Source: a virus
Length of the DNA: 64,000 nucleotides
Virus record (IMG/VR): IMGVR_UViG_3300045988_085326
Span: 64,001-128,000 of that record
Strand: one strand, 5' to 3'
Part shown: piece by piece, positions 1 through 64,000 of the stretch
How positions within the stretch are numbered: the stretch's first letter is position 1
How the letters are laid out: each line of letters begins with the position of its first letter
Notes under the pieces: generated by a model
Told to the model about the DNA's origin: nothing
The model's input: the letters and a program-made list of their open reading frames with translations, nothing else
Database searches by the model: none
Program-made: the position numbers and the translations under genes

Positions 1-310
1 CATAATTATAAGGATAATTACCTAAATAATTAGAGTTGTTTAAATAATTCATTTTTCATAAGTCCTCCTACTTTTATCTCTGTTCTTTGACATATTTTTA
101 TGAAAATTTAAGTGAGATAATTTTAATAAAAAGTCCTTAATTTTCATAAAAATTTATTAAACATTTAAAATTTAGCAGGTAGTTAATTTTTTCTAATAAG
201 GGAGGATAAAATTTACGAAAAAATAGATTTGAAAATAAATAGATTAAATAGAATTTAATATTGCTTAGCAAAAATAAAAATGGGCATAAAAAAATGCGTA
301 GATTTTAAAT

Positions 311-1465
311 CTACGCATATTGTAATCGATCTATCAGCTCCATATAAATATCATGAGCAAATAAATCATGAAATAATTTATCTAAACTACATAATGTTCT
401 GTAGCTATTTTTCCTCTTTAAATATCCACGCCAAGACTGATAAGAACAATTAATATCATTTAATGTCATTAAACCTTGGTCATAGAATTTTTTAAATTTT
501 TTCATTTTTCTTCTCATATGAGTTACAGCAGTTCTAGACACTCTTCTCAATATTTTTCCACTTTCTGTAATATTATATTTAGTTTTTAAAAAAGTGAATT
601 GATGAGTCAATTTAACAATTTGAGTTTTATTAGGATTTAATTTAATTCCAATTTCATCACACATCCTTGTAATTTCTTGTAAACAATATTACAAATATTC
701 TTTACTATGATGAATTAAATAACTATCATCCATATATCTTGCATAACCGCGAATCCTTAAAACCTCTTTAATATAATGGTCAATATGATTTGGATAGTTA
801 ATAGCTAGAATTTGACTGGTTTCACTGCCTAAACCTAAACTTTTTTCTCCAAATGGTACTACAAATTGTTTTGTTAAATTGATAATTCTTTCATCAAATA
901 TCTTCTTTTCTAGATCATCAAATATAGGTTCATGAAGTATATTATCAAAATAACCAGAAAAATCAATTATTAATATATATCCATCTCTTCCATATTCATT
1001 ATAAAATTCAACTAAATGTTGAGTTAATCTTTTATGAGTAAAATCTACACCTTTACCTTTCAAACTAGCTCCATTGTCATGAATAAGAGATTTAGATAAT
1101 ATAGGTAATAAGCAATGTTTATTAACTGCTTTTTGCACTACTCGTTCACTTATATGAACACTTCTTATATATCTAGTTTTTCCTCTCTCGTTTAATATAA
1201 AATGATGGAATCCTTTAGAAACACTTTTACCATCATAAATATCTTCTCTAGTTTGGTAAACATTTTTAAAAAGATTCCGTTCATATTTTTGTGTGCTAGC
1301 TTTCCATGATACAGTTTTCTTACATTGATAGAAAGCATCACATAAGTTATCAAAAGAAATTATTTCATCAAAATTTCCATATTTTTCATTTAATTCTTTT
1401 TTCTTTTTAATTCTTTTTGCTACTCTTCTCTGATAGCGAGCTTCTTTTCTTTCTTCGCTTGTCAT
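311..1465 (-). CDS. DGR reverse transcriptase; reading frame interrupted by a single in-frame TAA (plus coords 689-691), so the ORF track shows two same-frame ORFs 689..1465 and 311..664
   Basis: Motif 4 SLGLGSETSQ (DGR-type GxxxSQ), motif 5 YARYMDD, motif 6/7 GIKLNPNKTQIV in the downstream ORF. Both ORFs share one frame (1465 and 664 both = 1 mod 3). Sits immediately downstream of TR as in canonical DGRs. Confidence 0.8.
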
Positions 1466-1784
1466 AATAAAAACTCCTTTGTACCGCCCAATATTACTTG
1501 TATATTTCCTTCGGTCAGCGGCATAGAATAATGGGCATGAAAATAAAGCAAATATACGAATCTTTATCCATGCAAGCAGCGTCCGCCCAATTCATCAAAG
1601 TATTTATTTACCAATTAAGGAAGATCACTTTTTCATGTGGTTATATTATTTGATTATATTATTTTCGCTTGTACTGCGTTTAAAAATATTGAGATTTATT
1701 CAATAATAAATCTACGGATTTCAGTTTGTTGTCCGTGGTATTGGATTTAAACATAACTTACTTTGTCTGTACTTTTATACCACA
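1466..1784 (-). ncRNA. DGR TR-to-RT spacer, presumed part of the TR-containing RNA used for cDNA priming
   Basis: Non-coding ~320 nt between the 3' end of TR and the RT start codon. Locally GC-richer than surroundings. Function assigned by analogy with characterised DGRs, not seen directly. Confidence 0.35.
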
Positions 1785-1909
1785 TAAAACACACAGGAAC
1801 CCCAATGTTGGTGTTAGACGCATTGTTGTTGTTGGCATTTCCGTTGTTGTTGACATTACAGCAGTTAGTAGAGTTACCAGAGTTAACAGTAGCTAACCAC
1901 CAGTTGCAG
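1785..1909 (-). repeat. DGR template repeat (TR)
   Basis: 125-bp near-repeat of 2691..2815 (offset 906). All ~21 mismatches are T in TR on the plus strand, i.e. A on the coding minus strand. TR-encoded peptide is Asn(AAC)-rich: CNWWLATVNSGNSTNCCNVNNNGNANNNNASNTNIGVPVCF. Confidence 0.9.
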
Positions 1910-2010
1910 GACAATTCCCCAAACAGCAATCTAGTACAGCATATAACTCACAACATTGAGATAACTGAGGAAACATAAAAAGTAACCTAAGTCTATATAT
2001 TAAATTAACT

Positions 2011-2451
2011 TCATTTACAATTATGTTTCATAAAGTTAATATGACTTTCATCTTCACGCTTTAATAAATCATTTATCAGCTCTTCTTCGTCAACAATAAA
2101 ACCTACAACACGTTCTCGCACTGACATTTTGATATGAAGTCTTTCTCTGGCATCCTGCATTTCCGCGAGGATATCTTCACAACAATCATACATATTCATT
2201 AAAGCTTCTTTCTTTCTTTTGTATAAGAAAGATTCGTTGTCATCTTCACCTACACAATTATAATAGGTGTTTGCATTTTTAACAAGTTCCCGACATAAAT
2301 CAATCATAGGTATTGAATATACAAATCTATATCTTTTTGGAAAGACTTTTTCATTCATTACCATAGATGTAACTTCTCTTCTTATCCGCGTAGCATTATG
2401 AATAAACTCGACCTCTGATGTGGCTCTGTTTCTTCGTAATACATTACTCAT
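2011..2451 (-). CDS. putative DGR accessory variability determinant (Avd)-like basic protein, 146 aa
   Basis: Located between target gene and TR, which is the canonical Avd position. Basic, helical-looking. No motif-level confirmation. Confidence 0.4.
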   Translation of the reverse strand: MSNVLRRNRATSEVEFIHNATRIRREVTSMVMNEKVFPKRYRFVYSIPMIDLCRELVKNANTYYNCVGEDDNESFLYKRKKEALMNMYDCCEDILAEMQDARERLHIKMSVRERVVGFIVDEEELINDLLKREDESHINFMKHNCK

Positions 2452-2647
2452 TTAATGTAGCTAACTCCTCTTCAAGCTGATTGATTTGTGCTCTCAAATT
2501 TTCTCTATAAGTCTTAATCTCTGCATATTCGATGTCAGAGATTAAGCCTTCAGAATATTTAAGAGCTTTATAGTCAGAATTAGTAAGTAACTGTTTTAAT
2601 GCAGTTATTTCACCATTAATTTGGTCTGCTCTTGTATTCATTTCCAT
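2444..2647 (-). CDS. small coiled-coil protein, 67 aa, unknown function
   Basis: ORF with heptad-like LKQLL...LEEEL pattern. Translationally coupled to 2011..2451. Confidence 0.4.
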   Translation of the reverse strand: MEMNTRADQINGEITALKQLLTNSDYKALKYSEGLISDIEYAEIKTYRENLRAQINQLEEELATLNE

Positions 2648-2676
2648 ATTCTTATATCCTTTCTATTCATCAAAGT

Positions 2677-3489
2677 TTAGGCAGAGATTCTAAAACACAC
2701 AGGAACCCCAATGGCGGTGCCAGACGCATAGTAGTAGTCGGCAAATCCGCCGCTGGTGACACGACAGCAGCGAGTAGAGTTACCAGAGTTAACAGTAGCT
2801 AACCACCAGGCGCAGCGACCTCCGTTATTTCCTTTACCTTTGATTCTATGTGTGTAACTATTTGCAAATAAAGGATATTGTACTGCCTGACCTTGTGAAA
2901 ATCCTTTAGTTCCCCATACTACTGAACCAAATACTTCATATTCATGAGGTAGCCATAAATTACCCATATCTTGCCAAGCCCAAGTTGTAGAATCTGTTAA
3001 TGCACCACTTGCACTATATCTACTCTCTAACAAGCTTCTTTTATTTTTAATTACAGCTTTTACATCAGTTGGTAACTTAGGATAAATAGTATTATTCAAA
3101 TAAGAATATACATTAGATACCAACCAAGGATGAGGACTTGTTGAGTTACCATTGTTATTATTAGTTGTATTCCATTGAACATAATTATTCAAGCAATCAA
3201 CACTAATCCAATCAATATGATGTCCAAGTTGCTGGTCTGCAGTCTTATAATAAGTGTCAATACCTGCAATCTGCATTTTGACTACTTCTCCACCAGTCAA
3301 TGTAATTGTCTTATAATCACCAACTCTTAAATCACTAAAATCAGCATTCTGACATTTAGTTTGTAATTGTGCCCAAGTATACTCAGACAATTCACGACCT
3401 TCATAAAGTTGAGGTCCTTCGGTTTTAATTTCATAAATATTACCGATATCATACTCAACACCATTTAATAGCAATTTTGTAATACCCAT
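2677..3489 (-). CDS. DGR target protein: distal tail fibre/receptor-binding protein with C-terminal C-type lectin (FGE-sulfatase-like) fold carrying the VR
   Basis: 270 aa. C-terminal WLPHEYEVFG...CAWWLAT...GVPVCF is typical of DGR variable proteins (Mtd/TvpA class). Last gene of the tail module. Confidence 0.85.
   Translation of the reverse strand: MGITKLLLNGVEYDIGNIYEIKTEGPQLYEGRELSEYTWAQLQTKCQNADFSDLRVGDYKTITLTGGEVVKMQIAGIDTYYKTADQQLGHHIDWISVDCLNNYVQWNTTNNNNGNSTSPHPWLVSNVYSYLNNTIYPKLPTDVKAVIKNKRSLLESRYSASGALTDSTTWAWQDMGNLWLPHEYEVFGSVVWGTKGFSQGQAVQYPLFANSYTHRIKGKGNNGGRCAWWLATVNSGNSTRCCRVTSGGFADYYYASGTAIGVPVCFRISA
2691..2815 (-). repeat. DGR variable repeat (VR) at the 3' end of the target gene
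   Basis: Aligns to TR 1785..1909. VR peptide CAWWLATVNSGNSTRCCRVTSGGFADYYYASGTAIGVPVCF differs from the TR peptide only at TR-Asn/adenine positions. Shared 3' block encodes GVPVCF. Confidence 0.9.
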
Positions 3490-3508
3490 GTTTATCTCCT
3501 TTTAATTC

Positions 3509-4384
3509 TTAATTTATTATTAAAGTGTAGTTTCCAGTACTATTAGTTTCTACACTAAAATAACTATCTATCAGTTTCAATTCATCTTCACCCATACCTT
3601 TAGGTCTATAAGCAGAAATACAACCAGAAAATAAAGTATCTTCATCAATTACTTGAAACATATTCAACAAGTTTTGAATATTACCTAATAATTGATTTAT
3701 CGCAGATACACTAACCGCAGTATGAGTAGGGTCAGTTCCCAATGTTTTATAATCATCTGTAATTCTTAAATGACCATATTTTTCATTAGTTCCAACACCA
3801 TAATCTTGTTTAGTTGAAGCATGGTCTTTTTCAGCCATCTTACTAAACTGATTATATAATGCTTCAGAATTAACAAGATTCTCACTTCGTTGAGTAGGGA
3901 CAGAATCAAAACCAATTTCTTTAAATTTATTATCTGTATCTCCTACTAATACCTTATCTTTAGAAATACTTGTTACACCAGTTCCACCGTACTTAACAGG
4001 AACTGTTTTCAATATCTCTAACATTGACTTTATTATATCATAATAATTTTGAACTGTCAACCCCATATTTCCAGCAATCTGCTGTATATTCTCTTCCAAA
4101 GGTATATTATTTAAATCAATACTGAATGGAATTGGGTCCGCAAATGTATGATTTTCATTTAATATACTTACAGATGAAATCATAGATGGGAAATTGTTGT
4201 CTTTAATAAACCATAAGGTTCCAGGTGTTAAATCTTCTACTGTGGTGTCTTCAGGTAGTTCTGGCAATCCATTAATGCTTTTAGCTACTAAAGGAGATTT
4301 ATATTCAACATCTGTTAATCTTTTATCTACATCAAAAACATTATAAAAATGTTGAACAATAAACATTGTTTCTGACCAAGCCAT
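3509..4384 (-). CDS. tail/baseplate-associated hypothetical protein, 291 aa
   Basis: Long ORF in the tail module, translationally coupled to neighbours. Confidence 0.5.
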   Translation of the reverse strand: MAWSETMFIVQHFYNVFDVDKRLTDVEYKSPLVAKSINGLPELPEDTTVEDLTPGTLWFIKDNNFPSMISSVSILNENHTFADPIPFSIDLNNIPLEENIQQIAGNMGLTVQNYYDIIKSMLEILKTVPVKYGGTGVTSISKDKVLVGDTDNKFKEIGFDSVPTQRSENLVNSEALYNQFSKMAEKDHASTKQDYGVGTNEKYGHLRITDDYKTLGTDPTHTAVSVSAINQLLGNIQNLLNMFQVIDEDTLFSGCISAYRPKGMGEDELKLIDSYFSVETNSTGNYTLIIN

Positions 4385-4385
4385 T

Positions 4386-4796
4386 TTACACTATAACCTC
4401 CTTTATTTTTAAATTATTATTAGAACTTATAAAAGTAACTGTTTTTGTTTTCTTTAAATCTTGTTGTCCCGCAGTCTTTACAAAATATAATTTCTGAATA
4501 ATAATCATTTCTTCATTTTGAACTTCAAATGTTGTTACCATAACATGATAATTTTCTGTTTGAGCTTCTTCTTTTTTATACTCTTCAGTAATAGTCATTT
4601 GATTATTTGCATCTATATCAAAAGAAGTCATACTTGGACTTCCAAGATGCATCTCCTCTTCAAGATTACTACCACTAAGCATATCAATATTTACAGCATC
4701 TGCCCCAAGAGGAAAAGGAGCAGAAAAGGTTGCATCTTGTAATCTTTGAGATAACTCTTTTATTCTTTTCATATATCCTCCTATCCCAAAATACAA
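4386..4796 (-). CDS. hypothetical tail-module protein, 136 aa
   Basis: ORF with RBS, in operon context. Confidence 0.45.
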   Translation of the reverse strand: MYFGIGGYMKRIKELSQRLQDATFSAPFPLGADAVNIDMLSGSNLEEEMHLGSPSMTSFDIDANNQMTITEEYKKEEAQTENYHVMVTTFEVQNEEMIIIQKLYFVKTAGQQDLKKTKTVTFISSNNNLKIKEVIV

Positions 4797-5053
4797 TCTA
4801 CTAATGTAGTTGCTGGCTCATCTTGCTTAAAATAAATTGATGTTATATTAACTTCATTAAATTCTAAAATTTCTGTCTTTCCTATTTCAAAATTCTGTCC
4901 ATTAATACAACATATATGAGTCGAAATTGACTGAACTCCGAGCTTCTTAATATTTAAGAAACTCGGAAAATCTTTCTTAATTATGTCAACTAACTCTTCA
5001 TTCTGTTTAAAAGGTCCATGTATTTGGACAAATTTCTCATTAATCATCTTCAC
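4781..5053 (-). CDS. hypothetical tail-module protein, 90 aa
   Basis: ORF overlapping neighbours by a few codons, typical phage coupling. Confidence 0.4.
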   Translation of the reverse strand: MKMINEKFVQIHGPFKQNEELVDIIKKDFPSFLNIKKLGVQSISTHICCINGQNFEIGKTEILEFNEVNITSIYFKQDEPATTLVDCILG

Positions 5054-7136
5054 CCTCCACTATGAACCAAACTCCACCAATAGCAAGTTTTTGTTGTTGA
5101 GCTGATAATGTAGCATCATCTCTACTAGCTACCATAGTCCAAGAAATTTCGTTATTAAATGTTCCTAAATAATACCAACCTTTGTAATCAGTAGTTCCAG
5201 GTTTATAATTATAATCAAAAGCATAAAATAATTTATTCTCGCCTTCTTCTCCTATAGTCACTATTTTACCATCATACAAAGGATTTGTTAAACCATTCGG
5301 ATATGTATCATTCAGATAACTTAAAGCATTATTTATTGCTTCAATTCCAGGATGTTCAGAAGGTAACACATTGAAACCAATCAAAACTCCTGCATCATCC
5401 TTAATACTTCCTAAATCTAACCAACCATCTTTACCATCATGGATTCTTGTTAATCCATCCTCAGTTAATTTCTTTCTGATATTAGGATTACTATAATAAA
5501 CTAAAAAGTGATAATCTATTTCATCAATAGTAGTAGCTTCTATATAATTTACTGGTTGCTTACTAATAGGAATATCCTCTCCAGTATTATAAATTACATG
5601 GAAAAGATAATCGCTATCTTTAGTTATATCATCATCTATATAAACTTTATCAATAAACTTAATAATGTTATCAATAGCTTCATCATCACCAGTATTATAA
5701 ACTACATGGAATTTATTATCACCTTCATCTGTAATATCATCAATTTTATTAAAATATATATGGTCAATATATTTTAACATATTATAATAAATCAATGGGT
5801 CACCATTATTATACTGAATAGTAATAGTTCCATCATCAGCAATAGAAATATCTCTAACCCATGTCAAAGTTGTTATATAAGGTGGCGTTCCATTATTATA
5901 AGTAACTGTAAAAGTTCCATTCGCACCTAAAGATATCCCAGTTATCCACTGAATTTCATTATCAAAAGTATCATCTGTTCCATCATTATAATTGACTTTA
6001 ACAGTACCATTAGCATACATCTCAATATCTTTAATCCAGCGTAAATGAGTATTAGACAAAATTTCATCTTCTTTTCCGCCAGTATAATGTAAAGTAATTT
6101 TACCATCTTCCGCTATTGAAATACTTTTAACCCATGCTAAATCAGTTTCATAAATAGTTGGATTTCCATCTTTATCTGTACTATGATTATATTGAACAGT
6201 AAAATGTCCATTAGTAGAATCTAATGTAACTTGTTTAATCCACTTTAATAATTTAGTATAAGTATCAGTATTATCATGTGAATAATCAATAACTATAGTT
6301 CCTTCTTCATCAAAACTAATATTATCAATCATATTATAGTCACCTAAAAAAATAGATACTGGTTCTCCATTAGCATCTTTATCATAGTGATAATAGTCAT
6401 AAACTAATACTTCACGTTCATTATCAATATCATCTTGACGTCCTTCATAATCCTGAATTGTCTCATCTGCTTTCATCACTCTAAAATTTTTGAAAGCATC
6501 ACCCTTAATTCCTTTAGGAATATTAAAATGCCACTTCTCATAAAATGGATGAGTTTTATCATCTACTCGTTCTGTTAAATTTTCATTAATAAAATCATCA
6601 GTATCATTACTTCTGTTATAATAAGGACTTACACTTTCCGCAGTAAACTCTTCAACAAGATAAGGAAACTTAAATCCAATATATGCAATCGCGTCCTCAC
6701 CATTTTCACTTCTTACACAACAGCAAGCCCATTCAACTACATCATTAAATTTAACTCCATCCTTACCAGGCACCATACTAACTGGAACAGAATAACTGCC
6801 TTCACTATATCTATTCTCAAATCCTTCTGTCTTTTGTTTCAGTTTAACTTGTTCAATAGTAGTCAACTCTAACATAGGCGCACGTCCAGCTGGTCCAACT
6901 ATAGTTCCAACATAGACAGCTCCACCCATTTCGTTAGTATAATCATACCCTCTACGAAAAACTTTACCATTATCTGGGTCATTTTTATTTTCTGTATTGA
7001 TTAATACATGCTCATCATAGTGAACAGCAGAATAGGTAGGTCCTTTCTTAAAATTCTCCACCATTTCCGCGATTGATGAAAAAGATTTCACTATAATAAA
7101 AGAAAACCCAGGCTTACCACCATAGAAACTTTCCAT
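5040..7136 (-). CDS. tail fibre/spike protein with five tandem ~38-aa beta repeats
   Basis: 698 aa. Repeats such as KWIKQVTLDSTNGHFTVQYN / AWVKSISIAEDGKITLHYTGG / RWIKDIEMYANGTVKVNYNDG / QWITGISLGANGTFTVTYNNG / TWVRDISIADDGTITIQYNNG. Confidence 0.55.
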   Translation of the reverse strand: MESFYGGKPGFSFIIVKSFSSIAEMVENFKKGPTYSAVHYDEHVLINTENKNDPDNGKVFRRGYDYTNEMGGAVYVGTIVGPAGRAPMLELTTIEQVKLKQKTEGFENRYSEGSYSVPVSMVPGKDGVKFNDVVEWACCCVRSENGEDAIAYIGFKFPYLVEEFTAESVSPYYNRSNDTDDFINENLTERVDDKTHPFYEKWHFNIPKGIKGDAFKNFRVMKADETIQDYEGRQDDIDNEREVLVYDYYHYDKDANGEPVSIFLGDYNMIDNISFDEEGTIVIDYSHDNTDTYTKLLKWIKQVTLDSTNGHFTVQYNHSTDKDGNPTIYETDLAWVKSISIAEDGKITLHYTGGKEDEILSNTHLRWIKDIEMYANGTVKVNYNDGTDDTFDNEIQWITGISLGANGTFTVTYNNGTPPYITTLTWVRDISIADDGTITIQYNNGDPLIYYNMLKYIDHIYFNKIDDITDEGDNKFHVVYNTGDDEAIDNIIKFIDKVYIDDDITKDSDYLFHVIYNTGEDIPISKQPVNYIEATTIDEIDYHFLVYYSNPNIRKKLTEDGLTRIHDGKDGWLDLGSIKDDAGVLIGFNVLPSEHPGIEAINNALSYLNDTYPNGLTNPLYDGKIVTIGEEGENKLFYAFDYNYKPGTTDYKGWYYLGTFNNEISWTMVASRDDATLSAQQQKLAIGGVWFIVEGEDD

Positions 7137-7150
7137 TCTTTTGTCCTCCT

Positions 7151-7843
7151 TTAATATTTAAAATCCATAATAAAGAAATCTTTTCCATCTTGAGTAAATA
7201 AAGAATCCTTTATTATAAAGCCAATATATGAAATATTTATATCTTCATTATATAATTCATATATTCCACTTCTACCTATTCTTATTTCTTCTCCATCTAT
7301 ACAAAATAATAAACCAGGCGGTCCTTGAATACCTATTTTTTTAAGAGTAGTCATTCCTGCATAATTCTTAGCTAAATAGCTACTAATTACATTTATTACT
7401 CTATCAAATTGAAGTATTTTAATTTTCATAATTCTTCCGCTTGTTCCATCACTATTATCTGTATAAAAATCTAAAGCTAATCTTTTTAATTCAAATATAA
7501 TTTGATTATAATTTGAATTAGGAGTAAATATCAATTCAAAAGTAGTAGTTCCTACTCCCTGTTTAACTACAAAACTTCTAATATTTTGTATATTATCAAC
7601 AGTAACTTCATCACTTTGTAGTCTAATTGAAAATTCTTGAGTTACTTCTGGAAGCTGAGTAACCTCAAATTTTAAATAATAACTATATATAGAAGATACT
7701 ATATTAGCTCCGCTTAAGTACATACACTGGTCGTAAAAATCAATAATACTATTTTCATTTTTAATTAATCCTTGTTGATAAGATAATGCTGTACTATAAG
7801 AACTAATTTGATTACGTCTTAATTGACCAATTTGGTAACTCAT
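7151..7843 (-). CDS. hypothetical baseplate protein, 230 aa
   Basis: ORF in tail module. Confidence 0.5.
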   Translation of the reverse strand: MSYQIGQLRRNQISSYSTALSYQQGLIKNENSIIDFYDQCMYLSGANIVSSIYSYYLKFEVTQLPEVTQEFSIRLQSDEVTVDNIQNIRSFVVKQGVGTTTFELIFTPNSNYNQIIFELKRLALDFYTDNSDGTSGRIMKIKILQFDRVINVISSYLAKNYAGMTTLKKIGIQGPPGLLFCIDGEEIRIGRSGIYELYNEDINISYIGFIIKDSLFTQDGKDFFIMDFKY

Positions 7844-7849
7844 ATCCTT

Positions 7850-9868
7850 TTATATCCTTTCTAGCGCACGTGTGCAAGAGAGAGTCATAGTGCTTGTAAT
7901 ATCAAGAGGTAATGTAATATTATTTATCATATAATCTCCATAAATTCCGCTAACTGCATCTCTTACTGTAATACGCATATTTGGTTCTAAGTAAAAGATA
8001 GGAATTGCACTTACAGTAATACTTTCATTATAGCTAGTATACTGATGCAACATCTGTCTTACTACATTATATGCAGAATTAAAATTGCCTCCACCAGTAA
8101 TCATACTAAATAAGTTTTGACTTAATTGAATATAATCTTGTCCTTTATTTTCGCACTCTTGTCTTAATTCAGCAATATCTTCTGCTGCCTGATTTAATAA
8201 TACTAAATCTGGTATTTCAGGCTCAAATACACAGTTTACTTTATCATCATTTATTACTTTTGTGCGGCGACCAATATTAGTAATACTAATTTCAGATATA
8301 TCCGCTCCAGTATCAATAAAATCTAAATAGAAATCAATATCACTTGGATACTTTAATACTTCATCAAAGAACTTCCCATTTTCTACATCATAGAGTTTAG
8401 GCCATTCATTCTTTAACTCTGTATAATAATAATTAGAATCTATCGCTAATGGGTCACTTGAACTTCCGCTTAAGTATAACTCTGTTCGCCAATCCTTAGT
8501 AGTTATAGCTTTTAATCCTATTGTTATTTCATCATAAGTTTTTGTCTTTGACTTCCACTCATAAATTTTCTTAGTAGAAGCATCCATATAAAAAACTTCT
8601 TTAACTCCAACAAGAGGAAATTGACTTTTATTAGGAAATACAGTCGGGCATTTAGCTTTTATAATTTTATCTTCTGGGTCTTCATAAAAGAAAACTTGAT
8701 AAGTATTTCCTATCTGCGGCTTGTGGTCAATAGCAAGATGATAACGTAAAGGATAAGTTCTACCTTCAATATCTTCGCGAATGCCCCATACAATAAAATC
8801 ATTCTTTATCATATTATACTGCGGAGTATTGCTATAAGAAGTAATCAAAGTGTTATCATCAAATGTATATACTGATTTTCCTTTTGTGTAATCTGCAAGA
8901 TAATCTTCTTTTGTTATTTTATCCAGTTCTACTGTTGCATGGCTTGTGTTTAAATAATTCTTTATTTCTTGAAATACAAAATTTCCATCTATGTCATAGA
9001 AATATTCATAATTTCCTAATAAAACTTTTATCTTATCTAATATATCACATACTGAATTGCCAGCATCTGCAATTAGTTCATCTGGATAAATAAAATCAGT
9101 GTAAATATATCCAATATCACTACCATATTCATACATCTTATATAAACCCGCGGCAGCCGCTTCCGCACCATCTGTAGTTGGAGTATATTGGATTGAACTT
9201 CCATTCGTTTGTTCTATAATATAAAGTGGAGAACTTCCAATCCATTTCATTACCTTTTTTATTCTAGTATCTAAGTCACTAATAATAATCTTTCCAAGCT
9301 GTTCTCCGCCAAAATGACTAACTACCTCTTGTATTATCTGATAAATAGTAGGTTGAAGAATTACATATTCTCCATCTTCATTAACAGTTTCATACTCATG
9401 GAAAACTGTAGAGGCTGGTATAACGCCTCCGCATTCTCCATTTAAAAGACACATTTTATCCTTTAATTGTAAAGAAATAGTAACTCCAGAAGTTCCACTT
9501 GAAATAGATGGATTTATAATAACATATATTCCAAGTGGAAACCAGATAATTGGAAATTGACTATAATATTCTGTAGTATTTAAAATACCAATTTCTAAAT
9601 CTACTTTCTTATTAATTGAAATTAGATTATTTACGTTAGTCAAATCATTCTCGTATTCTTGAGCTACCATAGTTAAATTACAAGTTCTTCTTATGCTAGA
9701 AGTCCCGTCTAAATTTATACTTCCACTAATTACTTGACCTTGTATTGTTCTAATTGGTTTTTCTACAAAATCAAGTAAAGTTATTCTAACATATTGCTCC
9801 TTATTTTGTAATTTATCTATTACTTGCAGAAAGGCAGAGTCTTTTAAATAAGGATAATTCTTTCTCAT
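7850..9868 (-). CDS. baseplate/tail structural protein, 672 aa
   Basis: Long ORF contiguous with neighbours. Confidence 0.5.
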   Translation of the reverse strand: MRKNYPYLKDSAFLQVIDKLQNKEQYVRITLLDFVEKPIRTIQGQVISGSINLDGTSSIRRTCNLTMVAQEYENDLTNVNNLISINKKVDLEIGILNTTEYYSQFPIIWFPLGIYVIINPSISSGTSGVTISLQLKDKMCLLNGECGGVIPASTVFHEYETVNEDGEYVILQPTIYQIIQEVVSHFGGEQLGKIIISDLDTRIKKVMKWIGSSPLYIIEQTNGSSIQYTPTTDGAEAAAAGLYKMYEYGSDIGYIYTDFIYPDELIADAGNSVCDILDKIKVLLGNYEYFYDIDGNFVFQEIKNYLNTSHATVELDKITKEDYLADYTKGKSVYTFDDNTLITSYSNTPQYNMIKNDFIVWGIREDIEGRTYPLRYHLAIDHKPQIGNTYQVFFYEDPEDKIIKAKCPTVFPNKSQFPLVGVKEVFYMDASTKKIYEWKSKTKTYDEITIGLKAITTKDWRTELYLSGSSSDPLAIDSNYYYTELKNEWPKLYDVENGKFFDEVLKYPSDIDFYLDFIDTGADISEISITNIGRRTKVINDDKVNCVFEPEIPDLVLLNQAAEDIAELRQECENKGQDYIQLSQNLFSMITGGGNFNSAYNVVRQMLHQYTSYNESITVSAIPIFYLEPNMRITVRDAVSGIYGDYMINNITLPLDITSTMTLSCTRALERI

Positions 9869-12604
9869 TTAATACTCTCCTTTCATCAATTCATAAATAT
9901 AATCAATTAACGCATCTGTTGGACATTGTACTACATTGTCATCAGAAAATTCATACCAGTCTGCATGGTAAAAGATATATTTTTTATTTCCAACCGTATA
10001 AATACCATTTTTAACAGGTTCAGTTATATTACTTAATGAATCAGATTCATTAGGAATAATTCTAAATTCATTATCTTTTACTTCCATATTACTATGAGTT
10101 CCAACTACAATAGTATTACCTCTTATTTTGAAATAATTTGCATTTAATTTAATACAATCATTTTCCATATCTAAAGCATCTTCTTTTATTTCTTTCAATG
10201 TTCCTTCATCTACTTTAACAATTTGTTCTTCTAAATATTCTTCATTAGCTTCATATAGCTGAATCCCGCCGAAATGTAGTCCATTAACAACAGCATCAGG
10301 GTCATAAAATTCTAATATTCCAGTTGGACCAATTTCATGTTTAAAGAAATCATCATCAAATGAATCTCTCACATAAACTATTGTTCCAGGCACTGCTTCT
10401 ATTGTTACCTTATTCAATGACAAAAGCTGCTGATGATATGAAGCATAATTCAATAAATATCTCTGATAAATTCTTAGAAAGACATTTTCATTAACATTAA
10501 ATGTATCTCCCATTTGACCTACTTTTGTATAGAAATACATTTTATTATATAATAAGCTAGTATTTTCTACTTGGTCTACTTCAATCATATAATCAATAGT
10601 AACAGTTGAAGCGACAGGAAAAACAACTGATGTAATTTCCGTATCTTCATCAATTAACTCATAAAAACCTCGTGAGCTTACTATAATAGGTTTATTGTTA
10701 ATATAAACAATGTAACCTAATGCAGTATTCTCATTTGGTTTTTCATTCGCGGGAAGTGGTGCTATAGTACCATTTGCTGCGGTCTTAATTAAGTATGGTG
10801 GCATATCAAATTCTAATCGTAACCATTTAATAAACTTAACTGAGTTAATATATTTTTCAGTTGTTTTACTTGTATATTTTTCTTGTAATATTTTCAAAAT
10901 ATCTTGTTTTATACCTTCATAAGTTCCTTGTAACTGTCCCAAAGTAGCAAAAGTATATTTTAAAAATTTACTATAAGTTCCTATTGACTGAATACCATAT
11001 TTTTCAAAATTAGCTAATGAACAATTATCAATCTCATATGCAGTAGCATTGAATGTATATAACATTCTTCCTAAAGTCTGATTAGGTGTGAATGAAATAT
11101 CCATCAACTTAACTAAAATATTTCCTTCTGTTGTAGAACGAAATAGCTTAATTGTATTTGCATGGAGAAAGTCCATTACTTTTTCTCTAAATTCACGCTC
11201 ATAAATAAAATCTTGATATTCATTAATCTCATTAACATCATTATAATTATCATAATAAGTAATCGCACTTCCAAATGTGTTTTCCCTATTGATAAAAATA
11301 CCTTCTTCATCACAAAAGGCAGTAATTAAACCAGAAATAGGAAACTGTCTATAACCAACATTTCCATTACGGCGGATGACTGGATATTTAGAACCTAAAG
11401 TGTCAGTTCTAGACTCTAACATAGTTTTCTTAAAAGAAGCTATTTGCGGATTATATTTTAATCTAATCTGCATATCTCCTCTTGTTAAGAACATATCATC
11501 AAATACAGCCATAACTGGATATCTAATATTTACAACAACTCCGCGGTCTCCCTTAGAATTTCTTCTTTGAGCACAGTATTTATACCAAACTCCGCTCTCT
11601 ATAGTATAATCATACCAAGTATAATTTAATACCTTACCTTCTGCGATAGTGGTTTCATGTATATCTTCCCATATAGTAAAATTACTTTCACTAGAAGAAC
11701 GTCTAATAGTTAGGTTTCCAAAGAAAAATTCAGTAATGGTTGCAACAATATCAATTCTTACTCTACCAAATTCTTCTTCCATCGTTGCAGTTACTGTTGC
11801 ATCTAATGAGTCTATTGTATTTTGAATAATTAAAAATACATAAGAAACACTATCAGTATATTCATTTACAGTAGTGTAACTAAATACAACTTGATAAGTT
11901 ACTCCATCTTCTAAAGCTGTCTTTAAAGTATAATTAATTTCATTTGGATTATATACATTAGTATATATATCTTCACTATCATAAATTAAAGTATCATTTG
12001 ATTTTTTATATATTTTTATTCTATATAATTTAAGATATTCTTTTTCAATCTCTTCATTTTCTTCATAATACATACTTCCAATAAAATCAACTACTTTTGA
12101 AGTAAGTATAATTTCACGTTCATCTATATTTTTAAAACCTTTTAAATATAATTCAGGTTTTTGTATTCCTTTTATTAAACAAACAGTTGACCATTCAGAA
12201 AAAAACTGCTGATTATCAATCAACCATTTTGCAATTTGATTAGAATCAGTTAAATTAGTTGCTCCGACTCCAGTAAAGCGAAGTTGGACTTTATAATATT
12301 GATTTAATTCAAAAACTCCGCTTTGTAAATCTTCAGGGTTAATAGTAACAAAATACTTATCATCACTATCTCTACTTTCATCTTTTTGTAATGTAGCAAG
12401 TTTAATTCCTGCTGGATATAAGCTAGGAGTTAAAGCAGATAAATTTGTATTTTGATTACTAATAACAATTTGTACATTTTTAATTTCTTCTGCACTATTA
12501 TAAATAGATAAAGAAAAATATATTCTACATGCCGTGGTTCTTATAAAAGCAGGCATGTAGGTATCCACAATAGGTGGATATAAATTATTTCCTATTCCAG
12601 GCAT
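9869..12604 (-). CDS. baseplate/tail structural protein, 911 aa
   Basis: Long ORF whose stop abuts the start of 7850..9868. Confidence 0.5.
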   Translation of the reverse strand: MPGIGNNLYPPIVDTYMPAFIRTTACRIYFSLSIYNSAEEIKNVQIVISNQNTNLSALTPSLYPAGIKLATLQKDESRDSDDKYFVTINPEDLQSGVFELNQYYKVQLRFTGVGATNLTDSNQIAKWLIDNQQFFSEWSTVCLIKGIQKPELYLKGFKNIDEREIILTSKVVDFIGSMYYEENEEIEKEYLKLYRIKIYKKSNDTLIYDSEDIYTNVYNPNEINYTLKTALEDGVTYQVVFSYTTVNEYTDSVSYVFLIIQNTIDSLDATVTATMEEEFGRVRIDIVATITEFFFGNLTIRRSSSESNFTIWEDIHETTIAEGKVLNYTWYDYTIESGVWYKYCAQRRNSKGDRGVVVNIRYPVMAVFDDMFLTRGDMQIRLKYNPQIASFKKTMLESRTDTLGSKYPVIRRNGNVGYRQFPISGLITAFCDEEGIFINRENTFGSAITYYDNYNDVNEINEYQDFIYEREFREKVMDFLHANTIKLFRSTTEGNILVKLMDISFTPNQTLGRMLYTFNATAYEIDNCSLANFEKYGIQSIGTYSKFLKYTFATLGQLQGTYEGIKQDILKILQEKYTSKTTEKYINSVKFIKWLRLEFDMPPYLIKTAANGTIAPLPANEKPNENTALGYIVYINNKPIIVSSRGFYELIDEDTEITSVVFPVASTVTIDYMIEVDQVENTSLLYNKMYFYTKVGQMGDTFNVNENVFLRIYQRYLLNYASYHQQLLSLNKVTIEAVPGTIVYVRDSFDDDFFKHEIGPTGILEFYDPDAVVNGLHFGGIQLYEANEEYLEEQIVKVDEGTLKEIKEDALDMENDCIKLNANYFKIRGNTIVVGTHSNMEVKDNEFRIIPNESDSLSNITEPVKNGIYTVGNKKYIFYHADWYEFSDDNVVQCPTDALIDYIYELMKGEY

Positions 12605-12633
12605 GATAAACTCCTTTTCTCTCTTTATTTATT

Positions 12634-13107
12634 TTAATTTTCATTATCACGTCGAGGCTGTTTTGGCAAAGCTCTTAATTCTTTCATTAAATCATAAATA
12701 AATGAATTTCCGCTTTCGTCAGTATAATGTTTATATCTCTTTTCAATACAATCTAAACTATAATCATCTATCCATTTTTTATTATAACAAAAATGATGAT
12801 GTCTTTCAGTAATAAAAGATTTAATACTATCTTTATCAGAATCAATTAATAAATTTATTTTATCTGTTAAAATTCTTAAAGTTTCATTTTGAGTATTTTG
12901 CATAATTTCATAATTTTTTATATACTCGTTAAACTGTACTTGAATAGAGTCAATCTCCTGTTCTTTATCATTTTCTTTTTTAAACATCTGTTTTAAACGA
13001 CCATATCCCCAATCCCAAAAGGAAACGAAGCCTTTTACTGCTGACGCAAAAATAACTAAAAATAGTAAAATCTCTTGAGTAGAGAATATTTTGACTAAAT
13101 CTTTCAT
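12634..13107 (-). CDS. membrane-anchored protein, 157 aa, N-terminal transmembrane helix
   Basis: N-terminal hydrophobic segment ILLFLVIFASAVKGFVSFW followed by a charged domain. Confidence 0.45.
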   Translation of the reverse strand: MKDLVKIFSTQEILLFLVIFASAVKGFVSFWDWGYGRLKQMFKKENDKEQEIDSIQVQFNEYIKNYEIMQNTQNETLRILTDKINLLIDSDKDSIKSFITERHHHFCYNKKWIDDYSLDCIEKRYKHYTDESGNSFIYDLMKELRALPKQPRRDNEN

Positions 13108-13178
13108 AAAAGTCCTCCTTCATTATTTTATACTTAATATTATAAAAATTAGCATCAAATAATGAAGGAGGATTGACC

Positions 13179-13430
13179 TTATTGCTTCTTCTTCATTGCT
13201 TCAATTTCTTCTTCTGTATATTCAATAGGAACTGTAATTTCTTTAGTTTCTTTTTTTTCTTGTTCTTCTTGCATAATTTTTGTAACTTCTGTACGATATC
13301 CATTAAATGCTACTTGTACTTCATTAAATATATCTTTAATAATATAATATTTAATACTAATAGGTAATGGATTATTATTTATCACATCACATAAATCATT
13401 ACATAATTTAATTGCATAATCTTGTTCCAT
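13179..13430 (-). CDS. small hypothetical protein, 83 aa
   Basis: ORF between the fibre gene and the membrane protein gene. Confidence 0.4.
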   Translation of the reverse strand: MEQDYAIKLCNDLCDVINNNPLPISIKYYIIKDIFNEVQVAFNGYRTEVTKIMQEEQEKKETKEITVPIEYTEEEIEAMKKKQ

Positions 13431-13455
13431 ATTTTAATCTCCTTTTATCTCTATA

Positions 13456-16400
13456 TTAACTTCCAGTATCACTTTTTGATGCACCTGATGCATCAGTAAT
13501 TGCTGTATGAATACCATCATAAAATGATATACTTCTTGTGCTATAATCTATTTTAACAGTTACGCTTGTAATAAGAGAAGTTTCTAATCCTGCTATACTT
13601 CCTTTATGAACAGATACCGTTAAACCATTAATACTTGATACAAAATTAATAGAATGTGTTTGCCCAGACTTTCCATTATTTACTCTAATACCTTTAGAAC
13701 CTATATTCAAACCACTAACTTCTGGATTCTTTGTACCTTGCCCCATTCTTAAGTAGTAAGTACTATTACCTACATCTAAAGAGGCTGTAATTGTTACATC
13801 CGCGGCTGTTAATTTACCAACTGCTAAATCTTCAACATATGTTTGAAGACTCTTACTTCCTACTGTTGTTTTTCCCGCAGTTAGTTTAGTTCCAGAAGCA
13901 TTTAAAGTAGAACCACCTAATGTAATACTTCCTCCAGTTACATTTATATCACTAAAACTTGCTTTTCCGGCCGCAGTAATACTCCAATTTGTTCCACTCA
14001 TAGAACCATTACTATTAAGCGTCATAGCTCCGCCAGTTAAAGTAGAAGTATTGATTGTCCATCCGCCAATTTTTCCGCCTGTAGCAGTAATAGCATTAAA
14101 TGAAGCAGTTCCATTAGCATTAATATGCCAACTTCCTGCATCTGAACTAGAATAGATACCATTTTTACTAATAGTACAATTACCAATAGTTCCATCCTTA
14201 TCAGCTTTAATTCTATTAAAAGTTGCAGTTCCTGCGCTATTAATAGACCAACTATATGAGCTTCCGCCTTTTAAAGTACCATTAGATTGTAATTCCATAT
14301 TACCATCAGTAGCACTTAATTTATTACTACTAATTATCCAACCTCCAATGGTTCCTCCGGTTGCTTTAATATATTTAGCTAGCATATTTCCGCTACGGTC
14401 AACTGCAAATTTTTTACCAAGTCTAATACCATCTGTACCTAAATATACAGAAGATGAAGGTGCACTATCTTTAATAGAAACAATATTGTCACTTGTGCTA
14501 AGATATGAAGCATTGGTATTATAAGCAATATAAGATTCACTACCTCCATCAATAGTCCAATATCTTCCACTTGCGGCAACCGCACCATTACCAACTCTCA
14601 CTACTCCAGTATTATCAGCATAAAACTTCTTTCCTAAAGAAATCATCCCAGTACTAATATATACTGAATTAGTGTCTCCCATATCACCATACTTGATATA
14701 AGAGTTACTAGAATCTCCATTAATTTCCCAATGTTTACCTGTATTAGCAACCGCACCATTACCAACTCTCATGATTCCATTATTATCAGCATAAAACTTA
14801 CTACCTATTGATAGCCCATTGCCGCTTAAATAGAAACCAATTCGAGTACTAGTTAAAGCATTTTTACTATTGGAATAAATTTCAGGCTCTCCAGTTGTAC
14901 TAAAAATTAAACTACTAGCTACTGTACTTCCATCTTTAGTATAATTACTTCTTAAAGATAAACCATCTTGACTTAAATAAAATCCAACAGCAGAAGAAGT
15001 TAAACTACTATGATTATTTGAGTAAATAACTGGTGTGTTATCACTGGTTTTCATCAATATCTTTCCACCGCCAGAACTTACTAACCCTAACCCTTCTGGA
15101 CTTAAATGGAAACCTATTGTATTACTATCAAGTACAGTTTTTAAACCAGAATAAATTTTAGTATTAACTGAATCTAAAGTAAGTTTTCTACCACTATAAG
15201 GTGCAGGACTATATAATTCAGTATCTGTAATTTGCCACCTAGCAATAGAACCTCCGCCTTTCGCTGTAATATAACCTTCTTTATTTACTTCAAAATTACC
15301 ACTACCAAAACGAATTTGAGGAGTAGTTAAATCTATCTCCATACCAGTTCCAGTACCATTTGGTCTATATACAAAATTACCTGAATAAATTCTTGCAGTA
15401 TTATTAGTTGGGTCTATAGTAATCTGACCTTTACCATTCGCACCAAATACTGCTTTACCAGTTTGAGCATCTAAGAAGATACTTCTTACACCTTTAGCAT
15501 AACCAATCAATCCAATATCCGCGCCAGACTGATTAGCTTCTTTTACTTTACCCATGATAACACCAGTAAAACTGTTATCATTTTCTTTTATTCCAGCTCC
15601 TACTTGAGGTGCTAAAATAAATCCACCATCACTATCAATATTTACGCTATTTCCATCCCAACCATTAATCGCTGAATTGCCATATCTATTTAACATCAAA
15701 TGTACAGGAATATGAATACGTCCTATTACAGTACCAGACTTTCTAATAGTACCTTCAATAGCATTAGTTACACATTGTCCATCATAATCATCTAAAGGTT
15801 TAACTGCCTTTTGATTTACTAAACAGGTTTCTAATAATCTATCTCCTAAATTAATACTAGATAGCCATTCCTTTTCATAAATACGTCCTAGATATTTCCA
15901 TTCATAATCTACTACATAAGCGGAAGTTGTTTTTAAACTAATATCTTCATCATATCCACTTATCTTTTGAGTTACAGTTAATTCAAAAGGATAAGAATTA
16001 TCATATCTTGGTCTACGTCCATCTGAACTATAAACTGCGGTTAAGAATCCAGTTCCTTCTTTTAAATTCACTCTGTAATCATTATTATACATTTTAACTG
16101 TAATAAGTGGAATTGTAGCATAATACACTACTCCATCATATTCAACTTCTGCCTTAATAATATGTGCAGGTGAATCATTTCTATATCCAGAGTATGTAAA
16201 AATACCTGTACTTTCATTTACAATCAATCCACTACTGTCTAGTACACCTGCATTATATTTATTTTGCAAAATACTCCATTTAATAGTAGCTTGTTTGCCT
16301 TCTGTTGAACGCGCGGAAGTTACGCTATCTAATACCTTACTTTCATTATGCCATAGCTGCACTCTAAAGAATCTATTTGCTAATGGAGTTTGATAATTTA

Positions 16401-18618
16401 AAGACCAACTATAATCAGATAACTCAGTTAAAGTTGGATACATAGGTACTTTTTGTCCAGATATTGTATTAGGTACAATGCGACAAAAGAATTCAGTACC
16501 ATTAGTTCCTGCATCTCTCTCTTTAGTAAATACTAAATCAGTTTTTGCGGACAAACTTATGCCTTTATAGTTAATCATTACTTGAATATCATTATTATTC
16601 TTAGTAATATCATATCTATCTTGAATCTCATAAGCAAAAGACATAAAGTCTCTATATATTCTAATTCCTCGTTCTAAATCTTCTTCATAATTTTCATAAG
16701 AATTAGGAATTTGAATCATAGTATTATCAATAGGAACAATCCATTGAATATCACTATGTTTAATAATTTCATCATCAATACGATTTCCTAAATTATCATA
16801 AACACTAAATGTAAGTGCTTTAATTTCAATAGGAGAGTCAACTGCGTTACTTGCTGGACTAACACCATTTTCATCATACTTAAACACACAAGAGCCATCA
16901 TGAATAATCATAGTATATGAACCTTCCGCGGTCAAGCTGTTCGTAAGTACAATAGATGCAGTTCCAAGATATAAATTGCCTTGATATACTGTACATTGAT
17001 ATGTGCTAAAATTTGTAATACTATTTACATTTAAGTTCCAAATAGTATTTTTATCTACTCTTGTAATTTTATCATATTTATTTAATTCTGCTTTATACCA
17101 ATTCAATCTATCTCTATTTGGTTCAAGTGGAACAAGTTCTTTTTGAATATTATCTAATAATGTATAATAATTATTCCATGCTTCTAAATATTCTTTATTA
17201 ATATCAGATGTATCGCTAATACTTTCAAAATTCCCTACATTATTAGTTACCGCCCATGAATATGTTAAATTATTATCTTCTTTTCCGTTCACTAAACATC
17301 TCAATGTTGGGTATCCAATATCAAAATAAAATTTAGTTCCTTCATTTGAATCAATAGTAATATCATATCCAGATGCTAAATTTTTAATAACAATAGTTTT
17401 TGTAATAACAGTTCCATCATAAACTACTGCACATTTGTATTTAACTTCTTTTGCTATAATATCACGTTTAGATACCGTCCATTTATATGAAGATGGAATC
17501 CATTCCACTACTTCTGGGTCTGTATCTGTAGCCTTTTTAATAACAGTATAGTCGTTTAAACATTTCCATCCTTGTCCACCAAACTTATTATAGTAAGTGC
17601 TTTTAGATGTAATACCTACATGCTCTATGAACCAATAGAAAGGAAGTTGTTGGGATTTATTATCAATAACCTTTCCTTTAACACGGACTTGAGCTTCAAT
17701 ACTTCTTGTATCTGAAATTAAAGAAGTGCTATCAAAATAAATACCTTGTGGAGTATGAAAAGTTAAACTATAATTACTTAAATCATCTTCACTTAAACGC
17801 TCTGCTCCACATAATTCTATATCTTTAATAAATATATCATCAATACATTGATTATCTGGTTTAGTATTAGGAAAATCATAACAGAATATACTAATACTTT
17901 CTATATCAATAAAATTTTCTCCATCAATATCAAAGATACCATACTGTCTTGTATCATATAATATTTTATATGGATTTCCGCTCATCTTATCAATATCTAT
18001 AGTATAATATCTTGTTACAATAGAATTATTAGTATTATCAGTGAAGTTTAATGCAAAAATAAGACCATAATTTCCTCTAAACTGTTGCTCTGCGGGAAGT
18101 GCAGTTCTAATTACAGCTCCGCAAATAATAGTTTGTTGATTTTTAATATATTCATTAATTGCAGTTTTATTCAAATTAATCAAGTTTTGATTTACAGTAT
18201 ATTGCTTACTATATAAAACTTTAACTTGTTTATTTTGTCTATATGACTGTAAGTTGAAAGAAGCAGATGTATTTATAATACAGTTATTGCCAACAATCTG
18301 GTATGCTTCATCGCCTTCTACTGTTGCCACATAGTTAATTCCTAATTTTTTAGTTGTGCCTAAAATAGTTTTATCAGTCTCTGTATTATTACCAGGAATT
18401 AAAATATATACAGTTGAACCATTTGGATAAGTAACTTCTGAATTACTTGAATATGCATAGAAGGTACTGTCTTGGTATTTAACTTTATATTTTCCTATTG
18501 TTGCATCTATACAACTAATTACAGTAGCTTGAATAGTTTTATCATAATTTGCTTGGTCTATTGCTCGTTCTACGATAATTTCAATAGCGTCACAAATTTG
18601 TTGTTCTATCATATTCAT
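13456..18618 (-). CDS. large tail fibre/host-specificity protein, 1720 aa, internally repetitive C-terminal half
   Basis: Repeated ~40-aa units (IYS..K..L.S..IGFYLS.DGLSL; KFYADN.G..RVGNGAVA; GG.IGGW.I...L) typical of phage fibres. Own sigma-A-like promoter at 18646..18674. Confidence 0.6.
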   Translation of the reverse strand: MNMIEQQICDAIEIIVERAIDQANYDKTIQATVISCIDATIGKYKVKYQDSTFYAYSSNSEVTYPNGSTVYILIPGNNTETDKTILGTTKKLGINYVATVEGDEAYQIVGNNCIINTSASFNLQSYRQNKQVKVLYSKQYTVNQNLINLNKTAINEYIKNQQTIICGAVIRTALPAEQQFRGNYGLIFALNFTDNTNNSIVTRYYTIDIDKMSGNPYKILYDTRQYGIFDIDGENFIDIESISIFCYDFPNTKPDNQCIDDIFIKDIELCGAERLSEDDLSNYSLTFHTPQGIYFDSTSLISDTRSIEAQVRVKGKVIDNKSQQLPFYWFIEHVGITSKSTYYNKFGGQGWKCLNDYTVIKKATDTDPEVVEWIPSSYKWTVSKRDIIAKEVKYKCAVVYDGTVITKTIVIKNLASGYDITIDSNEGTKFYFDIGYPTLRCLVNGKEDNNLTYSWAVTNNVGNFESISDTSDINKEYLEAWNNYYTLLDNIQKELVPLEPNRDRLNWYKAELNKYDKITRVDKNTIWNLNVNSITNFSTYQCTVYQGNLYLGTASIVLTNSLTAEGSYTMIIHDGSCVFKYDENGVSPASNAVDSPIEIKALTFSVYDNLGNRIDDEIIKHSDIQWIVPIDNTMIQIPNSYENYEEDLERGIRIYRDFMSFAYEIQDRYDITKNNNDIQVMINYKGISLSAKTDLVFTKERDAGTNGTEFFCRIVPNTISGQKVPMYPTLTELSDYSWSLNYQTPLANRFFRVQLWHNESKVLDSVTSARSTEGKQATIKWSILQNKYNAGVLDSSGLIVNESTGIFTYSGYRNDSPAHIIKAEVEYDGVVYYATIPLITVKMYNNDYRVNLKEGTGFLTAVYSSDGRRPRYDNSYPFELTVTQKISGYDEDISLKTTSAYVVDYEWKYLGRIYEKEWLSSINLGDRLLETCLVNQKAVKPLDDYDGQCVTNAIEGTIRKSGTVIGRIHIPVHLMLNRYGNSAINGWDGNSVNIDSDGGFILAPQVGAGIKENDNSFTGVIMGKVKEANQSGADIGLIGYAKGVRSIFLDAQTGKAVFGANGKGQITIDPTNNTARIYSGNFVYRPNGTGTGMEIDLTTPQIRFGSGNFEVNKEGYITAKGGGSIARWQITDTELYSPAPYSGRKLTLDSVNTKIYSGLKTVLDSNTIGFHLSPEGLGLVSSGGGKILMKTSDNTPVIYSNNHSSLTSSAVGFYLSQDGLSLRSNYTKDGSTVASSLIFSTTGEPEIYSNSKNALTSTRIGFYLSGNGLSIGSKFYADNNGIMRVGNGAVANTGKHWEINGDSSNSYIKYGDMGDTNSVYISTGMISLGKKFYADNTGVVRVGNGAVAASGRYWTIDGGSESYIAYNTNASYLSTSDNIVSIKDSAPSSSVYLGTDGIRLGKKFAVDRSGNMLAKYIKATGGTIGGWIISSNKLSATDGNMELQSNGTLKGGSSYSWSINSAGTATFNRIKADKDGTIGNCTISKNGIYSSSDAGSWHINANGTASFNAITATGGKIGGWTINTSTLTGGAMTLNSNGSMSGTNWSITAAGKASFSDINVTGGSITLGGSTLNASGTKLTAGKTTVGSKSLQTYVEDLAVGKLTAADVTITASLDVGNSTYYLRMGQGTKNPEVSGLNIGSKGIRVNNGKSGQTHSINFVSSINGLTVSVHKGSIAGLETSLITSVTVKIDYSTRSISFYDGIHTAITDASGASKSDTGS

Positions 18619-18645
18619 TGCTATATTCTACTCCTTTTCTCTCTT

Positions 18646-18674
18646 ATTCTAACATAATTTTATTTTCTTGTCAA
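18646..18674 (-). promoter_or_regulatory. sigma-A-type promoter upstream of the 1720-aa fibre gene
   Basis: Minus strand TTGACA-17-TAGAAT, just downstream of the tape measure terminator hairpin (AAGGGAGGGCATTAGTCCTCCCTT + T-run). Confidence 0.5.
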
Positions 18675-18728
18675 GTTTATTTAAGATAAGTGACCAAAAT
18701 AAGGGAGGACTAATGCCCTCCCTTATTT

Positions 18729-21700
18729 TTACTTTTTAGTCTTAAATGCTCGTTGTGATGCGATATTAACAAGATTATTAAATGCATCTTCAATCTCTTG
18801 TGAATTTTGAACATTAGGGAATGAAGCTTCAATATGCACATTCTGTTCAAGAGTATCAGATGCTGTGGAAATGCCGCTCATAGGAATACCAAATCCAGTT
18901 GAAAGACTAAATAATCTATCCATAATATTTGCGTTTAAATTATTTAACATACCAGCCATATCTCTAACAATTCCAATAGCTGTTAAGAAATTAGATGTAT
19001 CATCGTCATTTAATACAAGTTCTTTTTTATGTAAGAACGCTAATTTTCCACTACTATCTCCCCAATCACCTGTGTATCCACCAGTATCATATCCGCTGAT
19101 TTGGCTTTGTTTTAACCAACCATACGCGGAATCTGATGATTGAACGTGAATAGGATATGGAGCACTTGGATTTAAGTGAGTAATAGTAACTTTCTTTCCA
19201 GGTCCGCGGCTTCCAGTAGGTTTTGTTCCGTATGAATCATAGTAATATAATCCACCTGTATAGGTAACTACATCACCAACTTTAGGAACTCCATCTCCTC
19301 CGCTTCCAGAGCCGCCACCGGAACCTCCTCCAGAACCGCCAGAACTACCTGAGTCTCCGCCTGAACTACCACCACCAAAATCATCTCCTGCAGCCGCTGC
19401 GGCTTCTTTCTGAGCTTGAACAAATGCATAAGCTGCTTCAGTTGCAGCTATAGCTGCAGCTTGAGCTTCTTCATATTTAGCTATTAAATCTTCTAATTGA
19501 GCAATGACATCTAATATTGCATCTATTTCTTCCATATATTTGTTAATTAAATCATCATTCGCATATAATAAATCTTGTGCTTTCTCAATATTCTCGTCAT
19601 AGCCCTCAGATATAGCATCAAAATCAACACCTGCCGCGCTCTCTAGTTCATCAAATGAATCTTGATAATCATGAGTAGCTTGGTCTAATTCTTCAAATGC
19701 ATCTTTACATGTAGGAATAAATCCGCCCTCTCCTGCAAATACATCCGCCATGTGCTGTACGCCAGAATCCCACTGAGGGATTAAATCATTAATAACTAAA
19801 TCTTTTTCAGCATCAGTTAAATCTCTGAATGCTTCTATATCTTTACCTGTCATCTCTCTAAAGGAATCAGCATCTGCTGCGTATAATCCTTCAAGAGTCA
19901 TGAATGTAGATTCATGTAGGTTTTGTTTAATAGTTTCATTTTGCTCAACAAGACCGTTAATTAGTTCTCCATACTGTTCAGTTAATAACTTAGCTCTTTC
20001 TTGTCTTTCTTCGTCAGTCAATGACATATCTGACATGATTTCCGCATACTTCTCTTGGAACTCTACATAATATTCATAAATCTCATTTAAGTTCTCTTTA
20101 TACTTATCTTTATCAAAATTATATAAATCATTTTGTGCGGCAAGTAAATCTTGCTGTGCTTGAGCAATGCTATCTTCGTCAGAAACAAATTGATAACTAT
20201 AATTTCCTTGAGAATCACGTCTCAATCTCATTTTTGACTTATTTTGTTGAGCTTCTTCAAGAGCAATCTGTTTTAACGCAATTTCATATAACATATTTGC
20301 ACGGTCTACATCATATTGCGTTAATTTATCCTTATCCTTCAACATACCTAACTGTTCATTCATCATGTCATTTAGTTTCTGTTGCGCGGATAAGCTATCT
20401 GTCTGGTCTAAAGCTTCAAGATACTTATTCTCCAAATCTTGAATAGCATACATGCTATTAATTGTATCTAAATATTGGTCAGCATTTTTATTGATTAAAT
20501 CCCATTCATCATTTACATAATCTAAACCTTTTCCATTTGTTACTTTTTTATTTAATTCATCAAATACTTGATTAATTGTATTTTGGTATTTATCAATAAT
20601 ATTTTGAATAGAATCTTCAACCTTTTCGTTTAACTTCTCTAAGGCATCCATCCATTCTTCTTCCCATTTCTCTTTAGCTTCAGGGTCTGTTTCTTTCTGC
20701 ATCATTTCTTCTGCATATGCTACACGTTTCTTTAAAAAGTCTAATTCTTGATTATTATTTTGTTCAATTTTCTCATAATATTGTGCCATTTGAGCATATG
20801 CTTTATCTCCATAAACAAGTCCAACTACATTCATATCATGATTTAATAAATCTTTAATATATTCATATTGGTCTACTTGTTTATCGAAAGCTTCAACTGC
20901 CTCATCAATCATATCTAAGTAAGATTCTTTTATTTCATCAACTAAATCTACAACATCTTCTAACTGTTGCATTAGTTCTTCATAATATTTTTGCAAATCT
21001 TCCATAGCTTGAGCTTTATTATCTCCGTACACATCTGCCCAGCCATTATCATTAATTTGCTTAATTTGGTCCATAGTATCATTGATTTGGTCAGTTAATT
21101 TTTGAATAGGTCCAGTGCCAGTTCCTTCTGTATTAAAATAAGAAGTGTAATCTTTTAATTTAGATTTTGCTATACCTAAAATATTATCATCTTTAATTCC
21201 ATCTATTACTTTACGTTTAAATTCATTGAAATCTCTTTCAGCTTCCGCCATGTCCAGTCTTAATTCAACTTCCATAGTAAATTTCTGAATATTAATTTCA
21301 ATTTCTTTATCAACCGCATCTTGAATAGCATCTTCTATTTCTGGAATAAATGATGATACCAATTCATCGTAACGCTCCATTTGAGACTTAAATGTCTCAT
21401 AATCTTCTTTTGCAGCTTCTACTGTTGTTTTGAAGCCTTCTTGTTCTTCTGCAGACATAGCATTATATTGTGCAATAACACTATTTACATAATCTAATTT
21501 AGCTTGTAATGCAGAAGCATAATTAGTCATATATCCATTAGAATCAAAAGCAACACCTTGCATAGCAAGAAGGTTTCTTAACTCTTGAGCTTCAGCTTTA
21601 GCAATTTGTAATTTAACTTCATAAGCAGCTTTTTGTTTTTCTAAAATATCTAACTGTTCATTTAAGTTATTAATTAAATCCTGTCCATATAATTTTTTCT

Positions 21701-24700
21701 GCTGTTTATCTAATCTGCTTAAATTAGTTTCAAGGTCTTCAAGTTCCAAATTAATGTCATGATATCTATCAGCCTCATCTTCAAGATATTCCATATAATC
21801 TGGGTCTTTTTTGCTTGAACTACCGCTATCACCCGAAGTTCCTTTTCCAGAACTAATATTAGAAAATGTTTTATCTAAATCTGTTCCAGTTGCTCCAATT
21901 TGAGCAATCATACCCTCAATATCATTTGCTGCAGCTCCAGCAGAATCTGCCAATTCAACATATTGTTCAGCTAGTCTTGCCCAAGTTTCACTGCTTTTAC
22001 TATTAGCTGAATTAAGAGCATTTTGAGTTTGCTGAATAATTGAAGCTTCACTAGATTGTCCTGTAGAACCAGAATAATTTATTCCTACTGTCCCTGTAGT
22101 TGCAGTGCCTCCATTAGCAACTGCGTTCATATTAGCTATTGCAATAGATGCTCCATCATAAGATGAATCTGCCATAGATTGAAATGCACTTTGCCAATTT
22201 TGAGCAACAGTTTGAGCATTAATATTAGAACTATCTGCAATTTCTACTGCGTTATTCATCTCAGATTGAGAAGACTCTTGACTATTATACTCTTGCAAAT
22301 TTGCTAATTCAGAAGAAATTGTTGCACGCGCGGCTGCTGCTTCTTCATCAGTTGCGGTTTCATTGTGAGCTAATATTAATGCAGCATTAGCCATATTCTG
22401 ATAAGACTGCTGTTTTGCTCTTAATAAAGTTGCTTGATTATTTAATTTATCAATCGTAGCTTGCGCATCTGCTTGAGCTTCAGATTCCGCCATACCCATT
22501 GCTGATTGTACTACTTGTTCATTTAATTGAACAGTTCCATCAGCTAATGTTGTCATACCTTCTAAAATACCTGGGAAAGTATTATTTAATGCTCTTACAT
22601 CTTCTGCAGCGACAATAAAATCTTCTCCAATTAAAGAAGCTTTTTCTTTTATATCATCAAAAGCATTAGAAATACTGTTAAACTCTTGTTCTGCTTCTGA
22701 ATGAATTGCTACATCAATTTCATACTCTTGATTTAATAAATCATCCATTGCAGTCTCAAAAGCTTCTGGGTCTGCATCTATATCAATAGTAATATTACCA
22801 TTATCTTCTGAAATAAATTCATCAACTTTTTCTTTTGCTTCGTCCGCTTGACTAATTAAATCTTCTAAGTTAATTGCATAAAGCTTATTTTGAACTATTT
22901 CAAGTGCTTCCGCATATTCTTGAGTACCTACTAACCAAGTCTTACTTAATAAATCTGCTGCAGCTGTTAAATCTTCATCTTTATCTTTAATATTATCTAA
23001 TTGATTTAATAAATCAGCATATTCTTCACTTTCGCCAATATTACTTGATGTAATATCTCCAGTTTGAATACCACTTATTAAAGTTTCAATATCAGATTTA
23101 GCAGATTTTACAGAATTTAAAATTTTTTCTTCCCAAGCAGAAGAATCGTATTTATCTAATCCTGCATTCCAAGCATCTAAAAATTCCTCTGATGTTCCTA
23201 AACCTAAAGCCTCTAAATCATCTTCTGTTAATCCAAGAGCTTCTAATAAAGAATCTTCATCTAAGCCAGATAATTGAGCTACTTCTTCTGGTTTTAAATC
23301 ATTAAAAATACTTGAAAAATCAATAGAAGAAATATTTCCATCTGCATTTGCTAAAGTATTTAATAACGCACCAGTAATATTAGCATCAAATTGTTTTCCA
23401 AATTGGTCAGCACCTTGTTGTAATTTATTAAGAGCATCAACAAAAGCAGTACCAGTATCTTCAGAAGTTTGTGCAAATTGTTCTGTTAATTGGTCAATCT
23501 GAGCCTGTCTTGCTAACGCATGACGCATAACATCGTCAGATACAGCATCTACAATTTTAGTTCCTGTCTCATCTTTTACAGTACCTTTATTTATTCCACT
23601 CTTATAAGTAAAATCAGTTGTATCATAACCTAATACTTTTTCTGCATAAAGCATAGCAAGGTCTTCATCATCGTCAATACTATAATTCGCCCCAGCCGCC
23701 TTTAAAATTTCATTAGTTTTTGAATTAGAGGTTGCTTTAGAGACATCAATCGAAGCAATCGCATCTGCTAAAGATTGTTCATTAGATGGACCATTTGCTA
23801 AAGCTGTTGTAGTTGCAGCAATTAACTGATTATATAAAGATTCATTAGTATTACCTTCTTCATCAGTAGCCATACCTTCTAATCTATCTCCATAGGTATC
23901 TTCAACTACTATACCCATGATTTGTTCGGCATAATATTCATTAGCTTTTTTAGCATCATTCATTGAATCTGCTAAATCTTCTAATGCTTGTCTATTAGAA
24001 ATAATACTATCAATATTATCTGTTACTGCCTTATCTAATGAATTTCCCATTGCGAGTAACTGTTCTTTAAGCTGTTCATCAGAAAGTGCAACTCCATTAT
24101 TAGCTTCAGTTAAATTTGCTATTGCTTGTGCAGCATTTTGTAATTCATTATTCGTAAAATTACGGAAAATTTCTGTACCTTCAGAATTTATTCCAGTATC
24201 TACGACAGAGCCAATATCTCGACCTAAATTAGTTGTATTACTCTTTAATTGTGCTTGATTTGAAATAATATTTGCACCATATGTTTGAGTTTGAGCTTTA
24301 CTTACAGCTTTCTCTGCATCTTCTATCGCTTGATTTAAAGCATTTTCATCAATGGTAATTAAACCATTATTTATACTCCATTTATCAAATAAACCATAAG
24401 TTTCAATTAACTCTCTTGCTTTATCATTTGCATTCTCTAATGCTTCTGAATATTCATCTGTACCTTCAGTTAAATCTTCTAAAGCATCAATAGCATCATC
24501 ATATTCAGAAATATTATTTTTTAATTCAGTTGCAGCATTATTTAATTCATTATATCTTTCAGTTAAATTTTTAACCTGATTAGCAGCTTCTTCTGCAGCG
24601 TTTGCATCTGCATTATATGCATCAATGCTTAATTTAACTACTGCTACAAGTGCTCCTACTGCTGCGGCTATTGCAATAATAATTGGAAGAACTGGAGCTA

Positions 24701-27293
24701 AAGCAGTCCATAACATTCCAATTGCTGCAGTTAAACCTGTAGTCGCGGCTGTGGCACCAATTTCCGCCCCTGTAACACCTGCTAAACTTAATGCTATTGT
24801 AGATAAGCCTGTAGCTAATCCAGGAATAATCTTAGCAATATTAGTAAAGTTCATTATCAATATTGGCAAAGAAAATAATAATGTTGTAATAATAGCTTCA
24901 GCTTTTTCACCAGCAGTTAAATCTTGATTGTTTAATGTCTGAATAATACCAGATAATGTAGTCATTAAAGATACTACAGTCATTAAACCAGAAACCGCTT
25001 GAGATAATAATTGCTGTCTCTTAGCTTGTTCTGTTGTTTGGTCAATTATTCTTTGTCTAGCTTGTTGCTCTTGTTGTAACTGTTCTAAATGACCATTTTC
25101 TATATTTTGTCTGTATTGTAATGCTTGGTTAGCATCTGCAATACCTTGCTCATTCTGTTGGATAAGTCCTCTTTGTTGTTCAATTAAATTATTAAGGTCT
25201 CCCTCTTCAAGTGCCTCATTTTGAACTGTTTCCAAAATCTGTAATTGTTCAGCTGAGATTCCCGCTAATAATTCTGCGGTTTCACTATTCTCATTAAAAA
25301 TTTCTTCTCCAAGTTGAGCAATTCTTGTGCTATGGGTCATCCAAGTCTCTTCAGACTGATTACATAATTCTAAATATTCTAATAAATTTCTCTGGGCTTG
25401 AACTTCTTGTTGTTTAAATTCAATACGATTAGTAATAGTTTGAGTGCTATCTTTTTCAGTAAGGTCAATTCCTTTTAATAACTTACCATAATTAGTTGTT
25501 TCTTGAATTTCTTGCTCTAATAATCCAATTTTTTGTTGTTCAGCAGTTAATTCATTATATTGTTCAGATGTTAATGCTTTACGAACTTGTAACAACTGAT
25601 TAGCAATAGTTGCCTCTTTTTCAACAGCTAGTTCATTTGTAACATTCTGCCCAGATACAGCATGAGCATCAATAATTTGTTGCTTCATAGCAATAGCATC
25701 TGAATTTGTACGATAAGCATCAATATTTATTAAACTCTGATTTATAGCTTTACCAATTTGATTACTAAAAACATTAGCAATAACACTGCCCATATGAACA
25801 ATAGAGTTCATGCCACCATTTAAACCAGTTAAATAGTTATTAAAGATTTCTAATGCTCCAGTTGCTGTATCCATGAAATCATTAACAGTATCCTGGTCAA
25901 ATAAAATATCATAAGTTTTATCTGCTTCAGTTCTTAATTGCTCTAAATGTGCAGCTGTAGATTCCATATAAATATCTTGCTGATGCTGTAATGTTTCAAC
26001 TGCGTCAACAGAAGTATTAACAGCTTCATTATACATATCCCAGTTTTCAAATAAAGCAAGCAAGTTATTATATTGTCTCTTACCAGCTAAATCAATAGCT
26101 AAAGCTTGCTTTTCTGCTTCAGACCAAGCTCCACTATTCCATTTATTACCAACTTCTTCAATAACCTCTCCAAGGTCACGCATAGAACCTTCTGCATCTA
26201 AAATATAAACACCCATAGATTCAAGAGAAGAAGATACTTCACCTAATGAAACACCAAATTCATCTTCTCCATCTAATTCTAGGTCTTCCATACGCGCAAA
26301 GATAGTTTTAAATGCAGTACCCGCGGATTCTGGCGCTTGACGAGTTACAGATATAACTGTAGATAACATACCATTTAATTTATCTATATCTACACCCATC
26401 GCGGCCGCTGCAGATGCTACCTTACTCATACCTACTGATAATTCTTCTAGGTCTGATGCAGTTGTAGCAGCTACTGCCGCTAATTTATCAACGTATAGTT
26501 CAGTTTCTTCTGCTGTAACTTTATAACCGTTCCATACAGCAGTGAGTTGTTCTGAAACTTCTTCACCAGTTTGACCAGTTACATTAGCTGCCTTTAAAGT
26601 AGTTTCTGCTCTTGCCTGAGCTTCTTCATCAGATAAACCTTGCTGATAGTAAATTAAAGATGCTTGTGTATAATCTAAAGTACTCGCACCTAAAGCTTTT
26701 GCCGCACTATTAGCTTGTCTAGCAAAAGTTTCCATACTTTCAGCGCTTTTATCTGTTACTATACGAATATCATTTAATGAACTATCCAAATTCTTAGTAT
26801 AAGTATAAGCCTGTTGGACAGAATTTGTTAAATTATTAAAAATACTAGATGTAATACCCCATTTAACAGTATTAGACATCGTAGTAGCCATATCATCTAA
26901 AAGTTTATTACTTTGTTTTAATTGTAAGTTAGTATTTAAAACACTACTAGCAAATTTATTATATGCAGTTGCAGCAGTTGTCGCTCCAGTACTACCTGCA
27001 TTTCCTGCTAAGGTAAAAGAAGCTCTTAACTGCTCAACACTACCATAAGTAGCTTTAATGCTATTATTTAATTTACTTAAATCTAATTGATTTAATTTAC
27101 CATTCCAAGCATCGTTAAGAATAGTTTGTAACTGTTGAGCCGCTTTAGAAGCTTCTTTTAATTCAGTAGTTAAAGTTCCACTTTTTGATGCTTTATTAGC
27201 TTCTAATTGGACTTGTCTTAAAGCATTTTGAATTTCATTTAATCCTGCTTTATCAACAGTATAACCAACTTGAAAATTAATTCTATTAGCCAT
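18729..27293 (-). CDS. tail tape measure protein, 2854 aa
   Basis: Long coiled-coil-rich ORF with a central hydrophobic/TM block and a Gly/Ser-rich linker (GGGSSGGDSGSSGGSGGGSGGGSGSGGDG) before a C-terminal globular domain. Sits upstream of fibre/baseplate genes. Followed by a strong terminator at ~18695..18730. Confidence 0.8.
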   Translation of the reverse strand: MANRINFQVGYTVDKAGLNEIQNALRQVQLEANKASKSGTLTTELKEASKAAQQLQTILNDAWNGKLNQLDLSKLNNSIKATYGSVEQLRASFTLAGNAGSTGATTAATAYNKFASSVLNTNLQLKQSNKLLDDMATTMSNTVKWGITSSIFNNLTNSVQQAYTYTKNLDSSLNDIRIVTDKSAESMETFARQANSAAKALGASTLDYTQASLIYYQQGLSDEEAQARAETTLKAANVTGQTGEEVSEQLTAVWNGYKVTAEETELYVDKLAAVAATTASDLEELSVGMSKVASAAAAMGVDIDKLNGMLSTVISVTRQAPESAGTAFKTIFARMEDLELDGEDEFGVSLGEVSSSLESMGVYILDAEGSMRDLGEVIEEVGNKWNSGAWSEAEKQALAIDLAGKRQYNNLLALFENWDMYNEAVNTSVDAVETLQHQQDIYMESTAAHLEQLRTEADKTYDILFDQDTVNDFMDTATGALEIFNNYLTGLNGGMNSIVHMGSVIANVFSNQIGKAINQSLINIDAYRTNSDAIAMKQQIIDAHAVSGQNVTNELAVEKEATIANQLLQVRKALTSEQYNELTAEQQKIGLLEQEIQETTNYGKLLKGIDLTEKDSTQTITNRIEFKQQEVQAQRNLLEYLELCNQSEETWMTHSTRIAQLGEEIFNENSETAELLAGISAEQLQILETVQNEALEEGDLNNLIEQQRGLIQQNEQGIADANQALQYRQNIENGHLEQLQQEQQARQRIIDQTTEQAKRQQLLSQAVSGLMTVVSLMTTLSGIIQTLNNQDLTAGEKAEAIITTLLFSLPILIMNFTNIAKIIPGLATGLSTIALSLAGVTGAEIGATAATTGLTAAIGMLWTALAPVLPIIIAIAAAVGALVAVVKLSIDAYNADANAAEEAANQVKNLTERYNELNNAATELKNNISEYDDAIDALEDLTEGTDEYSEALENANDKARELIETYGLFDKWSINNGLITIDENALNQAIEDAEKAVSKAQTQTYGANIISNQAQLKSNTTNLGRDIGSVVDTGINSEGTEIFRNFTNNELQNAAQAIANLTEANNGVALSDEQLKEQLLAMGNSLDKAVTDNIDSIISNRQALEDLADSMNDAKKANEYYAEQIMGIVVEDTYGDRLEGMATDEEGNTNESLYNQLIAATTTALANGPSNEQSLADAIASIDVSKATSNSKTNEILKAAGANYSIDDDEDLAMLYAEKVLGYDTTDFTYKSGINKGTVKDETGTKIVDAVSDDVMRHALARQAQIDQLTEQFAQTSEDTGTAFVDALNKLQQGADQFGKQFDANITGALLNTLANADGNISSIDFSSIFNDLKPEEVAQLSGLDEDSLLEALGLTEDDLEALGLGTSEEFLDAWNAGLDKYDSSAWEEKILNSVKSAKSDIETLISGIQTGDITSSNIGESEEYADLLNQLDNIKDKDEDLTAAADLLSKTWLVGTQEYAEALEIVQNKLYAINLEDLISQADEAKEKVDEFISEDNGNITIDIDADPEAFETAMDDLLNQEYEIDVAIHSEAEQEFNSISNAFDDIKEKASLIGEDFIVAAEDVRALNNTFPGILEGMTTLADGTVQLNEQVVQSAMGMAESEAQADAQATIDKLNNQATLLRAKQQSYQNMANAALILAHNETATDEEAAAARATISSELANLQEYNSQESSQSEMNNAVEIADSSNINAQTVAQNWQSAFQSMADSSYDGASIAIANMNAVANGGTATTGTVGINYSGSTGQSSEASIIQQTQNALNSANSKSSETWARLAEQYVELADSAGAAANDIEGMIAQIGATGTDLDKTFSNISSGKGTSGDSGSSSKKDPDYMEYLEDEADRYHDINLELEDLETNLSRLDKQQKKLYGQDLINNLNEQLDILEKQKAAYEVKLQIAKAEAQELRNLLAMQGVAFDSNGYMTNYASALQAKLDYVNSVIAQYNAMSAEEQEGFKTTVEAAKEDYETFKSQMERYDELVSSFIPEIEDAIQDAVDKEIEINIQKFTMEVELRLDMAEAERDFNEFKRKVIDGIKDDNILGIAKSKLKDYTSYFNTEGTGTGPIQKLTDQINDTMDQIKQINDNGWADVYGDNKAQAMEDLQKYYEELMQQLEDVVDLVDEIKESYLDMIDEAVEAFDKQVDQYEYIKDLLNHDMNVVGLVYGDKAYAQMAQYYEKIEQNNNQELDFLKKRVAYAEEMMQKETDPEAKEKWEEEWMDALEKLNEKVEDSIQNIIDKYQNTINQVFDELNKKVTNGKGLDYVNDEWDLINKNADQYLDTINSMYAIQDLENKYLEALDQTDSLSAQQKLNDMMNEQLGMLKDKDKLTQYDVDRANMLYEIALKQIALEEAQQNKSKMRLRRDSQGNYSYQFVSDEDSIAQAQQDLLAAQNDLYNFDKDKYKENLNEIYEYYVEFQEKYAEIMSDMSLTDEERQERAKLLTEQYGELINGLVEQNETIKQNLHESTFMTLEGLYAADADSFREMTGKDIEAFRDLTDAEKDLVINDLIPQWDSGVQHMADVFAGEGGFIPTCKDAFEELDQATHDYQDSFDELESAAGVDFDAISEGYDENIEKAQDLLYANDDLINKYMEEIDAILDVIAQLEDLIAKYEEAQAAAIAATEAAYAFVQAQKEAAAAAGDDFGGGSSGGDSGSSGGSGGGSGGGSGSGGDGVPKVGDVVTYTGGLYYYDSYGTKPTGSRGPGKKVTITHLNPSAPYPIHVQSSDSAYGWLKQSQISGYDTGGYTGDWGDSSGKLAFLHKKELVLNDDDTSNFLTAIGIVRDMAGMLNNLNANIMDRLFSLSTGFGIPMSGISTASDTLEQNVHIEASFPNVQNSQEIEDAFNNLVNIASQRAFKTKK

Positions 27294-27371
27294 CTATCTC
27301 CTTTTTCCTCCATTTTTTCTCAAAATAAAATAAGCCTTTACTACCAATATATGATAGTAAAGGCTTATCTT

Positions 27372-27980
27372 TTAATCTATTTTGCCCGCCTCATCAACAG
27401 GCTTAATATTCTGTCTCAACCCTCTTAATGGTCTATCACCATTAGCAGCTTCTGCAAACTGAATAACTTGTTTATATTTTTCTGGATTAAATGAATCAAC
27501 TATTTTTACTGCGGCTTCCGCATTCTTAGGTAAATCATTGATAAGACTTTGAATAACAGCTCCCGCAGTATTACGATAATTTAAACTATCTGAAATAATT
27601 TCATTAATACATGTATATAAGAAATTATATTCACTTTCTTCAATAGTTTCTAATAATAAATCAATAAAACCATTGCTCTTTAAAGTATCATATAATTTTA
27701 ATTCATTCTCCTTTTGTTTATCTGTAAAAGATAAATTGGTATACATATAAACTAAATGTAAATGGAAAAATACATCAACTTTCATAGCATTATAAATACC
27801 ATTTTCAAATGCTTTTTGCAATGTAATCATTACCAAATCATATTTATCCTCAATAGGAAGATACTTTAAAACTTCAATTTTATTCCCTTCAAAATCGAAA
27901 GTATTAATAGAAGTATCAACTTTTAATTTTAAATTAGCATAACTAACTTTCATATCTTTTTTTATCTCCTTTTGTCTCAT
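27372..27980 (-). CDS. hypothetical protein, 202 aa, possible tail assembly chaperone by position
   Basis: Immediately upstream of the tape measure gene. No motif evidence. Confidence 0.35.
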   Translation of the reverse strand: MRQKEIKKDMKVSYANLKLKVDTSINTFDFEGNKIEVLKYLPIEDKYDLVMITLQKAFENGIYNAMKVDVFFHLHLVYMYTNLSFTDKQKENELKLYDTLKSNGFIDLLLETIEESEYNFLYTCINEIISDSLNYRNTAGAVIQSLINDLPKNAEAAVKIVDSFNPEKYKQVIQFAEAANGDRPLRGLRQNIKPVDEAGKID

Positions 27981-27990
27981 TTATAATATA

Positions 27991-28019
27991 ATTATACTAC
28001 AAAATTTTTCTTTTGTCAA
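27991..28019 (-). promoter_or_regulatory. internal sigma-A-type promoter upstream of the chaperone-like and tape measure genes
   Basis: Minus strand TTGACAAAAGAAAAATTTTGTAGTATAAT; near-identical to the promoter at 43474. Confidence 0.5.
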
Positions 28020-28022
28020 GTT

Positions 28023-29102
28023 TTAATAACTATAATTTCCAGAAAGAACTCTATCATGAACTTCTTGCAATAGTTGAGAAGCAGCCTCGTTAGTCATAGT
28101 TTTTAAATGATTTCTCAAACGACCTTTTTTACGAAGTGTTTCTTTTTTCTCTTCTAATTTTTTAATATTAAAATCATCCGCTAAAATTTCTTTAGCAAAT
28201 TTAGTAAACTGAGCTAAACCTGGAATTGAAGCGTTAGCTGATTTAATAGCGTATTCAATATTACCAACTGTAACGTCACCTTGTAATAAACCAGATGCTG
28301 AATCAACTTTTCCAACTTCTTCCATATAATCTTGAATATTTTGTTCCATATCATTTTCATATGTTTTTCCTAATCGTTGTAAAACAATAGCAGCATATGC
28401 TTCGTTAATATCACCTTCTGCGGAAACTTTCATTAGATTCCACTTTTCCGGCGGATTTGGATTAAGCCACATAACAGTTTTTATTTTACTATATCTATAA
28501 CGCCACATAACTTCTTTATAAGTAGCATCTAATTTTGCCATATTAATACTTTCATCAAATAAATTATCCATTCTTGCTTGCTGAAGTCCGCTTATTTCAT
28601 TTTTTAATGTTCCAAAACGTGCAGTTAAATTATAAGTTCTTGATGCAGTATCATATTTTAAATAATCAGTTATATTTCCTAATTGATATAATTCTGGAGT
28701 TCCTTCTGCATTTTCAAATACAAATACAGTTTCCACTTCTTGACCAAGTGCAATATTAGCAGCCTCTTGTAATTCAAATGCAGCACTTACGATTTTTTGT
28801 GGCATTCCGCTATTATAAAAGTTATCAGTAATAGTTTTATATTGCTTATATGCTTCAACTTCTTGATAAACATTTTTATCTTTTCCATAAGATTTAATAA
28901 GTTGAGATTTTCGTTTTTGTGCATCTCTAAATTCTTGTAGCGCAACTCCAGCATCTGCCATAATCATTTGATATTTTTGAGCTGCTGCTTTTAGTTTTAT
29001 AAGACGTTCATCAACTACTTCTTTTAATGGATTATTTAATGCATCTAATAATTCATTCTCAGCCTGTGATAATTGTAATTCATCAGTCTGTATTTCATAC
29101 AT
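28023..29102 (-). CDS. hypothetical tail-module protein, 359 aa
   Basis: ORF with RBS. A sigma-A-like promoter at 27991..28019 lies just downstream of it. Confidence 0.45.
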   Translation of the reverse strand: MYEIQTDELQLSQAENELLDALNNPLKEVVDERLIKLKAAAQKYQMIMADAGVALQEFRDAQKRKSQLIKSYGKDKNVYQEVEAYKQYKTITDNFYNSGMPQKIVSAAFELQEAANIALGQEVETVFVFENAEGTPELYQLGNITDYLKYDTASRTYNLTARFGTLKNEISGLQQARMDNLFDESINMAKLDATYKEVMWRYRYSKIKTVMWLNPNPPEKWNLMKVSAEGDINEAYAAIVLQRLGKTYENDMEQNIQDYMEEVGKVDSASGLLQGDVTVGNIEYAIKSANASIPGLAQFTKFAKEILADDFNIKKLEEKKETLRKKGRLRNHLKTMTNEAASQLLQEVHDRVLSGNYSY

Positions 29103-29163
29103 ATAACATCACCTCAAGATAAAAAAATAAAGGAGGACAATTAAATTGTCCTCCTATTTAATT

Positions 29164-30102
29164 TTAGCCAAGAGCATCTGCGCTAGAAGAAGCGTCTGTA
29201 ACACTATCTTCTTTTGCCTCTTCAATCTTTTCACCTGATTTATGAGGGAATACAGATTCACCATCTGGTTTTACAGCCTCTTCTGCGTCATCAATAATTT
29301 GCATAGCGCATAATACTTTCTTAGTAGGATTGAAATAAGTATATCCTGGGAAAGCATCCATTGTGAATGTAAATGTTGATGGGTCTCCAGTAGAAGCCAT
29401 TGTGAATGTAAAGTTAGACTGAATTTTAACATTAGGGAATGTTAATTCAGCTGGCATATCTACACCGTCATTTTGGCGTCTAAATAATGTAGAAGCTTCC
29501 ACATAGTAATAACCAGCAAAGTTTTCTGCATCAATTTGTAATTCAGATACAGAGTTAGCTTTCTTTGTAATATAGAAATCTACAAATACAGTTTTACCTG
29601 CTGCTACAGTACCTTCTAACTTTTTACCATCTGAACTTACTGTTAAACCTTCAATAAGTTCTCCTGTGATAGAACCATCTGCCTCAGCAACAGCAACAAA
29701 TACTGGTGCAGTAGCACAAATCTTTTCATTTTGATTTAACGCATCTGATAAATCAATAGAGTTTTCATCACTATAGGCAACAGAAGTTGTATGAACATGA
29801 ACTTCTTCTGATTCAGTTCCTTTTAGTAATCCAGCACCAGATAAGATTGCAAATCCCATAGGAGATAATAATGCATCTTCAACAGTAAATGTTAAAGTTT
29901 TTTCACCTTCCCATGCAATCAATCTAGTGTTACCTTTACCACCAGTTGCATATACTGTTGTAGCTGCGCCTTCTGTGGTAGAAGTTTTTGCTGTATCGAT
30001 ATAAAGAACTGGCTGACCCTTTTTGAATATCTTATTTCCGATTTTTACAGTTGACTTAGCTTTAAATACTACGTCACAAATCTCGCGTACACCAAATTTC
30101 AT
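29164..30102 (-). CDS. putative major tail protein, 312 aa
   Basis: Position upstream of the chaperone-like and tape measure genes. Thr/Gly/Ala-rich beta-like composition. Call by position only. Confidence 0.4.
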   Translation of the reverse strand: MKFGVREICDVVFKAKSTVKIGNKIFKKGQPVLYIDTAKTSTTEGAATTVYATGGKGNTRLIAWEGEKTLTFTVEDALLSPMGFAILSGAGLLKGTESEEVHVHTTSVAYSDENSIDLSDALNQNEKICATAPVFVAVAEADGSITGELIEGLTVSSDGKKLEGTVAAGKTVFVDFYITKKANSVSELQIDAENFAGYYYVEASTLFRRQNDGVDMPAELTFPNVKIQSNFTFTMASTGDPSTFTFTMDAFPGYTYFNPTKKVLCAMQIIDDAEEAVKPDGESVFPHKSGEKIEEAKEDSVTDASSSADALG

Positions 30103-30140
30103 TTAGGCATCCTCCTTATAAATTTTCAATTTAATATAGA

Positions 30141-30875
30141 TTATGAATGAATATCTTTCATCCAATTATCTACTTCTTCTAAATCCTTGGCTCCCGCCAT
30201 TTTTGCTTGAACATATATATCATATCTTTGTTTCAGTTCAAAACGATTAAATTCATCAAATAATTGATAAATAGTATAGCCTAACAGAGTATCAAAACTT
30301 TTATTTTCTCCAACAGAAAGGATAGATATATATCTACTTAAAAGATTAATTTTTTGAGCTTCTCCTTTCGCGGCTGCCGCTTTCTGTCTTCCTTTTTTCA
30401 TCTTTTCAGCAAGTTCTTTTGCTTTTTCCCCTGCTGGATTATAATCCGGTTCAGAACTGCGACTTTTTAAACAAAACATAGCAACAACAATTTCTTTAAA
30501 ATTTTCAAAATTTTGATTATTTATGCTATGAATATCATCGCCTTTTATCAAAGATATACAATCTTTTTGTATGCGAATCTCATACTCTGGAAACATTAAA
30601 GTTAATACCATAAATGCACTAATTTTACCTTTTTGTGCTGTCAGACTTTTATCTTTCATTATTGACATAAATACTTCAAAATTTGTTTTATCTTCTAAAT
30701 TAGTTTTGTCCTCTGTAGCTAAGACATCTTTAGAAAAGTTTAATAATTCGCAACCAATAAAAAATGCTTCTTCACCTATAAAAGAAATTTCTTTTATAGT
30801 AGGTTGATGAATACTGATTTGAGCTTGTTGAAATGGAATATCGGTTCCAGATAAAAGCAACAAATCGTTTAACAT
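30141..30875 (-). CDS. hypothetical head-tail joining region protein (start trimmed to MLNDLLL with GGAAG RBS)
   Basis: ORF. The internal ATG at 30875 has an RBS and its ATG overlaps the TAA of the upstream gene. Confidence 0.4.
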   Translation of the reverse strand: MLNDLLLLSGTDIPFQQAQISIHQPTIKEISFIGEEAFFIGCELLNFSKDVLATEDKTNLEDKTNFEVFMSIMKDKSLTAQKGKISAFMVLTLMFPEYEIRIQKDCISLIKGDDIHSINNQNFENFKEIVVAMFCLKSRSSEPDYNPAGEKAKELAEKMKKGRQKAAAAKGEAQKINLLSRYISILSVGENKSFDTLLGYTIYQLFDEFNRFELKQRYDIYVQAKMAGAKDLEEVDNWMKDIHS

Positions 30876-30876
30876 T

Positions 30877-31464
30877 TTAATCTTCCTTTTTAGGAATTTG
30901 GTCATCAGTTCCATGAATTGCTCTATAACTTATACTATATCCAGATAAATCTTCACTAAGAATTATCTGACTGCCGCCCGCAAAAAACAATTCACCAATT
31001 CCTGATAACTTACTTTTATTTAAAAGACCGTCAATGTAACCACATATTTTAAGCGGTCTTAATCTATAATTTCCAATGTCCCAATAGTCAGTATGACAGA
31101 TTACATCAAAATTGATATTGCAATCTCTAAATTCAGGGTTTTTAGCATTAGGAGTAAAATTATCAAAAGAAATAATAATATAAGCCTTGACTTGCTCATG
31201 CTCTGATAAACGAACTTTTGGTTCTAATTTAATATATCCTTCTTCACGCAATTTAGCAATAGACATATTATTTAATTTCTCTATATATTTTGGATTATCT
31301 TTATTATCTAAACAATCCTTTGCACTAATAACTAATAACCTTTTTAATTCATCACTATAAGGACGGCTTTCAACAAATAATTTACGCAGGATAGTTTCAG
31401 TATCTTTCTCACAAGATAAGAAAGATGATTGTAATTCTGGTAATCTTGCTAAATCTCTTTTCAT
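30877..31464 (-). CDS. hypothetical protein, 195 aa
   Basis: ORF in head-tail connector region. Confidence 0.45.
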   Translation of the reverse strand: MKRDLARLPELQSSFLSCEKDTETILRKLFVESRPYSDELKRLLVISAKDCLDNKDNPKYIEKLNNMSIAKLREEGYIKLEPKVRLSEHEQVKAYIIISFDNFTPNAKNPEFRDCNINFDVICHTDYWDIGNYRLRPLKICGYIDGLLNKSKLSGIGELFFAGGSQIILSEDLSGYSISYRAIHGTDDQIPKKED

Positions 31465-31484
31465 CTTAAAACTCCTTTTATTTC

Positions 31485-32516
31485 CTATAATGATTTAATT
31501 TCAATAGGCAAAGTAACACTTTGGTTGTCTTCACTTGTATATGTTAAATCAAACTTTCCACTTTTTCCTGTAATTATTTCTATTGTAATTACATTTCCTT
31601 CACTTTTTATAAAATTGGCTTTTTTATTATTGCTAATAGACCACTGTCCTTTATTAAAACCTATAATAGTATAATCTATTATATCAAAAGGACTAACAAT
31701 TTTTGGACCTTCAATTCGAGGAATTGTTAACTCATCAGTACTTTCATCCGGTTCTATAGGCTCTTCATGCTCTTCTTCAAATTCATTATTATACCATTCA
31801 CCTAAGCAAACTTCAATAATACCATCTGCGGCATATGGGTCTACTGTTTTTACTTCCCACATATTTTTACCAATTTTAACTTGTTTAAATCTATGAAAAT
31901 AATCCAATGTATCTTCATTTTTAGTAATATACATAATTAAAGAATAATTAACATCATTCCAAGATATATTACTTTTTTGATTCCATTGAATTATTGTTTC
32001 TACAGGTCCGCGTATATAAACATAATATTTTTTTCCATTTATTTCTATAGGCTCTTCTTCACATTTATATACTTCCCCTCTAAAATATGAGTCTTCTTCA
32101 AGAAATTGTAAATATACTAACCAGCGAGTATTTGTTTCTTTCCATAAAAAAACTTCACCAGCTTTTATACCAGTTGGTATCATTCCTTTAGAAGTTAGAC
32201 CATCAGGTTCTTTAAAACTAACTTCCGCGGTTTCTTCATTATACTCACCTAAACAAATATCTTCATATGGTATAGATAATATTTTACAATCATAATCTGC
32301 CTTTTGTTTATCTGTATTCAAAAGACAACGAAACATTTTACCATGTATTACTGCGGTTTCCGCTTGATAGGAATATAAGAGAGACTTCCGCAAGCTCTCT
32401 AATTTATCTTTTTGGAATCGACCTTCCGCAGTAATTCCTCCATGATATTCAAGTCTAGTTCTTAAATTATCTAATCCTGACACTGTTTCATTAACGTATT
32501 CATCATACTTAAACAT
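31485..32516 (-). CDS. hypothetical protein, 343 aa
   Basis: ORF in head-tail connector region. Confidence 0.45.
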   Translation of the reverse strand: MFKYDEYVNETVSGLDNLRTRLEYHGGITAEGRFQKDKLESLRKSLLYSYQAETAVIHGKMFRCLLNTDKQKADYDCKILSIPYEDICLGEYNEETAEVSFKEPDGLTSKGMIPTGIKAGEVFLWKETNTRWLVYLQFLEEDSYFRGEVYKCEEEPIEINGKKYYVYIRGPVETIIQWNQKSNISWNDVNYSLIMYITKNEDTLDYFHRFKQVKIGKNMWEVKTVDPYAADGIIEVCLGEWYNNEFEEEHEEPIEPDESTDELTIPRIEGPKIVSPFDIIDYTIIGFNKGQWSISNNKKANFIKSEGNVITIEIITGKSGKFDLTYTSEDNQSVTLPIEIKSL

Positions 32517-32788
32517 TCAAAGATAGTACGTCTAAAAAGACCAAAATCTTCAATATCAGTAAGGATGAATAGTCCCTCCAATTTACTTAATAAAGGAAAT
32601 AAAATTTCATGTTGGTCGATTAACAATCTATTCATTCCTGCTAATTCTTCAATGATGGTTTCTAGTGGTTTTTCCCAATCTATATTTTCTTCTCTACTTG
32701 GAAGTAATTTATAAATAAGATTGGTAATTTTCTTTAATTCTTTTATAATTACTTCATTATTTATTTCAACATCATACTTTATAACCAT
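32471..32788 (-). CDS. hypothetical protein, 105 aa
   Basis: ORF overlapping neighbours. Confidence 0.4.
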   Translation of the reverse strand: MVIKYDVEINNEVIIKELKKITNLIYKLLPSREENIDWEKPLETIIEELAGMNRLLIDQHEILFPLLSKLEGLFILTDIEDFGLFRRTIFECLSMMNTLMKQCQD

Positions 32789-33347
32789 TGTAATGAACTT
32801 TCCTTCCTTGTGGATAAGATTCCATAATGGTTTCTATAGTAGACTTTGTTTCACCATTATCATTTACAATTCTTCTTTTATATAATCTTTGTAAATGGAA
32901 ACCTTTTCTTTCATAATCTTTTTGTACTGTCAAAATCTTTGTCATATGATTGGCTTGAGAAGTAAATTTAAAATCTGAACCACTATATTTCATTCTTGTA
33001 TTTTCTACACTTGCTAATTGTTGACCCATCCATTCGACAATCATATATGTAGATAATACATTTATTTCTTCAGTGGTTAAAGGCACATTGAAGTATCCAC
33101 CACTGTAGATTATTGCTTTTACAGGTTTATTTTCGCTTTCTACTCCAGAATAAGTTTCTTCATCAACAATTTCATTTTCATCATAGTCATTAATATTAAC
33201 ACGCGGAAATTCAAACCAATGTATAGAAGAAACTAATAATTCTTGTAACATTCTAAATGTTTCAAGTTCAGTTAATTCCATATACATATCATCAGTAATT
33301 TTAGATAGAAAGCTATCATAAACTTTTGAAAAAGGTGTTTTGTTCAT
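32772..33347 (-). CDS. hypothetical protein, 191 aa
   Basis: ORF. Confidence 0.45.
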   Translation of the reverse strand: MNKTPFSKVYDSFLSKITDDMYMELTELETFRMLQELLVSSIHWFEFPRVNINDYDENEIVDEETYSGVESENKPVKAIIYSGGYFNVPLTTEEINVLSTYMIVEWMGQQLASVENTRMKYSGSDFKFTSQANHMTKILTVQKDYERKGFHLQRLYKRRIVNDNGETKSTIETIMESYPQGRKVHYNGYKV

Positions 33348-33364
33348 GATACACCTCCTATATA

Positions 33365-33973
33365 TTATTCAGTCTTAGTTACAACTTTATATTTAGGAGT
33401 AGAAGCTTTACGTTGCGGAGTATCAATTTGAGCATTTTGAGCTGGATTAGAAGTTTCTTGACCAGGCACTGCCGCCTTACGAACCTTCTTAGCTTCAACT
33501 TCTTTCTTTTCTGCATCTTCTGCATATTTATTATTCTTAATAGCATTATCAGGATTAAATCCAGTTTTTTCAAAAATTAACTCTCTTTTATTCATATCAT
33601 TAAGTTTAATTTTAACTGCAATAGATTTTACCATTTCAATAACTCCAACTGGAGCAAATGTCAAACAATCGTCTAATTGGTCAAGAGTTCCTTTAATTAA
33701 AAGATTTTGAATATCTTGTTCTGTATAATAATATTCTGGCTCAACTCCACCAATAAGCTCTTCTACTGCCTCTTCATTAAACATTATAAGATAATTCTTT
33801 AATAAATAATCTCCGCCAGGTTGATAAGAAAGTTTTCTTAATTCATCCATCGTAACTTTTTTACTCTCTCCTGGAGCAAATTTTCTTTTTAATCCATTCA
33901 TTTCTGGAATACTATAACCAGTACTTCCATTATTTCTATTTGTAACAGTAATAATTGTTTTATCTTCCAACAT
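33365..33973 (-). CDS. hypothetical protein, 202 aa
   Basis: ORF directly downstream of the capsid gene. Terminator-like hairpin at ~34000..34040. Confidence 0.45.
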   Translation of the reverse strand: MLEDKTIITVTNRNNGSTGYSIPEMNGLKRKFAPGESKKVTMDELRKLSYQPGGDYLLKNYLIMFNEEAVEELIGGVEPEYYYTEQDIQNLLIKGTLDQLDDCLTFAPVGVIEMVKSIAVKIKLNDMNKRELIFEKTGFNPDNAIKNNKYAEDAEKKEVEAKKVRKAAVPGQETSNPAQNAQIDTPQRKASTPKYKVVTKTE

Positions 33974-34059
33974 AATTTATCTCCTTTTATCTCTATATAA
34001 AAAAAACTGGGGATAAGTGATTATCCCCAGTGTTAATAATCCCTTATTATAGATTATTA

Positions 34060-35061
34060 TTATTTTGTCAAACTAGTATTCTGATATACACAAATATCAT
34101 TAGTAATCATAGCACCTACGCCGACTTTCTGATAGATGTGTGTTGTTGTTGACCAATCTTCATTCTGAGTTTCTCTCATATGAGCAGTTCCCTCAAATGC
34201 AACTTTTACAGGTTTTTCAGCTCCGCCAGGAATAATCCATGCGTAAGATGGGTCAATAACTTTCTCACTGTTGGTTTCATCTGTATAAGACTGCTGTAAA
34301 ACTACTACTCTGTGTCCTTTATAGTTACCAAGATACCCATTATTCCACATAGTATTCTTCATCTCATTAGATACCCAACCTTCAGCTGGTAACATAGTAG
34401 CTGCAAAATCAAAAGTACAATAAATTGTTGCCTGACCATAAGAATCAGCTACTGCTAACAATTTATCCATTTCAGCTTCGTCAAACTTGTTATCGGTATG
34501 TTTATTAGCAGCCTGTAGATTAGCTACAGATGCAATCAAAGCTTTTTCAATTTCAAGATAAATCTTTTCATCTAAAGTATTTAATACAATATCAAGTACA
34601 TCTGACATCTGAACTCTTCCATCCAAATACTCTTCAAATGGAATCTGAGCAGCTCCACCGAATGCACTTGTAGCTACTTCATAGCTCTTACCATCTAGTT
34701 TGAATACTTCATAAGTACCAGCCAAACCAACTTTAGTAATAAACTGTTTAGCACGTCTACGAGATGCTTCAGTAATTCTCTGTACAAATACAGGTTTATC
34801 TCCTTGTGCGAAAGTCTTAATTTCAGCAAACTGTCCATACTGTTCAAGAACTTTCTTAGGTAATACATCATTAATAACTTCTTCCATTAAAGAATAAGCT
34901 TGTTTAGGATTTTCTTGATGTAATTTATTTAATTCTTGAGAAAATGTCTCATTTAAAGTTGTATATGAGAACTTATCTTCGCCCCAAGTATAAGCTGTAG
35001 GAGCAGAAGGGTTCGCATTAACGACAACTCTACCTAATGCTAATAACTCATTATAAGTCAT
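34060..35061 (-). CDS. putative major capsid protein, 333 aa
   Basis: Position (portal - scaffold - small protein - this gene), size and strong RBS. No motif-level confirmation possible by eye. Confidence 0.5.
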   Translation of the reverse strand: MTYNELLALGRVVVNANPSAPTAYTWGEDKFSYTTLNETFSQELNKLHQENPKQAYSLMEEVINDVLPKKVLEQYGQFAEIKTFAQGDKPVFVQRITEASRRRAKQFITKVGLAGTYEVFKLDGKSYEVATSAFGGAAQIPFEEYLDGRVQMSDVLDIVLNTLDEKIYLEIEKALIASVANLQAANKHTDNKFDEAEMDKLLAVADSYGQATIYCTFDFAATMLPAEGWVSNEMKNTMWNNGYLGNYKGHRVVVLQQSYTDETNSEKVIDPSYAWIIPGGAEKPVKVAFEGTAHMRETQNEDWSTTTHIYQKVGVGAMITNDICVYQNTSLTK

Positions 35062-35075
35062 ATCTGTTCTCCTCC

Positions 35076-35606
35076 TTATTTAGTTCTCATTAACTTAACA
35101 CCAGGCTGTCCATCTGGCATTGTGTAAACTTTAACTACAGTTAATACATAATCTGCGCTGTCTGCCCCATCTGTATTTAAAAATCCATTAGAATCTGGAG
35201 TTAATTTATCTCCTTCTTTTAGGGCGATTCCGGCATATTCTTGTCTATAAGAACCTGCACCACCAACGCAGTTAGTTGTATATAAATCTCCAATATTTAA
35301 CTTCACCAATCTAGGAGTCATTTCCTTATCTGTGAAGTTTTCTGCTCTCATAGCATAGTCTTTATAAGTTTCATTATAGGTATCGCCATATAACTTCACT
35401 TCGTTAAATACCATATACCATTCTCCAACACCTGTGAAATTAACTTCACCATTTGGAATATCGTATTTGGCAAACTGACCATTCTCTAATTGAGTAATAG
35501 CCTTAGCAGCTGGTAACTGAGCATGAATCTGACCAGTTCTCTGCATAGACAAATGATTTGGTTCTACTTGACCAAAACCAATTCTCTTAATAGTCTCTTG
35601 AGCCAT
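35076..35606 (-). CDS. hypothetical head protein, 176 aa
   Basis: ORF between scaffold-like and capsid genes. Confidence 0.45.
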   Translation of the reverse strand: MAQETIKRIGFGQVEPNHLSMQRTGQIHAQLPAAKAITQLENGQFAKYDIPNGEVNFTGVGEWYMVFNEVKLYGDTYNETYKDYAMRAENFTDKEMTPRLVKLNIGDLYTTNCVGGAGSYRQEYAGIALKEGDKLTPDSNGFLNTDGADSADYVLTVVKVYTMPDGQPGVKLMRTK

Positions 35607-35624
35607 CTATATGTTCCTCCTATT

Positions 35625-37019
35625 TTATTTTTGTTTATTTTGAGTGTTTCTGCAAGCTTGAACCCAAGCTGGCACATCATTCTCTACTGCTGAATTTAAA
35701 GAATATGTAGTAACAGAGCCTGAAACTTGTTCATTTTTCTGTTCAACATTCTCATTAGTGTTTTCAAAAGAAACTTTCTTTCTAAAACAAATAACAGAAA
35801 GTTTAGCTTCAATTTCTTCTAAAGAATATTTAGCTTTATTCTCAATAACATCTTTCTTATCTTCATCAGAAAGCATATAGAAAGTTTTAATTAAAGCATC
35901 TTTCTTTTCGTTATCAATACTATTCTTGAATTGAACAAGAGCCTGATAATCTTTTTCCATAGCAGAATATTTCTGCTCCAAAGCTGTGAACTTTTCTTCT
36001 AACAAGGAATATTTCTTATCTTTATCCTTATCATTTTCACCGCATTTATGCTCATCCTTCTTATCTTCAGAATTAGAAGTATCAGTATCTTTTTTATCTT
36101 TCTCTTCGTCCTTTTCTTCTTCTTTCTTAAACTCAGAAGTTTCCGCACCTGTATTAGCAGCTACATCCTCAGTAGATGAACCTTCTGTAAATTTTTGATT
36201 TTCATTGCTAATATTTTGTTCATCTTTGCCCTGAGTAGCAGAAAATTGTTCAGCAGGTGTTGCTACTTGAGTTTCTGGCTCAGCAGCTGTATTTTTTACA
36301 TCAGCCATTGTCTGTCCTCCTTGTAACGCAAATTTTAAATCTTGCATCATAGTAAACAAAGTGATTTTAAAATCATCATCAATCTTACTAAATGTTTTAC
36401 TTACTTCTGGTTTAGTAACGCTAGAACCTTCAAAACATGGTTCAACGTCCTCACCTAAAATACATAATTTTGAGAATATCGCGTCATTGATTATGAAAAA
36501 TTCAAGACCTGTTTTTAAGTCTTGTGACCATTTTCCGTCCAAAGTTTCATCATCCAACTCCATAGAATGCGGACGACCATTACCTTCGACAGCTAATTTT
36601 GCTTCTTCATATTGACCAGTCCATAAAAAACCAGTCGTCATTAAATATTCTCTAATAACTTTGTTACCAAAGTCATCTGTATCTTCAAATTTCTGAAACC
36701 ATACTTCCGCGTCAGGAGCAACAAAACCATAAGGTCTTGTCATACATCCAAATTGTATTCCATCTCCATCCCAGATAACACGGTCGCCATGGTCAGCAAA
36801 GTCACCTTTATCTTCTTTGTACCAACCTACAATCGGTGCTCCCCGTAATGTTTTAGACATTTCAGTAGCGACTTCTTTAGTTATAAAACTTCTATTTCTA
36901 TTCTGTCCTACATATAATACTTTAATTTCGCACTTAGACATTAAAGGATTTATGTCCAAAGGTTGCAGATTGATAAATTCTGGATTATCTATTGTGGCAA
37001 TACTCATTCTTGACATCAA
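35625..37019 (-). CDS. putative head morphogenesis/scaffolding protein, 464 aa
   Basis: Follows portal. C-terminal third is highly charged (KKDEHK, EEKDEEKDKKD) and coiled-coil-like, typical of scaffolding proteins. Confidence 0.4.
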   Translation of the reverse strand: MMSRMSIATIDNPEFINLQPLDINPLMSKCEIKVLYVGQNRNRSFITKEVATEMSKTLRGAPIVGWYKEDKGDFADHGDRVIWDGDGIQFGCMTRPYGFVAPDAEVWFQKFEDTDDFGNKVIREYLMTTGFLWTGQYEEAKLAVEGNGRPHSMELDDETLDGKWSQDLKTGLEFFIINDAIFSKLCILGEDVEPCFEGSSVTKPEVSKTFSKIDDDFKITLFTMMQDLKFALQGGQTMADVKNTAAEPETQVATPAEQFSATQGKDEQNISNENQKFTEGSSTEDVAANTGAETSEFKKEEEKDEEKDKKDTDTSNSEDKKDEHKCGENDKDKDKKYSLLEEKFTALEQKYSAMEKDYQALVQFKNSIDNEKKDALIKTFYMLSDEDKKDVIENKAKYSLEEIEAKLSVICFRKKVSFENTNENVEQKNEQVSGSVTTYSLNSAVENDVPAWVQACRNTQNKQK

Positions 37020-37030
37020 TCACATCCTCC

Positions 37031-38638
37031 TTAATTCATCGACTCTCTATTTTGAATAGTCTTTTCACTCTTTTCGTCATTAGGTTTTTCATTTCTTCCT
37101 ACATTTCCATCTCCATCTGAACTAGATTTACCGCTTCTATTAGCGATAGCTTCCGCGTTCATAGTATTGCTACTCATAGGTGGAATAAATACATGAACTA
37201 AATCAAGTATATCATTTTCAAAGTACGCATTTGCAAGAATAGAACTTTGACTTTGACCTAATGCAATTTGAGGTAACATTTTAGAGTATCCTAATTGAGT
37301 TTGTTCTTTATATAGTTTTGCCATCTCTTGATAATTATATATTGTAGTAGTTAAAATTTGAACTCTATAAAAAATCTTTTTAGGTGTTTTATTAAAAGGT
37401 GATAATAAATCATTCATAAATGATTCAAATTGTAATAATAAATTATACATATTTGCGGCATCATTTAAAATAGATTTTTCAAGTGCAATATTACCATTTG
37501 TATTAAATTGCATTTGAGATACACCTGCTTCATTATATACAGTTCTTTCTACCTTCATTAACTCATCTGTTGTCGTTGTTGTATTTTTATCAGCCATATC
37601 AGCAATATCAACTTCTGCAAAAGTAGTTAATACATCGATACCCAAAGCATTTTGTAGCATTTTAACTGCATTATTATGCAATGCTTGTGCCTCATCTACA
37701 TCAAAAATTAAATCTCCATTTTTATCCAAAGGCATCTTCTGAATAATAATTTTCAAAAGCTGCTGCTGCATTTTCTTTCTATCTAATGCTTGTGCTTCAT
37801 CCAAATCAATAATAGCTGGAATCATAGAGATAAATGCTGGATAATCATTATCATTAAGATTAAATTTTATACAATTATTAATATCAAGTAAGTACCAACC
37901 AGAGGTATCTCCCGTAAAGTCAGGCTTTAATTTACCTTCTTTATAAAGAACATATCCCTTTTTAAATTCTTGTGGAAATAAATTTAACATTTTCATTTTT
38001 TGAGCTGCATCTCTAAACATATCATCAAAAAATCTCATATTAAATTCAACCGCAGGCTTTCCATTTACAGAAAAACGTGAACGGCAATATTTAGGCGGAA
38101 GTTCTTGAACTACCATTTTATCTGTTTGTGGAATTAAATATCCATAATAACAGCCATTTCTAATAACTTTTAAAGCTACTTCTCCAAAAAAACGTTTAGC
38201 TTCAAAATTATCAAGATACATTAAAGCTTTATTAAATCCGTCTAATATTTTTTCCTGTTTAAGACTTTCAGAGTTTATATATGGAGTAATATACCAATCA
38301 TATCTATAAAGATAAGCCATATATCTACATAAACGTGCATAGATACCACTAGTTTTATAGAAAAAATTAGATATATCTCTCATAGTCTCATAATCACTAT
38401 TCATAATAGCTCTAAGAACTTCAGTTTTATCTCCTAATTTAGGATTAAGTTTCTTATAATTATTAAGCTCTAAAATAGCATTTTCTAAAGACTTTGCTCC
38501 AACTCTTATTTTTGAAAAATCGACCATATCATGAGGAGTTGAATATATGTCATCTTCTATAATAGAGGGAATATTCGCATTCATGCTAAAACCCTTTTTC
38601 TTAATCTCTTCTCTTCTATTTATCAAGATAATACCCAA
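37031..38638 (-). CDS. putative portal protein, 535 aa
   Basis: Size and position downstream of TerL. Own sigma-A-like promoter at 38652..38680. Confidence 0.5.
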   Translation of the reverse strand: MGIILINRREEIKKKGFSMNANIPSIIEDDIYSTPHDMVDFSKIRVGAKSLENAILELNNYKKLNPKLGDKTEVLRAIMNSDYETMRDISNFFYKTSGIYARLCRYMAYLYRYDWYITPYINSESLKQEKILDGFNKALMYLDNFEAKRFFGEVALKVIRNGCYYGYLIPQTDKMVVQELPPKYCRSRFSVNGKPAVEFNMRFFDDMFRDAAQKMKMLNLFPQEFKKGYVLYKEGKLKPDFTGDTSGWYLLDINNCIKFNLNDNDYPAFISMIPAIIDLDEAQALDRKKMQQQLLKIIIQKMPLDKNGDLIFDVDEAQALHNNAVKMLQNALGIDVLTTFAEVDIADMADKNTTTTTDELMKVERTVYNEAGVSQMQFNTNGNIALEKSILNDAANMYNLLLQFESFMNDLLSPFNKTPKKIFYRVQILTTTIYNYQEMAKLYKEQTQLGYSKMLPQIALGQSQSSILANAYFENDILDLVHVFIPPMSSNTMNAEAIANRSGKSSSDGDGNVGRNEKPNDEKSEKTIQNRESMN

Positions 38639-38651
38639 CCTTTCTAATGAT

Positions 38652-38680
38652 ATTATAACAAAAATTTAGAACTTTGTCAA
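38652..38680 (-). promoter_or_regulatory. internal sigma-A-type promoter upstream of the portal gene
   Basis: Minus strand TTGACA-17-TATAAT. Confidence 0.5.
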
Positions 38681-38701
38681 CTTTATTTAAAATTAAATTT
38701 T

Positions 38702-39058
38702 TTAATAGCCCGCCGCGCGCATAATATAATCATAATCAATTTTACCTTCATCCCAATATGGAATGGCTATTAAAGTAATATCATGTTTCTGACAATACTC
38801 TCGTTTTTTCATATCATTATATTGCTGTTTACGTAATCCAGAATATCCACCAAATTTACTTTTAGCTTCATAATGCTGAATACCTTGAAATTCTATTAAA
38901 AAATCTAACTCTCCATTATCATCAAAGACAGCAAAGTCGAACCTCAGAGCTCTTCCATTTGTACTTACAAGTCCAGGAAAACTATATTCTTCTTTAAAAT
39001 TTAAACCAGCTTCAGTTAAAATTTCTTCAATTTTAATTTCTCCTCTTGATGCTCTCAT
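38702..39058 (-). CDS. DUF559/Vsr-like (PD-(D/E)xK-fold) endonuclease-domain protein, 118 aa
   Basis: RFDFAVFDDNGELDFLIEFQGIQHY matches the DUF559 core (I.DF......L.IE.DG.QH) with N- and C-terminal flanks also consistent. Free-standing between terminase and portal. Confidence 0.55.
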   Translation of the reverse strand: MRASRGEIKIEEILTEAGLNFKEEYSFPGLVSTNGRALRFDFAVFDDNGELDFLIEFQGIQHYEAKSKFGGYSGLRKQQYNDMKKREYCQKHDITLIAIPYWDEGKIDYDYIMRAAGY

Positions 39059-39278
39059 TCTGTCCTCCTTAATTACACTAATATTTTAAAAAAATACCAA
39101 GTATTTTAATAACTTCTGACCACTTCTTTTAAATCAATTACTACTTGTGTATTATCAGTAAATCTAAAAATTAATTCTCCTTTAGCATTAATTAAAGCAT
39201 CATTAATAAGTGGAATTTGTTTTAATGACGCTTTAATTTTATCTAATGCTAAATCTTCATCAATCGAATGAACCATTC

Positions 39279-41015
39279 TTACCTCGATGAGAAGAACATC
39301 ATATCACTAATATTATGATGTTTTCTCTTTTTTAATTTTTCTTCTTCTTGTTTAATATAATATAAACCATATTCAAATGCTGAAAATTTATCTTTACGGA
39401 TACCTTTTGTTGATTGTTTTAAAATAATATTAACACCTTCATTTTCTTCTACTAAGTTAAGCATTTGTTCTCTTAAAATAGTAGTTAAAGTAAAAGGTTT
39501 TAAATAATCCGCACGTTTATTAGCATCCATAGCTTGCCCTGTTTTAGTTCCCATAAGTTTAGCTTTAGCCTGATTTTCATCAATTAAAAATTTAATCTTT
39601 CCACTAAATAATTGAGTTTGAACATAAGTATGAGCTTCTGTATTAATTGGAGCATTTGCTTTAATCAAAAATAACGCATCTCTTTCCATATCATCAGTTC
39701 TAAACTTCTTATAAAAACCTTCATCATCATTCATTGGACCAAAAGGCGGATAATATGAGCCATCAATATCTTCTTGAGATTTAACCATATAATCAATTAA
39801 ACCGATACCAAGACCATTAGCGTCAATAGCAATAGCTCTAGCTTTATATTTATAATATAGCTTTTTAATATTAATAGATTGCTGTTCAAAATGTTCTTCA
39901 TCAAATGTATATATATTAACAAGAGACTTCAATGCACTTCCTTGCGGCTGCGGTGTTACTTTAAATACACAAACTTCAGTAGTGCATCCTTTACGACCAA
40001 CGTCTATTCCTAAAATATAATAAGCTGATTTAGAACTTCTTCCACTCCATTCATATTCTGGCTGTAATAAAACTCTATATTTATCAATACGTTCAGATGA
40101 GAAAAAAGCATTTTCCGCATCTCCGCTCCATTCAGATTCATATTCACGCGCGAAAGATGCATCATTATAAGTTCCATCTAATTTCAACTCTTCAATAAAG
40201 CTACGCTGTAATAATTTTTCCATTACAGGCACTCGCCATGTTCCACCAAGAACTACAGCTTCTTCAGGTTCAATAATTTGTTGAATTAATGTCTGAATTA
40301 ACTTTTCATAAGCAAATGTATTCTTCCAACCCGCAGTAGTTACAAAAATCTGACTCTTATTAACTAACTCTTCTTCATGACGACTACCATCCGGAAGACG
40401 TCTATTAACGTTCATAGTAGGAATAATAACTTCATTCAACATTGTCTGGTCTACAAGAATACATTCCTCTACAAGTCCGCCAGTTGCACGTTTACCACGA
40501 GAAGACTGTCTTGCTGCCATAATATCAAGTTTACTTTTATTCTTAAATAGATATTCTACATTATCTTTAGAAGATTTAGATGCTCCTCTACTCCAATCTA
40601 TTTCATTTTTAATACCTGGTATTAATTTACAAAGTTCTTCTACTTTTTCTCTTGCAATACCGGCCGCCTGCTCCTTACCGCCTGTTGTAACAAATAAGTG
40701 GCTACCAGGATATAAGATACAACGTATCATCAAAATCAGCACTGATAAAAATGATTTTGAATATGCACGAGGGAAGGTTGCATACGCATATCTATGGCGC
40801 ATAACTGCTCTTAAAAATACTCTTTGATAAAAATATAATTGGAAATTTTCAGGATTATTTCCGCATAAAAAATCTACAAATATATCAGGGTATTCACGCC
40901 AAAAAGCAACGTATTCACGCAACACTGGAATTTGTGCTTGAATACGTTCTTCAGATAATCCAACTTTTTTTACATTTTTAGCTTCAGAGAGTGCCATTAA
41001 ATCTTGTAATGCCAT
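39279..41015 (-). CDS. terL: terminase large subunit, 578 aa
   Basis: N-terminal ATPase region (FPRAYSKSF P-loop-like). C-terminal RNaseH-like nuclease motifs ILGIDVGRKG and AIDANGLG. Position before portal. Confidence 0.8.
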   Translation of the reverse strand: MALQDLMALSEAKNVKKVGLSEERIQAQIPVLREYVAFWREYPDIFVDFLCGNNPENFQLYFYQRVFLRAVMRHRYAYATFPRAYSKSFLSVLILMIRCILYPGSHLFVTTGGKEQAAGIAREKVEELCKLIPGIKNEIDWSRGASKSSKDNVEYLFKNKSKLDIMAARQSSRGKRATGGLVEECILVDQTMLNEVIIPTMNVNRRLPDGSRHEEELVNKSQIFVTTAGWKNTFAYEKLIQTLIQQIIEPEEAVVLGGTWRVPVMEKLLQRSFIEELKLDGTYNDASFAREYESEWSGDAENAFFSSERIDKYRVLLQPEYEWSGRSSKSAYYILGIDVGRKGCTTEVCVFKVTPQPQGSALKSLVNIYTFDEEHFEQQSINIKKLYYKYKARAIAIDANGLGIGLIDYMVKSQEDIDGSYYPPFGPMNDDEGFYKKFRTDDMERDALFLIKANAPINTEAHTYVQTQLFSGKIKFLIDENQAKAKLMGTKTGQAMDANKRADYLKPFTLTTILREQMLNLVEENEGVNIILKQSTKGIRKDKFSAFEYGLYYIKQEEEKLKKRKHHNISDMMFFSSR

Positions 41016-42208
41016 TATTCACCTTCCTCATCACCATACATAATCTTTATATCTCTTTGCTTTTGTTCTTGTATTTCTTCAAAATATTCTTCATAATCTT
41101 TATCTTTTAATCCATCTATTTCATCTTCATCAAAATCAAAATCATCTTCCTGTTCACGCATTTCTTTTTGAATTTGTAATTTTTTAATAGAATCTTCAAT
41201 TTGTTGACCAAATCCTAAATCTTGAGTTACTAATTTACGAACATAATTATTCATATCTTTTAAAGTAACATCTACTTTATCTTGAGGAATATCTGTAGCA
41301 TAACGCGGAATGAAGCCTTCACGCTCACATATCGCAACTAATTCACCTACAGAATCAACATAATCATTCTTAGCCTCTTTATTTTGAGCAGCAGTAAATT
41401 TAGCTGATTTACGCAAAGTATCATAAACTCTTGAAAGAGTATTATATCCAGATACATCTCCGCAGTCAATAGCCTGATTCATCTTTAAGTAAGTCTTGCA
41501 AATAAGAATAAGTGTACCAGTTGTATCAGAATCTTGAATATCGAATGAGTTCATCATTTCAGTATATTTACGTTCTAATTCAACCCATTCATTTGGCTTA
41601 TATAATCGTCCCCATTTCATAGCAAGATACATTTTATCTTCTGTAGTAAGTTCTGACGCAGGGTCAATTAATTCGTCCTCACTCATAAAATTATTTTCAT
41701 TATAAGGATTATTATCCATATTAGGAGCAGGACCGTACATAGGCTCTTCCGCATGTTGAGTTTCTGTGCTCATTAAAGTTTTATATTGGGCTTCACTAAT
41801 TTTACCTTCATCATATTGTTGTTTAATTTCCGCCTCATAAGCAGCTTGTTCTTCTCTTACTTTTTCTGCTCTTGCTGCATTTTGTTTTCTTAAACGTTCA
41901 CCATCCGCCCATCCGTAAGCTTTCCACTGTTTAAGTTTCATTTTAGATAAATATTTACCAAATACAGACATTCCATTCATTTTATGAGGGTCTTTTGCAT
42001 AAGCCCTATCTCTTAATACATTCCACTCTTCTGGGATATATGGAACATCCATCTTTTCAAGTAACCATAAAAAAGTATCTGGTTCAAAATTATCTATATG
42101 CATAGTTAAACATTTTTTACACATTTCGGTCTTTTGACCATCTTTATAAGTGTAGAATTGTCCTTCATCCATAGACTTACCACACTTAGTACAAGTACAA
42201 TTCGCCAT
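41015..42208 (-). CDS. hypothetical protein with N-terminal Cys-rich zinc-ribbon-like region, 397 aa (possible packaging accessory)
   Basis: CTCTKCGK...CKKC. Stop overlaps terL start (ATGA). Confidence 0.45.
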   Translation of the reverse strand: MANCTCTKCGKSMDEGQFYTYKDGQKTEMCKKCLTMHIDNFEPDTFLWLLEKMDVPYIPEEWNVLRDRAYAKDPHKMNGMSVFGKYLSKMKLKQWKAYGWADGERLRKQNAARAEKVREEQAAYEAEIKQQYDEGKISEAQYKTLMSTETQHAEEPMYGPAPNMDNNPYNENNFMSEDELIDPASELTTEDKMYLAMKWGRLYKPNEWVELERKYTEMMNSFDIQDSDTTGTLILICKTYLKMNQAIDCGDVSGYNTLSRVYDTLRKSAKFTAAQNKEAKNDYVDSVGELVAICEREGFIPRYATDIPQDKVDVTLKDMNNYVRKLVTQDLGFGQQIEDSIKKLQIQKEMREQEDDFDFDEDEIDGLKDKDYEEYFEEIQEQKQRDIKIMYGDEEGE

Positions 42209-42267
42209 AATAGCTTCCTCCTTTTTAAATTCTCATTTTACCTAGGTATTAGTTAATCTAAAAAGTC

Positions 42268-43443
42268 CTACTTTTTCTTATTTCTACAACATTTACAAAT
42301 ACTGTAGAATCCATCTTTAGAAGTCTTATTTTTACTAAAGAATCTATTATGAGCAAGTTTAACTTCACCGCATCTTGAGCATCTTTTCCATTTGCCGCGT
42401 TCTTGCATAGTATAATACCAAATAAGATAATCTTCTTGTGCTTGTTCAGCTAATAATTTAGGAATCTTATTTCTCCACAAAGAAGAAATATATTCTACTG
42501 AATGTTTAATTCCATGTTTTTTATTTAATAGCTCTTGTATTTCAATATTTTGTTTTCCGTCAATTTTATAAATAAGCAAATCATAATATAATGGATATTT
42601 ATCTTTTAGTGTTCGTTCAATTAAATTATCTAAATCTTCCATTAAATAATATGAATCACTACTAAATTTACCCCATGCATCCTCTTTTAATTTTGAATAA
42701 TTACATAATAATGCAGATATATGTTTTTGGTCAAATAAAGAAACAAGTTCTGTATTTTTTACTTGACCATCTTCTGTTATTGTAATTTTTCCATCTAATT
42801 GTAACTTAAAAAAACTCTTAGTTACATTCATCATATACATAGGTTGTCGATATGCACTTTTCAATACATATTGGTCTTGACGCATTTCGATAAGTTGTTT
42901 TTTTAGTAAAAATTTACGTTTACCAGTTGCCGCCTTAAACTGTTTTTCTACATTATCAATCGCATCACGTAAATCTTTTAAGCCAGGAATTTCTTTAATA
43001 TCTTCTTCAGTAATAGTTACTTTAGGCATAAAAATAATATTTTTATCATTTGCAATCATATTATAGATACCATCTTCACCATTTTCTAATTGCCCAGCTA
43101 ATCCTTGAAATGATGTCTCTCTCCTATTTACAGTTACCATTCTATTGTCAGTTAATATCTTTTTCTTTTTTCTTTCTTCTTTATCCATTGCAAAAATAAT
43201 GTAATCTGATAAAATTGTTAAATATTTATTAGTAAGCTGTTCAGGAGGCGTCTCATCAATAATTTTTTTAACTAATTCATTTCGCTCTTGCGGAGTTTGT
43301 AAAGAATAATCTAATTTACGAGCAGGTTTAATATTTTCTTCTATTAACTGCTCTTCTATATTCTCATTTTCATCTTGGTAGTCTTCTGTATCTGCCTCAT
43401 CTTCTTCCACTAGAGCTACTTCTTTTTCATCTAAATCTGCCAT
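42268..43443 (-). CDS. hypothetical acidic protein with C-terminal CxxC...CxxC, ~391 aa (start at MADLDEK with AAGGAG RBS)
   Basis: First gene of the leftward operon. The longer ORF start at 43485 lacks an RBS; ATG 43443 has one. Confidence 0.45.
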   Translation of the reverse strand: MADLDEKEVALVEEDEADTEDYQDENENIEEQLIEENIKPARKLDYSLQTPQERNELVKKIIDETPPEQLTNKYLTILSDYIIFAMDKEERKKKKILTDNRMVTVNRRETSFQGLAGQLENGEDGIYNMIANDKNIIFMPKVTITEEDIKEIPGLKDLRDAIDNVEKQFKAATGKRKFLLKKQLIEMRQDQYVLKSAYRQPMYMMNVTKSFFKLQLDGKITITEDGQVKNTELVSLFDQKHISALLCNYSKLKEDAWGKFSSDSYYLMEDLDNLIERTLKDKYPLYYDLLIYKIDGKQNIEIQELLNKKHGIKHSVEYISSLWRNKIPKLLAEQAQEDYLIWYYTMQERGKWKRCSRCGEVKLAHNRFFSKNKTSKDGFYSICKCCRNKKK

Positions 43444-43473
43444 AAGAGCGCTCCTTTCTTTTCTTCTAATTAT

Positions 43474-43502
43474 AGTATAGCACAAATTTTTTCTTTTGTC
43501 AA
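43474..43502 (-). promoter_or_regulatory. sigma-A-type promoter for the leftward structural operon
   Basis: Minus strand reads TTGACA-17-TATACT. Confidence 0.6.
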
Positions 43503-43522
43503 CTCGTTTAATGATACTTTAA

Positions 43523-43551
43523 TTGATTTATTTAAAAATAAATGATATAAT
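43523..43551 (+). promoter_or_regulatory. sigma-A-type promoter for the rightward early region
   Basis: TTGATT-17-TATAAT. Divergent partner of the promoter at 43474..43502. Confidence 0.6.
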
Positions 43552-43584
43552 TATTATAAGATAAAAGTAAAGTAGGTGAATAAT

Positions 43585-44136
43585 ATGGTATTAAATGCAT
43601 ACGGTAGCGCGATTTTAAAAAGTGAAATGGATTTTTCTATATGGGCAATGAAAAAAGGAATTAAAAATCCAGTTGAAAAAAGAATAGAAAGTGAAAAAGA
43701 GGGAGAAACTGCTAAATACAATAAACTTATTGAAGAGGGATTTGAAGTTCATGTCAGTCCATTTATACATAGCTTTAATGGAGAACCATCTAAAAAACTC
43801 TACGATTGTATCAAAAGAGAAGGCGGACCTGAAGCAGAAGAAAATTATAAAATAAAAAGATTTTTATATCAATTCATCTATATTGCTAATATTATAGGAA
43901 TTGAATATGCTGAAAAATGGATTAATAGCTATAAAGAAGATAAATATAGACAAGAGGAATATACAAGAATGGTAAAAAATAAACCTAAACTTGCTTATTG
44001 TCATTTAAAAAGTTCTAATGGTCAATGTAGAATTGATTGTCCTTTTTGGAATGGCGGATGTCAGATATCAGTCGCAGAAGAGCAGCAATCCCGCGACCTA
44101 TTAGAAGAATATAAACCACTTGAACGGAGGAGATAA
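43585..44136 (+). CDS. hypothetical Cys-containing early protein, ~183 aa
   Basis: ATG with AGGTGA RBS. CHLKSSNGQCRIDCPFWNGGCQ. Confidence 0.5.
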   Translation: MVLNAYGSAILKSEMDFSIWAMKKGIKNPVEKRIESEKEGETAKYNKLIEEGFEVHVSPFIHSFNGEPSKKLYDCIKREGGPEAEENYKIKRFLYQFIYIANIIGIEYAEKWINSYKEDKYRQEEYTRMVKNKPKLAYCHLKSSNGQCRIDCPFWNGGCQISVAEEQQSRDLLEEYKPLERRR

Positions 44137-44309
44137 AATGGAAGCATTAGGACAAGGTTTGGAGCTCTTGGAGACGCAATAGGTTTTATTGGAGGATGGA
44201 TAGGTTTTGTTTGTATAGCAGGAATTGCGGCAAGCACTTTTCTTGTATATACAGGTAAAGCTACTCTTGAACAATTAAAAGATTTATTTAATAAGGATAG
44301 GAGATATCG

Positions 44310-44756
44310 ATGAAAGTCGCAGTAACAGGACATAGACCTCCAAGATTAAAAGGTAAAGAGCAAATTATAAGTCAGTGGATATATAATAAATTATTGGAAC
44401 TTAACAATAAAGATAAAATAACTGCCGCGTATAATGGAATGGCGGCAGGCGCGGACCAATTATTTGCTTTACAATGTATTAAATTAGGAATCCCAGTTTA
44501 TTGTGTTTTTCCTTATAATAGAAAAAAATATCACCCAGATGAACTTTATATTGTTGAGCGGGCAGCTGGCTCGATAGCGCTTCAGGACGAGTATTCCCGC
44601 GATTCTTATTATAAAAGAGATTGCTTTATGGTAGATAATTGTGATATTTTGATTGCAATATGGGATGGTATTCCACAAGGTGGTACTTATATCACTATTG
44701 ATTATGCAAGAAAACAAGGTAAACCAATTATTTATTTACCGCAAGGAATATTATGA
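44310..44756 (+). CDS. YpsA/DUF1273-family (SLOG superfamily) protein
   Basis: MKVAVTGHRP N-terminus, GMAAGADQ and C-terminal DILIAIWDG...GGT motifs parallel B. subtilis YpsA/YoqJ. AGGAG RBS. Confidence 0.65.
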   Translation: MKVAVTGHRPPRLKGKEQIISQWIYNKLLELNNKDKITAAYNGMAAGADQLFALQCIKLGIPVYCVFPYNRKKYHPDELYIVERAAGSIALQDEYSRDSYYKRDCFMVDNCDILIAIWDGIPQGGTYITIDYARKQGKPIIYLPQGIL

Positions 44757-45088
44757 ACAAAATTGTAATAATATGGTCTGGGGATGAAGAATTATTATCT
44801 AAAACTATGGAAAAATTAATAGTAGATAGCCAATGTTTTCTTTTTACTGTGATATGCGGCGGCACCGATGAAAGTAACCTTAAGTCTAGTTCAGGATATC
44901 GTTGGGCAATCCGCAATGGTGCTCCAGTGGAATTTATGATAGAAGCGGATGTGGAGAAACTATTAAATAAAATTGCCCAAACCGCGGACTATATTGTTTG
45001 TTATAACAATGGAAATCAATTAGTAAAAAGATTGATAATGAAGTTTAAGTCGCAAGGAAAGCATGGAACAGTGATTATAGGAGAATAA
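44753..45088 (+). CDS. hypothetical Rossmann-like protein, 111 aa (possibly second SLOG-like domain)
   Basis: Start overlaps upstream stop (ATGA). beta-alpha pattern IVIIWSGD...VICGG...DYIVCY. Confidence 0.4.
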   Translation: MNKIVIIWSGDEELLSKTMEKLIVDSQCFLFTVICGGTDESNLKSSSGYRWAIRNGAPVEFMIEADVEKLLNKIAQTADYIVCYNNGNQLVKRLIMKFKSQGKHGTVIIGE

Positions 45089-45089
45089 A

Positions 45090-45518
45090 ATGGTATATAC
45101 AAGTTATTTTGGAAAAATGAAGTCATTCCCGCCTAATATGATACCTATAGCGATATGTGGCGGAATCCCCGATTGGTATAAAAAGGGAATGATAGATAAG
45201 AGATGGCTATGGTATAAAAAGTTAGCTCCTAAATGGGAGTTTTTTCAAGTTTGGAAGCAAACGCATGATAATGATTATTATATTCGCAACTATAATACAT
45301 TAGTGTTAGATAAATTAGATGTGAATCGCATTGCCGCAGACATTCAACTTATGCTTCCTCTTGAAATAAGAGAGCAAATGACAAGTAGTATATGGTGTAG
45401 TGATAATATTCACGTTGCGCTTTTATGTTATGAAAAGCCAAATGATTTTTGTCATAGACATTTAGTTTCTAAATGGTTTAATGAACATGGATATAAATGT
45501 GAGGAATGGAAAGTATGA
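45090..45518 (+). CDS. DUF488-family protein (YeaO-like)
   Basis: MVYTSYFGK N-terminus and conserved C-terminal ALLCYEKPNDFCHRHLV (DUF488 LLC.E....CHR signature). Confidence 0.55.
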   Translation: MVYTSYFGKMKSFPPNMIPIAICGGIPDWYKKGMIDKRWLWYKKLAPKWEFFQVWKQTHDNDYYIRNYNTLVLDKLDVNRIAADIQLMLPLEIREQMTSSIWCSDNIHVALLCYEKPNDFCHRHLVSKWFNEHGYKCEEWKV

Positions 45519-45697
45519 AAAATAAAGTATTAGTAATAAGTGCAGAAAATTATTGTCGAGAAATAGAAGACAAAATTAATGAAGAATTAGAAAAAGGTTG
45601 GTTAATTGAACTTTTTTATGAAGCACGTGGAGATAATGGGAATAAAATAATTGTTACCTTATATAAGGAAGAAGAGAATGCGGAAGGCGACGTATAA
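45506..45697 (+). CDS. small hypothetical protein, 63 aa
   Basis: Translationally coupled ORF. Confidence 0.4.
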   Translation: MESMKNKVLVISAENYCREIEDKINEELEKGWLIELFYEARGDNGNKIIVTLYKEEENAEGDV

Positions 45698-45857
45698 AGG
45701 TGGAAACTTTCCTATTGTTCCTGGAACGGTATGTGATGTAAGATTAATTTGGGATAATGATTGCGAATATGTTTATGTATATGTATGGACATTAAGCGGA
45801 AGTATGAAGTGTGCTTATGATGGAAGAACAGAAATGGAGAAGGAGTGGCAGTTATGA
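45651..45857 (+). CDS. small hypothetical protein, 68 aa
   Basis: Translationally coupled ORF. Confidence 0.4.
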   Translation: MLPYIRKKRMRKATYKGGNFPIVPGTVCDVRLIWDNDCEYVYVYVWTLSGSMKCAYDGRTEMEKEWQL

Positions 45858-46063
45858 TAGCTAAATTTATTGGGCAAGATGGAAGTCTGGGATTTAGAAC
45901 TGGAAGAAAATATATTATAAATATAGAAAGGGATAATAATAATAATTGGATTTGGGTAAAAGAATTATTTGGAAGAAGTTGTCCATATCAAAGTATGAAT
46001 ACTTTAAAAAAGAATTGGGATATTCCTTCAAATAAATTTCATCCTGCAAGACAGTATAGATAG
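45845..46063 (+). CDS. small hypothetical protein, 72 aa
   Basis: Last gene of the coupled operon. Terminator ATACCCCGGGGTAT+T-run at ~46156..46176. Confidence 0.4.
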   Translation: MAVMIAKFIGQDGSLGFRTGRKYIINIERDNNNNWIWVKELFGRSCPYQSMNTLKKNWDIPSNKFHPARQYR

Positions 46064-46311
46064 CTATTCGTTTTTAGATTTTCAAAATGCATTTGGAGAT
46101 TTTTTGGACGAGGCCAAATCATTTTCACAAAGTCAAAAAATTTTTTTCCCGAAATATACCCCGGGGTATTTTTTCTAGTACGTCAGATTCTTGTAGACTT
46201 CTTTCAAGAGCAAGATAAATAGACAGCCCCACATAATAAAGAACTGCGGGAAGTCGTTTAATGAGCATAAGGTTTAGCTATCTTATGCTAACACGCTTAC
46301 TCATAAGAATA

Positions 46312-46378
46312 AACACATTAATGTAATTTAATAATAGATAATTTATTTTATTGTAATTGTAAATTACATTAATGTGTT
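46312..46378. repeat. perfect 19-bp inverted repeat AACACATTAATGTAATTTA...TAAATTACATTAATGTGTT around a 29-nt AT loop; each arm contains the sub-palindrome ACATTAATGT
   Basis: Seen directly. Located in the 490-bp non-coding gap before the first promoter cassette, immediately upstream of the GC hairpin at 46383. Confidence 0.7.
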
Positions 46379-46553
46379 CGCTGGCTCGCGTGCGGTCATG
46401 GCGAGCCGCGATTCTTGTCAAGTAGTAATGTTGTACAATTTTTTTGCCAAATGTTTGTGCATTATTATAATAGATTCTATCCCGAAATGACTTGACACGT
46501 AGAGTGTTATGTGATATAGCATAATTACAGAAAGGGAAAGAGAGGTAACAAGC

Positions 46554-46700
46554 ATGATTACAAAGAAATTTGATTACAAAGGACAGATGATTAACTATTT
46601 CAATAAAGTAAGAAAGAATCCAAATATTAGTGCATGTTATTGTAGTTTCTCTTGTGTTCATGGGTGCTATGTAGTAGAGTACTGTTACAAAGAAAGATAA
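46554..46700 (+). CDS. small Cys-rich protein, 48 aa (not in ORF track)
   Basis: Promoter plus canonical leader GGGAAAGAGAGGTAACAAGCATG. CYCSFSCVHGCYVVEYC. Confidence 0.45.
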   Translation: MITKKFDYKGQMINYFNKVRKNPNISACYCSFSCVHGCYVVEYCYKER

Positions 46701-46804
46701 TCTTTCAACAAAAAAGTCTAATAAAACGCTTGACACACAAAGATATTCATGCTATAATAAATACATAAAGAACAAAGAAAACAACACAAAGAGAGGTTGA
46801 TAAT

Positions 46805-47125
46805 ATGATTAAAGAGTATCAAGTAACACTTATTTGTGAGACAGGACAATACAGACCAGTAAGCGCCATTATTAAGGCAGATGATAAGACTGCGGAAGTC
46901 ATCGGTATTGATGCTTTCAAGCAACAAATCCGCACACAAGGTATTACAAAAATATGCCAAAAAAGGTATTGGGGTAGTTCAGATTTAAAGAGGTATCATT
47001 ATACAAAAGTAAAAATGAGAGAGTATGACAAAGAAAAAATCGAAAAAGAAAATGCAGAACGCTATGAGAAAATAAAGCGGGAACGCGGTTGGATTACCAC
47101 AGACATAGACAAGGGAGAACAATAG
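46805..47125 (+). CDS. hypothetical early protein, 106 aa
   Basis: Promoter TTGACA-17-TATAAT at ~46730 and RBS AAGAGAGG. Confidence 0.55.
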   Translation: MIKEYQVTLICETGQYRPVSAIIKADDKTAEVIGIDAFKQQIRTQGITKICQKRYWGSSDLKRYHYTKVKMREYDKEKIEKENAERYEKIKRERGWITTDIDKGEQ

Positions 47126-47226
47126 TTCTCTCTTTTTTGTCCCTTGTTGATAACGTTAAAAAATTATGGTATAATAATAATGTAAAGAAAAATAAAGACA
47201 ATAGAATAAAGAAAGGAGCAGAACCA

Positions 47227-47328
47227 ATGAAGCTTAGTTTAGACGAACTAACTGCTTTAAAGCTTGTACTTGAGTTCGTATCTGTTAAAGACTTGCTTAT
47301 ATCAGCAATAAATAACTTTGCAGAGTAA
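47227..47328 (+). CDS. small hypothetical protein, 33 aa
   Basis: Promoter TTGATA-17-TATAAT at ~47147 and RBS AAAGGAGCAG. The N-terminal 46 codons of the track ORF lack an RBS. Confidence 0.3.
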   Translation: MKLSLDELTALKLVLEFVSVKDLLISAINNFAE

Positions 47329-47549
47329 GAAGATATTCACTCTAAAGATAATGCAGACTTGTGCTTTAAAGCTATTACTTCATTTCTGAAATAATTTATT
47401 TCGGAGACCGTACACGTTCAAGGTGCGGTCGGTTCACTCCATAGTGGTATACAGCCAGATATTTTTTGCCAAAAAGTCTGGCTTTTCGCTTGACAAAGTT
47501 ATCCTGAAATGCTATAATAAATGTATCAAAGGAAAGAGAGGTAAATACA

Positions 47550-47669
47550 ATGTCATTGATGTATACAAACAAGGAAGCGTTTGAGAGAGTAAAAAGATTC
47601 TTAGAAGTTAATCAGTACTCATTTGAGTTTTCCATTTCAAATGGACAATTTTATATAAAAATTACTTAA
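47550..47669 (+). CDS. small hypothetical protein, 39 aa (not in ORF track)
   Basis: Promoter at ~47489 and leader AAAGGAAAGAGAGGTAAATACAATG. Confidence 0.4.
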   Translation: MSLMYTNKEAFERVKRFLEVNQYSFEFSISNGQFYIKIT

Positions 47670-47675
47670 TAAGGG

Positions 47676-47704
47676 TTGACAAACTACAAAGAACGTGTTA
47701 TACT
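47676..47704 (+). promoter_or_regulatory. early sigma-A-type promoter
   Basis: TTGACA-17-TATACT. The ORF-track TTG start is actually the -35 element. Confidence 0.65.
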
Positions 47705-47735
47705 TAATGTATCAAATGAAAGAGAGGTAAGTAAA

Positions 47736-47906
47736 ATGAATGAGAAGTTTAAAGGTATGATAGATGACATAATAAGAAAGTTTGGTTTTGAGGATATTCA
47801 CACTATTATCTTCTGCGGAATGTGTGAGAGAGCAGATGTTCCTCTCAATTCAATTTATGAAACCTATGATGAATACATGAGTTTAGATATAATGCTCGAT
47901 GAATAA
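47736..47906 (+). CDS. small hypothetical protein, 56 aa
   Basis: ATG after AGAGAGG RBS. Rho-independent terminator at 47893..47919. Confidence 0.5.
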   Translation: MNEKFKGMIDDIIRKFGFEDIHTIIFCGMCERADVPLNSIYETYDEYMSLDIMLDE

Positions 47907-48055
47907 TCGAGCATTTTTTACGTCGCGGCGCGTACGACCCTTGCGCGCCGAATTTGCGCATTATTATATTGTACCACATTTTTCGCTCGCTGTCAATAGA
48001 CAAATTGCACAAAGATTGAATCCCGAAATTGTGCAATATTTTTTTAAAAAAAGTA

Positions 48056-48084
48056 TTGACGTACTCGTACTCACGTGCTATAAT
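48056..48084 (+). promoter_or_regulatory. early sigma-A-type promoter with upstream A-tract
   Basis: AAAAAAAGTATTGACG-17-TATAAT. Confidence 0.65.
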
Positions 48085-48118
48085 GTATTTACAAGGTAAG
48101 GAAAGAGAGGAAAACAAA

Positions 48119-48574
48119 ATGACAAAGGAAACAATGATTAGAAATTATAGAAAATTCAGTGCGGCTGATAGTTATATATTAGGCTTTATTTATAACCATG
48201 AGGTTTATGCGGTAGAGGTTGCGGAGATAATGCCTAGATACATGAGAGTAGAACACGAAAGCAGTAAAAAAGGCGGTTGTGCAAAATTACAGTTGAGATT
48301 GCCGAAAAATTATCAAGAACAGTTAATTAGAAAAGGTGCGGTTGTTATCGGTTCAGAAAATATCTTAAATGGAGAATATAATAAAGGCGTTGAGTTTGAA
48401 AGAGTTATTTCTGAAATGAATGGAATAGCATTTAGAGGTAAAGACAACGAGCCATTTTATAAAGCAGGCGACTTAAATATAAATGGTAAAGAAATACAAA
48501 TAAAATTTAATGGTGCTCAAATTGTAGTAGAAAGAACCTTAAAAAAATTACAAAAAATGCAAAAAAATGCTTGA
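48119..48574 (+). CDS. hypothetical early protein, 151 aa
   Basis: ATG following leader AAGGAAAGAGAGGAAAACAAAATG. Confidence 0.55.
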   Translation: MTKETMIRNYRKFSAADSYILGFIYNHEVYAVEVAEIMPRYMRVEHESSKKGGCAKLQLRLPKNYQEQLIRKGAVVIGSENILNGEYNKGVEFERVISEMNGIAFRGKDNEPFYKAGDLNINGKEIQIKFNGAQIVVERTLKKLQKMQKNA

Positions 48575-48634
48575 CAAACTGATTACCGTATGGTATTATA
48601 ATTATAGAAAGAGAGAGAAAGAGAGGTATTCAAA

Positions 48635-49114
48635 ATGAGAAAAACATTAGTATTCGATATGGACGGAACAATCGCAGACCTTTATGGAGTGAATGGTTGG
48701 TTAGAAAATCTTAGAGAAGAAAACGCAAGACCTTATATAGAGGCAAAACCGCTGTATGATATGGATGTTCTTGCAAGTATCTTAGGACTTTTAAGATTGA
48801 ATGGTTGGACAATAGCAATCACAAGCTGGCTTTCAAAAGAAAGCACAAAAGCCTATGATAAAAAAGTAAGAGAAGCCAAAAAAGAATGGCTTGCAAAATA
48901 TAACTTCCCTTATGATGAAATCCATCTTGTAAAGTATGGCACAACAAAAGCCAACTGCACTAGAAAAAATGGTGGTTTCCAGATTTTAGTAGATGATAAT
49001 GAGGAAGTTCGCAAGAGTTGGCACTTAGGCGATACAATCAACGCAAACGAAAACATCATTGAAAAACTGGTTGACTTACTGGTTGCGGAGTTTATTCATA
49101 CTCCGCAACTTTAA
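48635..49114 (+). CDS. HAD-superfamily 5'(3')-deoxyribonucleotidase-like protein
   Basis: HAD motif I LVFDMDGTIAD at the N-terminus and ILVDDN (motif IV). Size and architecture of the NT5C family. Confidence 0.55.
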   Translation: MRKTLVFDMDGTIADLYGVNGWLENLREENARPYIEAKPLYDMDVLASILGLLRLNGWTIAITSWLSKESTKAYDKKVREAKKEWLAKYNFPYDEIHLVKYGTTKANCTRKNGGFQILVDDNEEVRKSWHLGDTINANENIIEKLVDLLVAEFIHTPQL

Positions 49115-49133
49115 AAATTTTTCAAAAAAAGTA

Positions 49134-49162
49134 TTGACAACGTGCAAATAATTTGTTATACT
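49134..49162 (+). promoter_or_regulatory. early sigma-A-type promoter
   Basis: AAAAAAAGTATTGACA-17-TATACT. Confidence 0.6.
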
Positions 49163-49193
49163 TAATGTATCAAATGAAAGAGAGGAAAACAAT

Positions 49194-49346
49194 ATGACGA
49201 TTGAAAGAAGCAATGATACAAATTATCCTTACACAATAAAAGGCGGTTGGGGAGATAAAGTTTATTGTTCTCTTGATAGTTTAAAAGAATTAAAAAGAGA
49301 AATCAATAAAATTTTAAAAGAGGAAAAAGCTAAAAATCAGAAATGA
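49194..49346 (+). CDS. small hypothetical protein, 50 aa (not in ORF track)
   Basis: Leader AAAGAGAGGAAAACAATATG. Terminator 49326..49363. Confidence 0.45.
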   Translation: MTIERSNDTNYPYTIKGGWGDKVYCSLDSLKELKREINKILKEEKAKNQK

Positions 49347-49806
49347 TTTTTAGCTTTTTTATTGTGTGCGGGCCGCGCACGTTTCTCGCGCGGCCGAAAT
49401 TTCATTATACCATAGTCCTTGAGGTTTTGTCAAGCGTTTTCCTCATAAATACTACACAAAAAGAACTCCCGAAATTTGGTCATTATTACCTATTGATTTT
49501 TAATAAAAATTTTGCTATAATATAGAAGGTAAGGGAAAGAGAAAGCAACAAAAAAGAAATTAAAAAAAGTTGAAAAATCTCTTGACAAACCGCGACACAA
49601 GTGCTATAATAAAGATACAAGATAGGAAAGGGTGTCGGACTTCTACCAAAGTACAGGTAGTGAATTTCTTGAAAAAGAGGTTGATTGCTTAGGAAAAGAA
49701 GTTCAGCTCTTTGAAAACAAAATCCTAAAAAATCTTGAAAAAGTGCTTGACAAGTCACTGTAAACATGGTATAATAAACTTATCAAATGAAAGAGAGGTA
49801 GTAAGT

Positions 49807-49959
49807 ATGAGTAAGAAAGAGTTCCTTAAGAAGTGGAGAAATGATAGAGATTTCCGCTATGACATGAGAAGAAAGGGCATTAAGGTTATTCAGGATAATG
49901 TAATTTTCTTCAACCCTGATGGCTCTGTTCGGGCGATGGCTGGTGCTTACATTCAGTAA
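49807..49959 (+). CDS. small basic protein, 50 aa
   Basis: Promoter at ~49751 and leader AGAGAGGTAGTAAGTATG. Confidence 0.45.
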   Translation: MSKKEFLKKWRNDRDFRYDMRRKGIKVIQDNVIFFNPDGSVRAMAGAYIQ

Positions 49960-50064
49960 GCACCGCAAGAAAAAAAAATAAAAAAACTATTGACAACTAA
50001 ATAAAGAAATGTTATAATAAAGATGTAAAGAAAACAAATAAAAAAAAGAAAGAGGTAATGAATT

Positions 50065-50433
50065 ATGGAAAAGAAAATGACTAAGAAAGAGTGGTTCGCA
50101 GTATTAGCAAGTGTGGTTGAGGCTTCTGAAATGGAGAATAAGACCGAGGCTCTGGCTTTCATCAATCACGAGGTTGAACTGTTAGAGAAGAAGTCCGCAA
50201 AGAGCGGTCAGACCAAGACACAGAAAGAGAATGTCGGCATTATGGAGGAAATCAAGTCCGCACTTGGCGAGGTTGGTAAGGCTGTTACCATTACAGAGTT
50301 GCAGGCGGCTTCCGCTGAAATGGCTGAATATAGCAATCAGAAATTATCCGCTTTGCTGAAAAAGTTGGTTGAGAGTGGCGAGGTTGTAAAGACCACCGAG
50401 AAAAAGAAATCTTACTTCTCCCTTGCGGAGTAG
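50065..50433 (+). CDS. paralog family A member 1: 122-aa protein with C-terminal winged-helix-like segment
   Basis: Promoter at ~49985. 70% identity with 53053..53439, ~50% with 55397..55762. Conserved AKSGQTKTQKEN and SNQKLSAL...TTEKKKSYF. Confidence 0.6.
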   Translation: MEKKMTKKEWFAVLASVVEASEMENKTEALAFINHEVELLEKKSAKSGQTKTQKENVGIMEEIKSALGEVGKAVTITELQAASAEMAEYSNQKLSALLKKLVESGEVVKTTEKKKSYFSLAE

Positions 50434-50634
50434 TAAGCAACCGAAAGGGCAAGACAGAAATGTCTTGTCCTTTTTTGATTTGGCGGCGCGCGGACAATCG
50501 CCCCGCGCCGATTTGCGTGTCAAGTAGTATATTGCATAAAAATTTTGTGCGATTTTTGTGCATTTTGCCTATTGTATTTATCCCGAAATGCTGTTATAAT
50601 GTATTTACAAGGTAAGGAAAGAGAGGTAAACAAA

Positions 50635-51111
50635 ATGACAAACTTATTATTTTTATTTATCATAATGAACGCACTTAATGTAGTAATGCAGACTATTAAA
50701 AGTCTTTGCACTGTAAACTCTGGTAAAACAGTTGCGGCTATTGTAAACGCGGTAGCTTATGGTTTTTATACAGTAATTGTAGTTTACATGAGTTGTGACC
50801 TTCCGCTTTGGGAAAAATCTTTGATTATCGGTCTTTGTAATCTTGTTGGTGTTTACATTGTAAAACTTTTTGAGGAAAAGAACCGCAAAGATAAATTGTG
50901 GAAAGTAGAATTGACAGTTAGAGCAGAAAGAACAGATGTTCTTGCTCGACAGTTAGAGGAACTTGTAATTCCGCATAACTACATTACAAATGTTGGCAAA
51001 TGGACTGTATTTAATATCTATTGTAATACACAAAAGGAAAGTGCTTTTGTTAAGGATTTAGCAATTAAGCACAAAGCAAAATTCTTTGTATCTGAAAGCA
51101 AGCGGTTATAA
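50635..51111 (+). CDS. membrane protein, 158 aa, two N-terminal TM helices plus soluble C-terminal domain
   Basis: ATG after canonical leader. Hydrophobic LLFLFIIMNALNVV and AYGFYTVIVVYM segments. Confidence 0.5.
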   Translation: MTNLLFLFIIMNALNVVMQTIKSLCTVNSGKTVAAIVNAVAYGFYTVIVVYMSCDLPLWEKSLIIGLCNLVGVYIVKLFEEKNRKDKLWKVELTVRAERTDVLARQLEELVIPHNYITNVGKWTVFNIYCNTQKESAFVKDLAIKHKAKFFVSESKRL

Positions 51112-51209
51112 TTACCGCTTGCACGGATAAAAAATTTTAAAAAAGTATTGACAAATAAAAAAGAAAATGATATAATAATTATAGAAAGAAAGAAAGAGAG
51201 GAAAACAAT

Positions 51210-51407
51210 ATGAGAAAATTAGTTTATGTAGTAGGCGGTCAGGAAATTACATCTTACGAAAAGGCTAGAGAAATTCAGCCGAGCGGTCAGCTTCAGATAA
51301 AACTTGATGAAATTCGAGAAGAAGCTAAGGTTAATCCCGAAACGCTGGCAAAGAGACAGGCTTACTTTGCAAGGCGTAGAGCTGAAAAGGCGGTGGCTTC
51401 CAATTAA
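51210..51407 (+). CDS. small hypothetical protein, 65 aa
   Basis: Promoter at ~51150 and RBS AGAGAGG. Confidence 0.5.
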   Translation: MRKLVYVVGGQEITSYEKAREIQPSGQLQIKLDEIREEAKVNPETLAKRQAYFARRRAEKAVASN

Positions 51408-51487
51408 GGAAGCTACCAAATAGGGCTTGACAAATAATCAAAAAAATGGTATTATAATCATAGAAAAAGAAAAGAGAGGTGCTTACT

Positions 51488-51688
51488 ATGAGAATTAATG
51501 TTGAAATGAAATGTCCTTTTTGTGGCTCTACCCATGCAGTTGAAGTAAACCTTGCACAGTTTGAGGCTTGAGAGAATGGCGAACTCATTCAAAACGCAAT
51601 GCCAGACTTATCAGCAACTGAGCGAGAGCAGTTAATTTCTCACATTTGTCCTAAATGTCAAGCAGATTTTTTTGAAGGAGAAGAGTAA
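51488..51688 (+). CDS. Cys4 zinc-ribbon protein split by an in-frame TGA (51569..51571)
   Basis: MRINVEMKCPFCGSTHAVEVNLAQFEA-TGA-ENGELIQNAMPDLSATEREQLISHICPKCQADFFEGEE. The two CxxC pairs lie on either side of the stop. Own promoter at ~51425 and terminator at ~51677..51703. Confidence 0.4.
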
Positions 51689-51706
51689 TCTTCTCCTTTT
51701 TTTGGT

Positions 51707-51733
51707 CGCGCCGCGCACGTTCCTCGCGCGGCG
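51707..51733. repeat. one copy of the recurring extreme-GC hairpin CGCCGCGCACGTTCCTCGCGCGGCG. Similar hairpins at 46383..46410, 47924..47950, 49370..49395, 50483..50510, 53937..53964, 54994..55020 and ~56497..56520
   Basis: 7-8 bp all-GC stems in a ~30% GC genome. Each follows the ordinary terminator of the upstream gene and precedes a TGTCAAG and TCCCGAAAT module and the next promoter. Confidence 0.7.
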
Positions 51734-51828
51734 ATTTTTTCATTATACCATACCGCCGCAAATTTGTCAAGCGAAATGTGAGAAAAAATTGCACAAATCC
51801 GCATCCCGAAATTTGTGCAATTTGTATG

Positions 51829-51857
51829 TTGACTTTTGTATGTAGCGATGCTATAAT
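51829..51857 (+). promoter_or_regulatory. early sigma-A-type promoter preceded by palindromic ATTGCACAAAT...ATTTGTGCAAT site
   Basis: TTGACT-17-TATAAT. The inverted repeat 51788..51822 is centred on TCCCGAAAT. Confidence 0.6.
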
Positions 51858-51891
51858 GTATTTACAAGGTAAGGAAAGCGAGGTAAACAAA

Positions 51892-52068
51892 ATGGCACTT
51901 GACAAGGCAATTATGAGCGGTAAAGAACACCGCAAAATATATAGAGGTAGTAAGAGTATTGATAGGACTTGTCGCAATCATGGTTCTTGTGATTGGTGTC
52001 GTGAAAATCGACAATATAAAAATTTAAAAAAATTGCAAAAAACTCTTGACATGATGAAAGAGGTCTGA
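51892..52068 (+). CDS. small Cys-containing protein, 58 aa
   Basis: Canonical leader AAGGAAAGCGAGGTAAACAAAATG. CRNHGSCDWC. Confidence 0.5.
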   Translation: MALDKAIMSGKEHRKIYRGSKSIDRTCRNHGSCDWCRENRQYKNLKKLQKTLDMMKEV

Positions 52069-52108
52069 TATAATAGTATTACAAGGTAAGGAAAGAGAGG
52101 ATAAAAAA

Positions 52109-52822
52109 ATGCAGAAAGAATATTTTATGGTACTTGATACAGAAACCGCAAACAGTGTAGAACAGCCACTTCCTTATGATATTGGCTATGCTATATGCGA
52201 TAGACAAGGAAATGTTGAAATTGCAAGAAGTTTTGTAGTCGCTGAAATGTTCCTTGACAATAAAGACCTTATGCAGTCCGCATATTTCGCTGAAAAGATT
52301 CCGCAGTATTGGGAAGATATCAAAAGCGGAAAAAGAGAGTTAAAAACTTTCTACAATATCCGCAAACAGTTGAAAGCAGATATGCAAGCCTATGGAGTAA
52401 CCAAAGTTGGGGCTTACAATATGGGCTTTGACAAGAGAGCTTTAAACAATGATACACGCTATATCACAAAGTCTTTCTTGCGGTGGTTCTTCCCTTATGG
52501 CACAGAGTTCTTTTGTATCTGGAATATGGCTTGTAGTGTGATTTTAAACAGACCGAGTTATATCAAATTTGCCCTTGAAAATGGTTTTGTTTCCGAGGCT
52601 GGAAATATTCAGACTTCCGCGGAATGTGCATATAGATATATTACAAAAGACACTGATTTTGTGGAAAGTCATACAGGTTTGGAAGATGTGCTAATTGAAG
52701 TCGCAATTATGGCATACTGTTATAGACAACATAAGCCTTTTGAAAACTCTATCAATTCCGCTTGTTGGCGAAAAGTACAGAGAGCGAGAAAAGAAATGGA
52801 ATTAAAACAAGTGTTCGCTTAG
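52109..52822 (+). CDS. DEDDh-family 3'-5' exonuclease (DnaQ/RNase T-like)
   Basis: Exo I FMVLDTETAN, Exo II YNMGFD, Exo III SHTGLEDV. Confidence 0.65.
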   Translation: MQKEYFMVLDTETANSVEQPLPYDIGYAICDRQGNVEIARSFVVAEMFLDNKDLMQSAYFAEKIPQYWEDIKSGKRELKTFYNIRKQLKADMQAYGVTKVGAYNMGFDKRALNNDTRYITKSFLRWFFPYGTEFFCIWNMACSVILNRPSYIKFALENGFVSEAGNIQTSAECAYRYITKDTDFVESHTGLEDVLIEVAIMAYCYRQHKPFENSINSACWRKVQRARKEMELKQVFA

Positions 52823-53052
52823 GCGAACGCTTGTTCGAGACGTGCACAAAATTTTCAAAAAGTCAAATAAAAAATTTTTAAAAAAACTATTGACAATAAA
52901 AAATAAAAGTGTTATAATAGTATTATCGAAAGGAAAGAGGTTTGAAAAGAGCAAAGAAAAAAAATAAAAAAAACTCTTGACAAACTAAAAACCTTATGAT
53001 ATAATAAATACATAAAGAACAACAAATAAAAATTTTAAGAAAGAAAGAGGTA

Positions 53053-53439
53053 ATGAGCATGGAAAAGAAAATGACTAAGAAAGAGTATTTTGCAGTATTG
53101 GCTGAGGTAGTAGCAAATTCCGACATGGAAAACAAAGAGGGCGCACTTGCCTTTATCGCTCACGAGGTTGAACTTCTTGAAAAGAAGTCCGCAAAGAGCG
53201 GTCAGACTAAAACTCAAAAGGAAAATGCTGAAATCCTTGTAAAGATTAAGACTGAACTTGCAGAGGTTGGCAAGGCTGTTACTATCACTGAACTTCAGGC
53301 GGCTTCTGCTGAAATGGCACAGTACAGTAATCAGAAACTTTCCGCACTCTTAAAGAAACTTGTTGAGAGTGGCGAGGTTGTAAAAACTACTGAAAAGAAA
53401 AAGTCCTACTTTGCAGTAGCTGAAACCGAGGGCGAGTAA
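53053..53439 (+). CDS. paralog family A member 2, 128 aa
   Basis: Tandem promoters at ~52890 and ~52975. Close paralog of 50065..50433. Confidence 0.6.
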   Translation: MSMEKKMTKKEYFAVLAEVVANSDMENKEGALAFIAHEVELLEKKSAKSGQTKTQKENAEILVKIKTELAEVGKAVTITELQAASAEMAQYSNQKLSALLKKLVESGEVVKTTEKKKSYFAVAETEGE

Positions 53440-53560
53440 TCGCCCTCCCCAAAGGGAAAGAAAATAAAAAAAATACTTGACATTCGCCACATTGTCTGAT
53501 ATAATAATCATAGAAAGAGAGGTAAACAACATGGATAAAGAAAAACTTATCAATTAGATA

Positions 53561-53896
53561 ATGAAAGAGTGTGCAGAGGATGGCGAACCTGTCACAAGAG
53601 AAGAAACCGAAGAAATGGCGGAAATGGAATTGAAAGCCAAAAAAGATTGTCGGCGGTATGAGAGCGACAAACGAAAAGTCAAAAAGCCCTCTACAAGAGA
53701 AAAGAAAATTGATACCGAAAAAGCGCGGTTAATGGAACTGTTTAATTACTGTTTGCTTGAACCTAACCGCATTGATGATGAACTTCCTTTCAAAATTGAA
53801 TTTGTGTCAGTAGTTAATAATCAAAAAGAGATTACTTTCAGCATTGGCGAAAATGATTACTCACTTACACTGACAAAACACAGAAAGAAAAAATGA
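53561..53896 (+). CDS. paralog family B member 1, 111 aa, preceded in-frame by an 8-codon mini-ORF (53531..53557, MDKEKLIN-TAG)
   Basis: Promoter at ~53477. The canonical leader ATG is at 53531. A TAG stop comes 3 nt before ATG 53561 in the same frame. C-terminus resembles 55962..56381. Confidence 0.5.
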   Translation: MKECAEDGEPVTREETEEMAEMELKAKKDCRRYESDKRKVKKPSTREKKIDTEKARLMELFNYCLLEPNRIDDELPFKIEFVSVVNNQKEITFSIGENDYSLTLTKHRKKK

Positions 53897-54089
53897 TTTT
53901 AAGCAGGTTTCCTTGTGGGAGCCTGCTTTTTGATTTGGCGGCTCGCATGCGGTTGCCGCGAGCCGAATTTGCACACGTTAGTAATGTTGTACAATTTTTT
54001 ATTCAGATTTTTGTGCATTTTGCCTATTGTATTTATCCCGAAATGCTGTTATAATGTATTTACAAGGTAAGGAAAGAGAGGTAGTTAAA

Positions 54090-54389
54090 ATGAAAGCGAC
54101 TGGTATAGTAAGAAGAGTAGATGATTTAGGAAGAATAGTTATTCCAAGAGATATTCGAAGAATAATGCAAATCAAAGAAAGTGAACCAATGAAGTTTTTT
54201 GTAGATAAAGACGCTATTGTAATAAAAAAGATTGAGACTAATAGTTATACTTTAAGACAGACAGAAGATTGGGTAGAATTATTAGATGAAAAAGGGAAAG
54301 TATTGGCAGAAGGTCATAGTTTAAGACCAGAAGAAATCTTAACAGCACTGAATATTGATTTTGAAGTTGAAGAAGTTGAAGAAATGTAA
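54090..54389 (+). CDS. AbrB/MazE/SpoVT-family swapped-hairpin DNA-binding protein
   Basis: N-terminal MKATGIVRRVDDLGRIVIPRDIRR matches the AbrB-N signature (GIVR.VD.LGR.VIP.E.R). Confidence 0.75.
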   Translation: MKATGIVRRVDDLGRIVIPRDIRRIMQIKESEPMKFFVDKDAIVIKKIETNSYTLRQTEDWVELLDEKGKVLAEGHSLRPEEILTALNIDFEVEEVEEM

Positions 54390-54460
54390 ATTTTTTATTG
54401 ACAATAAACAAAAAGTATGATATAATAATTATAGAAACAAGGAAAGAGAGGAAAAAAAAG

Positions 54461-54712
54461 ATGTTTGTAAGAATCAATTATTCTAATGGCTATTGTGGTT
54501 GTGATGAATCAGAAGTTTTAGAAGTTGAAAATATTGAAGAAGCAGAAGTTTATGCGGCAGAGGGTATTCATGACTATGCTGAACCTTATACTTATGTAGC
54601 TACAGGTTGGGATGAAGGTTTTGAATCTGAGGAAGAAGAAGAAACCTATTATGAAAATTGTACTTTCGATATTGAAGAAATTACAGAAGAGGAATATCAA
54701 GAGGAAAAGTAA
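54461..54712 (+). CDS. highly acidic small protein, 83 aa
   Basis: Promoter at ~54398. About 35% Asp+Glu (ESEEEEETYYENCTFDIEEITEEEYQEEK). Confidence 0.5.
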   Translation: MFVRINYSNGYCGCDESEVLEVENIEEAEVYAAEGIHDYAEPYTYVATGWDEGFESEEEEETYYENCTFDIEEITEEEYQEEK

Positions 54713-54779
54713 TTTTTCTCTTGACAAACTCAAAAGAATCTGTTAGAATAAATATATCAAGAGAAAAAGAGGTAAAAGA

Positions 54780-54965
54780 ATGGAAGAACTGAAAGCCTTA
54801 GATATGATTTGGATAGTTATTAACCCTGATGGAACTTACGCGGGAACACCTTGCCTTACTTGGGAAGAAGCGAGAGAGCTTGTTGCACAGAAAGAAGGCA
54901 GGAGAGTTTTCAATCTTGACCCCAATGAAGAAGATGTAACAGAAAATGAAAATGGTTTGATTTAA
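54780..54965 (+). CDS. small hypothetical protein, 61 aa
   Basis: Promoter at ~54720. Terminator at 54966..54990. Confidence 0.45.
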   Translation: MEELKALDMIWIVINPDGTYAGTPCLTWEEARELVAQKEGRRVFNLDPNEEDVTENENGLI

Positions 54966-55396
54966 GAGGGCGCAAAGCCCTCTTTTTATTTGTCGCGCCG
55001 CGCACGTCCCTTGCGCGGCGATTTTGCCTTAACCTTTCATTATACCAAATTTTTTGCTAGATGTCAAGGGGTAAAAATAACTAAATCTAATTCCCGAAAT
55101 TTGTGCAATATTTCCTATTGATTTTTAATAAAAATTTTGCTATAATAAATACATAAAGAAAAGGAAATAAGTAGTGACTGTCAAGGCACTAAAAAATTCC
55201 AAAAAAAATAAAAAAAAAGTCTTGACAAATAAAAATGCTTATGTTATAATAAATACATAAGAAAGAGATAAAACAGAAAACAAGCACTGAAAAAACTCTT
55301 AAAAAAAAATAAAAAAAATGCTTGACAAGAAAAACTGAATATGGTATAATAAAGATGTAAAGAAAAACAAACAAAGAAAGGTAAGAGGTGTTGAGT

Positions 55397-55762
55397 ATGG
55401 CAGAAAAGAGAATTACAAAGAAAGAGTATTTTGCAATGGTAGCAGGTGTTGTTGAGCAGGTTAATCCTACAAACAAGGAAGAGTTGTTGGCTTTTATCAA
55501 CCATGAGGTTGAGTTGCTGGAAAAGAAGTCTGCTAAGTCTGGACAGACTAAGACACAGAAAGAGAATGTCGGCATTATGGAAACTATTTCTGAGGTACTT
55601 GCTGATATGGGTAAGCCTGTAACTATCACTGAACTGATGAAAGATGAGCGGTTGTCCGCATACTCTAATCAGAAGTTGTCCGCACTGGTTAGACAGATGC
55701 CTAATGTGATTAAAACTACAGAGAAAAAGAAGTCTTACTTCTCTCTTGTAGACACAGAGTAG
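55397..55762 (+). CDS. paralog family A member 3, ~121 aa
   Basis: Three stacked promoters at ~55099, ~55222, ~55319. Conserved LAFINHEVELLEKKSAKSGQTKTQKENVGIME and SNQKLSAL...TTEKKKSYFSL. Confidence 0.6.
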   Translation: MAEKRITKKEYFAMVAGVVEQVNPTNKEELLAFINHEVELLEKKSAKSGQTKTQKENVGIMETISEVLADMGKPVTITELMKDERLSAYSNQKLSALVRQMPNVIKTTEKKKSYFSLVDTE

Positions 55763-55961
55763 GCGAACATCTGTTCGGGGTGGAGAGGCTCAAATCCTCT
55801 CCCTACTCCTCAAAGACATTTTGAAAATCCTCCTTTCTATGTGGTGTGGGGCTTTTGCCCCATTCCACAAACCTTTTAAAAGATTTTCAAAAAAACTATT
55901 GACATTATAAAAATTTTTTGTTATAATTATTTTAGAAAGTTAAGAAAGAGAGGTTTTCAGT

Positions 55962-56381
55962 ATGAAATACAATTTGAATGGTAAAAATATCGATATTCCA
56001 GACGCTGATATTGAGTGGTCAATGAAAAGCCTTGAATTGACAAAAGAAGAAGCAATTCAGATGTGGCTTGAAGATGAAGGCTATCTCAGAAATGAAGAAC
56101 AAGAGGAACTGGAACGCAAGGCAAAGGAAAACCGCATTACAGCAACTATCCATCAGGCAAGCGCAAAAGACCCTCATAAAAAGACACAAAAAGAGCGGGT
56201 TCGCAAGGAAAATCCGACAAAAGAAATGGTAATTCGCGAAATTGCGGCACTTTTACCTAAATTTGCGGAAGATATTGAGATTTTGAATGTCGGAAAGCTG
56301 ATTTCTTTCAGAATTGGAGAGGAAAAGTACGAAATTGACTTAAAACAGAAAAGAAAACCGAAAGAAACCGCTAAAAAGTAG
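55962..56381 (+). CDS. paralog family B member 2, 139 aa
   Basis: Promoter at ~55896. C-terminus ISFRIGEEKYEIDLKQKRKPK parallels ITFSIGENDYSLTLTKHRKKK of 53561..53896. Confidence 0.5.
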   Translation: MKYNLNGKNIDIPDADIEWSMKSLELTKEEAIQMWLEDEGYLRNEEQEELERKAKENRITATIHQASAKDPHKKTQKERVRKENPTKEMVIREIAALLPKFAEDIEILNVGKLISFRIGEEKYEIDLKQKRKPKETAKK

Positions 56382-56931
56382 CGGTTTCCACATAATTTTC
56401 AGATAATTTGGCGGTTTTGGGCAGTTTTCACAAGAAAACTGCTCTTTTTTGTGCATTTTTTCTACTTGACAACAATATAATTATGTGCTATAATTGTCGG
56501 CGCGTCGCCGATGGTGATGCGCCGAATCCGCCTCCCCGCACGCCATATGCAATTTTTTCGTAGATGTTTGAAATCTATCATCATTTCCCCAGTTTCCCGA
56601 AAATGCCCCAGTCCAATGTATCATATGGCCGCGCCCGCCGCATGTTTGAAAATTCAAAAAATTTATAGTATAATATTTATATAAAATGAAGGAAAATATA
56701 TAAATTTGGCAGTCCATCTAAAATCTTAATACATTCATTTACTTTTATCACTGCCGCCAACATTTTTACATAAAGCCCCTGCCGCAATAAAATTGCTTAA
56801 ATACAGTTTACTCAATCATTTAAACGGAGTTGTCGGAGACACTTGAAAATTCAAAAAATTTATAGTATAATATTTATATAAAATGAAGGAAAGAACAAAA
56901 GAAATAAATCAACGATAGGAGATTATAATTT

Positions 56932-57399
56932 ATGGAAAAGAATGTAGAAATGCTGTCTTTAGCTGATGCACTGCGTGATGGAGCCTCTCTTGAGGATATT
57001 CGTAAGTCCTTTGAAGCTGCACTACAGGATGCACAGAGTGAGGTTGCCGCAGAAAAGAAGAAGGCACAAGAGGCTAAAGCTTGTAAGAATTGCGGCGATT
57101 GTGATGAGTTAGACCTCGATGTATGCCGCGAAGAGATGATTTATGCGGTTTTGGATTATCTTACAGCCCTTGGTCTTATTCCGGAAGATATGGAGATTGA
57201 GGATGATGACATTGACCATCTAATTGATATGATTAAGGAAGTTGAGGAAGAGTATAAGGCTAAGATTGGCTTCGTGGAGATGCTTTCAGTTATGGCTAAG
57301 ATGGAAGCGGATAAGAAAGAAAAGGTCAGCGAAAAGAAAGTTGCTGAAAAGCCTTCTGCTGATGATGTAATTGCTCAGTTTCTGAAGGGACTCCGTTAA
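56932..57399 (+). CDS. acidic hypothetical protein, 155 aa
   Basis: Preceded by duplicated 49-bp promoter copies at 56646 and 56842. RBS GATAGGAGA. Terminator at ~57387..57415. Confidence 0.5.
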   Translation: MEKNVEMLSLADALRDGASLEDIRKSFEAALQDAQSEVAAEKKKAQEAKACKNCGDCDELDLDVCREEMIYAVLDYLTALGLIPEDMEIEDDDIDHLIDMIKEVEEEYKAKIGFVEMLSVMAKMEADKKEKVSEKKVAEKPSADDVIAQFLKGLR

Positions 57400-57500
57400 G
57401 GGGTCTCTTTTTTCTTGATATATGCACCTTGAAAACGGAATACGGTAGACGATACAGGTCTGGTCCTGGTCGCATATCTACTATTACAAATTTTTCTTCC

Positions 57501-57652
57501 TTCATTAAAATTATTTACAAATCTTCACTTCTTCACTTCTTCATTAAAATTATTTACAAATTTTTCTTCCTTCATTAAAATTATTTACAAATTTTTCTTT
57601 CTTCATTAAAATTATTTACAAATCTTCACTCCTTCATTAAAATTATCCAAAT
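57501..57652. repeat. iteron-like array: five direct copies of TTCATTAAAATTATTTACAAAT at ~31-bp spacing (first spacing 39 bp)
   Basis: Copies at 57501, 57540, 57571, 57602 and 57633 (last copy degenerate). Spacers are short T/C-rich (TTTTCTTCC / CTTCACTCC). Lies between convergent genes. Confidence 0.8.
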
Positions 57653-57735
57653 TTCTTCATTTCCTCATTTCCGCACAAGAGCAAAGGAAAATATAAACTC
57701 CTTCGCCCTCACACATAAATTCTACTCTTCACCAT

Positions 57736-58074
57736 TTAACTAACTTGTGTAATATCCCGACCATTTTTAACTTCATATTTTACTTCATCATAATCTTCGC
57801 CTTCAATAGTAGAAAAATACTTCTTTGTCATTACCATTCCCATCGCGCTATTCTGTCTTTCCGCAACATACATACTATTTTTGCACCATGGACACACAAT
57901 ATATCCCTTTTCTGTATCTCTATTATTTATAACCAATACTTGCGGAGTCCATACAATATCTTCGTCTTCAAAAGCAGTCAAATTGCGGCAAACACTACAT
58001 CTAACTGCATTAATAATCCCCTTATCCGCCAATAAACTACCTAAACTCTTTTCTTCCTCAGAATTTAAAATCAT
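57736..58074 (-). CDS. zinc-finger protein, 112 aa (CxxC...CxxC)
   Basis: CSVCRN...CPWCKN. Confidence 0.5.
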   Translation of the reverse strand: MILNSEEEKSLGSLLADKGIINAVRCSVCRNLTAFEDEDIVWTPQVLVINNRDTEKGYIVCPWCKNSMYVAERQNSAMGMVMTKKYFSTIEGEDYDEVKYEVKNGRDITQVS

Positions 58075-58130
58075 TTTTTTAAACGCTCCTTTTTAAAATC
58101 ATTTTCTTAGATGATTGCAACGAAGCGCAA

Positions 58131-58439
58131 TCATCTATAAACCAAATTCAAATCTGCCCTCTTTAGTCTTTTTAAACCAAAAACAGAAGTAGCATAAACT
58201 AAACTCTTACAATCTACTTTATTTAATATTATCCCCGCATCTTTTAATACTTGAGTTAAAGTTTTTCCATCTATCATTACTTTATCTGCGGAAATATCTC
58301 TTGATACAGCTATATCATCATAGGCTTTTAAATCTTCTAAATCTACATATTTATGCGGCATCACGGTTTGCGAACTTACTGCATTACAACAATATGTATT
58401 ATCTCTATTAAAACTATCCATACTAAAATAATCTTTCAT
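58131..58439 (-). CDS. hypothetical protein, 102 aa
   Basis: ORF with RBS (AGGAGATTAT upstream on the minus strand). Confidence 0.45.
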   Translation of the reverse strand: MKDYFSMDSFNRDNTYCCNAVSSQTVMPHKYVDLEDLKAYDDIAVSRDISADKVMIDGKTLTQVLKDAGIILNKVDCKSLVYATSVFGLKRLKRADLNLVYR

Positions 58440-58635
58440 TATAATCTCCTTCTATATATGTCAAGCATTATTATCCACTAACGTGGATAAAATGCTTTCC
58501 AAACAACTTTAATAATTCTGTTTGAAAATAGCAAAATACTTACTTTTATGAATATTCTGTTTGAAACTTGCAAAATACTTACGCATATATTATAATATAT
58601 TATGGGTAAGTAAAAATCCACTTTCAAACAAAATG

Positions 58636-59589
58636 CTAAACTGTTTTGTTAGGTATATTATAAAATGCTTCTTGGTTTAAGTCTACATTAAGTCCAAGAC
58701 AACGTTGATAACCAGCATAAGCTCTTGATGACTTAAATATCGCAGATTCTTTTAATATCTTATTACTATCTTTAATTTGATACTCACTTAATCCAGTAAC
58801 CGCGGAAAGCTCCTTTATGGTGAAAGGTTGTCTAGTCGAAAGTAACTCAATACCTAGCCAAGTCTTTAATAAAGGAATCCAACTTCTCTTATGATACTTA
58901 TCCGCAAGTATCTTACAATTTCTAACCATTCCTATACCAATCTTCATATCTTCTTCTACTTTTCTATAAAGACCAGCAATAAAATAATTAGGATTAGTTT
59001 TATCAATATTATAACTAATAAATTCTCTTTCTGCTAAACTTTGTAATGCATTTTTTAATTCAATAATATTATTTTTTGATACATTACACCCTGCATATTT
59101 CAAAAAATCTTCATAGCTCCCTCTAAAAACTAACATTGGAGTGGTTATAATAGCAAGAAAACACATAAAATCCCAATTCATTAACTTTAATGTATCATTA
59201 CTTAATATCATTTCTTCTCTTACTTCATCATACATAGTAATAGCTCTTTGGTCATCTTCAATTTCTTCTATATAATTCGCGGTTTTGCCTCTACCTTCTT
59301 TAATAATCCTAATACCATGTTTTTTTAAAATAGATTTTTGAGTACGCGGAAAAGCATTTTTCATACTGCTTTCTGATACTTCATATTTTTCACATACTTC
59401 TTGTAGCGTCATAAAATTCCAACAAACTTTTCGTTTGTATTCTCCTTTCAATAAGTTTACAAGATATAGTAAAAATTCAAACAAAAAACCTGTTGGAATT
59501 TGTCCAAAACTTAATAATACGGTTTCGTATATTTTTAACTTTGCAAGAGAAAAATTAGACTTTAACAAAACCTCCAAATTTTTTAACAC
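58636..59589 (-). CDS. two-HTH DNA-binding protein, possible replication initiator or regulator, 317 aa; true start may be internal (MTLQEV...)
   Basis: HTH-like segments TLQEVCEKYEVSESSMKNAF and FTIKELSAVTGLSEYQIKDSNKIL. Located near the iteron array and the repeat-rich region 58440..58635. Confidence 0.4.
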   Translation of the reverse strand: MLKNLEVLLKSNFSLAKLKIYETVLLSFGQIPTGFLFEFLLYLVNLLKGEYKRKVCWNFMTLQEVCEKYEVSESSMKNAFPRTQKSILKKHGIRIIKEGRGKTANYIEEIEDDQRAITMYDEVREEMILSNDTLKLMNWDFMCFLAIITTPMLVFRGSYEDFLKYAGCNVSKNNIIELKNALQSLAEREFISYNIDKTNPNYFIAGLYRKVEEDMKIGIGMVRNCKILADKYHKRSWIPLLKTWLGIELLSTRQPFTIKELSAVTGLSEYQIKDSNKILKESAIFKSSRAYAGYQRCLGLNVDLNQEAFYNIPNKTV

Positions 59590-59625
59590 CTAAACAAATA
59601 ACTTGCGGGAAACCGTTTTAAATTA

Positions 59626-59958
59626 CTACAAGTCTAGTCCTGTCCGCTTAAAAGACCATACAGGAGTAACTAAACTAGGATAAATTATACAATCTAAAAT
59701 TTTATCATCTATATCATCATCATATATTATCCTATCAAATTTTTGTCCTCTACAAGACTCAGACGCAACAACTGCTTTAATTAACATTCCATTAGTTAAA
59801 GCGCATTCTATATCATATTTATTTCTTTTTATATATTGAATTTTATCTGGTTCAATTTTATCAATATATTGATTAAAAACCATCAATGTTCTTTCTCTCG
59901 TTTTACCATAAATACCAATCTTAAATATCATAATAATTATCCTCCATATTATTTCCAT
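59626..59958 (-). CDS. hypothetical protein, 110 aa
   Basis: ORF upstream of the HTH gene on the same strand. Confidence 0.4.
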   Translation of the reverse strand: MEIIWRIIIMIFKIGIYGKTRERTLMVFNQYIDKIEPDKIQYIKRNKYDIECALTNGMLIKAVVASESCRGQKFDRIIYDDDIDDKILDCIIYPSLVTPVWSFKRTGLDL

Positions 59959-60124
59959 TATAATAATCCCTCCATTACTTTTCTAAATATATTATATCAA
60001 AATTTTGGTCAAAAGTCAAAGATGTTGCTATCATTTTAATTAGAAATTGATTTTCTTTAAAAATTTTGTTTATAATATTTATGTAATAAAAAAGATAAGT
60101 TAAAATGAAAGAGAGGTATTTTAT

Positions 60125-60847
60125 TTGAAAGCAATTCAATCTGGCAATACTTTTCGTATTTATGACAATAGCATGAAAACTTATGACCAGCTTCCGCCTA
60201 ACGCTTATCTTATCAATTTTAGCAAAGAAACGGGGTTTTACCTCACTCTTTATTCTGAAATTGATATTAAGGAAAAAGTGTATGGCGTTCATGAAGCTAA
60301 AGTTAATAAAGTTTTAAATGCATTTAACCAGTTTAAGCGGAATTTAGGTATTATTTTGAGCGGAGATAAGGGTATTGGTAAATCTCTGTTCTCTAAAATG
60401 CTAGCTCAACGCGGAATTGAGCAAGGATTGCCGCTTATCATCGCAAACTGCTATATCCCTGGTATTGGTGAGTATATTAATAGTATCGAGCAGGAAGTTA
60501 TTGTACTCTTCGATGAGTTCGATAAGACTTTCCAGAAATGCGGCGACCGTGACCCGCAGGCTGAAATGCTCACACTGTTCGATGGTATTGCACAAGGTAA
60601 GAAGCTCTTTGTTGTTACTTGTAATGATTTAAGAGGACTTAATAATTTCCTTGTGAATAGACCTGGTCGTTTTCATTATCATCTTAGATTTGAATATCCG
60701 AACGCCGCAGCCATCACTGAATATCTTACTGATGCTCTTGATGAAGCATATCATAAGGAGATTCCCGCAGTAATTGCATTTGCAGGTAAGGTTGACCTTA
60801 ATTATGACTGTTGCGAGCAATCGCATTTGAACTTAACTGCGGTTTAA
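60125..60847 (+). CDS. AAA+ ATPase, TTG start
   Basis: Walker A GDKGIGKS, Walker B VIVLFDEFD, second region of homology LVNRPGRFHYHL. RBS AGAGAGG 8 nt upstream of TTG. Confidence 0.65.
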   Translation: MKAIQSGNTFRIYDNSMKTYDQLPPNAYLINFSKETGFYLTLYSEIDIKEKVYGVHEAKVNKVLNAFNQFKRNLGIILSGDKGIGKSLFSKMLAQRGIEQGLPLIIANCYIPGIGEYINSIEQEVIVLFDEFDKTFQKCGDRDPQAEMLTLFDGIAQGKKLFVVTCNDLRGLNNFLVNRPGRFHYHLRFEYPNAAAITEYLTDALDEAYHKEIPAVIAFAGKVDLNYDCCEQSHLNLTAV

Positions 60848-61239
60848 GTTTTAGAGAAGCTATCGCTGACCTGAATATTATCAATCTTGATGCTGACTAC
60901 TATACTCTTGTTCTGGTTCTGAGCAATGGCGAAGAGCTGAAGATTAATGAGAGATTGGATACGTTCAGTTCCGAGGAGACTTACTCAGAGTTTTATGACC
61001 CTGAGATGCATAAGGACTTATATTACGTTCATTATACTCCGTCCAACAATCATTACGATTCTCACAGCAACCATTGCTGTATTAATGGAGAAGATTTACG
61101 ACTTGAGCTTCAATCTCATATTAATCCTAAGAGTGAGGATGAAGATTATAAAAAGTTATATCAGAAATATAAAGATGTTAAGGCGGTTCGACTTGAGTTA
61201 AGACGCCAGAAGGCTAGAGGTATTCATTACCTTGTATAG
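60811..61239 (+). CDS. ORF in the -1 frame overlapping the AAA+ gene end; possible C-terminal (lid) continuation by frameshift, or an independent gene starting at an internal ATG
   Basis: Open from 60808. Begins ...GLSFREAIADL resembling an AAA+ sensor-2/lid segment. No canonical start or RBS at 60811. Confidence 0.3.
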   Translation: MRAIAFELNCGLSFREAIADLNIINLDADYYTLVLVLSNGEELKINERLDTFSSEETYSEFYDPEMHKDLYYVHYTPSNNHYDSHSNHCCINGEDLRLELQSHINPKSEDEDYKKLYQKYKDVKAVRLELRRQKARGIHYLV

Positions 61240-61301
61240 CGGCAATCGTGGGTTGATGGTAACATCGACCCACTTCTAAAATAAACAAAAGGAGAAATAC
61301 T

Positions 61302-61475
61302 ATGGGATTATTTCTAATCTTTTTAAATATATTATGTGCAGTTTTATATGGTATTTCCGCATATGCCAGTTATATAGCTGGTTCAACGGGGAGAGCATCA
61401 ATTAATTTACTTTGTTGTATTTGTTGGATAGCATGTGCAGTTCTTAATAGTATAAGTTATAGAAATAGAAGATAA
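61302..61475 (+). CDS. small two-TM membrane protein, 57 aa (not in ORF track)
   Basis: RBS AAAAGGAGA. MGLFLIFLNILCAVLYGISAYASYIAGSTGRASINLLCCICWIACAVLNSISYRNRR. Confidence 0.45.
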   Translation: MGLFLIFLNILCAVLYGISAYASYIAGSTGRASINLLCCICWIACAVLNSISYRNRR

Positions 61476-61566
61476 GGAGTGGGCTAGGTCCCGCTCTTTA
61501 TTTTTTTAAAAAATTTTGTTATAATATATACATAAGAAATGAAAAAGAAAAGAGAGGTTGATAGTT

Positions 61567-61917
61567 ATGATGAACATGAGACTGATTGCAGAAACAGTAA
61601 AATTGGTAAATAGCTATTTTGAAGCAGAAAATATCATGGTTTCTAATCAAATTATTGAAGCTCAGGTAATAGATTGGTATAATCATAGTGAAATTGTTGA
61701 AGCTGAAATGTTAGCTGCGGCAGTTATGAATTATGGTAACTATATACCTGGTACAATGTGGAATGAACTTGAACAGCTCCGCGAGTTTTATTTTCCATCT
61801 GAGCCTATTCAGTTTGGTTCTTGCGGATTTGATGAAAATTGTTATGAAATGTTAGCAATGGAAAACTTCAGTATCGAAGAGATTGAAGCGGCACAGAGAG
61901 ACGCTATGTGGCAATAA
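61567..61917 (+). CDS. hypothetical protein, 116 aa
   Basis: Promoter at ~61505 (TTGTTATAAT extended -10) and RBS AGAGAGG. Confidence 0.5.
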   Translation: MMNMRLIAETVKLVNSYFEAENIMVSNQIIEAQVIDWYNHSEIVEAEMLAAAVMNYGNYIPGTMWNELEQLREFYFPSEPIQFGSCGFDENCYEMLAMENFSIEEIEAAQRDAMWQ

Positions 61918-61937
61918 GAAAGAGAGGAGAGAGGTAT

Positions 61938-62513
61938 ATGAAAATGACGAAAAAACTTTGGTTAGAAAAAAATGGTTTTGGTGCAGATGGCTTGACATGG
62001 TGTATTTTCGGTGAAGATACTTATGCGATTAAAGAACAGCTCAAAGAACTTGGATGTAAATTCTCTCCGCTCTTAAAATGGCACTCTCCTAAAGCTCTTG
62101 ATTTGCCTGAAGGTTATGGAATGTTTTCCATTTTTTTTGATGAAATTGGGCAGTGGGATTTAATCAATGAGACAGTTTGCTATTTTGAGAAGTCAAAAGA
62201 ACTGATTGAAAGAAAGTTTAGAGAAGCGGAAGGTCCCTCATTATCAGAATATGTCGGGACTCCTGGAGAAAGACTTCGTAATATAACTGCAATTTATAAA
62301 TCTTCTCGTGGTTTCTCTGGTAAGTTTGGCTGGACTAACATTCATACTTTTCAAATGGGCGAAAATATACTAGTATGGTTTACTTCTGTTGACCTTGATT
62401 TTGAGAAGGGACAAGCAATTGACCTTACTGGAACTATTAAAAAGCATGAAGAATTTCGCGGAGTTAAAACTACTCAGTTATCTCGTTGCATTATTAAAAC
62501 AATAGGAGACTAA
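61938..62513 (+). CDS. hypothetical protein, 191 aa
   Basis: RBS GAGAGGAGAGAGG before ATG 61938. The upstream ATG 61908 lies inside the previous gene. Confidence 0.5.
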   Translation: MKMTKKLWLEKNGFGADGLTWCIFGEDTYAIKEQLKELGCKFSPLLKWHSPKALDLPEGYGMFSIFFDEIGQWDLINETVCYFEKSKELIERKFREAEGPSLSEYVGTPGERLRNITAIYKSSRGFSGKFGWTNIHTFQMGENILVWFTSVDLDFEKGQAIDLTGTIKKHEEFRGVKTTQLSRCIIKTIGD

Positions 62514-62515
62514 AT

Positions 62516-62851
62516 ATGATATTAATTATCATTATTATTGTAGGGTTAATAGGATTCTATGCAATAAAACAAACAATAGAAAATAAGCTCTTGAATGATA
62601 AACTTAGAGTTCAACAAAGAATATATGAAAATTATATTTATTCTTTAAAAACTCAGATAGTTGCTTTACAAGAGGATAAGAATATATACAGTAGATTTCA
62701 GAAAGAAAGAGTAGTATATAGAAACGCGGCTATGCCTGATGGAGTGTTAGATGCAGTTAAAATTGCAATGAAAGTCAGCCATCCGGACAATGGAGGTAAA
62801 ACCGCGGACTTCATCAAGTATAATGAACTTTATAAAAAATTATCTAAATAA
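62516..62851 (+). CDS. membrane-anchored J-domain-like protein, 111 aa
   Basis: N-terminal TM (ILIIIIIVGLIGFYAI). C-terminal DAVKIAMKVSHPDNGG...FIKYNELYKKL matches J-domain helix II-HPD-helix III. Confidence 0.45.
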   Translation: MILIIIIIVGLIGFYAIKQTIENKLLNDKLRVQQRIYENYIYSLKTQIVALQEDKNIYSRFQKERVVYRNAAMPDGVLDAVKIAMKVSHPDNGGKTADFIKYNELYKKLSK

Positions 62852-62961
62852 GTCTTTTAAAGAAGGCACTATTAAGTGTCTTCTTTTATTTTTTTTAAAA
62901 ATTATGATATAATAAATTATATGAAAAAATATTTGTCAAATAATGTCGAGGAGACTTGCGA

Positions 62962-63618
62962 ATGAATAGTAACGAGATTATAAAATTATTATCAGAGTGC
63001 GAGTTTGATGGAGAATTGTACTCTGAAGTAGTGAGTGAAAAAATTTTTGAACATCTACCTGATGACTTTAGATATGATTGGAATGAAGGAGCATCTAAAT
63101 TAGTAATTAAGCCATATAATGAAGATTATGTTATTAAGATTCCTTATAATGGTCAATATTATGATTCATCTAAAAAATTTGAACCATTTCTTTCTGCTAA
63201 TAATTCAGATAAATATTTTTGGGACTATTGTATGACAGAAACTTTAGTATGGAGATTAGCTAAAACAGAGAATATTCATAAAGCCTTTGCAAAAGAACGA
63301 ATTATTGGTATGATAAATGGTCATCCTATTTATATACAGCAAAAGGTAGAAGTGTTTACTGACTCAGATGCATATTATTTAGATGATGAAATCAAAAGAA
63401 AGAAAACCGCAGATTATTGTGAAAGAAAGGGATTAAGAACATTTTATGAAGAAGCGTTAACATGGCAAGCGGACGCTCTTGAGTATTATGGACCTAAGCA
63501 ATTTGATAAGATAATGTCTTTTATTGAAAGAAATAATATTGGAGATTTTTATAATAATAACTTAGGTTATATTGAAAATAGACCAGTCTTTCTGGACTAT
63601 TCAGACTTCTACGAATGA
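62962..63618 (+). CDS. hypothetical protein, 218 aa
   Basis: ATG after GGAGACTTGCGA. The track ORF uses an upstream TTG. Confidence 0.5.
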   Translation: MNSNEIIKLLSECEFDGELYSEVVSEKIFEHLPDDFRYDWNEGASKLVIKPYNEDYVIKIPYNGQYYDSSKKFEPFLSANNSDKYFWDYCMTETLVWRLAKTENIHKAFAKERIIGMINGHPIYIQQKVEVFTDSDAYYLDDEIKRKKTADYCERKGLRTFYEEALTWQADALEYYGPKQFDKIMSFIERNNIGDFYNNNLGYIENRPVFLDYSDFYE

Positions 63619-63706
63619 TACTATAAGTCATAATTATGAGTTTCTATTGATTTTAATTAAAAAATATTATATAATATTTATATAAAAGAAAGAGAGGTAA
63701 AAATGA

Positions 63707-63904
63707 ATGGGAGATTGTGATAACACTAATTGTTGCTATTATTTAGATGGCAGGTGTAATGGTGCTAGAGACGGTTATACAATCGAAAATTGTGATGAAC
63801 ATTTTGTAGACAATGATACTGTCGGCACTGGCGAAGATGAAGATTATGAAGATTATGCTTTCGCTGATTATGACTGTGAATACGGATTGTTTGGAGACGA
63901 ATAG
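63707..63904 (+). CDS. highly acidic Cys-containing small protein, 65 aa
   Basis: Leader AAGAAAGAGAGGTAAAAATGAATGGG. GEDEDYEDYAFADYDCEYGLFGDE. Confidence 0.5.
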   Translation: MGDCDNTNCCYYLDGRCNGARDGYTIENCDEHFVDNDTVGTGEDEDYEDYAFADYDCEYGLFGDE

Positions 63905-63916
63905 GAGGTCTTAAAT

Positions 63917-64000
63917 ATGAAGGATAGGGAGAGAGCTTGTAAATATTACATTTGTGAAAGAAACTGTTCTAAAGGGCGGGAAGGCACTTTTAGAAAACAG
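63917..64000 (+). CDS. 5' fragment of a Cys-rich ORF continuing beyond the window
   Basis: RBS GGAGG then ATG. MKDRERACKYYICERNCSKGREGTF... Confidence 0.35.
   Translation, partial: MKDRERACKYYICERNCSKGREGTFRKQ

Follow-up and report, generated by a model that had tools for sequence, protein, structure and literature searches.

The window (the whole stretch of phage DNA analysed here, 64,000 nt) carries a genuine diversity-generating retroelement (DGR), which has most likely been inactivated recently by a change of Gln259 to TAA in its reverse transcriptase (RT) gene, leaving the variable repeat (VR) frozen unless RT is supplied in trans (probability roughly 0.7). The identification of the cassette as a DGR, made in the initial annotation, was corroborated by the adenine specificity of the repeat differences, the DGR-type RT, the Avd-like fold of an accessory protein, an RT-2 RNA, the CLec-like target, and the variation of VR among strains. 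Two further statements did not hold for this genome: the DGR is not complete, as the RT carries a premature TAA after YMDD at a codon that is CAA in the closest relatives, and the conclusion that this phage diversifies its receptor-binding protein is replaced by a VR pattern reflecting past activity. The host phage is uncultivated, about 140–145 kb in size and low in G+C; it is probably a gut phage and probably infects Bacillota. Its terminase is 44–47% identical to those of Enterococcus phages H1 and VRE9_4, Geobacillus E3, and the gut phage Phass-1. The cassette sits at the end of the tail module. A megablast search of the GenBank phage collection with the initial 8 kb of the window, which include the cassette and the tail genes next to it, gave no match. 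The features of the cassette are as follows.

2677..3489, minus strand: target gene; its product is a DUF6273 protein of 270 aa, C-type-lectin-like in fold
2691..2815, minus strand: VR, encoding target residues ~226–266, with 20 differences from the template repeat
2444..2647, minus strand: 67-aa ORF of acidic composition, its 3' end overlapping the avd-like start by 8 nt
2011..2451, minus strand: Avd-like accessory gene, 146 aa, Avd-like four-helix fold
1785..1909, minus strand: template repeat (TR), 125 nt, of which 37 are adenines; 15 AAY codons in frame
1454..1784, minus strand: TR–RT spacer, DGR RNA of the Rfam RT-2 type (RF03077 match at 1454..1688)
689..1465, minus strand: RT gene, N-terminal 258 codons up to the premature TAA, with NTE, fingers, and palm including LGSETSQ and YMDD
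689..691, minus strand: in-frame TAA in RT, Gln259 to stop (CAA to TAA)
311..688, minus strand: remainder of RT in the same frame, with motifs 6–7 and thumb, aligning to full-length RTs
311..664, minus strand: ATG-initiated 117-aa ORF in the RT remainder, covering the thumb
284..318, minus strand: terminator-like hairpin and T run, with an 11-bp stem at 318..294, then TTTTTTAT

Repeat pair, target, and accessory elements

Read on the minus strand, TR and VR form a 125-nt direct repeat with 20 mismatches. All 20 fall on TR adenines and none of the 88 non-adenine positions differs (hypergeometric P = 2.2e-13 for 37 adenines in 125 nt), which is the mutational signature of a DGR. Alignment of the repeats reproduced the positions and the length of 125 bp first given for both, and no mismatch was found outside TR adenines; the number of differences, initially put at about 21, is 20. 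Among the 15 in-frame AAY codons, 13 are altered in VR, while two AAC codons of the VNSGNST segment are, as described earlier, the same in both repeats. The last 22 nt (ATTGGGGTTCCTGTGTGTTTTA) are identical in TR and VR, with divergence beyond them. Comparison of TR and VR revealed no recognisable IMH/IMH* mismatch at the VR 3' end, and no GC-rich hairpin was seen adjoining this end, the nearest inverted repeat being located at 2509..2550, 141 nt downstream. Of 80 related loci from IMG/VR, about 60 also show the adenine-confined pattern. No second VR was found within the 64-kb window.

VR is located at the target gene's 3' end and finishes 11 nt ahead of the stop of the 270-aa ORF. A CLec-like fold was found, in agreement with the C-type-lectin-fold C-terminus originally proposed. 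The homologues of this protein contain tail-collar or Mtd_N domains, and the DUF6273 protein may bind the receptor or form the tip of the tail fibre; a role in the distal tail fibre can reasonably be inferred from the gene order and from these domains of the homologues. No DUF6273 paralogue was found within the 64-kb window, and exact-protein look-ups of the target and of the 291-aa protein of the window returned no record.

Both small ORFs reported between the target and TR, including the Avd-like one, were recovered, at 2444..2647 and 2011..2451. Relatives as distant as 50% identity (L014) keep the 67-aa ORF in the same place, but L012 has an unrelated ORF of 106 aa there instead. The PHROG matches of the 67-aa ORF are weak only, including one to tail fibre assembly (E = 0.004). 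The fold of the 146-aa protein matches Avd (4dwl and 8ub7_B), with a near-neutral rather than basic pI of 6.4. No sequence match to Avd was obtained with Pfam, NCBIfam, PHROGs, or PDB phmmer, nor with hmmsearch using two profiles or hhalign to a verified bAvd sequence, and the protein is named Avd-like on its fold and position only.

The spacer between TR and RT is 319 nt long (1466..1784), close to the ~320 nt first estimated. The RF03077 (RT-2) match at 1454..1688 scores 94.1 bits (E = 1e-21; gathering score 40), spans model positions 1–222, and ends 12 nt inside the RT ORF, and a conserved box of the spacer RNA, CAGACAAAGTAAG, lies at 1757..1769. The RT-2 5' hairpin was mis-placed by the scan; in alignment A5, the 5' conserved boxes directly follow TR and are themselves followed by a lineage-specific insertion of about 75–90 nt. 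The RT-2 motif fills the TR–RT gap in all 23 related loci tested. Rfam describes RT-2 only as "near RT genes", and its placement exactly between TR and RT at all related loci that were examined therefore assigns RT-2 to the DGR spacer RNAs; by analogy with Bordetella phage BPP-1, it may have a role in priming. At the other end of the cassette, the stem of the terminator-like hairpin starts inside the RT stop codon (311..313).

The reverse transcriptase and its premature stop

The frame 1465..311 is RT-homologous throughout, in line with the RT gene annotated there, but it is not a single ORF, because the in-frame TAA at 689..691 splits it into ORFs of 258 and 117 aa. The Pfam RVT_1 match (E = 2.9e-16) extends across the stop, and the RT also matches PHROG 1423 (E = 3e-77). 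In the PDB, it is matched best by the Bordetella DGR bRT (8ub7_A, E = 3.5e-14), which ranks above group II intron RTs, and its LGSETSQ and YMDD motifs align to IGSLTSQ and YMDD of bRT. In NCBIfam, the only matches were below threshold and concerned models of group II intron, retron, and Drt RTs. Among GenBank phages, the nearest RTs belong to DGR-bearing gut phages such as Roseburia phage Shimadzu and the Faecalibacterium phages. No second RT was found within the 64-kb window.

TAA259 sits after YMDD and removes motifs 6–7 and the thumb from the expected product. Codon 259 is CAA in L008 and L009 (97–98% nucleotide identity), the corresponding column in RT homologues holds Q, K, E, W, or R, and the RT is uninterrupted (381–389 aa) in other strains and in more than 100 homologues. 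TAA is also the usual stop codon of the window, ending 31 of the 44 ORFs. Since the RT is interrupted by this codon and the relatives carry CAA, VR is taken to record past, not current, activity. The identical stop is present in the Logan assembly of ERR414233 (L001, 100% identical), and the assemblies sharing the TAA allele of the window may all derive from this one sample; IMG/VR and JGI metagenomes, when scanned for exact patterns surrounding the stop, gave no match. Apart from the stop, the window RT conforms throughout to the ≥90% consensus built from 120 homologues, and His316 is a tolerated variant found in 14 of the 120. No decay signal was detected in the C-terminal part after the stop, where the synonymous and non-synonymous counts are too small for use. 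The undamaged remainder of the RT ORF, together with a VR without non-adenine changes, suggests that the loss was recent. In annotation, the copy in this genome does not qualify as an active DGR, because its RT is truncated.

Two explanations under which the TAA would be decoded were rejected. An alternative genetic code or suppressor tRNA is at odds with the use of TAA as a terminator in most ORFs and with a window in which no tRNA gene was found; reading with table 11 also gives open ORFs as long as 2854 aa. The idea of a conserved site of programmed recoding is contradicted by other relatives, whose in-frame stops lie elsewhere (TAA at aa 45 and TAG at aa 235).

By analogy with BPP-1, homing in the intact relatives would start from an RNA spanning TR and the RT-2-type spacer, bound by RT and the Avd-like protein. 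TR would be reverse-transcribed with random misincorporation opposite adenines, and the cDNA would replace VR at the 3' end of the DUF6273/C-type-lectin-like target gene, so that up to 15 AAY codons, on a beta-hairpin belonging to the ligand-binding face, could be recoded. In this genome, the C-to-T nonsense change just past YMDD would yield an RT product without motifs 6–7 and thumb, and RT function has probably been lost, judging from the gene sequence. An intact RT might come in trans from a co-infecting relative.

Variation among strains and alternative readings

We compared 17 close strains including the window; the 16 relatives share about 97% nucleotide identity with it, except one at about 93%. 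In these 16, TR is unchanged in 14, carries a single change in one, and is lost in one. The VRs of the 17 strains comprise about 13 distinct sequences, with three small groups each sharing one, and they differ almost only at TR-adenine positions, which is the heterogeneity that the initial annotation had proposed to look for. Six contigs with an identical RT protein have one common TR and five different VRs. The conserved TR, combined with VRs differing almost only at TR adenines, indicates that the family diversifies in nature.

The same comparison revealed several independent defects of the DGR machinery, with the target retained, in this phage species. L099, from an independent study (sample SAMEA14100447), contains the same RT Gln259 stop on a different RT haplotype and differs from the intact L097 in that single nucleotide; the RTs of the window and L099 are 26 nt apart, and the nearest relative of the window RT is the intact L104. 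A second occurrence of this stop on another haplotype would not be expected of a random knockout and counts against simple inactivation. L103 has a stop at Arg112 of Avd (CGA to TGA), L102 is without avd–TR–RT while retaining the target, and the RT of L096 is frameshifted within an A-run. In two other IMG/VR lineages, the RT is stopped at other codons. Such strains could serve to study how frequently phages switch hypermutation off, and for what reason.

Another reading, beside simple recent inactivation, is that selection favours the stop as a recurrent way of switching the DGR off: mutagenesis would be costly once a useful VR has been found, and knock-outs of RT, Avd, or the whole module would undergo repeated sweeps. 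The shared stop would reflect a mutational hotspot at codon 259 or the spread of this codon by short-patch recombination. The recurrence of the stop on different haplotypes in the window and L099 is consistent with this, as transitions can create a nonsense codon in only 23 ways in the RT gene and a repeat hit at one site has a chance of about 1 in 23 or less; the defects in L103, L102, and L096 and the stops in the two other lineages point the same way. However, the sample is small (17 strains), a conversion tract of <154 nt could account for the shared codon, and the frameshifts in L096 and especially L115 lie in homopolymer runs and may be assembly errors. From these sequence comparisons, we consider this reading possible but doubtful. 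The specific proposal that TAA259 is a recurrent, possibly selected switch, with selection repeatedly turning the mutator off after a useful receptor-binding variant has arisen, appears improbable to us.

It is unlikely, although less so than that specific proposal, that the DGR is fully active and that the TAA is a consensus or assembly error, a minority variant, or a codon bypassed by read-through or by re-initiation yielding a two-piece RT. The rest of the cassette is intact, the RT residues all lie within the family consensus, VR has changed at adenines only, and the presence of TAA on two RT haplotypes could mean that it is tolerated; moreover, the 117-aa ORF that covers the thumb starts at an ATG 24 nt downstream of the stop. 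However, the stop occurs in at least two assemblies (the window and the Logan contig L001) and in the independent study that yielded L099. TAA followed by T is a strong bacterial termination context, and TAA is the main stop codon of a phage with no suppressor tRNA in the window. The ATG at 664 is directly abutted by AGG with no spaced Shine-Dalgarno sequence, and the other strains and homologues have a single uninterrupted RT. A leaky stop or a two-piece RT giving a throttled DGR is a less likely version of the recurrent-switch proposal. An ordinary duplication beside the RT of a retron, group II intron, or defence system, which the sub-threshold NCBIfam matches alone would favour, is effectively refuted by adenine-only mismatches repeated in dozens of related loci, a VR that varies among strains while TR is conserved, the bRT match, the Avd-like fold, the absence of intron RNA domains and retron msr/msd, and an RT-2 RNA that abuts TR in every related locus tested.

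Comparison with known DGRs

The cassette resembles that of BPP-1 (mtd-avd-TR-brt) in its order of target, accessory gene, TR, spacer RNA, and RT, in the position of VR at the 3' end of a gene for a C-type-lectin-fold receptor-binding protein, and in its adenine-specific TR/VR differences. The RT has bRT as its best match among solved structures, and the accessory fold matches Avd. It differs from BPP-1 in several respects. The window RT is distant from bRT and is interrupted in this genome; the spacer is a 319-nt RT-2 RNA, whereas that of BPP-1 is RT-10 (PMC5737381); and the 146-aa accessory protein (pI 6.4) has no detectable sequence similarity to bAvd. In addition, the window has the extra 67-aa ORF between target and avd, a DUF6273 target instead of Mtd, and no recognised IMH/IMH* mismatch or GC-rich hairpin.

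DGRs with DUF6273 targets have been described in Faecalibacterium phages Lelie, Roos, and Pioen, in the nd4 and nd12 "tentaclin" phages, and in Toutatisvirus, in which the C-terminal VR makes up a beta-hairpin that is hypermutated and sits on a C-lec-like fold (PMC10743442, PMC11792537, bioRxiv 10.1101/2024.10.15.618418). The window shares with these gut Bacillota phage DGRs the DUF6273 target with C-terminal VR and a similar habitat, and RTs of gut Bacillota phage DGRs, including that of Roseburia phage Shimadzu, are 33–48% identical to the window RT. It differs from them in belonging to another, much larger phage lineage (~140–145 kb), in the absence from the window of a "tentaclin" partner with an Ig domain beside its single target, and in the lineage-specific insertion of its RT-2 spacer. 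Receptor-binding DGRs and DUF6273 gut-phage targets are already published, and the cassette adds a new phage lineage rather than a new principle.

Inactivated RTs with intact VR/TR pairs are also known, as in Ruminococcus gnavus ATCC 29149, in which the RT has a premature stop (Schillinger et al. 2012, PMC3521204). That case is similar to ours in its nonsense-truncated RT, intact VR/TR, and adenine-only substitutions, and was likewise read as a recent inactivation. The present case differs in that the same nonsense codon is found on two RT haplotypes of one phage species, and in that sister strains carry an Avd nonsense codon and a clean deletion of avd–TR–RT.

Repeat pair, target and genomic context

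Analysis of the window indicated that the diversity-generating retroelement (DGR) cassette forms the end of a minus-strand structural module. Its features are as follows.

2677..3489, minus strand: target ORF, 270 aa, with the variable repeat in frame at its 3' end
2691..2815, minus strand: variable repeat (VR), second copy of a 125-nt direct repeat, within the target ORF
2444..2647, minus strand: acidic 67-aa ORF between target and template repeat
2011..2451, minus strand: 146-aa Avd-like ORF between target and template repeat
1785..1909, minus strand: template repeat (TR), template copy of the 125-nt direct repeat
1465..311, minus strand: reverse transcriptase (RT) frame

In minus-strand reading, TR and VR differ at 20 positions, all 20 being TR adenines, while none of the 88 non-adenine TR positions differs; with 37 adenines in the 125-nt TR, the chance of 20/20 mismatches on adenines is 2.2e-13. 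The VR codes for CAWWLATVNSGNSTRCCRVTSGGFADYYYASGTAIGVPVCF and ends 11 nt before the stop codon of the 270-aa ORF. Thirteen of the 15 AAY codons of TR in the target frame are changed in VR, and the repeat comparison bears out the initial annotation in that two AAC codons of the VNSGNST segment are the same in both copies. No second VR, second RT or DUF6273 paralogue was found within the window. In two related loci (L002 and L007, 4628..4756), VR has three nucleotides (CTC) inserted that TR lacks and the target is 271 aa long, which is unusual for template-copied homing.

The module also encodes a terminase (44-47% identical to those of Enterococcus phages H1 and VRE9_4, Geobacillus E3 and gut phage Phass-1), a portal protein, an aRib-domain protein (698 aa), tail and baseplate-like proteins, and a tape measure protein, followed by a second large protein:

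18729..27293, minus strand: tape measure protein, 2854 aa, PhageMin_Tail, very long
13456..18618, minus strand: 1720-aa protein, next after the tape measure, without a family match

Because of this tail-module context and the N-terminal tail-collar (PF12571) or Mtd_N domains in some target homologues, the target can soundly be regarded as a putative tail-fibre tip or receptor-binding protein. DUF6273 DGR targets are already known from gut phages (PMC10743442, PMC11792537, bioRxiv 10.1101/2024.10.15.618418). The 146-aa ORF resembles Avd by fold alone. The 67-aa ORF may be a tail-fibre chaperone and not a DGR component; it is kept at 50% identity in the related locus L014, and an unrelated 106-aa ORF takes its place in a more distant cassette (L012). 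Relatives of the phage lie on 138-146 kb contigs, and no close GenBank relative of this large lineage was found over the stretch compared (first 8 kb of the window). The aRib-domain gene contains diverged internal repeats (5560..5752 and 5803..5936; 72% identity, units of ~85 nt and ~47 nt). Near window position 43500, GC skew sign and coding strand both switch, which marks where the minus-strand structural module gives way to a plus-strand one. In some strains (L108 and L109, 1584..2231), the tail genes for the 230-aa and 700-aa proteins are separated by a 215-aa ORF that the window lacks; its faint GIY-YIG and NUMOD1 matches suggest a homing endonuclease.

A premature stop in the RT gene

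The initial annotation described a complete DGR with its RT at 311..1465 and overlooked an in-frame TAA at 689..691, which splits this frame into 258-aa and 117-aa ORFs. The Pfam RVT_1 match (E 2.9e-16) spans the stop without a break, so the two ORFs represent a single RT gene with a nonsense codon. The stop lies 12 codons past YMDD, and motifs 6-7 and the thumb are therefore lost from the predicted product. Full-length RT homologues of 381-389 aa are plentiful (>3000 matches), with Q, K, E, W or R at the stop column. CAA occupies this position in the closest strains, L008 and L009 (nt identity 97-98%, same Avd-like protein), so the window TAA corresponds to one C-to-T transition. TAA is the usual stop codon of this phage and terminates 31 of the 44 long ORFs in the window; under table 11, reading frames as long as 2854 aa stay open, and the window holds no tRNA genes. 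Logan's assembly of run ERR414233 (L001; 100% identical across 1896 nt) has the stop as well, and truncated products are on record at NCBI, JGI, ENA and Logan, possibly all from one sample.

Among solved structures, the Bordetella DGR RT (8ub7_A, E 3.5e-14) is the best sequence match of the window RT and outranks the RTs of group II introns and retrons; the window LGSETSQ and YMDD motifs align with IGSLTSQ and YMDD in bRT, the enzyme that Bordetella phage BPP-1 encodes. The nearest GenBank phage RTs belong to DGR-bearing gut phages, namely Roseburia phage Shimadzu (48%), Faecalibacterium phages and nd12, with Bordetella and Bacteroides phage RTs also among them. One related protein (P0028, 339 aa, ENA) begins with ~120 residues unrelated to RT (MSVSNGKIIAPV...) joined to RT at YGRDGYILIIDFSG, and represents either an assembly chimera or a fused gene. 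Immediately 3' of the RT in a related IMG/VR locus (L039, 4625..4861) are two tRNA genes.

The element is built to work like the BPP-1 DGR: by this analogy, RT and Avd would bind the TR-spacer RNA, the spacer would prime cDNA synthesis on TR with adenines miscopied, and the cDNA would take the place of VR. The bRT thumb, around which the spacer 'Thumb Ring' closes, touches the template:primer duplex, and deletion of the Thumb Ring with the adjoining bRT-binding stem-loop nearly abolished cDNA synthesis (bioRxiv 10.1101/2023.10.23.563531). Because of these findings, the thumbless 258-aa product should be inactive. The locus has TR/VR differences confined to adenines, an RT of the DGR clade, a C-type-lectin-like target whose 3' end contains the VR, a spacer RNA and VRs that vary between strains; the window genome lacks an intact RT. 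The lesion appears to be recent, since, the stop aside, no residue of the RT conflicts with the consensus (≥90%) among 120 homologues and the VR shows no non-adenine drift. Most likely, this DGR was inactivated recently and its VR is now frozen. An intact co-infecting relative could possibly rescue it, because avd, TR and brt of BPP-1 function in trans (PMC5758913). Inactivated DGRs were described in 2012, including one of Ruminococcus gnavus with a nonsense-truncated RT and only adenine changes in its VR (PMC3521204); inactivated RTs with intact repeats are likewise already published. Only two points here go past routine annotation, the assignment of the RT-2 RNA to DGRs and the recurrence of the nonsense codon.

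RT-2 as the spacer RNA

The Rfam motif RT-2 (RF03077) matches 1454..1688 with 94.1 bits (gathering score 40). In print, RT-2 has figured solely within a set of 19 motifs 'near RT genes', of which RT-10 was assigned to the BPP-1 DGR and DGR membership of further ones was speculated (PMC5737381). RT-2 runs up to the RT start codon or slightly beyond it in 5/5 public-assembly relatives and 18/18 sampled IMG/VR loci, and its start lies 0-10 nt past TR in the IMG/VR loci checked against TR coordinates. In the window lineage, the spacer alignment (A5) places the conserved 5' boxes CAGACAAAGTAAG (1757..1769) and then GAAATC directly after TR, with a lineage-specific insertion of ~75-90 nt parting them from the remaining motif. 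The entire 319-nt spacer is therefore a predicted RT-2-type DGR RNA. The insertion (window 1689..1756, A5 columns ~224-300) is present in the window, L002, L008 and L014, and includes a perfect 9-bp hairpin (AGATTTATT..AATAAATCT) that other RT-2 loci lack.

Strain diversity and defects of the machinery

Six contigs from different samples encode an identical RT protein and have one common TR and five different VRs. We compared 16 further strains that share ~97% nt identity with the window (~93% in one case): TR is the same as that of the window in 14, has a single change in one and is lost in one, and the 17 strains including the window hold ~13 distinct VRs that differ at TR-adenine columns. 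Near-identical VRs from one study are three extra adenine-position changes apart. At least 589 IMG/VR loci code for relatives of the window RT, and in ~60 of the 80 fetched a VR/TR pair whose mismatches are adenine-specific lies upstream of RT. These data are evidence that the DGR family of the window cassette is active. Five IMG/VR loci (L050, L072, L083, L090 and L091) contain two RT-homologous genes within 8 kb, which may represent double DGRs or an additional retroelement.

Strain L099 (SAMEA14100447, another study; ENA ERZ28617897 scaffold_182, 107.6 kb) has the same CAA-to-TAA change at codon 259 (5457..5459, corresponding to window 689..691) on a different RT haplotype. A single nucleotide, the TAA change alone, separates its RT from that of L097, which is intact, and 26 nt separate it from the window RT. 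The latter is closest to the intact RT of L104, at a distance of 14 nt. The RT gene offers 226 possible nonsense changes of any type and only 23 of transition type, so two independent mutations at this site are unlikely, though not extraordinary. Repeated mutation, a hotspot or a conversion tract of <154 nt may account for the TAA on two haplotypes. Other defects among these strains are as follows.

L103, 3697..4137: Avd R112-stop (CGA to TGA, codon 112), RT and TR intact; substitution, likely real
L102, 3704..4158: window 331..2257 absent, i.e. most of avd, TR, spacer and RT; structural, likely real
L096: RT frameshift, A6-to-A7 at codon 324 (A-run); real or error
L115: four homopolymer indels and Ns in scaffold; probably assembly error

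L102 retains the 67-aa ORF and also the target gene, which has a VR of its own. With substitutions and the deletion counted only, the machinery is disabled in 4/17 strains, a small sample, which hints that the mutator has been turned off repeatedly in this phage species. In two other IMG/VR lineages, the RT has an in-frame TAA at aa 45 (L045) or a TAG at aa 235 (L058 and L060); the latter two loci come from different samples and have the stop, and also the number and types of TR/VR mismatches, in common.

Follow-up and report, generated by a model that had tools for sequence, protein, structure and literature searches.

A premature stop codon in the DGR reverse transcriptase gene of an uncultured gut phage

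The reverse transcriptase (RT) gene of a diversity-generating retroelement (DGR) near the start of the 64,000-nucleotide stretch of phage DNA analyzed here (the window) is split into two open reading frames (ORFs) by a single in-frame TAA, and the question is what this stop means for the element. The initial annotation considered three possibilities: a recent inactivation that left behind the variable repeat (VR) of an earlier active period, a programmed or leaky readthrough that down-tunes the RT, and an assembly error. We weighed these against the sequences of relatives, an independent assembly, and a structural model of an intact homolog.

Portal and large-terminase matches identify the window as part of a tailed phage, whose genome is low in GC. 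A long minus-strand block, which holds the terminase and portal matches as well as ORFs of 2,854 and 1,720 aa, gives way to short plus-strand genes at ~43,500-44,300, where the GC skew changes its sign together with the gene orientation. From this region, the modules on either side are probably transcribed divergently.

The interrupted gene and its cassette

On the minus strand, positions 311..1465 translate as one frame of 385 codons, in which the TAA at codon 259 (689..691) is the sole internal stop; the gene comprises 384 sense codons, the internal TAA, and a terminal TAG (311..313). The upstream ORF (692..1465, or 689..1465 with its stop) encodes a 258-aa fragment that contains an N-terminal extension, the fingers, and the palm through the catalytic YMDD motif (residues 244-247; 725..736), and this fragment is expected to be the only RT product. 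The downstream ORF (311..664) encodes 117 aa that correspond to RT residues 268-384 and, as mapped on an AlphaFold2 model of an intact relative, cover the end of a palm helix, the strands of motifs 6/7, and a three-helix thumb. The initial annotation had described the two ORFs as lying in the same frame, and translation bears this out: they are separated by the TAA and 8 sense codons (YCLQEITR), which are followed by the ATG at 662..664. It had also correctly placed the stop between motif 5 (YMDD) and motifs 6/7, as the TAA lies 11 codons past YMDD, ahead of motifs 6/7 and the thumb, and is spanned by a Pfam RVT_1 match in the joined sequence (residues 94-293, E 2.9e-16). A six-frame scan for stops with at least 70 open codons on each side detected no other stop that interrupts a recognizable domain in the 64 kb. 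As this is the sole such stop, and as the flanking frame is 98% identical at the DNA level to uninterrupted 384-codon genes, the arrangement is, on these comparisons, not due to chance.

At its 3' end, the RT gene overlaps with a terminator-like hairpin (294..318, minus strand), an inverted repeat of 11 pairs followed by a run of seven T residues; the overlap includes the RT stop codon. A gene downstream of the RT lies beyond window position 1, at locus L006 (2636-3412), where it encodes 258 aa in the window strain versus 282-287 aa in relatives, with a longer upstream gap in the window strain than in the relatives; it may use a different start or carry a second small lesion. Elsewhere on the minus strand, same-frame ORFs are split by TAA at 7850-7852 and 9869-9871 (genes of 911, 672, and 230 aa). 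There, the next ATG follows 0-6 nt after the stop, and these look like ordinary abutting genes.

The cassette on the minus strand is organized as is usual for DGRs. It begins with the target gene, whose 3' end holds the VR, and continues with ORFs of 67 and 146 aa, the template repeat (TR), a 319-nt spacer, and the RT gene. The TR comprises 125 nt with 37 adenines (1785..1909), and the VR, likewise of 125 nt (2691..2815), ends 14 nt before the stop of the target gene. The two repeats differ at 20 positions, and all 20 mismatches are at TR adenines, which is the pattern that defines a DGR repeat pair. The target gene (2677..3489) lies among tail and structural genes and encodes a 270-aa protein with a DUF6273 domain (Pfam, E 2e-8), for which an exact look-up returned nothing on record. 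It is followed by the 67-aa ORF (2444..2647), which is conserved in the relatives, and by the 146-aa ORF (2011..2451), which is assigned to the avd position by synteny and has counterparts of 146-147 aa in all relatives. Searches in Pfam, PHROGs, NCBIfam, and PDB sequences matched the 146-aa ORF neither to Avd nor to any other family, and it may be a divergent or a different accessory protein. The spacer between TR and RT (1466..1784) is presumed from its position, in analogy to the Bordetella phage BPP-1 (bioRxiv 10.1101/2023.10.23.563531), to be the Sp part of the DGR RNA.

The RT itself carries the hallmarks of the DGR clade. Besides YMDD, it has a motif 4 of the sequence LGLGSETSQ, in which S214 and Q218 are invariant and S217 is nearly invariant in the alignment, and S217 and Q218 form the SQ dipeptide that has been used as a criterion for DGR RTs (PMC3521204). 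What sets the element apart from an autonomous DGR, which has an uninterrupted RT, is the TAA at codon 259. In its ancestry and layout, the element is still a DGR, albeit a disabled one.

Origin of the stop codon

A query with the joined RT protein returned more than 3,000 homologs, the closest of which are uninterrupted and ~384 aa long. All 31 homologs in an alignment have one of the sense residues Q, K, E, L, R, or V in column 259, around which the alignment is free of gaps. The DNA of close relatives, all from samples other than that of the window, was obtained via exact-protein look-ups. The initial annotation had called for a comparison with related phage genomes, and this gave a clear result: codon 259 is CAA, without any indel, in all ten DNA-level relatives. 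The loci L002-L005, which come from four other samples and are ~98% identical to the window, differ from it in 24-25 of the 1155 nt of the RT gene, L019 differs in 26 nt, and L009-L014 differ in 51-74 nt, each of them with CAA at codon 259. The earlier view that the stop is a point change rather than an indel thus held, as there is no gap relative to the intact genes and codon 259 differs only by CAA>TAA. As the relatives have CAA (Gln) and the window deviates from it only by C>T at the first base, a transition on the coding strand that reads as G>A at plus-strand coordinate 691, we conclude from the alignments that the TAA is a derived, strain-private nonsense mutation and neither an indel nor a conserved feature.

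Apart from the stop, the window RT shows few private changes. On its lineage, we counted 5 synonymous and 4 non-synonymous changes (T90I, Q259*, R316H, and G379D), and a branch-specific dN/dS based on these 5 and 4 changes includes too few to date the stop. R316H, which is private to the window, replaces a near-invariant arginine downstream of the stop. R316H and the other changes are compatible with relaxed constraint, with numbers too small for proof.

Further searches did not enlarge the set of close relatives. In a megablast, the RT region matched none of 50,697 phage records, which thus include no named close relative; a scan of IMG/VR with the protein of an intact relative returned only 47%-identical loci, and exact DNA patterns around the stop, with N at the variable base, had 0 matches each in viral, metagenome, and genome collections. 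Apparently split RTs in Dulem virus 34 and Vibrio phage VP58.5 were rejected, as they were merely overlapping neighbor genes under the RT match. One ENA contig of 2,492 bp (P0028) encodes a 339-aa protein with an unrelated N-terminus of ~120 aa joined to RT residues ~157-384 that are 97% identical to the window; either the RT locus is rearranged there or the assembly is chimeric.

Both ORF fragments are listed as separate products on 3-4 contigs (NCBI, JGI, ENA, Logan), the longest of which has 139,181 bp. The contig that Logan assembled from run ERR414233 matches the window at 100% identity across the RT gene and the whole overlap of 1,896 nt, TAA included; it ends within the TR, where a break is expected because the sequence is repeated. 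As this independent assembly reproduces the TAA exactly, we do not consider the stop an assembler artifact, and the assembly error suggested earlier is unlikely. Moreover, the other genes of the window strain are as long as their counterparts in relatives over the ~4.5 kb available for comparison, which shows that the window contig is not generally error-ridden. The window and Logan contigs may, however, share one sequencing run, so that some room is left for a sequencing or consensus error or for a polymorphism within the sample, in which case the population would carry CAA or be mixed, and the DGR would be functional. The change is a single transition seen in assembled contigs only, and thin assemblies do occur in this set, with coverages of 2.6-3.5x in the record names of some related contigs. 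Nevertheless, we consider an error or polymorphism improbable, as the two contigs do not differ at any of 1,896 nt, no other lesion of the window strain was found in the ~4.5 kb compared, and a substitution is unlike the typical homopolymer or indel artifact of Illumina sequencing.

The relatives also indicate how active the element has been. The TR is identical in all 125 positions in L002, L003, L004, L009, L012, L013, L014, and L019, whereas the VR of each relative is a different one, with changes at adenine positions only; adenine-only differences between TR and VR, as in the window, were found in five relatives. L013 and L014 have RT genes that are only 3 nt apart and yet carry unrelated VRs. 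As VRs differ at adenines only while the TR is identical, and as even the L013/L014 pair has unrelated VRs, the DGR is highly active in this clade, and the VR of the window is a genuine DGR product. The identity of the TR extends over relatives whose RT genes differ in up to 74 of 1155 nt, so the template is far more strongly conserved than the adjoining coding sequence.

Consequences of the truncation

To describe what the stop removes, we used the intact relative P0124. Its best match among solved structures is the RT of the Bordetella phage (bRT; 8ub7_A, E 2.3e-14), in which D138, D215, and D216 are the active-site residues and the thumb touches the template:primer duplex and the "Thumb Ring" RNA (bioRxiv 10.1101/2023.10.23.563531). 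D246 and D247 align with D215 and D216 of bRT, and the counterpart of residue 259 is approximately residue 228 of the 328 in bRT. In an AlphaFold2 model of P0124 (50 homologs, mean pLDDT 91.7), residue 259 is part of a helix (255-272) that immediately follows the YMDD hairpin, formed by strands 240-244 and 247-252. Downstream of it follow the strands 282-285, 290-292, 295-299, and 305-309, which make up the motif 6/7 region, and the thumb helices 311-329, 335-350, and 355-383. The truncated product would lack one third of the enzyme. Because the palm helix is cut short and both the motif 6/7 strands and the thumb are missing, the 258-aa product should be inactive, as judged from homology and the model.

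This prediction would not apply if ribosomes passed the stop or resumed translation behind it. The initial annotation had suggested programmed or leaky readthrough, and neither the stop itself nor its surroundings speak for this. A stop at a programmed readthrough site would be expected to be conserved, and at codon 259 no conserved stop exists, with CAA in the ten relatives and sense residues in 31 of 31 homologs. Both release factors recognize UAA, and in E. coli few terminators are as strong as UAA-U. TAA is also the main terminator of the window, where it ends 37 of the 55 genes, 11 of those 37 as TAA-T, and no leaky context was found at codon 259, as UAA-U ends 11 other window genes as well. 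ARAGORN detected no tRNA genes in the 64-kb window, in the 8 kb that precede position 1 (L006), or in the four related loci L002-L005, a screen that for the window strain covered ~72 kb (window and L006), compared with 139 kb of the longest contig that has both ORFs. Folding of 111 nt (9 upstream and 99 downstream of the stop) gave no stimulatory RNA structure downstream of the stop in comparison to shuffled sequences (z +0.68), and structure-stimulated readthrough was rejected on this basis. Genome-wide recoding was rejected in view of stop usage, the six-frame scan, and the tRNA scans: TAA is the main terminator, one domain-splitting stop exists in 64 kb, and no tRNA was found in the window or in L002-L006. 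Programmed readthrough and a two-piece RT by design are thus unsupported by these analyses.

A leaky stop would yield some full-length RT, and reinitiation at the ATG at 662..664 could give a second fragment that complements the first; either would down-tune the RT rather than abolish it. The 125 codons downstream of the stop are still open, and the ATG is located 24 nt (8 codons) past the stop, next to an AAGG. However, most genes of the window have an AAGGAGG-type Shine-Dalgarno sequence ~6-10 nt upstream, whereas the 20 nt upstream of the 117-aa ORF (GTTTACAAGAAATTACAAGG) contain only this AAGG, which abuts the ATG, and no proper ribosome-binding site. M268, with which the 117-aa ORF starts, is not conserved and is replaced by L, I, or K in the relatives. 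In addition, the model predicts that such a split would cut the palm helix and drop residues 259-267. Taking this together with a stop that no relative shares and that is therefore not programmed, with the wide use of TAA and TAA-T as terminators, and with the lack of tRNAs (suppressor or other; window and L002-L006) and of a stable structure behind the stop, we regard a leaky stop or reinitiation as highly improbable.

We therefore consider it likely that the strain-private CAA>TAA exchange at Gln259 recently knocked out the RT of an otherwise complete DGR in this uncultured gut phage. Translation would stop 11 codons past YMDD, and the 258-aa product would keep the fingers and the catalytic aspartates but lose part of the palm helix, all of the thumb, and the strands of motifs 6/7. 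Such a product would be unable to hold the template:primer or to make cDNA, so mutagenic retrohoming would end in the window lineage, and the receptor-binding-type target protein would keep the last VR that it had received. No second lesion was found in the cassette of the window, as the TR, the non-adenine positions of the VR, and the gene at the avd position are all intact; this, and the absence of non-adenine differences between TR and VR, argues for a recent event. Of the three possibilities considered at the outset, recent inactivation with a VR from earlier activity is therefore favored by the ancestral CAA, the intact cassette, and the 20 of 20 mismatches at TR adenines, while its recency and the frozen state of the VR are what we infer from these data. 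In effect, the RT gene at 311..1465 is a very young pseudogene.

RT lesions in the clade and known systems

Three further independent RT disruptions were found in the same phage clade (L017/L018, L019, and L023), which together with Q259* makes four independent lesions among ~130 relatives: the nonsense mutation, deletions at codons 290-291 in two lineages, and a deletion of ~28 nt. L017 (3001-3879) and L018 (1034-1912), from ERR3199542 and ERR3199658, share a 1-nt deletion (TTT>TT) at codons 290-291 that leads immediately to a TAA and corresponds to window positions ~590-596. In L019 (1268-2421; ENA, 2.6x), one T of a T6 run is missing (T6>T5) at the same spot, codons 290-291, which also results in a TAA, and the ORF at the avd position is shortened to 117 aa. 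In L023 (2769-3891; ENA, 2.6x), the frame is shifted by the loss of ~28 nt near codons 86-94, which removes "GFxHFTLxE". The low-coverage lesions of L019 and L023 may be real or may be assembly errors, and the L017/L018 lesion is present in more than one run. Loss of the RT seems to recur in this clade, as far as the assembled sequences tell.

An intact sibling allele of L017/L018 exists in L020 (ERR3199654), which stems from the same accession series. Over 6.9 kb, L017 and L020 differ in the frameshift, two SNPs, and the VR only; the VRs are distinguished by 22 substitutions and an in-frame deletion of 3 nt, which gives target proteins of 269 versus 270 aa. This pair provides a natural comparison for the freezing of a VR after RT loss.

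Within one accession series, a near-isogenic sister phage occurs both with a disrupted and with an intact RT allele (ERR3199542/658 versus ERR3199654), which also bears on the question of whether the window VR might still be diversified in trans, that is, by the intact RT of a co-infecting relative. The TR, the spacer, the gene at the avd position, and the VR of the window are intact, and its TR is identical in 125 of 125 positions to those of relatives with intact RTs, so the parts required for this would be available. Yet the sample shows no evidence of co-infection, and diversification in trans would modify the proposed knock-out rather than replace it, as the resident RT would still be null. 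We think that there is very little chance that it occurs.

It is also conceivable that the RT knock-outs are recurrent and selected events that lock the VR, with null alleles being favored once the VR fits the local host, and do not reflect neutral decay. We consider this idea improbable. The T-tract at codons 290-291 might serve as a slippage-prone off switch.

For annotation, our results mean that the locus should be described as a DGR with a disrupted RT, and that its two ORFs belong together as one pseudogene. The VR is best regarded as a historical product and not as evidence of current hypermutation in the window strain. The locus adds one well-polarized case, in which the ancestral codon is known, to a documented class of recently inactivated DGRs; it does not introduce a new mechanism. 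With the three other lesions of the clade, it hints that RT loss is common in natural phage populations.

Large gut phages with recoding of TAG or TGA and with phage-encoded suppressor tRNAs resemble the phage of the window in size, in AT-richness, and in carrying an in-frame stop within a gene that looks essential. In contrast to these stop-reassigned phages, the codon in the window is TAA, the main terminator, and it is a single, unconserved stop, and neither the window nor L002-L006 revealed a suppressor tRNA. Among named phages, the Roseburia phage Shimadzu (LR596903.1) has the closest RT, with 48.7% aa identity over 89% of the RT. Shimadzu is a phage of gut Firmicutes with a 45-kb genome and an uninterrupted gene annotated as an RT, and it has no similarity to the window at the DNA level.

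The RT of the Bordetella phage BPP-1 DGR (8UB7-8UBE) belongs to the family of the window RT (E 2.3e-14), and the catalytic aspartates of the two align; the BPP-1 DGR also shares the gene order (target with a 3' VR, accessory position, TR, spacer, RT) and the adenine-specific changes of the VR. Unlike in BPP-1, the window RT has a stop at about position 228 of the 328 bRT residues and, with 384 aa, a longer thumb and C-terminus, no similarity to bAvd was detected in the protein at the avd position, and the target carries DUF6273.

The closest parallel is offered by DGRs with RTs that are truncated by a nonsense mutation, as in Ruminococcus gnavus ATCC 29149, by a frameshift, or by an IS insertion (Schillinger et al., 2012, BMC Genomics 13:430, Fig. 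4A; PMC3521204). In these truncated-RT elements, VR and TR differ by mutations of A only, which was read as very recent inactivation or as possible sequencing errors (PMC3521204). The window element likewise combines a premature RT stop with an intact TR/VR pair and adenine-only differences. Whereas the earlier cases were found in bacterial genomes, the present one lies on the contig of an uncultured gut phage, and here the ancestral codon is provided by 98%-identical relatives and the stop is recorded in an independent assembly.

Follow-up and report, generated by a model that had tools for sequence, protein, structure and literature searches.

We have identified, in the window (the 64,000-nucleotide stretch of viral DNA analyzed here), an operon in which three adjacent genes encode a SLOG protein of the YpsA/YoqJ family (O1), a small protein with a degenerate SLOG-like domain (O2), and a DUF488-N3a protein (O3). 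As a tentative working proposal, this three-protein core of the operon may process a nucleotide derivative and have a counter-defense role. Both DUF488 and the phage YpsA-like SLOG proteins are widespread families, and the locus, together with the fusion proteins of related phages, provides a concrete three-protein set and a testable hypothesis, namely, the sequential processing of a ribose-phosphate signal.

Operon layout and transcription signals

The six open reading frames of the original prediction (O1 to O6) are all present on the plus strand within 44310-46063 in the ORF listing of the window, with the predicted coordinates and tight packing; however, the operon has eight genes instead of six, because two more genes abut O1 upstream, joined by a 1-nt spacer and an ATGA junction. 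The first (43576..44136, plus strand) encodes 186 aa if read from GTG 43576 or 183 aa from ATG 43585, which is the more likely start. Its product is Cys rich, with a C-terminal 4-Cys motif, and gave no family match in domain and phage-family profile searches; homologues occupy the equivalent position in five phages (L163, L003, L165, L168, and L185), and the dN/dS values are 0.07 to 0.36. The second (44138..44313, plus strand) encodes a small single-pass membrane protein of 58 to 59 aa; it follows gene 1 after a 1-nt spacer, and its stop codon overlaps the start of O1 (ATGA). Intact ORFs (58 to 64 aa) occur in L163, L003, and L168. In the window, a 1-nt deletion breaks the gene; aligning the window with L163, a relative at 99% identity, placed the lost nucleotide near 44161. 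Stop-codon readthrough or recoding of the open frame at 44137-44313 was dismissed, since this close relative differs by a 1-nt indel, and the frame is therefore explained by a simple frameshift or an assembly error.

When the junctions were read from the sequence, O1/O2 was ATGA, O2/O3 was a 1-nt spacer rather than the overlap originally claimed, O3/O4 was ATGA if O4 starts at ATG 45515, O4/O5 was a 20-nt overlap, and O5/O6 was ATGA. Over the whole operon there are three or four ATGA junctions, two 1-nt spacers, and one 20-nt overlap. Each gene has a Shine-Dalgarno-like motif; with all genes on one strand and tightly joined, this is the arrangement of translational coupling, which reaches upstream to 43576. 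No plus-strand terminator was called in the operon interior by the terminator scan, the promoter-like matches there were weak (9-10 of 12), and the total of promoter-like sites in the promoter scan equaled the shuffle expectation.

The operon begins at a sigma-A/sigma-70-like promoter site at 43523..43551 on the plus strand (TTGATT-17-TG-TATAAT, TG extended), which is kept in four phages (the window phage, L163, L003, and L168) despite their diverged coding sequences. A promoter had been predicted at 44200-44300; the scan found no promoter-like site in that stretch, which is membrane-protein coding sequence. On the minus strand, a divergent TTGACA-17-TATACT site (43502-43474) faces a phage sigma-like gene; the operon runs divergently from both this gene and the packaging/structural (terminase/portal) module. 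Downstream of the operon lie many small genes with consensus promoters. Because of the conserved sigma-A-like promoter, the divergent sigma-like and packaging genes, and the promoter-bearing small genes downstream, it is plausible that this is an early operon, as was originally suggested, and that host RNA polymerase drives it; its boundaries and promoter had been misplaced.

Comparison with two or three diverged phages revealed purifying selection on O1 to O4 and O6 (dN/dS, 0.03 to 0.36; dS up to >1). Two opposite-strand ORFs (44061-44333 and 44484-44717) were dropped because they overlap conserved plus-strand genes that are under such selection. A megablast search with this region gave zero matches among 50,697 phage records.

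The O1, O2, and O3 proteins

O1 (44310..44756, plus strand, 148 aa) is, judged by its homologues and family profile, a YpsA/YoqJ-family SLOG protein, as had been predicted. A direct Pfam search with O1 returned only subthreshold matches and not PF06908, the best being DprA (19.9 bits against a cutoff of 29.6); homologues with 29 to 40% identity carry PF06908 and PF02481 and are annotated as "YoqJ." A profile built from the O1 family matched Bacillus subtilis YpsA (2nx2) with an E value of 3.2e-16 and ShosA with an E value of 8.5e-9, and O1 matched phrog_289 at 7e-14. The family-invariant TGHRP, GxxxGxD, R103, WDG, and GGT motifs are retained; an alignment of 44 sequences that includes O1 shows no or almost no variation at T6-G7-H8-R9-P10, G43...G47-x-D49, W118-D119-G120, and G124-G125-T126. 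O1 accordingly has each of the SLOG pocket motifs: a GHR-type loop after strand 1, GxD/E in helix 2, and a GG(T) loop after strand 4. In the annotated phage collection, YpsA-like genes occur in 249 phage records.

O1 belongs to the same SLOG family as B. subtilis YpsA (2nx2) and YoqJ of the SPbeta prophage, with GHR and GxD conserved. Cellular ypsA, which is coupled to gpsB, influences cell division (PMC6459960); O1, by comparison, is shorter, is encoded by a phage, and has O2 and DUF488 as its coupled genes. Second among the sequence and fold matches of both O1 and O2 came ShosA, the DprA-like antitoxin of the ShosTA defense system (PDB 8zva and 9vzo), a DNA-binding protein of about 300 aa whose partner is a PRTase toxin (PMC11961720). 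The locus described here lacks a ShosT-like gene; a related phage, L168, does have a PRTase-like gene downstream. Homologues of genes that occur in related operons (MazG-like, PRTase-like, a 137-aa insert of L003, and a basic micro-protein of ~45 aa) were also sought in the window, and none was found. The SLOG domain of ThsA (type I Thoeris) and the LOG cytokinin-activating phosphoribohydrolases are host defense effectors or metabolic enzymes; O1 and O2 have no sequence match to them beyond the superfamily level, and their binding and catalytic motifs are missing from O2.

O2 (44753..45088, plus strand, 111 aa) had been described as Rossmann-like, and its fold agrees: it is a three-layer alpha/beta sandwich of the Rossmannoid kind, built on a 5-stranded sheet and most similar to SLOG members. 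We refine this description to a small, divergent SLOG-like family that is described in no library. The SLOG glycine-rich loops (GGxxGxD after strand 2 and GGxGT after strand 4) are missing, and only 4 of 61 family members matched YAcAr, each weakly; for these reasons, O2 is best called a degenerate SLOG-like protein rather than a working SLOG. Conservation in the 61 members is limited to L30, F31, A52, G56, P58, D79, and G102-K-H-G105, the last being a near-invariant GKHG motif of the family's own. The domain is rare, with about 100 clusters among 1.84 billion proteins; tblastn against the 50,697 phage records gave zero matches, so it is absent from the cultured phages of that collection. A narrow O2 alignment found 4 viral loci, and a broad alignment contained no conserved stretch of 7 to 10 columns.

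The identification of O3 (45090..45518, plus strand, 142 aa) as a DUF488 protein was confirmed by a Pfam match to PF22751 (DUF488-N3a) at 42.2 bits, above the threshold of 27 (E value, 1.1e-10), and all close homologues carry PF22751. The fold is rhodanese/PTP-like, with matches to rhodanese, diphthine-synthase-type methylases, RapZ-C, and PTP/DUSPs. C23, K44, W55-K56, C113-Y-E-K, and F-C121-H-R123 are invariant, and the central strand ends in a conserved Cys that is followed by a loop and then a helix with His/Arg, in the P-loop geometry of active PTP/rhodanese-like proteins. O3 therefore shares with the rhodanese-phosphatase superfamily its Pfam family, the conserved Cys/His/Arg residues, and the set of folds that the superfamily unites; however, the setting with SLOG and O2 is just one of several contexts of DUF488-N3a. 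Our search found 632 DUF488-N3a homologues, whereas within the collection of 50,697 phage records, relatives occurred only in Lak megaphages. A literature search returned no functional study of DUF488 and no full-text match for "DUF488-N3."

Gene fusions, neighborhoods, and proposed function

In related phages, the O2 domain is fused to each of its neighbors: P0211 and P0213 join a YAcAr SLOG domain to O2, and P0274 joins O2 to DUF488-N3a. In the syntenic phage L168, the divergent sigma-like gene is followed by a 157-aa protein, the membrane peptide, the YAcAr-O2 fusion, and DUF488-N3a; in L167, it is followed by an O2-DUF488 fusion. The 194-kb phage L007 has O2-like, YAcAr SLOG, and DUF488 genes inside 2 kb, and in further lineages (L047/L053, L042/L045, and L082), a YpsA-type SLOG gene lies 30 to 590 nt from DUF488-N3a. 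The pairing of SLOG with DUF488 that was originally noted is thus found in several lineages, and the Rosetta-stone fusions support cooperation; however, adjacency is exceptional, since a SLOG gene lies within 5 kb at 17 of 162 DUF488-N3a loci (7 of 56 clusters at 70% identity; ~10%), and at 79 further viral loci with a YpsA-like gene, neither DUF488-N3a nor O2 was found nearby. For 150-kb phages that have both genes, this rate is close to what chance clustering of accessory genes could produce.

Phage systems that pair a SLOG protein with a member of the rhodanese-phosphatase superfamily have already been predicted. For example, viral SLOG and DUF4326 domains have been predicted in silico by comparative genomics to process NAD+/ADP-ribose derivatives (Iyer et al., Viruses 2021, PMC7824862, and 2022, PMC9503650), and viral YpsA-like SLOG domains have been predicted to counter cADPR-type signals (PMC9503650, PMC7824862). 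We confirmed a DUF4326-YpsA fusion in WNM70115 of Myxococcus phage Mx1 (PF14216, 3e-14; PF06908, 4.9e-13). The locus described here likewise combines, in a phage, a YpsA-type SLOG with a small domain of the rhodanese-phosphatase superfamily; it differs in that the partner is DUF488-N3a, the genes are separate, O2 lies between them, and the Macro, NADAR, and Nudix partners are not present. The DUF488-N3a/O2 version thus adds a variation to a theme that has so far been a prediction. A comparison by hhalign of the DUF488-N3a alignment with the single DUF4326 domain of Mx1 gave a probability of 0.2%; as this is a weak test with one sequence, the sister relationship of DUF488 and DUF4326 rests on the literature.

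The SLOG-DUF488 cooperation that the fusions support also agrees with these published predictions. It can be envisioned that a gut Bacillota phage of ~100 kb transcribes the operon early from the host-type promoter at 43523-43551, thereby delivering O1 as a YpsA-type SLOG with an intact ligand or catalytic pocket, O2 as a probable pseudo-dimer partner of O1 that tethers O3, and O3 as a rhodanese-phosphatase-superfamily enzyme that probably uses Cys113 with His122/Arg123 to act on a ribose-attached phosphate. Such a module would most likely bind and dismantle a host ribose-phosphate small molecule made during infection, for which the candidates are Thoeris/TIR-type immune signals or toxins that derive from NAD+ or ADP-ribose; the N-glycosidic bond would be where the SLOG protein recognizes or cleaves the molecule, and DUF488 would then take off the phosphate or transfer it. 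If confirmed, this would represent an enzymatic phage route for silencing NAD+-derived immune signaling and would give a function to two large families.

A stronger form of this proposal, which we regard as improbable, is that O1, O2, and O3 are physically one three-part enzyme that catalytically destroys TIR/Thoeris-type ADP-ribose-derived signals, with the pseudo-enzyme O2 (an adaptor of a new, SLOG-derived family) docking an active SLOG protein, as N-glycosidase or sensor, to DUF488 as a Cys-dependent phosphoesterase. If true, phages would have a new enzymatic mechanism against Thoeris, viral YpsA-like SLOG and DUF488 proteins would gain their first assigned activity, and the mix-and-match hot spot beside the phage sigma-like gene would be a counter-defense island.

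The neighborhoods of DUF488-N3a elsewhere suggest another chemistry. Thg1-like tRNA-repair enzymes (PF04446, 2.9e-29) are encoded 1 to 3 genes from DUF488-N3a at 10 loci, a 678-aa DNA-modification protein with Amidoligase_2, DAM-like-phage, and GNAT-phage-like regions adjoins it at 6 loci, and chromosomal copies in Alphaproteobacteria adjoin recN/xseA-like housekeeping genes; in view of these neighbors, the substrate of DUF488-N3a may be a nucleic acid end. DUF488-N3a would then process or modify an RNA- or DNA-terminal phosphate, for example, in phage DNA modification or in tRNA repair after attack by a host anticodon nuclease, and the SLOG proteins would bind nucleic acid, like DprA, or supply or remove a nucleotide-derived group. 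In 2023, Burroughs and Aravind reportedly predicted that the RapZ-C/DUF488/DUF4326 clade acts on RNA termini and DNA ends. DUF4326, moreover, has been predicted to bridge NAD+ signaling and DNA modification (PMC7824862), and the O1-family profile also matches the DNA-binding proteins DprA and ShosA (PMC11961720). However, O1 falls in the YpsA clade and not with DprA proper, and no Thg1, ligase, kinase, amidoligase, or methylase was found in the operon or in the ten largest ORFs that follow it; we consider end processing rather unlikely here. Should nucleotide-signal processing be refuted, the Thg1 and DNA-modification contexts point to such end chemistry.

Alternatively, the three genes may have no joint function. 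At the first-operon position of related phages, there is SLOG only, DUF488 only, O2 only, SLOG with O2, or all three, and in L003 the gene order is shuffled, with DUF488 last. Each family therefore can stand alone at the equivalent syntenic position, as would be expected of independent accessory early genes at a gain/loss hot spot where dense packing yields fusions, and the ~10% adjacency would fit as well. We judge this unlikely, since the rare O2 domain occurs in two different in-frame fusion architectures and a different SLOG family (YAcAr) substitutes for O1 in the triad, findings that are hard to explain without selection for co-function.

The commonest occupant of the early position is a YpsA-like SLOG alone, which would also suit a takeover of host physiology by O1, for example, through inhibition of cell division, with the other genes unrelated. 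Overproduction of YpsA blocks division in B. subtilis and Staphylococcus aureus in a manner that requires the GxD/E motif, and the authors considered that YoqJ, the prophage paralogue, might act likewise (PMC6459960). O1 keeps GxD; however, even YoqJ does not conserve several of the residues on which the division phenotype of YpsA depends (PMC6459960), and the O2 and DUF488 fusions would be left unexplained, making this reading quite improbable.

Least likely of all is the signal sponge of the original prediction, in which O1 and/or O2 would stoichiometrically sequester a cyclic nucleotide or cADPR-type signal, like Tad1, Tad2, and Acb2: the invariant catalytic-type residues kept by O1 and O3 make enzymes more likely than a sponge on sequence grounds, coupling to a Cys-phosphatase-like enzyme suggests turnover, and a structure-based survey of viral signal-sequestering proteins mentions none of SLOG, YpsA, DprA, Rossmann, and DUF488. 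The likeness to Tad1, Tad2, Acb1, and Acb2, as early phage proteins that neutralize nucleotide immune signals, is a functional analogy in the proposed role only; the folds of these proteins are not known to be related to those of O1 to O3.

Micro-genes O4 to O6 and the 3' element

O4 (45515..45697, plus strand) encodes a conserved micro-protein of ~60 aa. An alternative start lies at 45506; the start at 45515 is favored because GAGGA is located 9 nt upstream and because of the N termini of the homologues in L003 and L168. O4 has homologues in L003/L164 and L168 (dN/dS, 0.03 to 0.13) and no family match in domain and phage-family profile searches. O6 (45854..46063, plus strand, 69 aa) is likewise conserved, with homologues in L003/L164 and L168 (dN/dS, 0.14 to 0.27) and a weak match to phrog_9372. 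The ORF between them, O5 (45678..45857, plus strand, 59 aa; alternative TTG start, 45651), is weakly constrained (dN/dS, 0.68 to 0.83); it has 30% identity to its positional counterpart in L164, a different gene occupies its position in L168, and its coding status appears less certain. The original prediction counted the three micro-proteins as module members; however, O4 to O6 are specific to this clade and do not accompany SLOG or DUF488 beyond it. Together with gene 1 and the membrane peptide, they are co-transcribed clade-specific early genes and are not assigned to the three-protein module.

Downstream of O6 is a conserved noncoding 3' element (46085..46180, plus strand) of ~95 nt that is near-identical in the window, L163, and L003 and partially conserved in L168 and L120. 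A structured RNA was rejected as an explanation of this block, since RNAalifold gave -2.6 kcal/mol without useful covariation and there was no Rfam match. The element includes a hairpin (46156-46169) followed by a U-tract (U6, 46169-46174), and a strong terminator had been predicted at 46156-46176. The stem has 5 bp with 2 GC pairs, its dG of -5.9 kcal/mol is no better than that of shuffled sequences (z, -0.03 to -0.5), the terminator scan did not call it, and the hairpin is not kept in L120; with its U-tract, it is plausible as a weak terminator. Immediately upstream of the hairpin, the element contains one copy of a TCCCGAAAT repeat (46147-46155), a motif observed 8 times on the plus strand against an expectation of 0.28.

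Families and linkage of O1, O2 and O3

The typing of O1 (44310-44756) as a YpsA/SLOG protein was supported: by itself O1 gave SLOG-type Pfam matches that were sub-threshold, and its family profile matched Bacillus subtilis YpsA with an E value of 3e-16. O1 homologues grade into PF06908/PF02481 proteins annotated as YoqJ, and all family-invariant residues are retained in O1. O2 (44753-45088) had no match in Pfam, PHROGs, NCBIfam or PADLOC; its predicted Rossmann-like character was borne out by an AlphaFold model (pLDDT 92), which is a five-stranded Rossmannoid. O2 was tied weakly to SLOG families by comparison of profiles and by iterated profile searching, and YspA/DUF2493 SLOG proteins were its top viral matches. 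Its glycine-rich loops are gone, a GKHG motif being conserved in their stead, and the family is small (104 representatives in a search of 1.84 billion proteins). O3 (45090-45518) scored above the Pfam DUF488-N3a threshold, in keeping with its original assignment to DUF488, and has 632 homologues; it retains the invariant Cys113-Tyr-Glu-Lys and Phe-Cys121-His-Arg. In the O3 model, Cys113 ends a strand that is followed by a loop and then a helix, an arrangement like that of the P-loops of PTP and rhodanese. The fold neighbours of O3 are a rhodanese-like domain, diphthine-synthase-type methylases, RapZ-C and PTP/DUSPs, groups brought together in the rhodanese-phosphatase superfamily.

Natural fusions were recovered via an exhaustive O2 profile search: P0211 and P0213 join a YAcAr-type SLOG domain to O2, and P0274 joins O2 to DUF488-N3a. 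In the related locus L168, the P0211 fusion occupies the same syntenic slot and is immediately followed by DUF488-N3a; in L167, the sigma-like gene is followed first by an O2-DUF488 fusion, and a 194-kb phage (L007) has its O2-like, YAcAr and DUF488 genes inside a 2-kb stretch. Taken together, these fusions and loci indicate that O1 can give way to a different SLOG family with O2 and DUF488 retained, and that O2 can be fused to either partner. A survey of DUF488/SLOG neighborhoods did yield some pairs, but a SLOG gene lay within 5 kb in only 17 of 162 DUF488-N3a loci (7 of 56 clusters at 70% identity), and neither O2 nor DUF488 was nearby in any of 79 additional viral YpsA-like loci. Within the same phage group, the slot is occupied variously by SLOG alone, DUF488 alone, O2 alone or SLOG with O2. 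We interpret O1-O2-O3 as a facultative, functionally linked trio that is connected through O2 and lies in a hot spot of gene gain and loss.

Transcription unit and putative regulatory repeats

All six predicted ORFs were found on the plus strand. Start/stop overlap, predicted for every junction, was present at O1/O2, O3/O4, O4/O5 and O5/O6, but O2 and O3 are separated by a 1-nt spacer. O1/O2 and O5/O6 are ATGA junctions, as is O3/O4 provided that O4 starts at 45515, the start suggested by its homologues and a Shine-Dalgarno motif; O4 and O5 overlap by 20 nt. In comparisons with phages whose synonymous sites are near-saturated, dN/dS was 0.03 to 0.36 for O1 to O4 and O6, which are therefore real genes; O5 is weakly constrained (0.68 to 0.83).

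The promoter had been placed at 44200-44300; however, this stretch is coding and belongs to a membrane protein gene. Three related loci (L163, L003 and L168) have an intact gene for a 58- to 64-aa single-pass membrane protein in that slot (44138-44313 in the window), ending in a stop that overlaps the start of O1. Compared with contig L163 (99% identical), the window copy has lost 1 nt near 44161, which shifts its frame; past the break the frame remains open up to the ATGA at O1. The gene is thus either a true pseudogene or was assembled wrongly. A 183/186-aa Cys-rich gene precedes the membrane protein gene, with a 1-nt spacer. The sole good promoter-like site upstream of the operon, at 43523-43551 (TTGATT-17-TG-TATAAT), lies in a divergent intergenic region kept across four phages with protein identity down to 45 to 50%. 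From this site and the two coupled upstream genes, we infer an eight-gene transcription unit rather than the six-gene operon of the original prediction. The 186-aa protein, the membrane peptide and O4 to O6 are confined to this clade.

At the 3' end, the supposedly strong terminator (46156-46176) has a 5-bp stem with two GC pairs and a dG of -5.9 kcal/mol, no different from shuffled sequence. Because U6 directly follows the stem, this hairpin may act as a weak terminator. Around it is a block of ~95 nt, almost identical in the window and L003, in which a copy of TCCCGAAAT lies. This 9-mer has eight copies within 9 kb (46147, 46480, 48021, 49467, 50581, 51804, 54036 and 55092), every one on the plus strand, versus 0.28 expected. 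Seven of the eight lie inside or just upstream of sigma-A-like promoters, and the leader gtatttacaaggtaaggaaagagagg is common to several of these promoters. The exception is the copy at 46147, which belongs to the operon's 3' element and is followed by no recognizable promoter; the operon's own promoter has no copy. The early transcription units probably use TCCCGAAAT as an operator or regulatory site. A GC-rich hairpin at 46383-46407 (GGCTCGC ... GCGAGCC, 11-nt loop), whose stem is kept and whose loop differs in L003, lies past the operon and ahead of the promoters that come next (46444-46471 and 46730-46758).

Possible functions of the trio

Viral SLOG domains are mostly YpsA-like and are predicted to sense or cleave cADPR-type signals (PMC9503650, PMC7824862); a SLOG fusion of the published kind was confirmed here in Myxococcus phage Mx1. 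That viral SLOG pairs in general with a domain of the rhodanese-phosphatase superfamily, and that such pairs act in counter-signaling, are already published as predictions. What is new is the partner, which is DUF488-N3a here in place of DUF4326, the previously undescribed, degenerate SLOG-like O2 family, with two fusion architectures, and the mix-and-match hot spot that adjoins this gut-phage group's sigma-like gene.

By analogy with these predictions, we tentatively favor a role in which O1-O2-O3 would enzymatically process a host signal or toxin containing ribose-phosphate. In support of this, O1 and O3 have kept their catalytic-type residues intact, the promoter is early and host-type, and the locus behaves as a hot spot. 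The main rival is nucleic acid end chemistry, in support of which DUF488-N3a elsewhere adjoins recN/xseA-like genes, Thg1-like tRNA-His guanylyltransferase homologues (PF04446; L021/L024, 3356-4231, and eight other loci) and a 678-aa Amidoligase_2/DAM-like-phage/GNAT-phage-like protein (L151, 5406-7442, and five others). The Thg1-like and amidoligase neighbors hint at RNA-end or DNA modification roles for the DUF488-N3a family. A pure sponge, a division inhibitor resembling YpsA (PMC6459960) and mere co-location of the three genes are also possible. The main value of the set is as a compact, testable candidate.

Other neighbors were seen in related phages. L168, which encodes the YAcAr-O2 fusion, has a weak MazG-like pyrophosphohydrolase match within the operon (6437-6790) and a weak PRTase-like match downstream (8290-8778), both below the Pfam cut-off; neither gene has a homologue within the window. 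YpsA-PRTase gene pairs have been described for cellular YpsA (PMC6459960). A conserved basic microprotein of ~45 aa (K..A.RGLYE.MWG.KPR.Y), absent from the window, lies directly beside SLOG, O2 or DUF488 in several phages (L005, 4867-5004; L165, 5305-5508; L166, 5308-5445; L171, 2455-2577; L174, 5463-5603).

The phage and its left-hand module

The window is a portion of a phage genome. Its minus-strand block (about 300 to 43485) carries the terminase large subunit, portal, very large structural ORFs, a YonG_N-like gene and the sigma-like gene (42268-43485, phrog_5767); small genes occupy the plus strand from 43576 onward. By portal identity, the closest records are an unannotated human-fecal phage (71%), gut phage Phass-1 (41%) and Enterococcus phages of ~140 kb (32%). 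The operon proteins are 94 to 99% identical in one 102-kb IMG/VR contig. The same operon, with DUF488 93% identical and the O2 ORF truncated (50 aa), occurs in L083 (JAEDOA010000004.1, 36.9 kb), which is binned in an Erysipelotrichaceae MAG; this hints at the host unless the phage contig was mis-binned.

Two giant ORFs of the structural module (13456-27293, minus strand) encode 1720 aa and 2854 aa, the former having no match in PHROG. A complete diversity-generating retroelement lies at 689-3489 on the minus strand, comprising a reverse transcriptase (689-1465, phrog_1423), an RT-2 RNA (1454-1688; Rfam, 94 bits), a template repeat (1785-1909) and a variable repeat (2691-2815) at the C terminus of a 270-aa ORF (2677-3489); a 146-aa ORF between the repeats (2011-2451) is a possible Avd. 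All 20 mismatches between the two repeats fall at template adenines.

Follow-up and report, generated by a model that had tools for sequence, protein, structure and literature searches.

The window, a 64-kb stretch of viral DNA, derives from a large siphovirus-type phage with a sigma-A-driven early region, whose hosts are probably gut or rumen Clostridia. Between 46.1 and 56.6 kb, its promoter-gene-terminator units are separated by seven strongly GC-rich hairpins, a weaker copy (47406-47430) and a variant terminal copy at 56497, and these junctions constitute a repeated module, far beyond chance. The early-region module spans ~200 bp and comprises a GC hairpin, a promoter directed backwards, operator-like motifs and a forward promoter, where all promoters and RNAs are consensus predictions. 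The elements between 46087 and 56645 are as follows:

46087-46180, plus strand: J0-type element, non-coding and conserved, ending in a T-run and TCCCGAAAT (46147-46155), after which come a small hairpin ATACCCCGGGGTAT and a T-run; GC-clamp hairpin absent
46383-46553, plus strand: J1, class A, with hairpin GGCTCGC/GCGAGCC (46383-46407), TTGTCAAG (46415-46422), forward promoter (46444-46471), TCCCGAAAT (46480-46488), a second forward -35 box at 46492, and leader and Shine-Dalgarno sequence up to ATG 46554
47406-47550, plus strand: J1b, degenerate module, with an 8-bp hairpin (47406-47430, one G-U pair) and a perfect forward promoter (47490-47518) carrying TCCTGAAAT (47502-47510) in its spacer
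47891-48118, plus strand: J2, class B, with terminator (47891-47915), hairpin (47926-47950), TTGCACAAA (48005-48013), TCCCGAAAT (48021-48029), TTGTGCAA (48029-48036), forward promoter (48056-48084) and conserved leader up to ATG 48119
47968-47996, minus strand: predicted J2 antisense promoter, TTGACA-17-TACAAT with TG extension, -10 box at 47968-47973, pointing at hairpin 47926-47950
49324-49521, plus strand: J3, class B, with bidirectional terminator (49324-49359), hairpin (49371-49395), TCCCGAAAT (49467-49475) and forward promoter TTGATT-17-TATAAT (49493-49521)
49404-49433, minus strand: predicted J3 antisense promoter, TTGACA-18-TATAAT with TG extension, -10 box at 49404-49409, 8 nt from the hairpin foot
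50443-50634, plus strand: J4, class A, with terminator (50443-50474), hairpin (50484-50510), TGTCAAG (50518-50524), TTGCATAAA (50532-50540), TTTGTGCGA/TTTGTGCAT (50544-50563), a forward promoter of TTGTAT (50572-50577) and TATAAT (50595-50600) whose spacer holds TCCCGAAAT (50581-50589), and conserved leader up to ATG 50635
51674-51892, plus strand: J5, class B, with terminator (51674-51699), hairpin (51709-51733), TTGCACAAA (51789-51797), TCCCGAAAT (51804-51812), TTTGTGCAA (51812-51820), forward promoter (51829-51857) and conserved leader up to ATG 51893
51742-51770, minus strand: predicted J5 antisense promoter, perfect TTGACA-17-TATAAT with TG extension, -10 box at 51742-51747, 8 nt from the hairpin foot
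53901-54089, plus strand: J6, class A, with terminator (53901-53928), hairpin (53939-53965), TTTGTGCAT (54010-54018), TCCCGAAAT (54036-54044) in the spacer of a forward promoter with its -10 box at ~54050, and conserved leader up to ATG 54090
54964-55146, plus strand: J7, class B, with terminator (54964-54984), hairpin (54996-55020), TCCCGAAAT (55092-55100), TTTGTGCAA (55100-55108) and forward promoter TTGATT-17-TATAAT (55118-55146)
55039-55067, minus strand: predicted J7 antisense promoter, perfect TTGACA-17-TATAAT with TG extension, -10 box at 55039-55044
56466-56645, plus strand: J8-type terminal element, with a perfect forward promoter (56466-56494) directly adjoining a GC hairpin of 13 bp (56497-56525), CCATATGC and T6 (~56546-56562), TCCCGAAAA (56595-56603), and TCATATGG with a GC block (~56621-56640)

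The repetition recognized in the original prediction is real, whereas the uniform element order it described gives way to two architectures. In class A, TCCCGAAAT lies within the spacer of the forward promoter, the antisense promoter is missing and a short T-run directly follows the hairpin. In class B, back-to-back -35 boxes enclose a control region that contains the inverted repeat TTGCACAAA/TTTGTGCAA and a strictly oriented TCCCGAAAT. Near-consensus TTGACA-17-TATAAT forward promoters downstream of the hairpins proved to be numerous and near-perfect, as had been noted. The ordinary terminator said to precede each junction is found at J2 to J7, but J8 follows a promoter and lacks most other elements, and the conserved leader is confined to four of the eight junctions, with a variant at 52068. 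The site at 46147, previously listed with the motif copies of the shared junction order, has no GC hairpin and belongs to a different conserved element. Four minus-strand promoters, the TTGCACAAA/TTTGTGCAA repeat and J1b, a ninth copy, had been overlooked.

The GC hairpins are the most distinctive part of the module: only seven 30-nt blocks of at least 75% GC exist in the window (46379, 47920, 49364, 50479, 51702, 53936, and 54990), and all are hairpins, in agreement with the original prediction. Among 95 unique hairpins from the window and its relatives, 84 different 5' arms occur, and the loop is equally variable, with ACG at its start in only 8/95. Stem positions pair with their own partner in 95.4% of cases, compared with 40.9 ± 1.9% with swapped partners, percentages that are inflated by the selection of these hairpins with a hairpin finder. 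When 25 copies are aligned without gaps, 97% of cells pair (75% in shuffles) and 32 double-sided changes are present (7.2 in shuffles); neither value was attained in any of 500 shuffles, and slid registers gave 22-50%. The stems thus covary, with structure conserved and sequence free. This covariation bears on the view that the junctions are merely tandem back-up terminators and ordinary promoters made alike by recent duplication, which is decidedly improbable. Each window hairpin does lie directly after a terminator or T-run, the J7 hairpin is the one of eight that passes a simple terminator scan, and J4 and J6 have nearly identical right halves. However, the stems covary rather than being copied, a T-rich tail is present in just 1/8 window hairpins and 25/95 overall, and TCCCGAAAT, TTGCACAAA/TTTGTGCAA and the antisense promoter are kept across 45-70% protein identity and in a genome of 50% GC. 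The J4/J6 likeness, put earlier at >95%, was measured as 82% over 118 nt (50520-50637 versus 53975-54092); near-identity in the right-hand ~85 nt suggests recent copying of that part.

Binding of an anti-terminator had also been suggested. In a processive antitermination signal of the put/nut type, hairpin RNA would make RNA polymerase read through downstream terminators. A forward promoter abuts the hairpin in 7/95 copies, including J8 (56466-56525), such that the hairpin would be the first RNA made, as it is in HK022 put. In most copies, however, the hairpin follows the terminator and precedes the forward promoter, and would therefore be outside the forward transcript and downstream of the very terminator on which it would need to act. 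The hairpin sequence is also unconstrained, and no boxA-like conserved partner was found with the hairpins, leaving this alternative poorly supported and scarcely credible.

TGTCAAG, earlier regarded as a separate motif ~25-45 nt from the hairpin at all junctions, is a -35 box (CTTGACA) read from the other strand. At four window junctions, it is part of a predicted minus-strand sigma-A promoter of the consensus extended -10 type, aimed into the GC hairpin. Its distance from the hairpin is 5-45 nt, and it is absent from J6 and J8 and replaced by TGTCAAT in J2. Strong minus-strand promoter matches in this plus-strand region are found only at 47996, 49433, 51770, and 55067. Class B is represented by 54 non-redundant copies, in which the antisense promoter always has a spacer of 17 or 18 nt and, with one exception (53/54), carries the TG extension. 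TCCYRAAA lies 35-39 nt from TGTCAA in 45/51 copies and the back-to-back -35 boxes are 55-59 bp apart in 29/44.

In the commonest class, the predicted antisense start lies only a few nt from the hairpin, which would thus form the 5'-terminal stem-loop of a minus-strand transcript. Such units may be small-RNA genes with products of ~60-100 nt, in which an A-rich linker would join the 5' GC hairpin to the reversed upstream terminator. The RNA might serve in trans, either as a decoy or as an anti-defence RNA, or else in cis as an antisense regulator at the 3' end of the mRNA upstream. Conservation of the promoter is strong, a constant 8-9 nt separates its -10 box from the hairpin foot, and the predicted RNAs fold as two hairpins each (z = -2.5, -5.0, and -3.6 at J2, J5, and J7); the J3 RNA would be ~75 nt with a terminator (z = -7.2). 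A terminator-like site is reached within ~100 nt in 22/54 predicted transcripts, whereas more than half of the copies lack one, and many transcripts would extend in antisense through part of the gene upstream. Sequence-specific trans action is unlikely since the hairpin and loop sequences are unconserved, and stem mismatches (21 G:T versus 15 A:C) show no strand bias and so do not indicate an RNA-acting strand, if any. No Rfam family matched. The antisense promoter is wholly absent from class A copies and, being present at only 40/95 hairpins, cannot be the hairpin's general purpose. Small-RNA genes are accordingly a rather unlikely explanation.

Both classes are found again in dozens of uncultured relatives, phAss-1 (50% GC) among them, and as anticipated the module stands at the cassette junctions of relatives, even where the neighbouring exonuclease is just 45-70% identical. 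The J0 arrangement is conserved in L016, L017, L021, L023, L026, L027, and L028, and J8-homologous terminal elements are found in L024, L036, L037, L040, L041, L042, and L044. Accessory cassettes (AbrB-like, g49194, and g54780) are scattered among distant relatives.

Cassette changes at the hairpins, expected under the PeSL-like shuffling first proposed, were found. Relative to L016 (97% identical), all three early-region cassette differences end no more than 16 nt from a GC hairpin, one of them leaving a chimeric J6/J7 module, and one crossover falls at a hairpin foot. In four genome pairs, 10/17 gaps in the early region start or stop no more than 33 nt from a hairpin; in a broader count, megablast alignment ends within 40 nt of hairpins are weakly enriched (5/101 versus 1.7 expected). 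Left edges of variable segments are usually gene ends or promoters, not hairpins, and the edge pattern equally fits a hairpin that begins a conserved unit, with no recombination targeted there. Folded GC hairpins at cassette boundaries, and the crossover, could also recall mobile-DNA sites (integron attC-like, HUH-recombinase hairpins or MITE-like) or CRISPR-repeat mimics. The hairpins, however, lack a conserved core sequence, all copies share one orientation and are restricted to one region, no integrase or HUH gene was found in the window, and the junction sequences read showed neither terminal inverted repeats nor target duplications. A CRISPR-repeat mimic would need a fixed sequence, whereas 84/95 arms differ, and no hairpin coincides with an Rfam CRISPR-repeat match; the chance that either applies is very slight.

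Anatomy, conservation, stem covariation and the coincidence of indel edges with hairpins are the basis on which the junctions are considered, on balance, likely to be PeSL-like composite insulator/promoter cassettes and recombination substrates, with a predicted conserved antisense promoter and operator-like sites. A precedent is known from T4-like phages, whose PeSL elements (PMC2839356, PMC4122927) likewise mark points of cassette gain, loss or swap between related phages; the present module has extra, previously undescribed parts. Promoter activity, minus-strand RNA, insulation, protein binding and the recombination mechanism are proposed from sequence. The upstream unit ends in its intrinsic terminator, followed by the GC-clamp hairpin, and in class B a short back-firing transcript would run into that terminator. 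The control region of ~55-60 bp between the -35 boxes then leads to one to three predicted forward sigma-A promoters, and a purine-rich leader with a Shine-Dalgarno sequence ends the module. Terminator, hairpin and head-on promoter may together insulate each unit from read-through off very strong upstream promoters, while the motifs may serve as operator sites through which one DNA-binding protein, with family A as candidate, co-regulates all units. Eight or nine directly oriented copies in 10 kb would offer portable homology, such that recombination at or near the hairpin could insert, delete or swap whole cassettes.

Binding of a shared regulator is plausible and compatible with the PeSL-like reading. 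A related and tentatively entertained possibility is that TCCCGAAAT and TTGCACAAA/TTTGTGCAA are operator/stoperator-like sites of one phage regulator and recombination is a by-product, which differs from the PeSL-like reading solely in the function that maintains the repeats. A site in the promoter spacer (class A) would block initiation, and one between terminator and promoter (class B, J0, and J8) would block or modulate transcription. Operators and stoperators of the mycobacteriophage L5 type are likewise asymmetric and orientation-dependent and occur in promoters and intergenic sites (PMC9283540). The motif described here is, however, limited to the early region, unlike the genome-wide L5 sites, and neither an integrase nor an immunity-repressor-like gene was found in the 64-kb window, so that L5-style lysogenic silencing is unsupported. 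The motif also varies among relatives, where TCCCAAAA equals TCCCGAAA in frequency, and its position in the spacer is not rigid. On the other hand, the exact asymmetric TCCCGAAAT occurs eight times in the window (0.28 expected), always on the plus strand, co-oriented with transcription and within 46147-55100; the further site listed at 56595 reads TCCCGAAAA and is inexact. Across 29 non-redundant loci of relatives, 79 copies of TCCCGAAA lie on the gene strand and four on the other. The same 9-mer turns up in four settings, among them promoter spacers, where it precedes the -10 box by 11-16 nt, bearing out its variable position relative to the forward promoter; it keeps a fixed distance to the antisense -35 box. 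In motif-bearing promoters, the -35 box is slightly weaker (43% perfect versus 59% without the motif).

The early region also encodes, three times, a conserved winged-helix protein (family A), a candidate binder of the module motifs. Its link to the motifs is co-occurrence within one clade: family A is present in 28-29/33 related loci, and in L043 (20 kb examined) modules are present with no detectable family A gene. In its predicted structure (pLDDT 82.8), the C-terminal half resembles winged-helix repressors.

The window is a phage genome segment of ~31% GC, with structural genes on one strand and a run of small early genes on the other.

1–43.5 kb, minus strand: structural genes, including a 2854-aa tape measure, portal, large terminase and a phage sigma-like gene
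43.6 to ~56.4 kb, plus strand: ~27 small genes, each behind a near-consensus TTGACA-17-TATAAT promoter with a TG extension and a AAAGAGAGG Shine-Dalgarno sequence

The 2854-aa tape measure marks the phage as a long-tailed siphovirus type. A near-identical record is absent from the INPHARED phage collection, and the closest cultured phages are Enterococcus phages H1, EF1 and VRE9 and Geobacillus phage E3, together with the metagenomic phAss-1, at ~45% amino-acid identity in TerL and a 237-aa exonuclease-like protein. The hosts of phAss-1 are Clostridia/Eubacteriales according to its authors (PMC10607447). Thirty-three related loci of ~20 kb each (L016–L048) encode relatives of the exonuclease-like protein at 45–99% identity; L016, on an IMG/VR contig of 102 kb, is 97% identical to the window across this region. 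The sigma-like gene (42268–43530, minus strand) belongs to phrog_5767 and is without a Pfam match, and its near-perfect sigma-A promoter (43502) stands back to back with the first plus-strand gene; perfect sigma-A-type promoters also serve the structural operons at 38680, 28019 and 18674. An Rfam RT-2 RNA match (1454–1688, minus strand, 94 bits against a gathering score of 40) lies directly upstream of a reverse-transcriptase ORF (689–1465, minus strand, Pfam RVT_1).

The boundary module that joins the early genes is real, strongly non-random and conserved across the clade. The oriented 9-mer TCCCGAAAT occurs in eight exact copies against 0.28 expected, all on the plus strand and confined to 46147–55100, and in 64 kb just seven 30-nt blocks reach 75% GC, namely the GC hairpins of junctions J1–J7 (J1–J8 being the module-bearing junctions between 46383 and 56645). 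Ordinary terminators precede J2–J7, as originally described. Other parts of that anatomy require revision. The listed 9-mer sites stand except for 56595, which reads TCCCGAAAA and is not exact; the site at 46147 lacks the GC hairpin; and two junctions given as >95% identical are in fact 82% identical over 118 nt. The conserved leader is found at four junctions and is missing from the remainder, while the TGTCAAG motif, absent from J6 and J8, reads as reverse-complement -35 context rather than as an element of its own. A ninth, degenerate copy at 47406–47430 had been overlooked and carries TCCTGAAAT in the spacer of the following promoter; eight to nine copies lie within 10.5 kb. No module element was matched in Rfam by gathering-threshold or E-value search.

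The GC hairpin is defined by its pairing and not by its sequence. Among 95 unique hairpins there are 84 different 5' arms, with stems of 7–13 bp and ~85% GC in which G and C are mixed rather than arranged as a G-run facing a C-run, and with loops of 3–13 nt and unconserved sequence. Arms pair with their own partners at 95.4% of positions, as opposed to 40.9 ± 1.9% when partners are swapped, a figure to be read with the caveat that the copies were picked by a hairpin finder. An alignment of 28 class B copies (those with an antisense promoter) made with MAFFT gave no pairs in RNAalifold, since stems around loops of different length fall out of register in it, and it was replaced by gap-free windows centered on the loop. 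In 25 copies aligned in this way, 97% of stem cells are paired compared with 75% in shuffled controls, and double-sided changes number 32 compared with 7.2; none of 500 shuffles reaches either value, and slid registers pair at 22–50%. Single-sequence folding of the GC-rich 45-mers gives weak scores (z = -0.1 to -2.3), so support for the hairpin comes from covariation rather than folding energy. Own-partner pairing and covariation together argue that the structure is under selection.

Stem mismatches of the G:T and A:C types (21 vs 15) carry no signal of strand preference. Only the J7 hairpin passes a simple terminator scan, and a T-rich tail follows 25 of the 95. The hairpin may act as DNA, as a back-up terminator in plus-strand RNA or as a 5' cap in minus-strand RNA, and its role may differ between module classes. 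A conserved ACG... loop start, plausible in the window, is found in only 8 of 95 loops and was dropped, and both CRISPR-repeat mimicry and attC-like sites were rejected on the grounds that the stems are too variable.

Promoters of the early region are near consensus. Between 45.5 and 57.5 kb there are eighteen 12/12 matches to TTGACA-17/18-TATAAT with a TG extension, with A-runs upstream of the promoters. The sequence TTGTCAAG is the reverse complement of CTTGACAA, the -35 context of the phage promoters, and its 17 matches (2.8 expected) are mostly forward promoters read from the opposite strand. Promoters are extremely dense across the 33 related loci, where 773 distinct plus-strand extended -10 promoters were counted, 454 of them with a perfect TTGACA.

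At J2, J3, J5 and J7, the plus-strand TGTCAA copy is instead the -35 box of a predicted minus-strand promoter, TTGACA-17/18-T(G)nTATAAT, which reads CATTATACCA...TTTTGTCAAG on the plus strand and has TACAAT as its -10 box at J2. No other strong minus-strand promoter match lies within the plus-strand region, and these four divide the modules into class B, in which the antisense promoter is present, and class A (J1, J4 and J6), in which it is absent.

Order of elements in the two module classes
Class B: hairpin, GAAATTTCC, ATTATA, CCAC, N12, TTTTGTCAAG, TTGCACAAA, N6 or N16, TCCCGAAAT fused to TTGTGCAA, forward -35/-10
Class A: hairpin, (A)ATTTTTGTCAATAGGCAA, TTGCACAAA, ~N18, TTTGTGCAA, CTATTGnnn (-35), TCCCGAAAT in the spacer, TGnTATAAT

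The minus-strand promoters face the GC hairpin, the distance from -10 box to hairpin foot being 8 nt at J3 and J5 and 17–18 nt at J2 and J7. Since they point at the hairpin, the predicted minus-strand transcripts would begin with it and run on into the reversed upstream terminator; these RNAs are predicted to form two-hairpin folds (z = -2.5 to -7.2). A minus-strand promoter adjoins 40 of the 95 hairpins and a plus-strand promoter 7, J8 among the latter. All of 54 non-redundant class B copies have an antisense spacer of 17 or 18 nt, and 53 have the TG extension; the -10 and -35 matches themselves belonged to the selection pattern and carry no evidential weight. The 9-mer lies 35–39 nt from TGTCAA in 45 of 51 copies, and the two -35 boxes are 55–59 bp apart in 29 of 44.

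Nearly all 33 related loci have GC hairpins followed after ~100 nt by TCCCGAAA on the gene strand, and in the 29 non-redundant loci this sequence is found 79 times on the gene strand vs 4 times on the other. Class B modules are recognizable even in phAss-1, whose genome is 50% GC and whose description makes no mention of promoters, repeats or hairpins (PMC10607447). Enterococcus phage H1, the nearest cultured relative, carries at most one or two degenerate copies, and was for that reason ruled out as a ready experimental model. A scan with CCATTATACCA-N10-16-TTTTGTCAA recovered the full module in 33 of 143 viral matches and in 5 of 123 genome matches, the latter on short MAG contigs; the pattern was discarded as a module marker because it describes a generic strong promoter and matches many unrelated bacteria.

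The 9-mer occurs in four contexts, namely promoter spacers (as at J4 and J6), between -35 boxes, the J0-type element (46087–46180) and the J8-type terminal element. In spacers it starts 11–16 nt, mostly 13–15 nt, before the -10 box, and this loose phasing argues against a core promoter contact. Substitution for a poor -35 box was considered and dropped, the difference in -35 quality being only modest. Its strict orientation and dual location recall operators and stoperators of the L5 type (PMC9283540), although an immunity repressor or integrase was not found within the 64-kb window, ~38 kb of the genome lying outside it. The AbrB-like protein originally proposed as binder is encoded, among the related loci, only in the window and L024, and is thus not a general factor. 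A better candidate is family A, whose genes are the following:

50065–50433, 53059–53439 and 55397–55762: family A genes, ~122 aa, 68–84% identical, each behind two or three stacked perfect promoters

Family A is present in 28–29 of the 33 related loci, and phAss-1 has similar genes. Its predicted structure (pLDDT 82.8) consists of helices and a C-terminal winged helix, with weak best structural matches to ArsR/SmtB/MarR-type repressors (Foldseek E 0.015–0.07). We regard it as unlikely that the modules form a distributed transcription switch in which one small phage DNA-binding protein, such as family A, binds TCCCGAAAT/TTTGTGCAA at every boundary, shutting forward early promoters and leaving or activating the back-firing ones. 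Upstream cassettes would in turn be silenced by the hairpin-capped antisense RNAs of these promoters and by polymerases meeting head-on. If true, this would signify genome-wide early shut-off through repeated convergent-promoter nodes that double as recombination joints.

Evidence for cassette shuffling at the modules comes from comparison with close relatives. The early regions of L016 and the window differ at three places. Window positions 49113–49353 (a promoter, a 50-aa gene and a terminator) are absent from L016, the right edge falling in the T-run before the J3 hairpin; positions ~51410–51694 are replaced in L016 by an unrelated gene, with homology resuming at the T-run before the J5 hairpin; and ~1 kb is missing that extends from the right half of J6 through the AbrB-like gene and two further genes to the J7 hairpin. 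At this last place L016 has a single, chimeric module, in which the J6 hairpin is joined to the right half of J7 and the crossover (...CCGA|TTTTGCC) falls at the 3' foot of the hairpin. The expectation that cassettes are gained and lost at the GC hairpins is upheld for all three of these differences. Over four genome pairs, 10 of 17 early-region gaps begin or end no more than 33 nt from a hairpin, and by a rough estimate windows of that size cover ~7% of the region. It is mostly the right edge that coincides, and a reading in which the hairpin simply starts the conserved unit therefore fits equally well. Ends of megablast alignments are only weakly enriched near hairpins in a noisy count, and the inserted cassette genes recur sporadically in distant relatives.

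The closest parallel to this arrangement is the PeSL (promoter-early stem-loop) of T4-like phages, a cassette of sigma-70 promoter and GC stem-loop in hyperplastic regions, with subclasses defined by the position of its parts, at which indels end and in or beside whose stem-loop crossovers occur (Arbiol et al. 2010, PMC2839356; Comeau et al. 2014, PMC4122927). Both systems combine a strong early promoter for the host sigma factor, AT-rich upstream sequence and a GC stem-loop in one intergenic element, and both are present in many copies among small variable genes (non-essential in the case of PeSLs), with subclasses by part position, with indels and replacements between close relatives ending at the element, and with crossovers within the stem-loop or next to it. 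The module differs in being ~3 times the length of a T4-type PeSL, in its opposite-strand promoter adjoining the hairpin, in the operator-like TCCCGAAAT and inverted repeat TTGCACAAA/TTTGTGCAA, and in a hairpin that is preceded by an ordinary terminator of its own and in most copies has no terminator tail itself. It is found in a Firmicute siphovirus, not in a Proteobacteria-infecting myovirus, and shares no sequence with T4-type PeSLs, making it an analogue and not a homologue. Mini-circles and terminator activity have been demonstrated for PeSLs; the module would work in a similar way yet stands outside that lineage. The best reading is of a PeSL-like cassette that serves as insulator, promoter and recombination site and has new components, and we infer what part the antisense promoter, the hairpin strand and a motif-binding factor play in it.

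The operators and stoperators of cluster A mycobacteriophages, bound by L5 gp71, are short asymmetric 13-mers with >20 copies genome-wide (PMC9283540). The 9-mer resembles them as an asymmetric multi-copy site oriented with transcription in promoters and short intergenic spaces, and differs in its length, in its restriction to 8–9 copies within 46–56.6 kb of the window and in the lack of any sign of lysogeny there. As in the p4/p6 switch region of the Firmicute phage phi29, an inverted repeat lies between back-to-back sigma-A promoters, so that one protein could repress one direction and favor the other. The phi29 region, with inverted-repeat protein sites between the divergent early (A2b/A2c) and late (A3) promoters, occurs once per genome, and its leftward promoter drives real genes, whereas the module is repeated at many boundaries and its backward promoter faces only a hairpin and terminator. 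The host-takeover module of Bacillus phage SPO1 consists of small early genes in many short operons, with near-consensus sigma-A promoters, extended -10 boxes, strong ribosome-binding sites and their own terminators, and the early region here is a similar array of small genes behind near-consensus promoters with extended -10 boxes. To our knowledge, a repeated hairpin, antisense-promoter or operator module has not been reported for SPO1. A literature search found no description of a TCCCGAAAT-type motif, of antisense-promoter/hairpin repeats or of such a module.

PeSL-type elements, in which regulatory repeats serve as gene-shuffling joints, have been documented only in T4-like phages of Gram-negative hosts, and no later paper extending such cassettes to other groups was found. 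The independent, more elaborate version described here belongs to an abundant clade of Firmicute phages from gut and rumen and suggests that the strategy is general. In metagenomic phage genomes the module also offers a sequence landmark by which accessory cassettes, possibly with anti-defence genes among them, can be delimited. The antisense promoter with its GC hairpin and the oriented TCCCGAAAT could reveal how dozens of very strong promoters are insulated and co-regulated, and module parts may serve as compact insulators in Firmicute synthetic biology.

Several further elements accompany the array. The J0-type non-coding element at 46087–46180 (TTTGGAGA..TTGGACGAGGCCAAA..T-run TCCCGAAATATACCCC) is conserved in L016, L017, L021, L023, L026, L027 and L028; in distant relatives too, the module-bearing region starts with it, and it has no significant fold (z = 0.24). 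An AT-rich inverted repeat with 19-bp arms (AACACATTAATGTAATTTA ... TAAATTACATTAATGTGTT) occupies 46312–46378, immediately 5' of the J1 hairpin, in ~300 bp of non-coding DNA. The terminal element (56466–56645; 12878–13150 in L040; 13991–14090 in L024) is made up of GC hairpins, with C(C/T)ATATG(C/G) after each one, and in the window a perfect promoter adjoins the first hairpin. Many relatives keep this element where their early region ends, and it may serve as an origin or a packaging site or encode an sRNA.

Some early ORFs are interrupted. The ORF at 53532–53896, with a well-placed ATG at 53532, has an in-frame TAG at codon 9 (53556–53558), where L016 has CAG (Gln) and L017 also encodes Q. 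Phages of the phAss-1 type read TAG as Gln (PMC10607447), and the large late genes of the window are intact under the standard code; either the TAG is read as Gln, or it is an isolated nonsense mutation and translation restarts at ATG 53561. A TGA at 51569–51571 splits in frame a small CxxC...CxxC zinc-ribbon ORF (51488–51688, ...FEA*ENGEL...), a cassette absent from L016 and L017. Beyond the array, the overlapping ORFs 60125–60847 and 60811–61239 match positions 1–229 and 230–361 of the phrog_2376 ATPase family, which points to a frameshift, to recoding of a stop or to an error in sequencing. Direct repeats of 50 nt, identical and 197 nt apart (56646–56695 and 56843–56892), each contain a TTGAAA-17-TATAAT promoter and leader, and three tandem 31-nt units (TTTACAAATTTTTCTTYCTTCATTAAAATTA...) are found at 57553–57645 on the plus strand.
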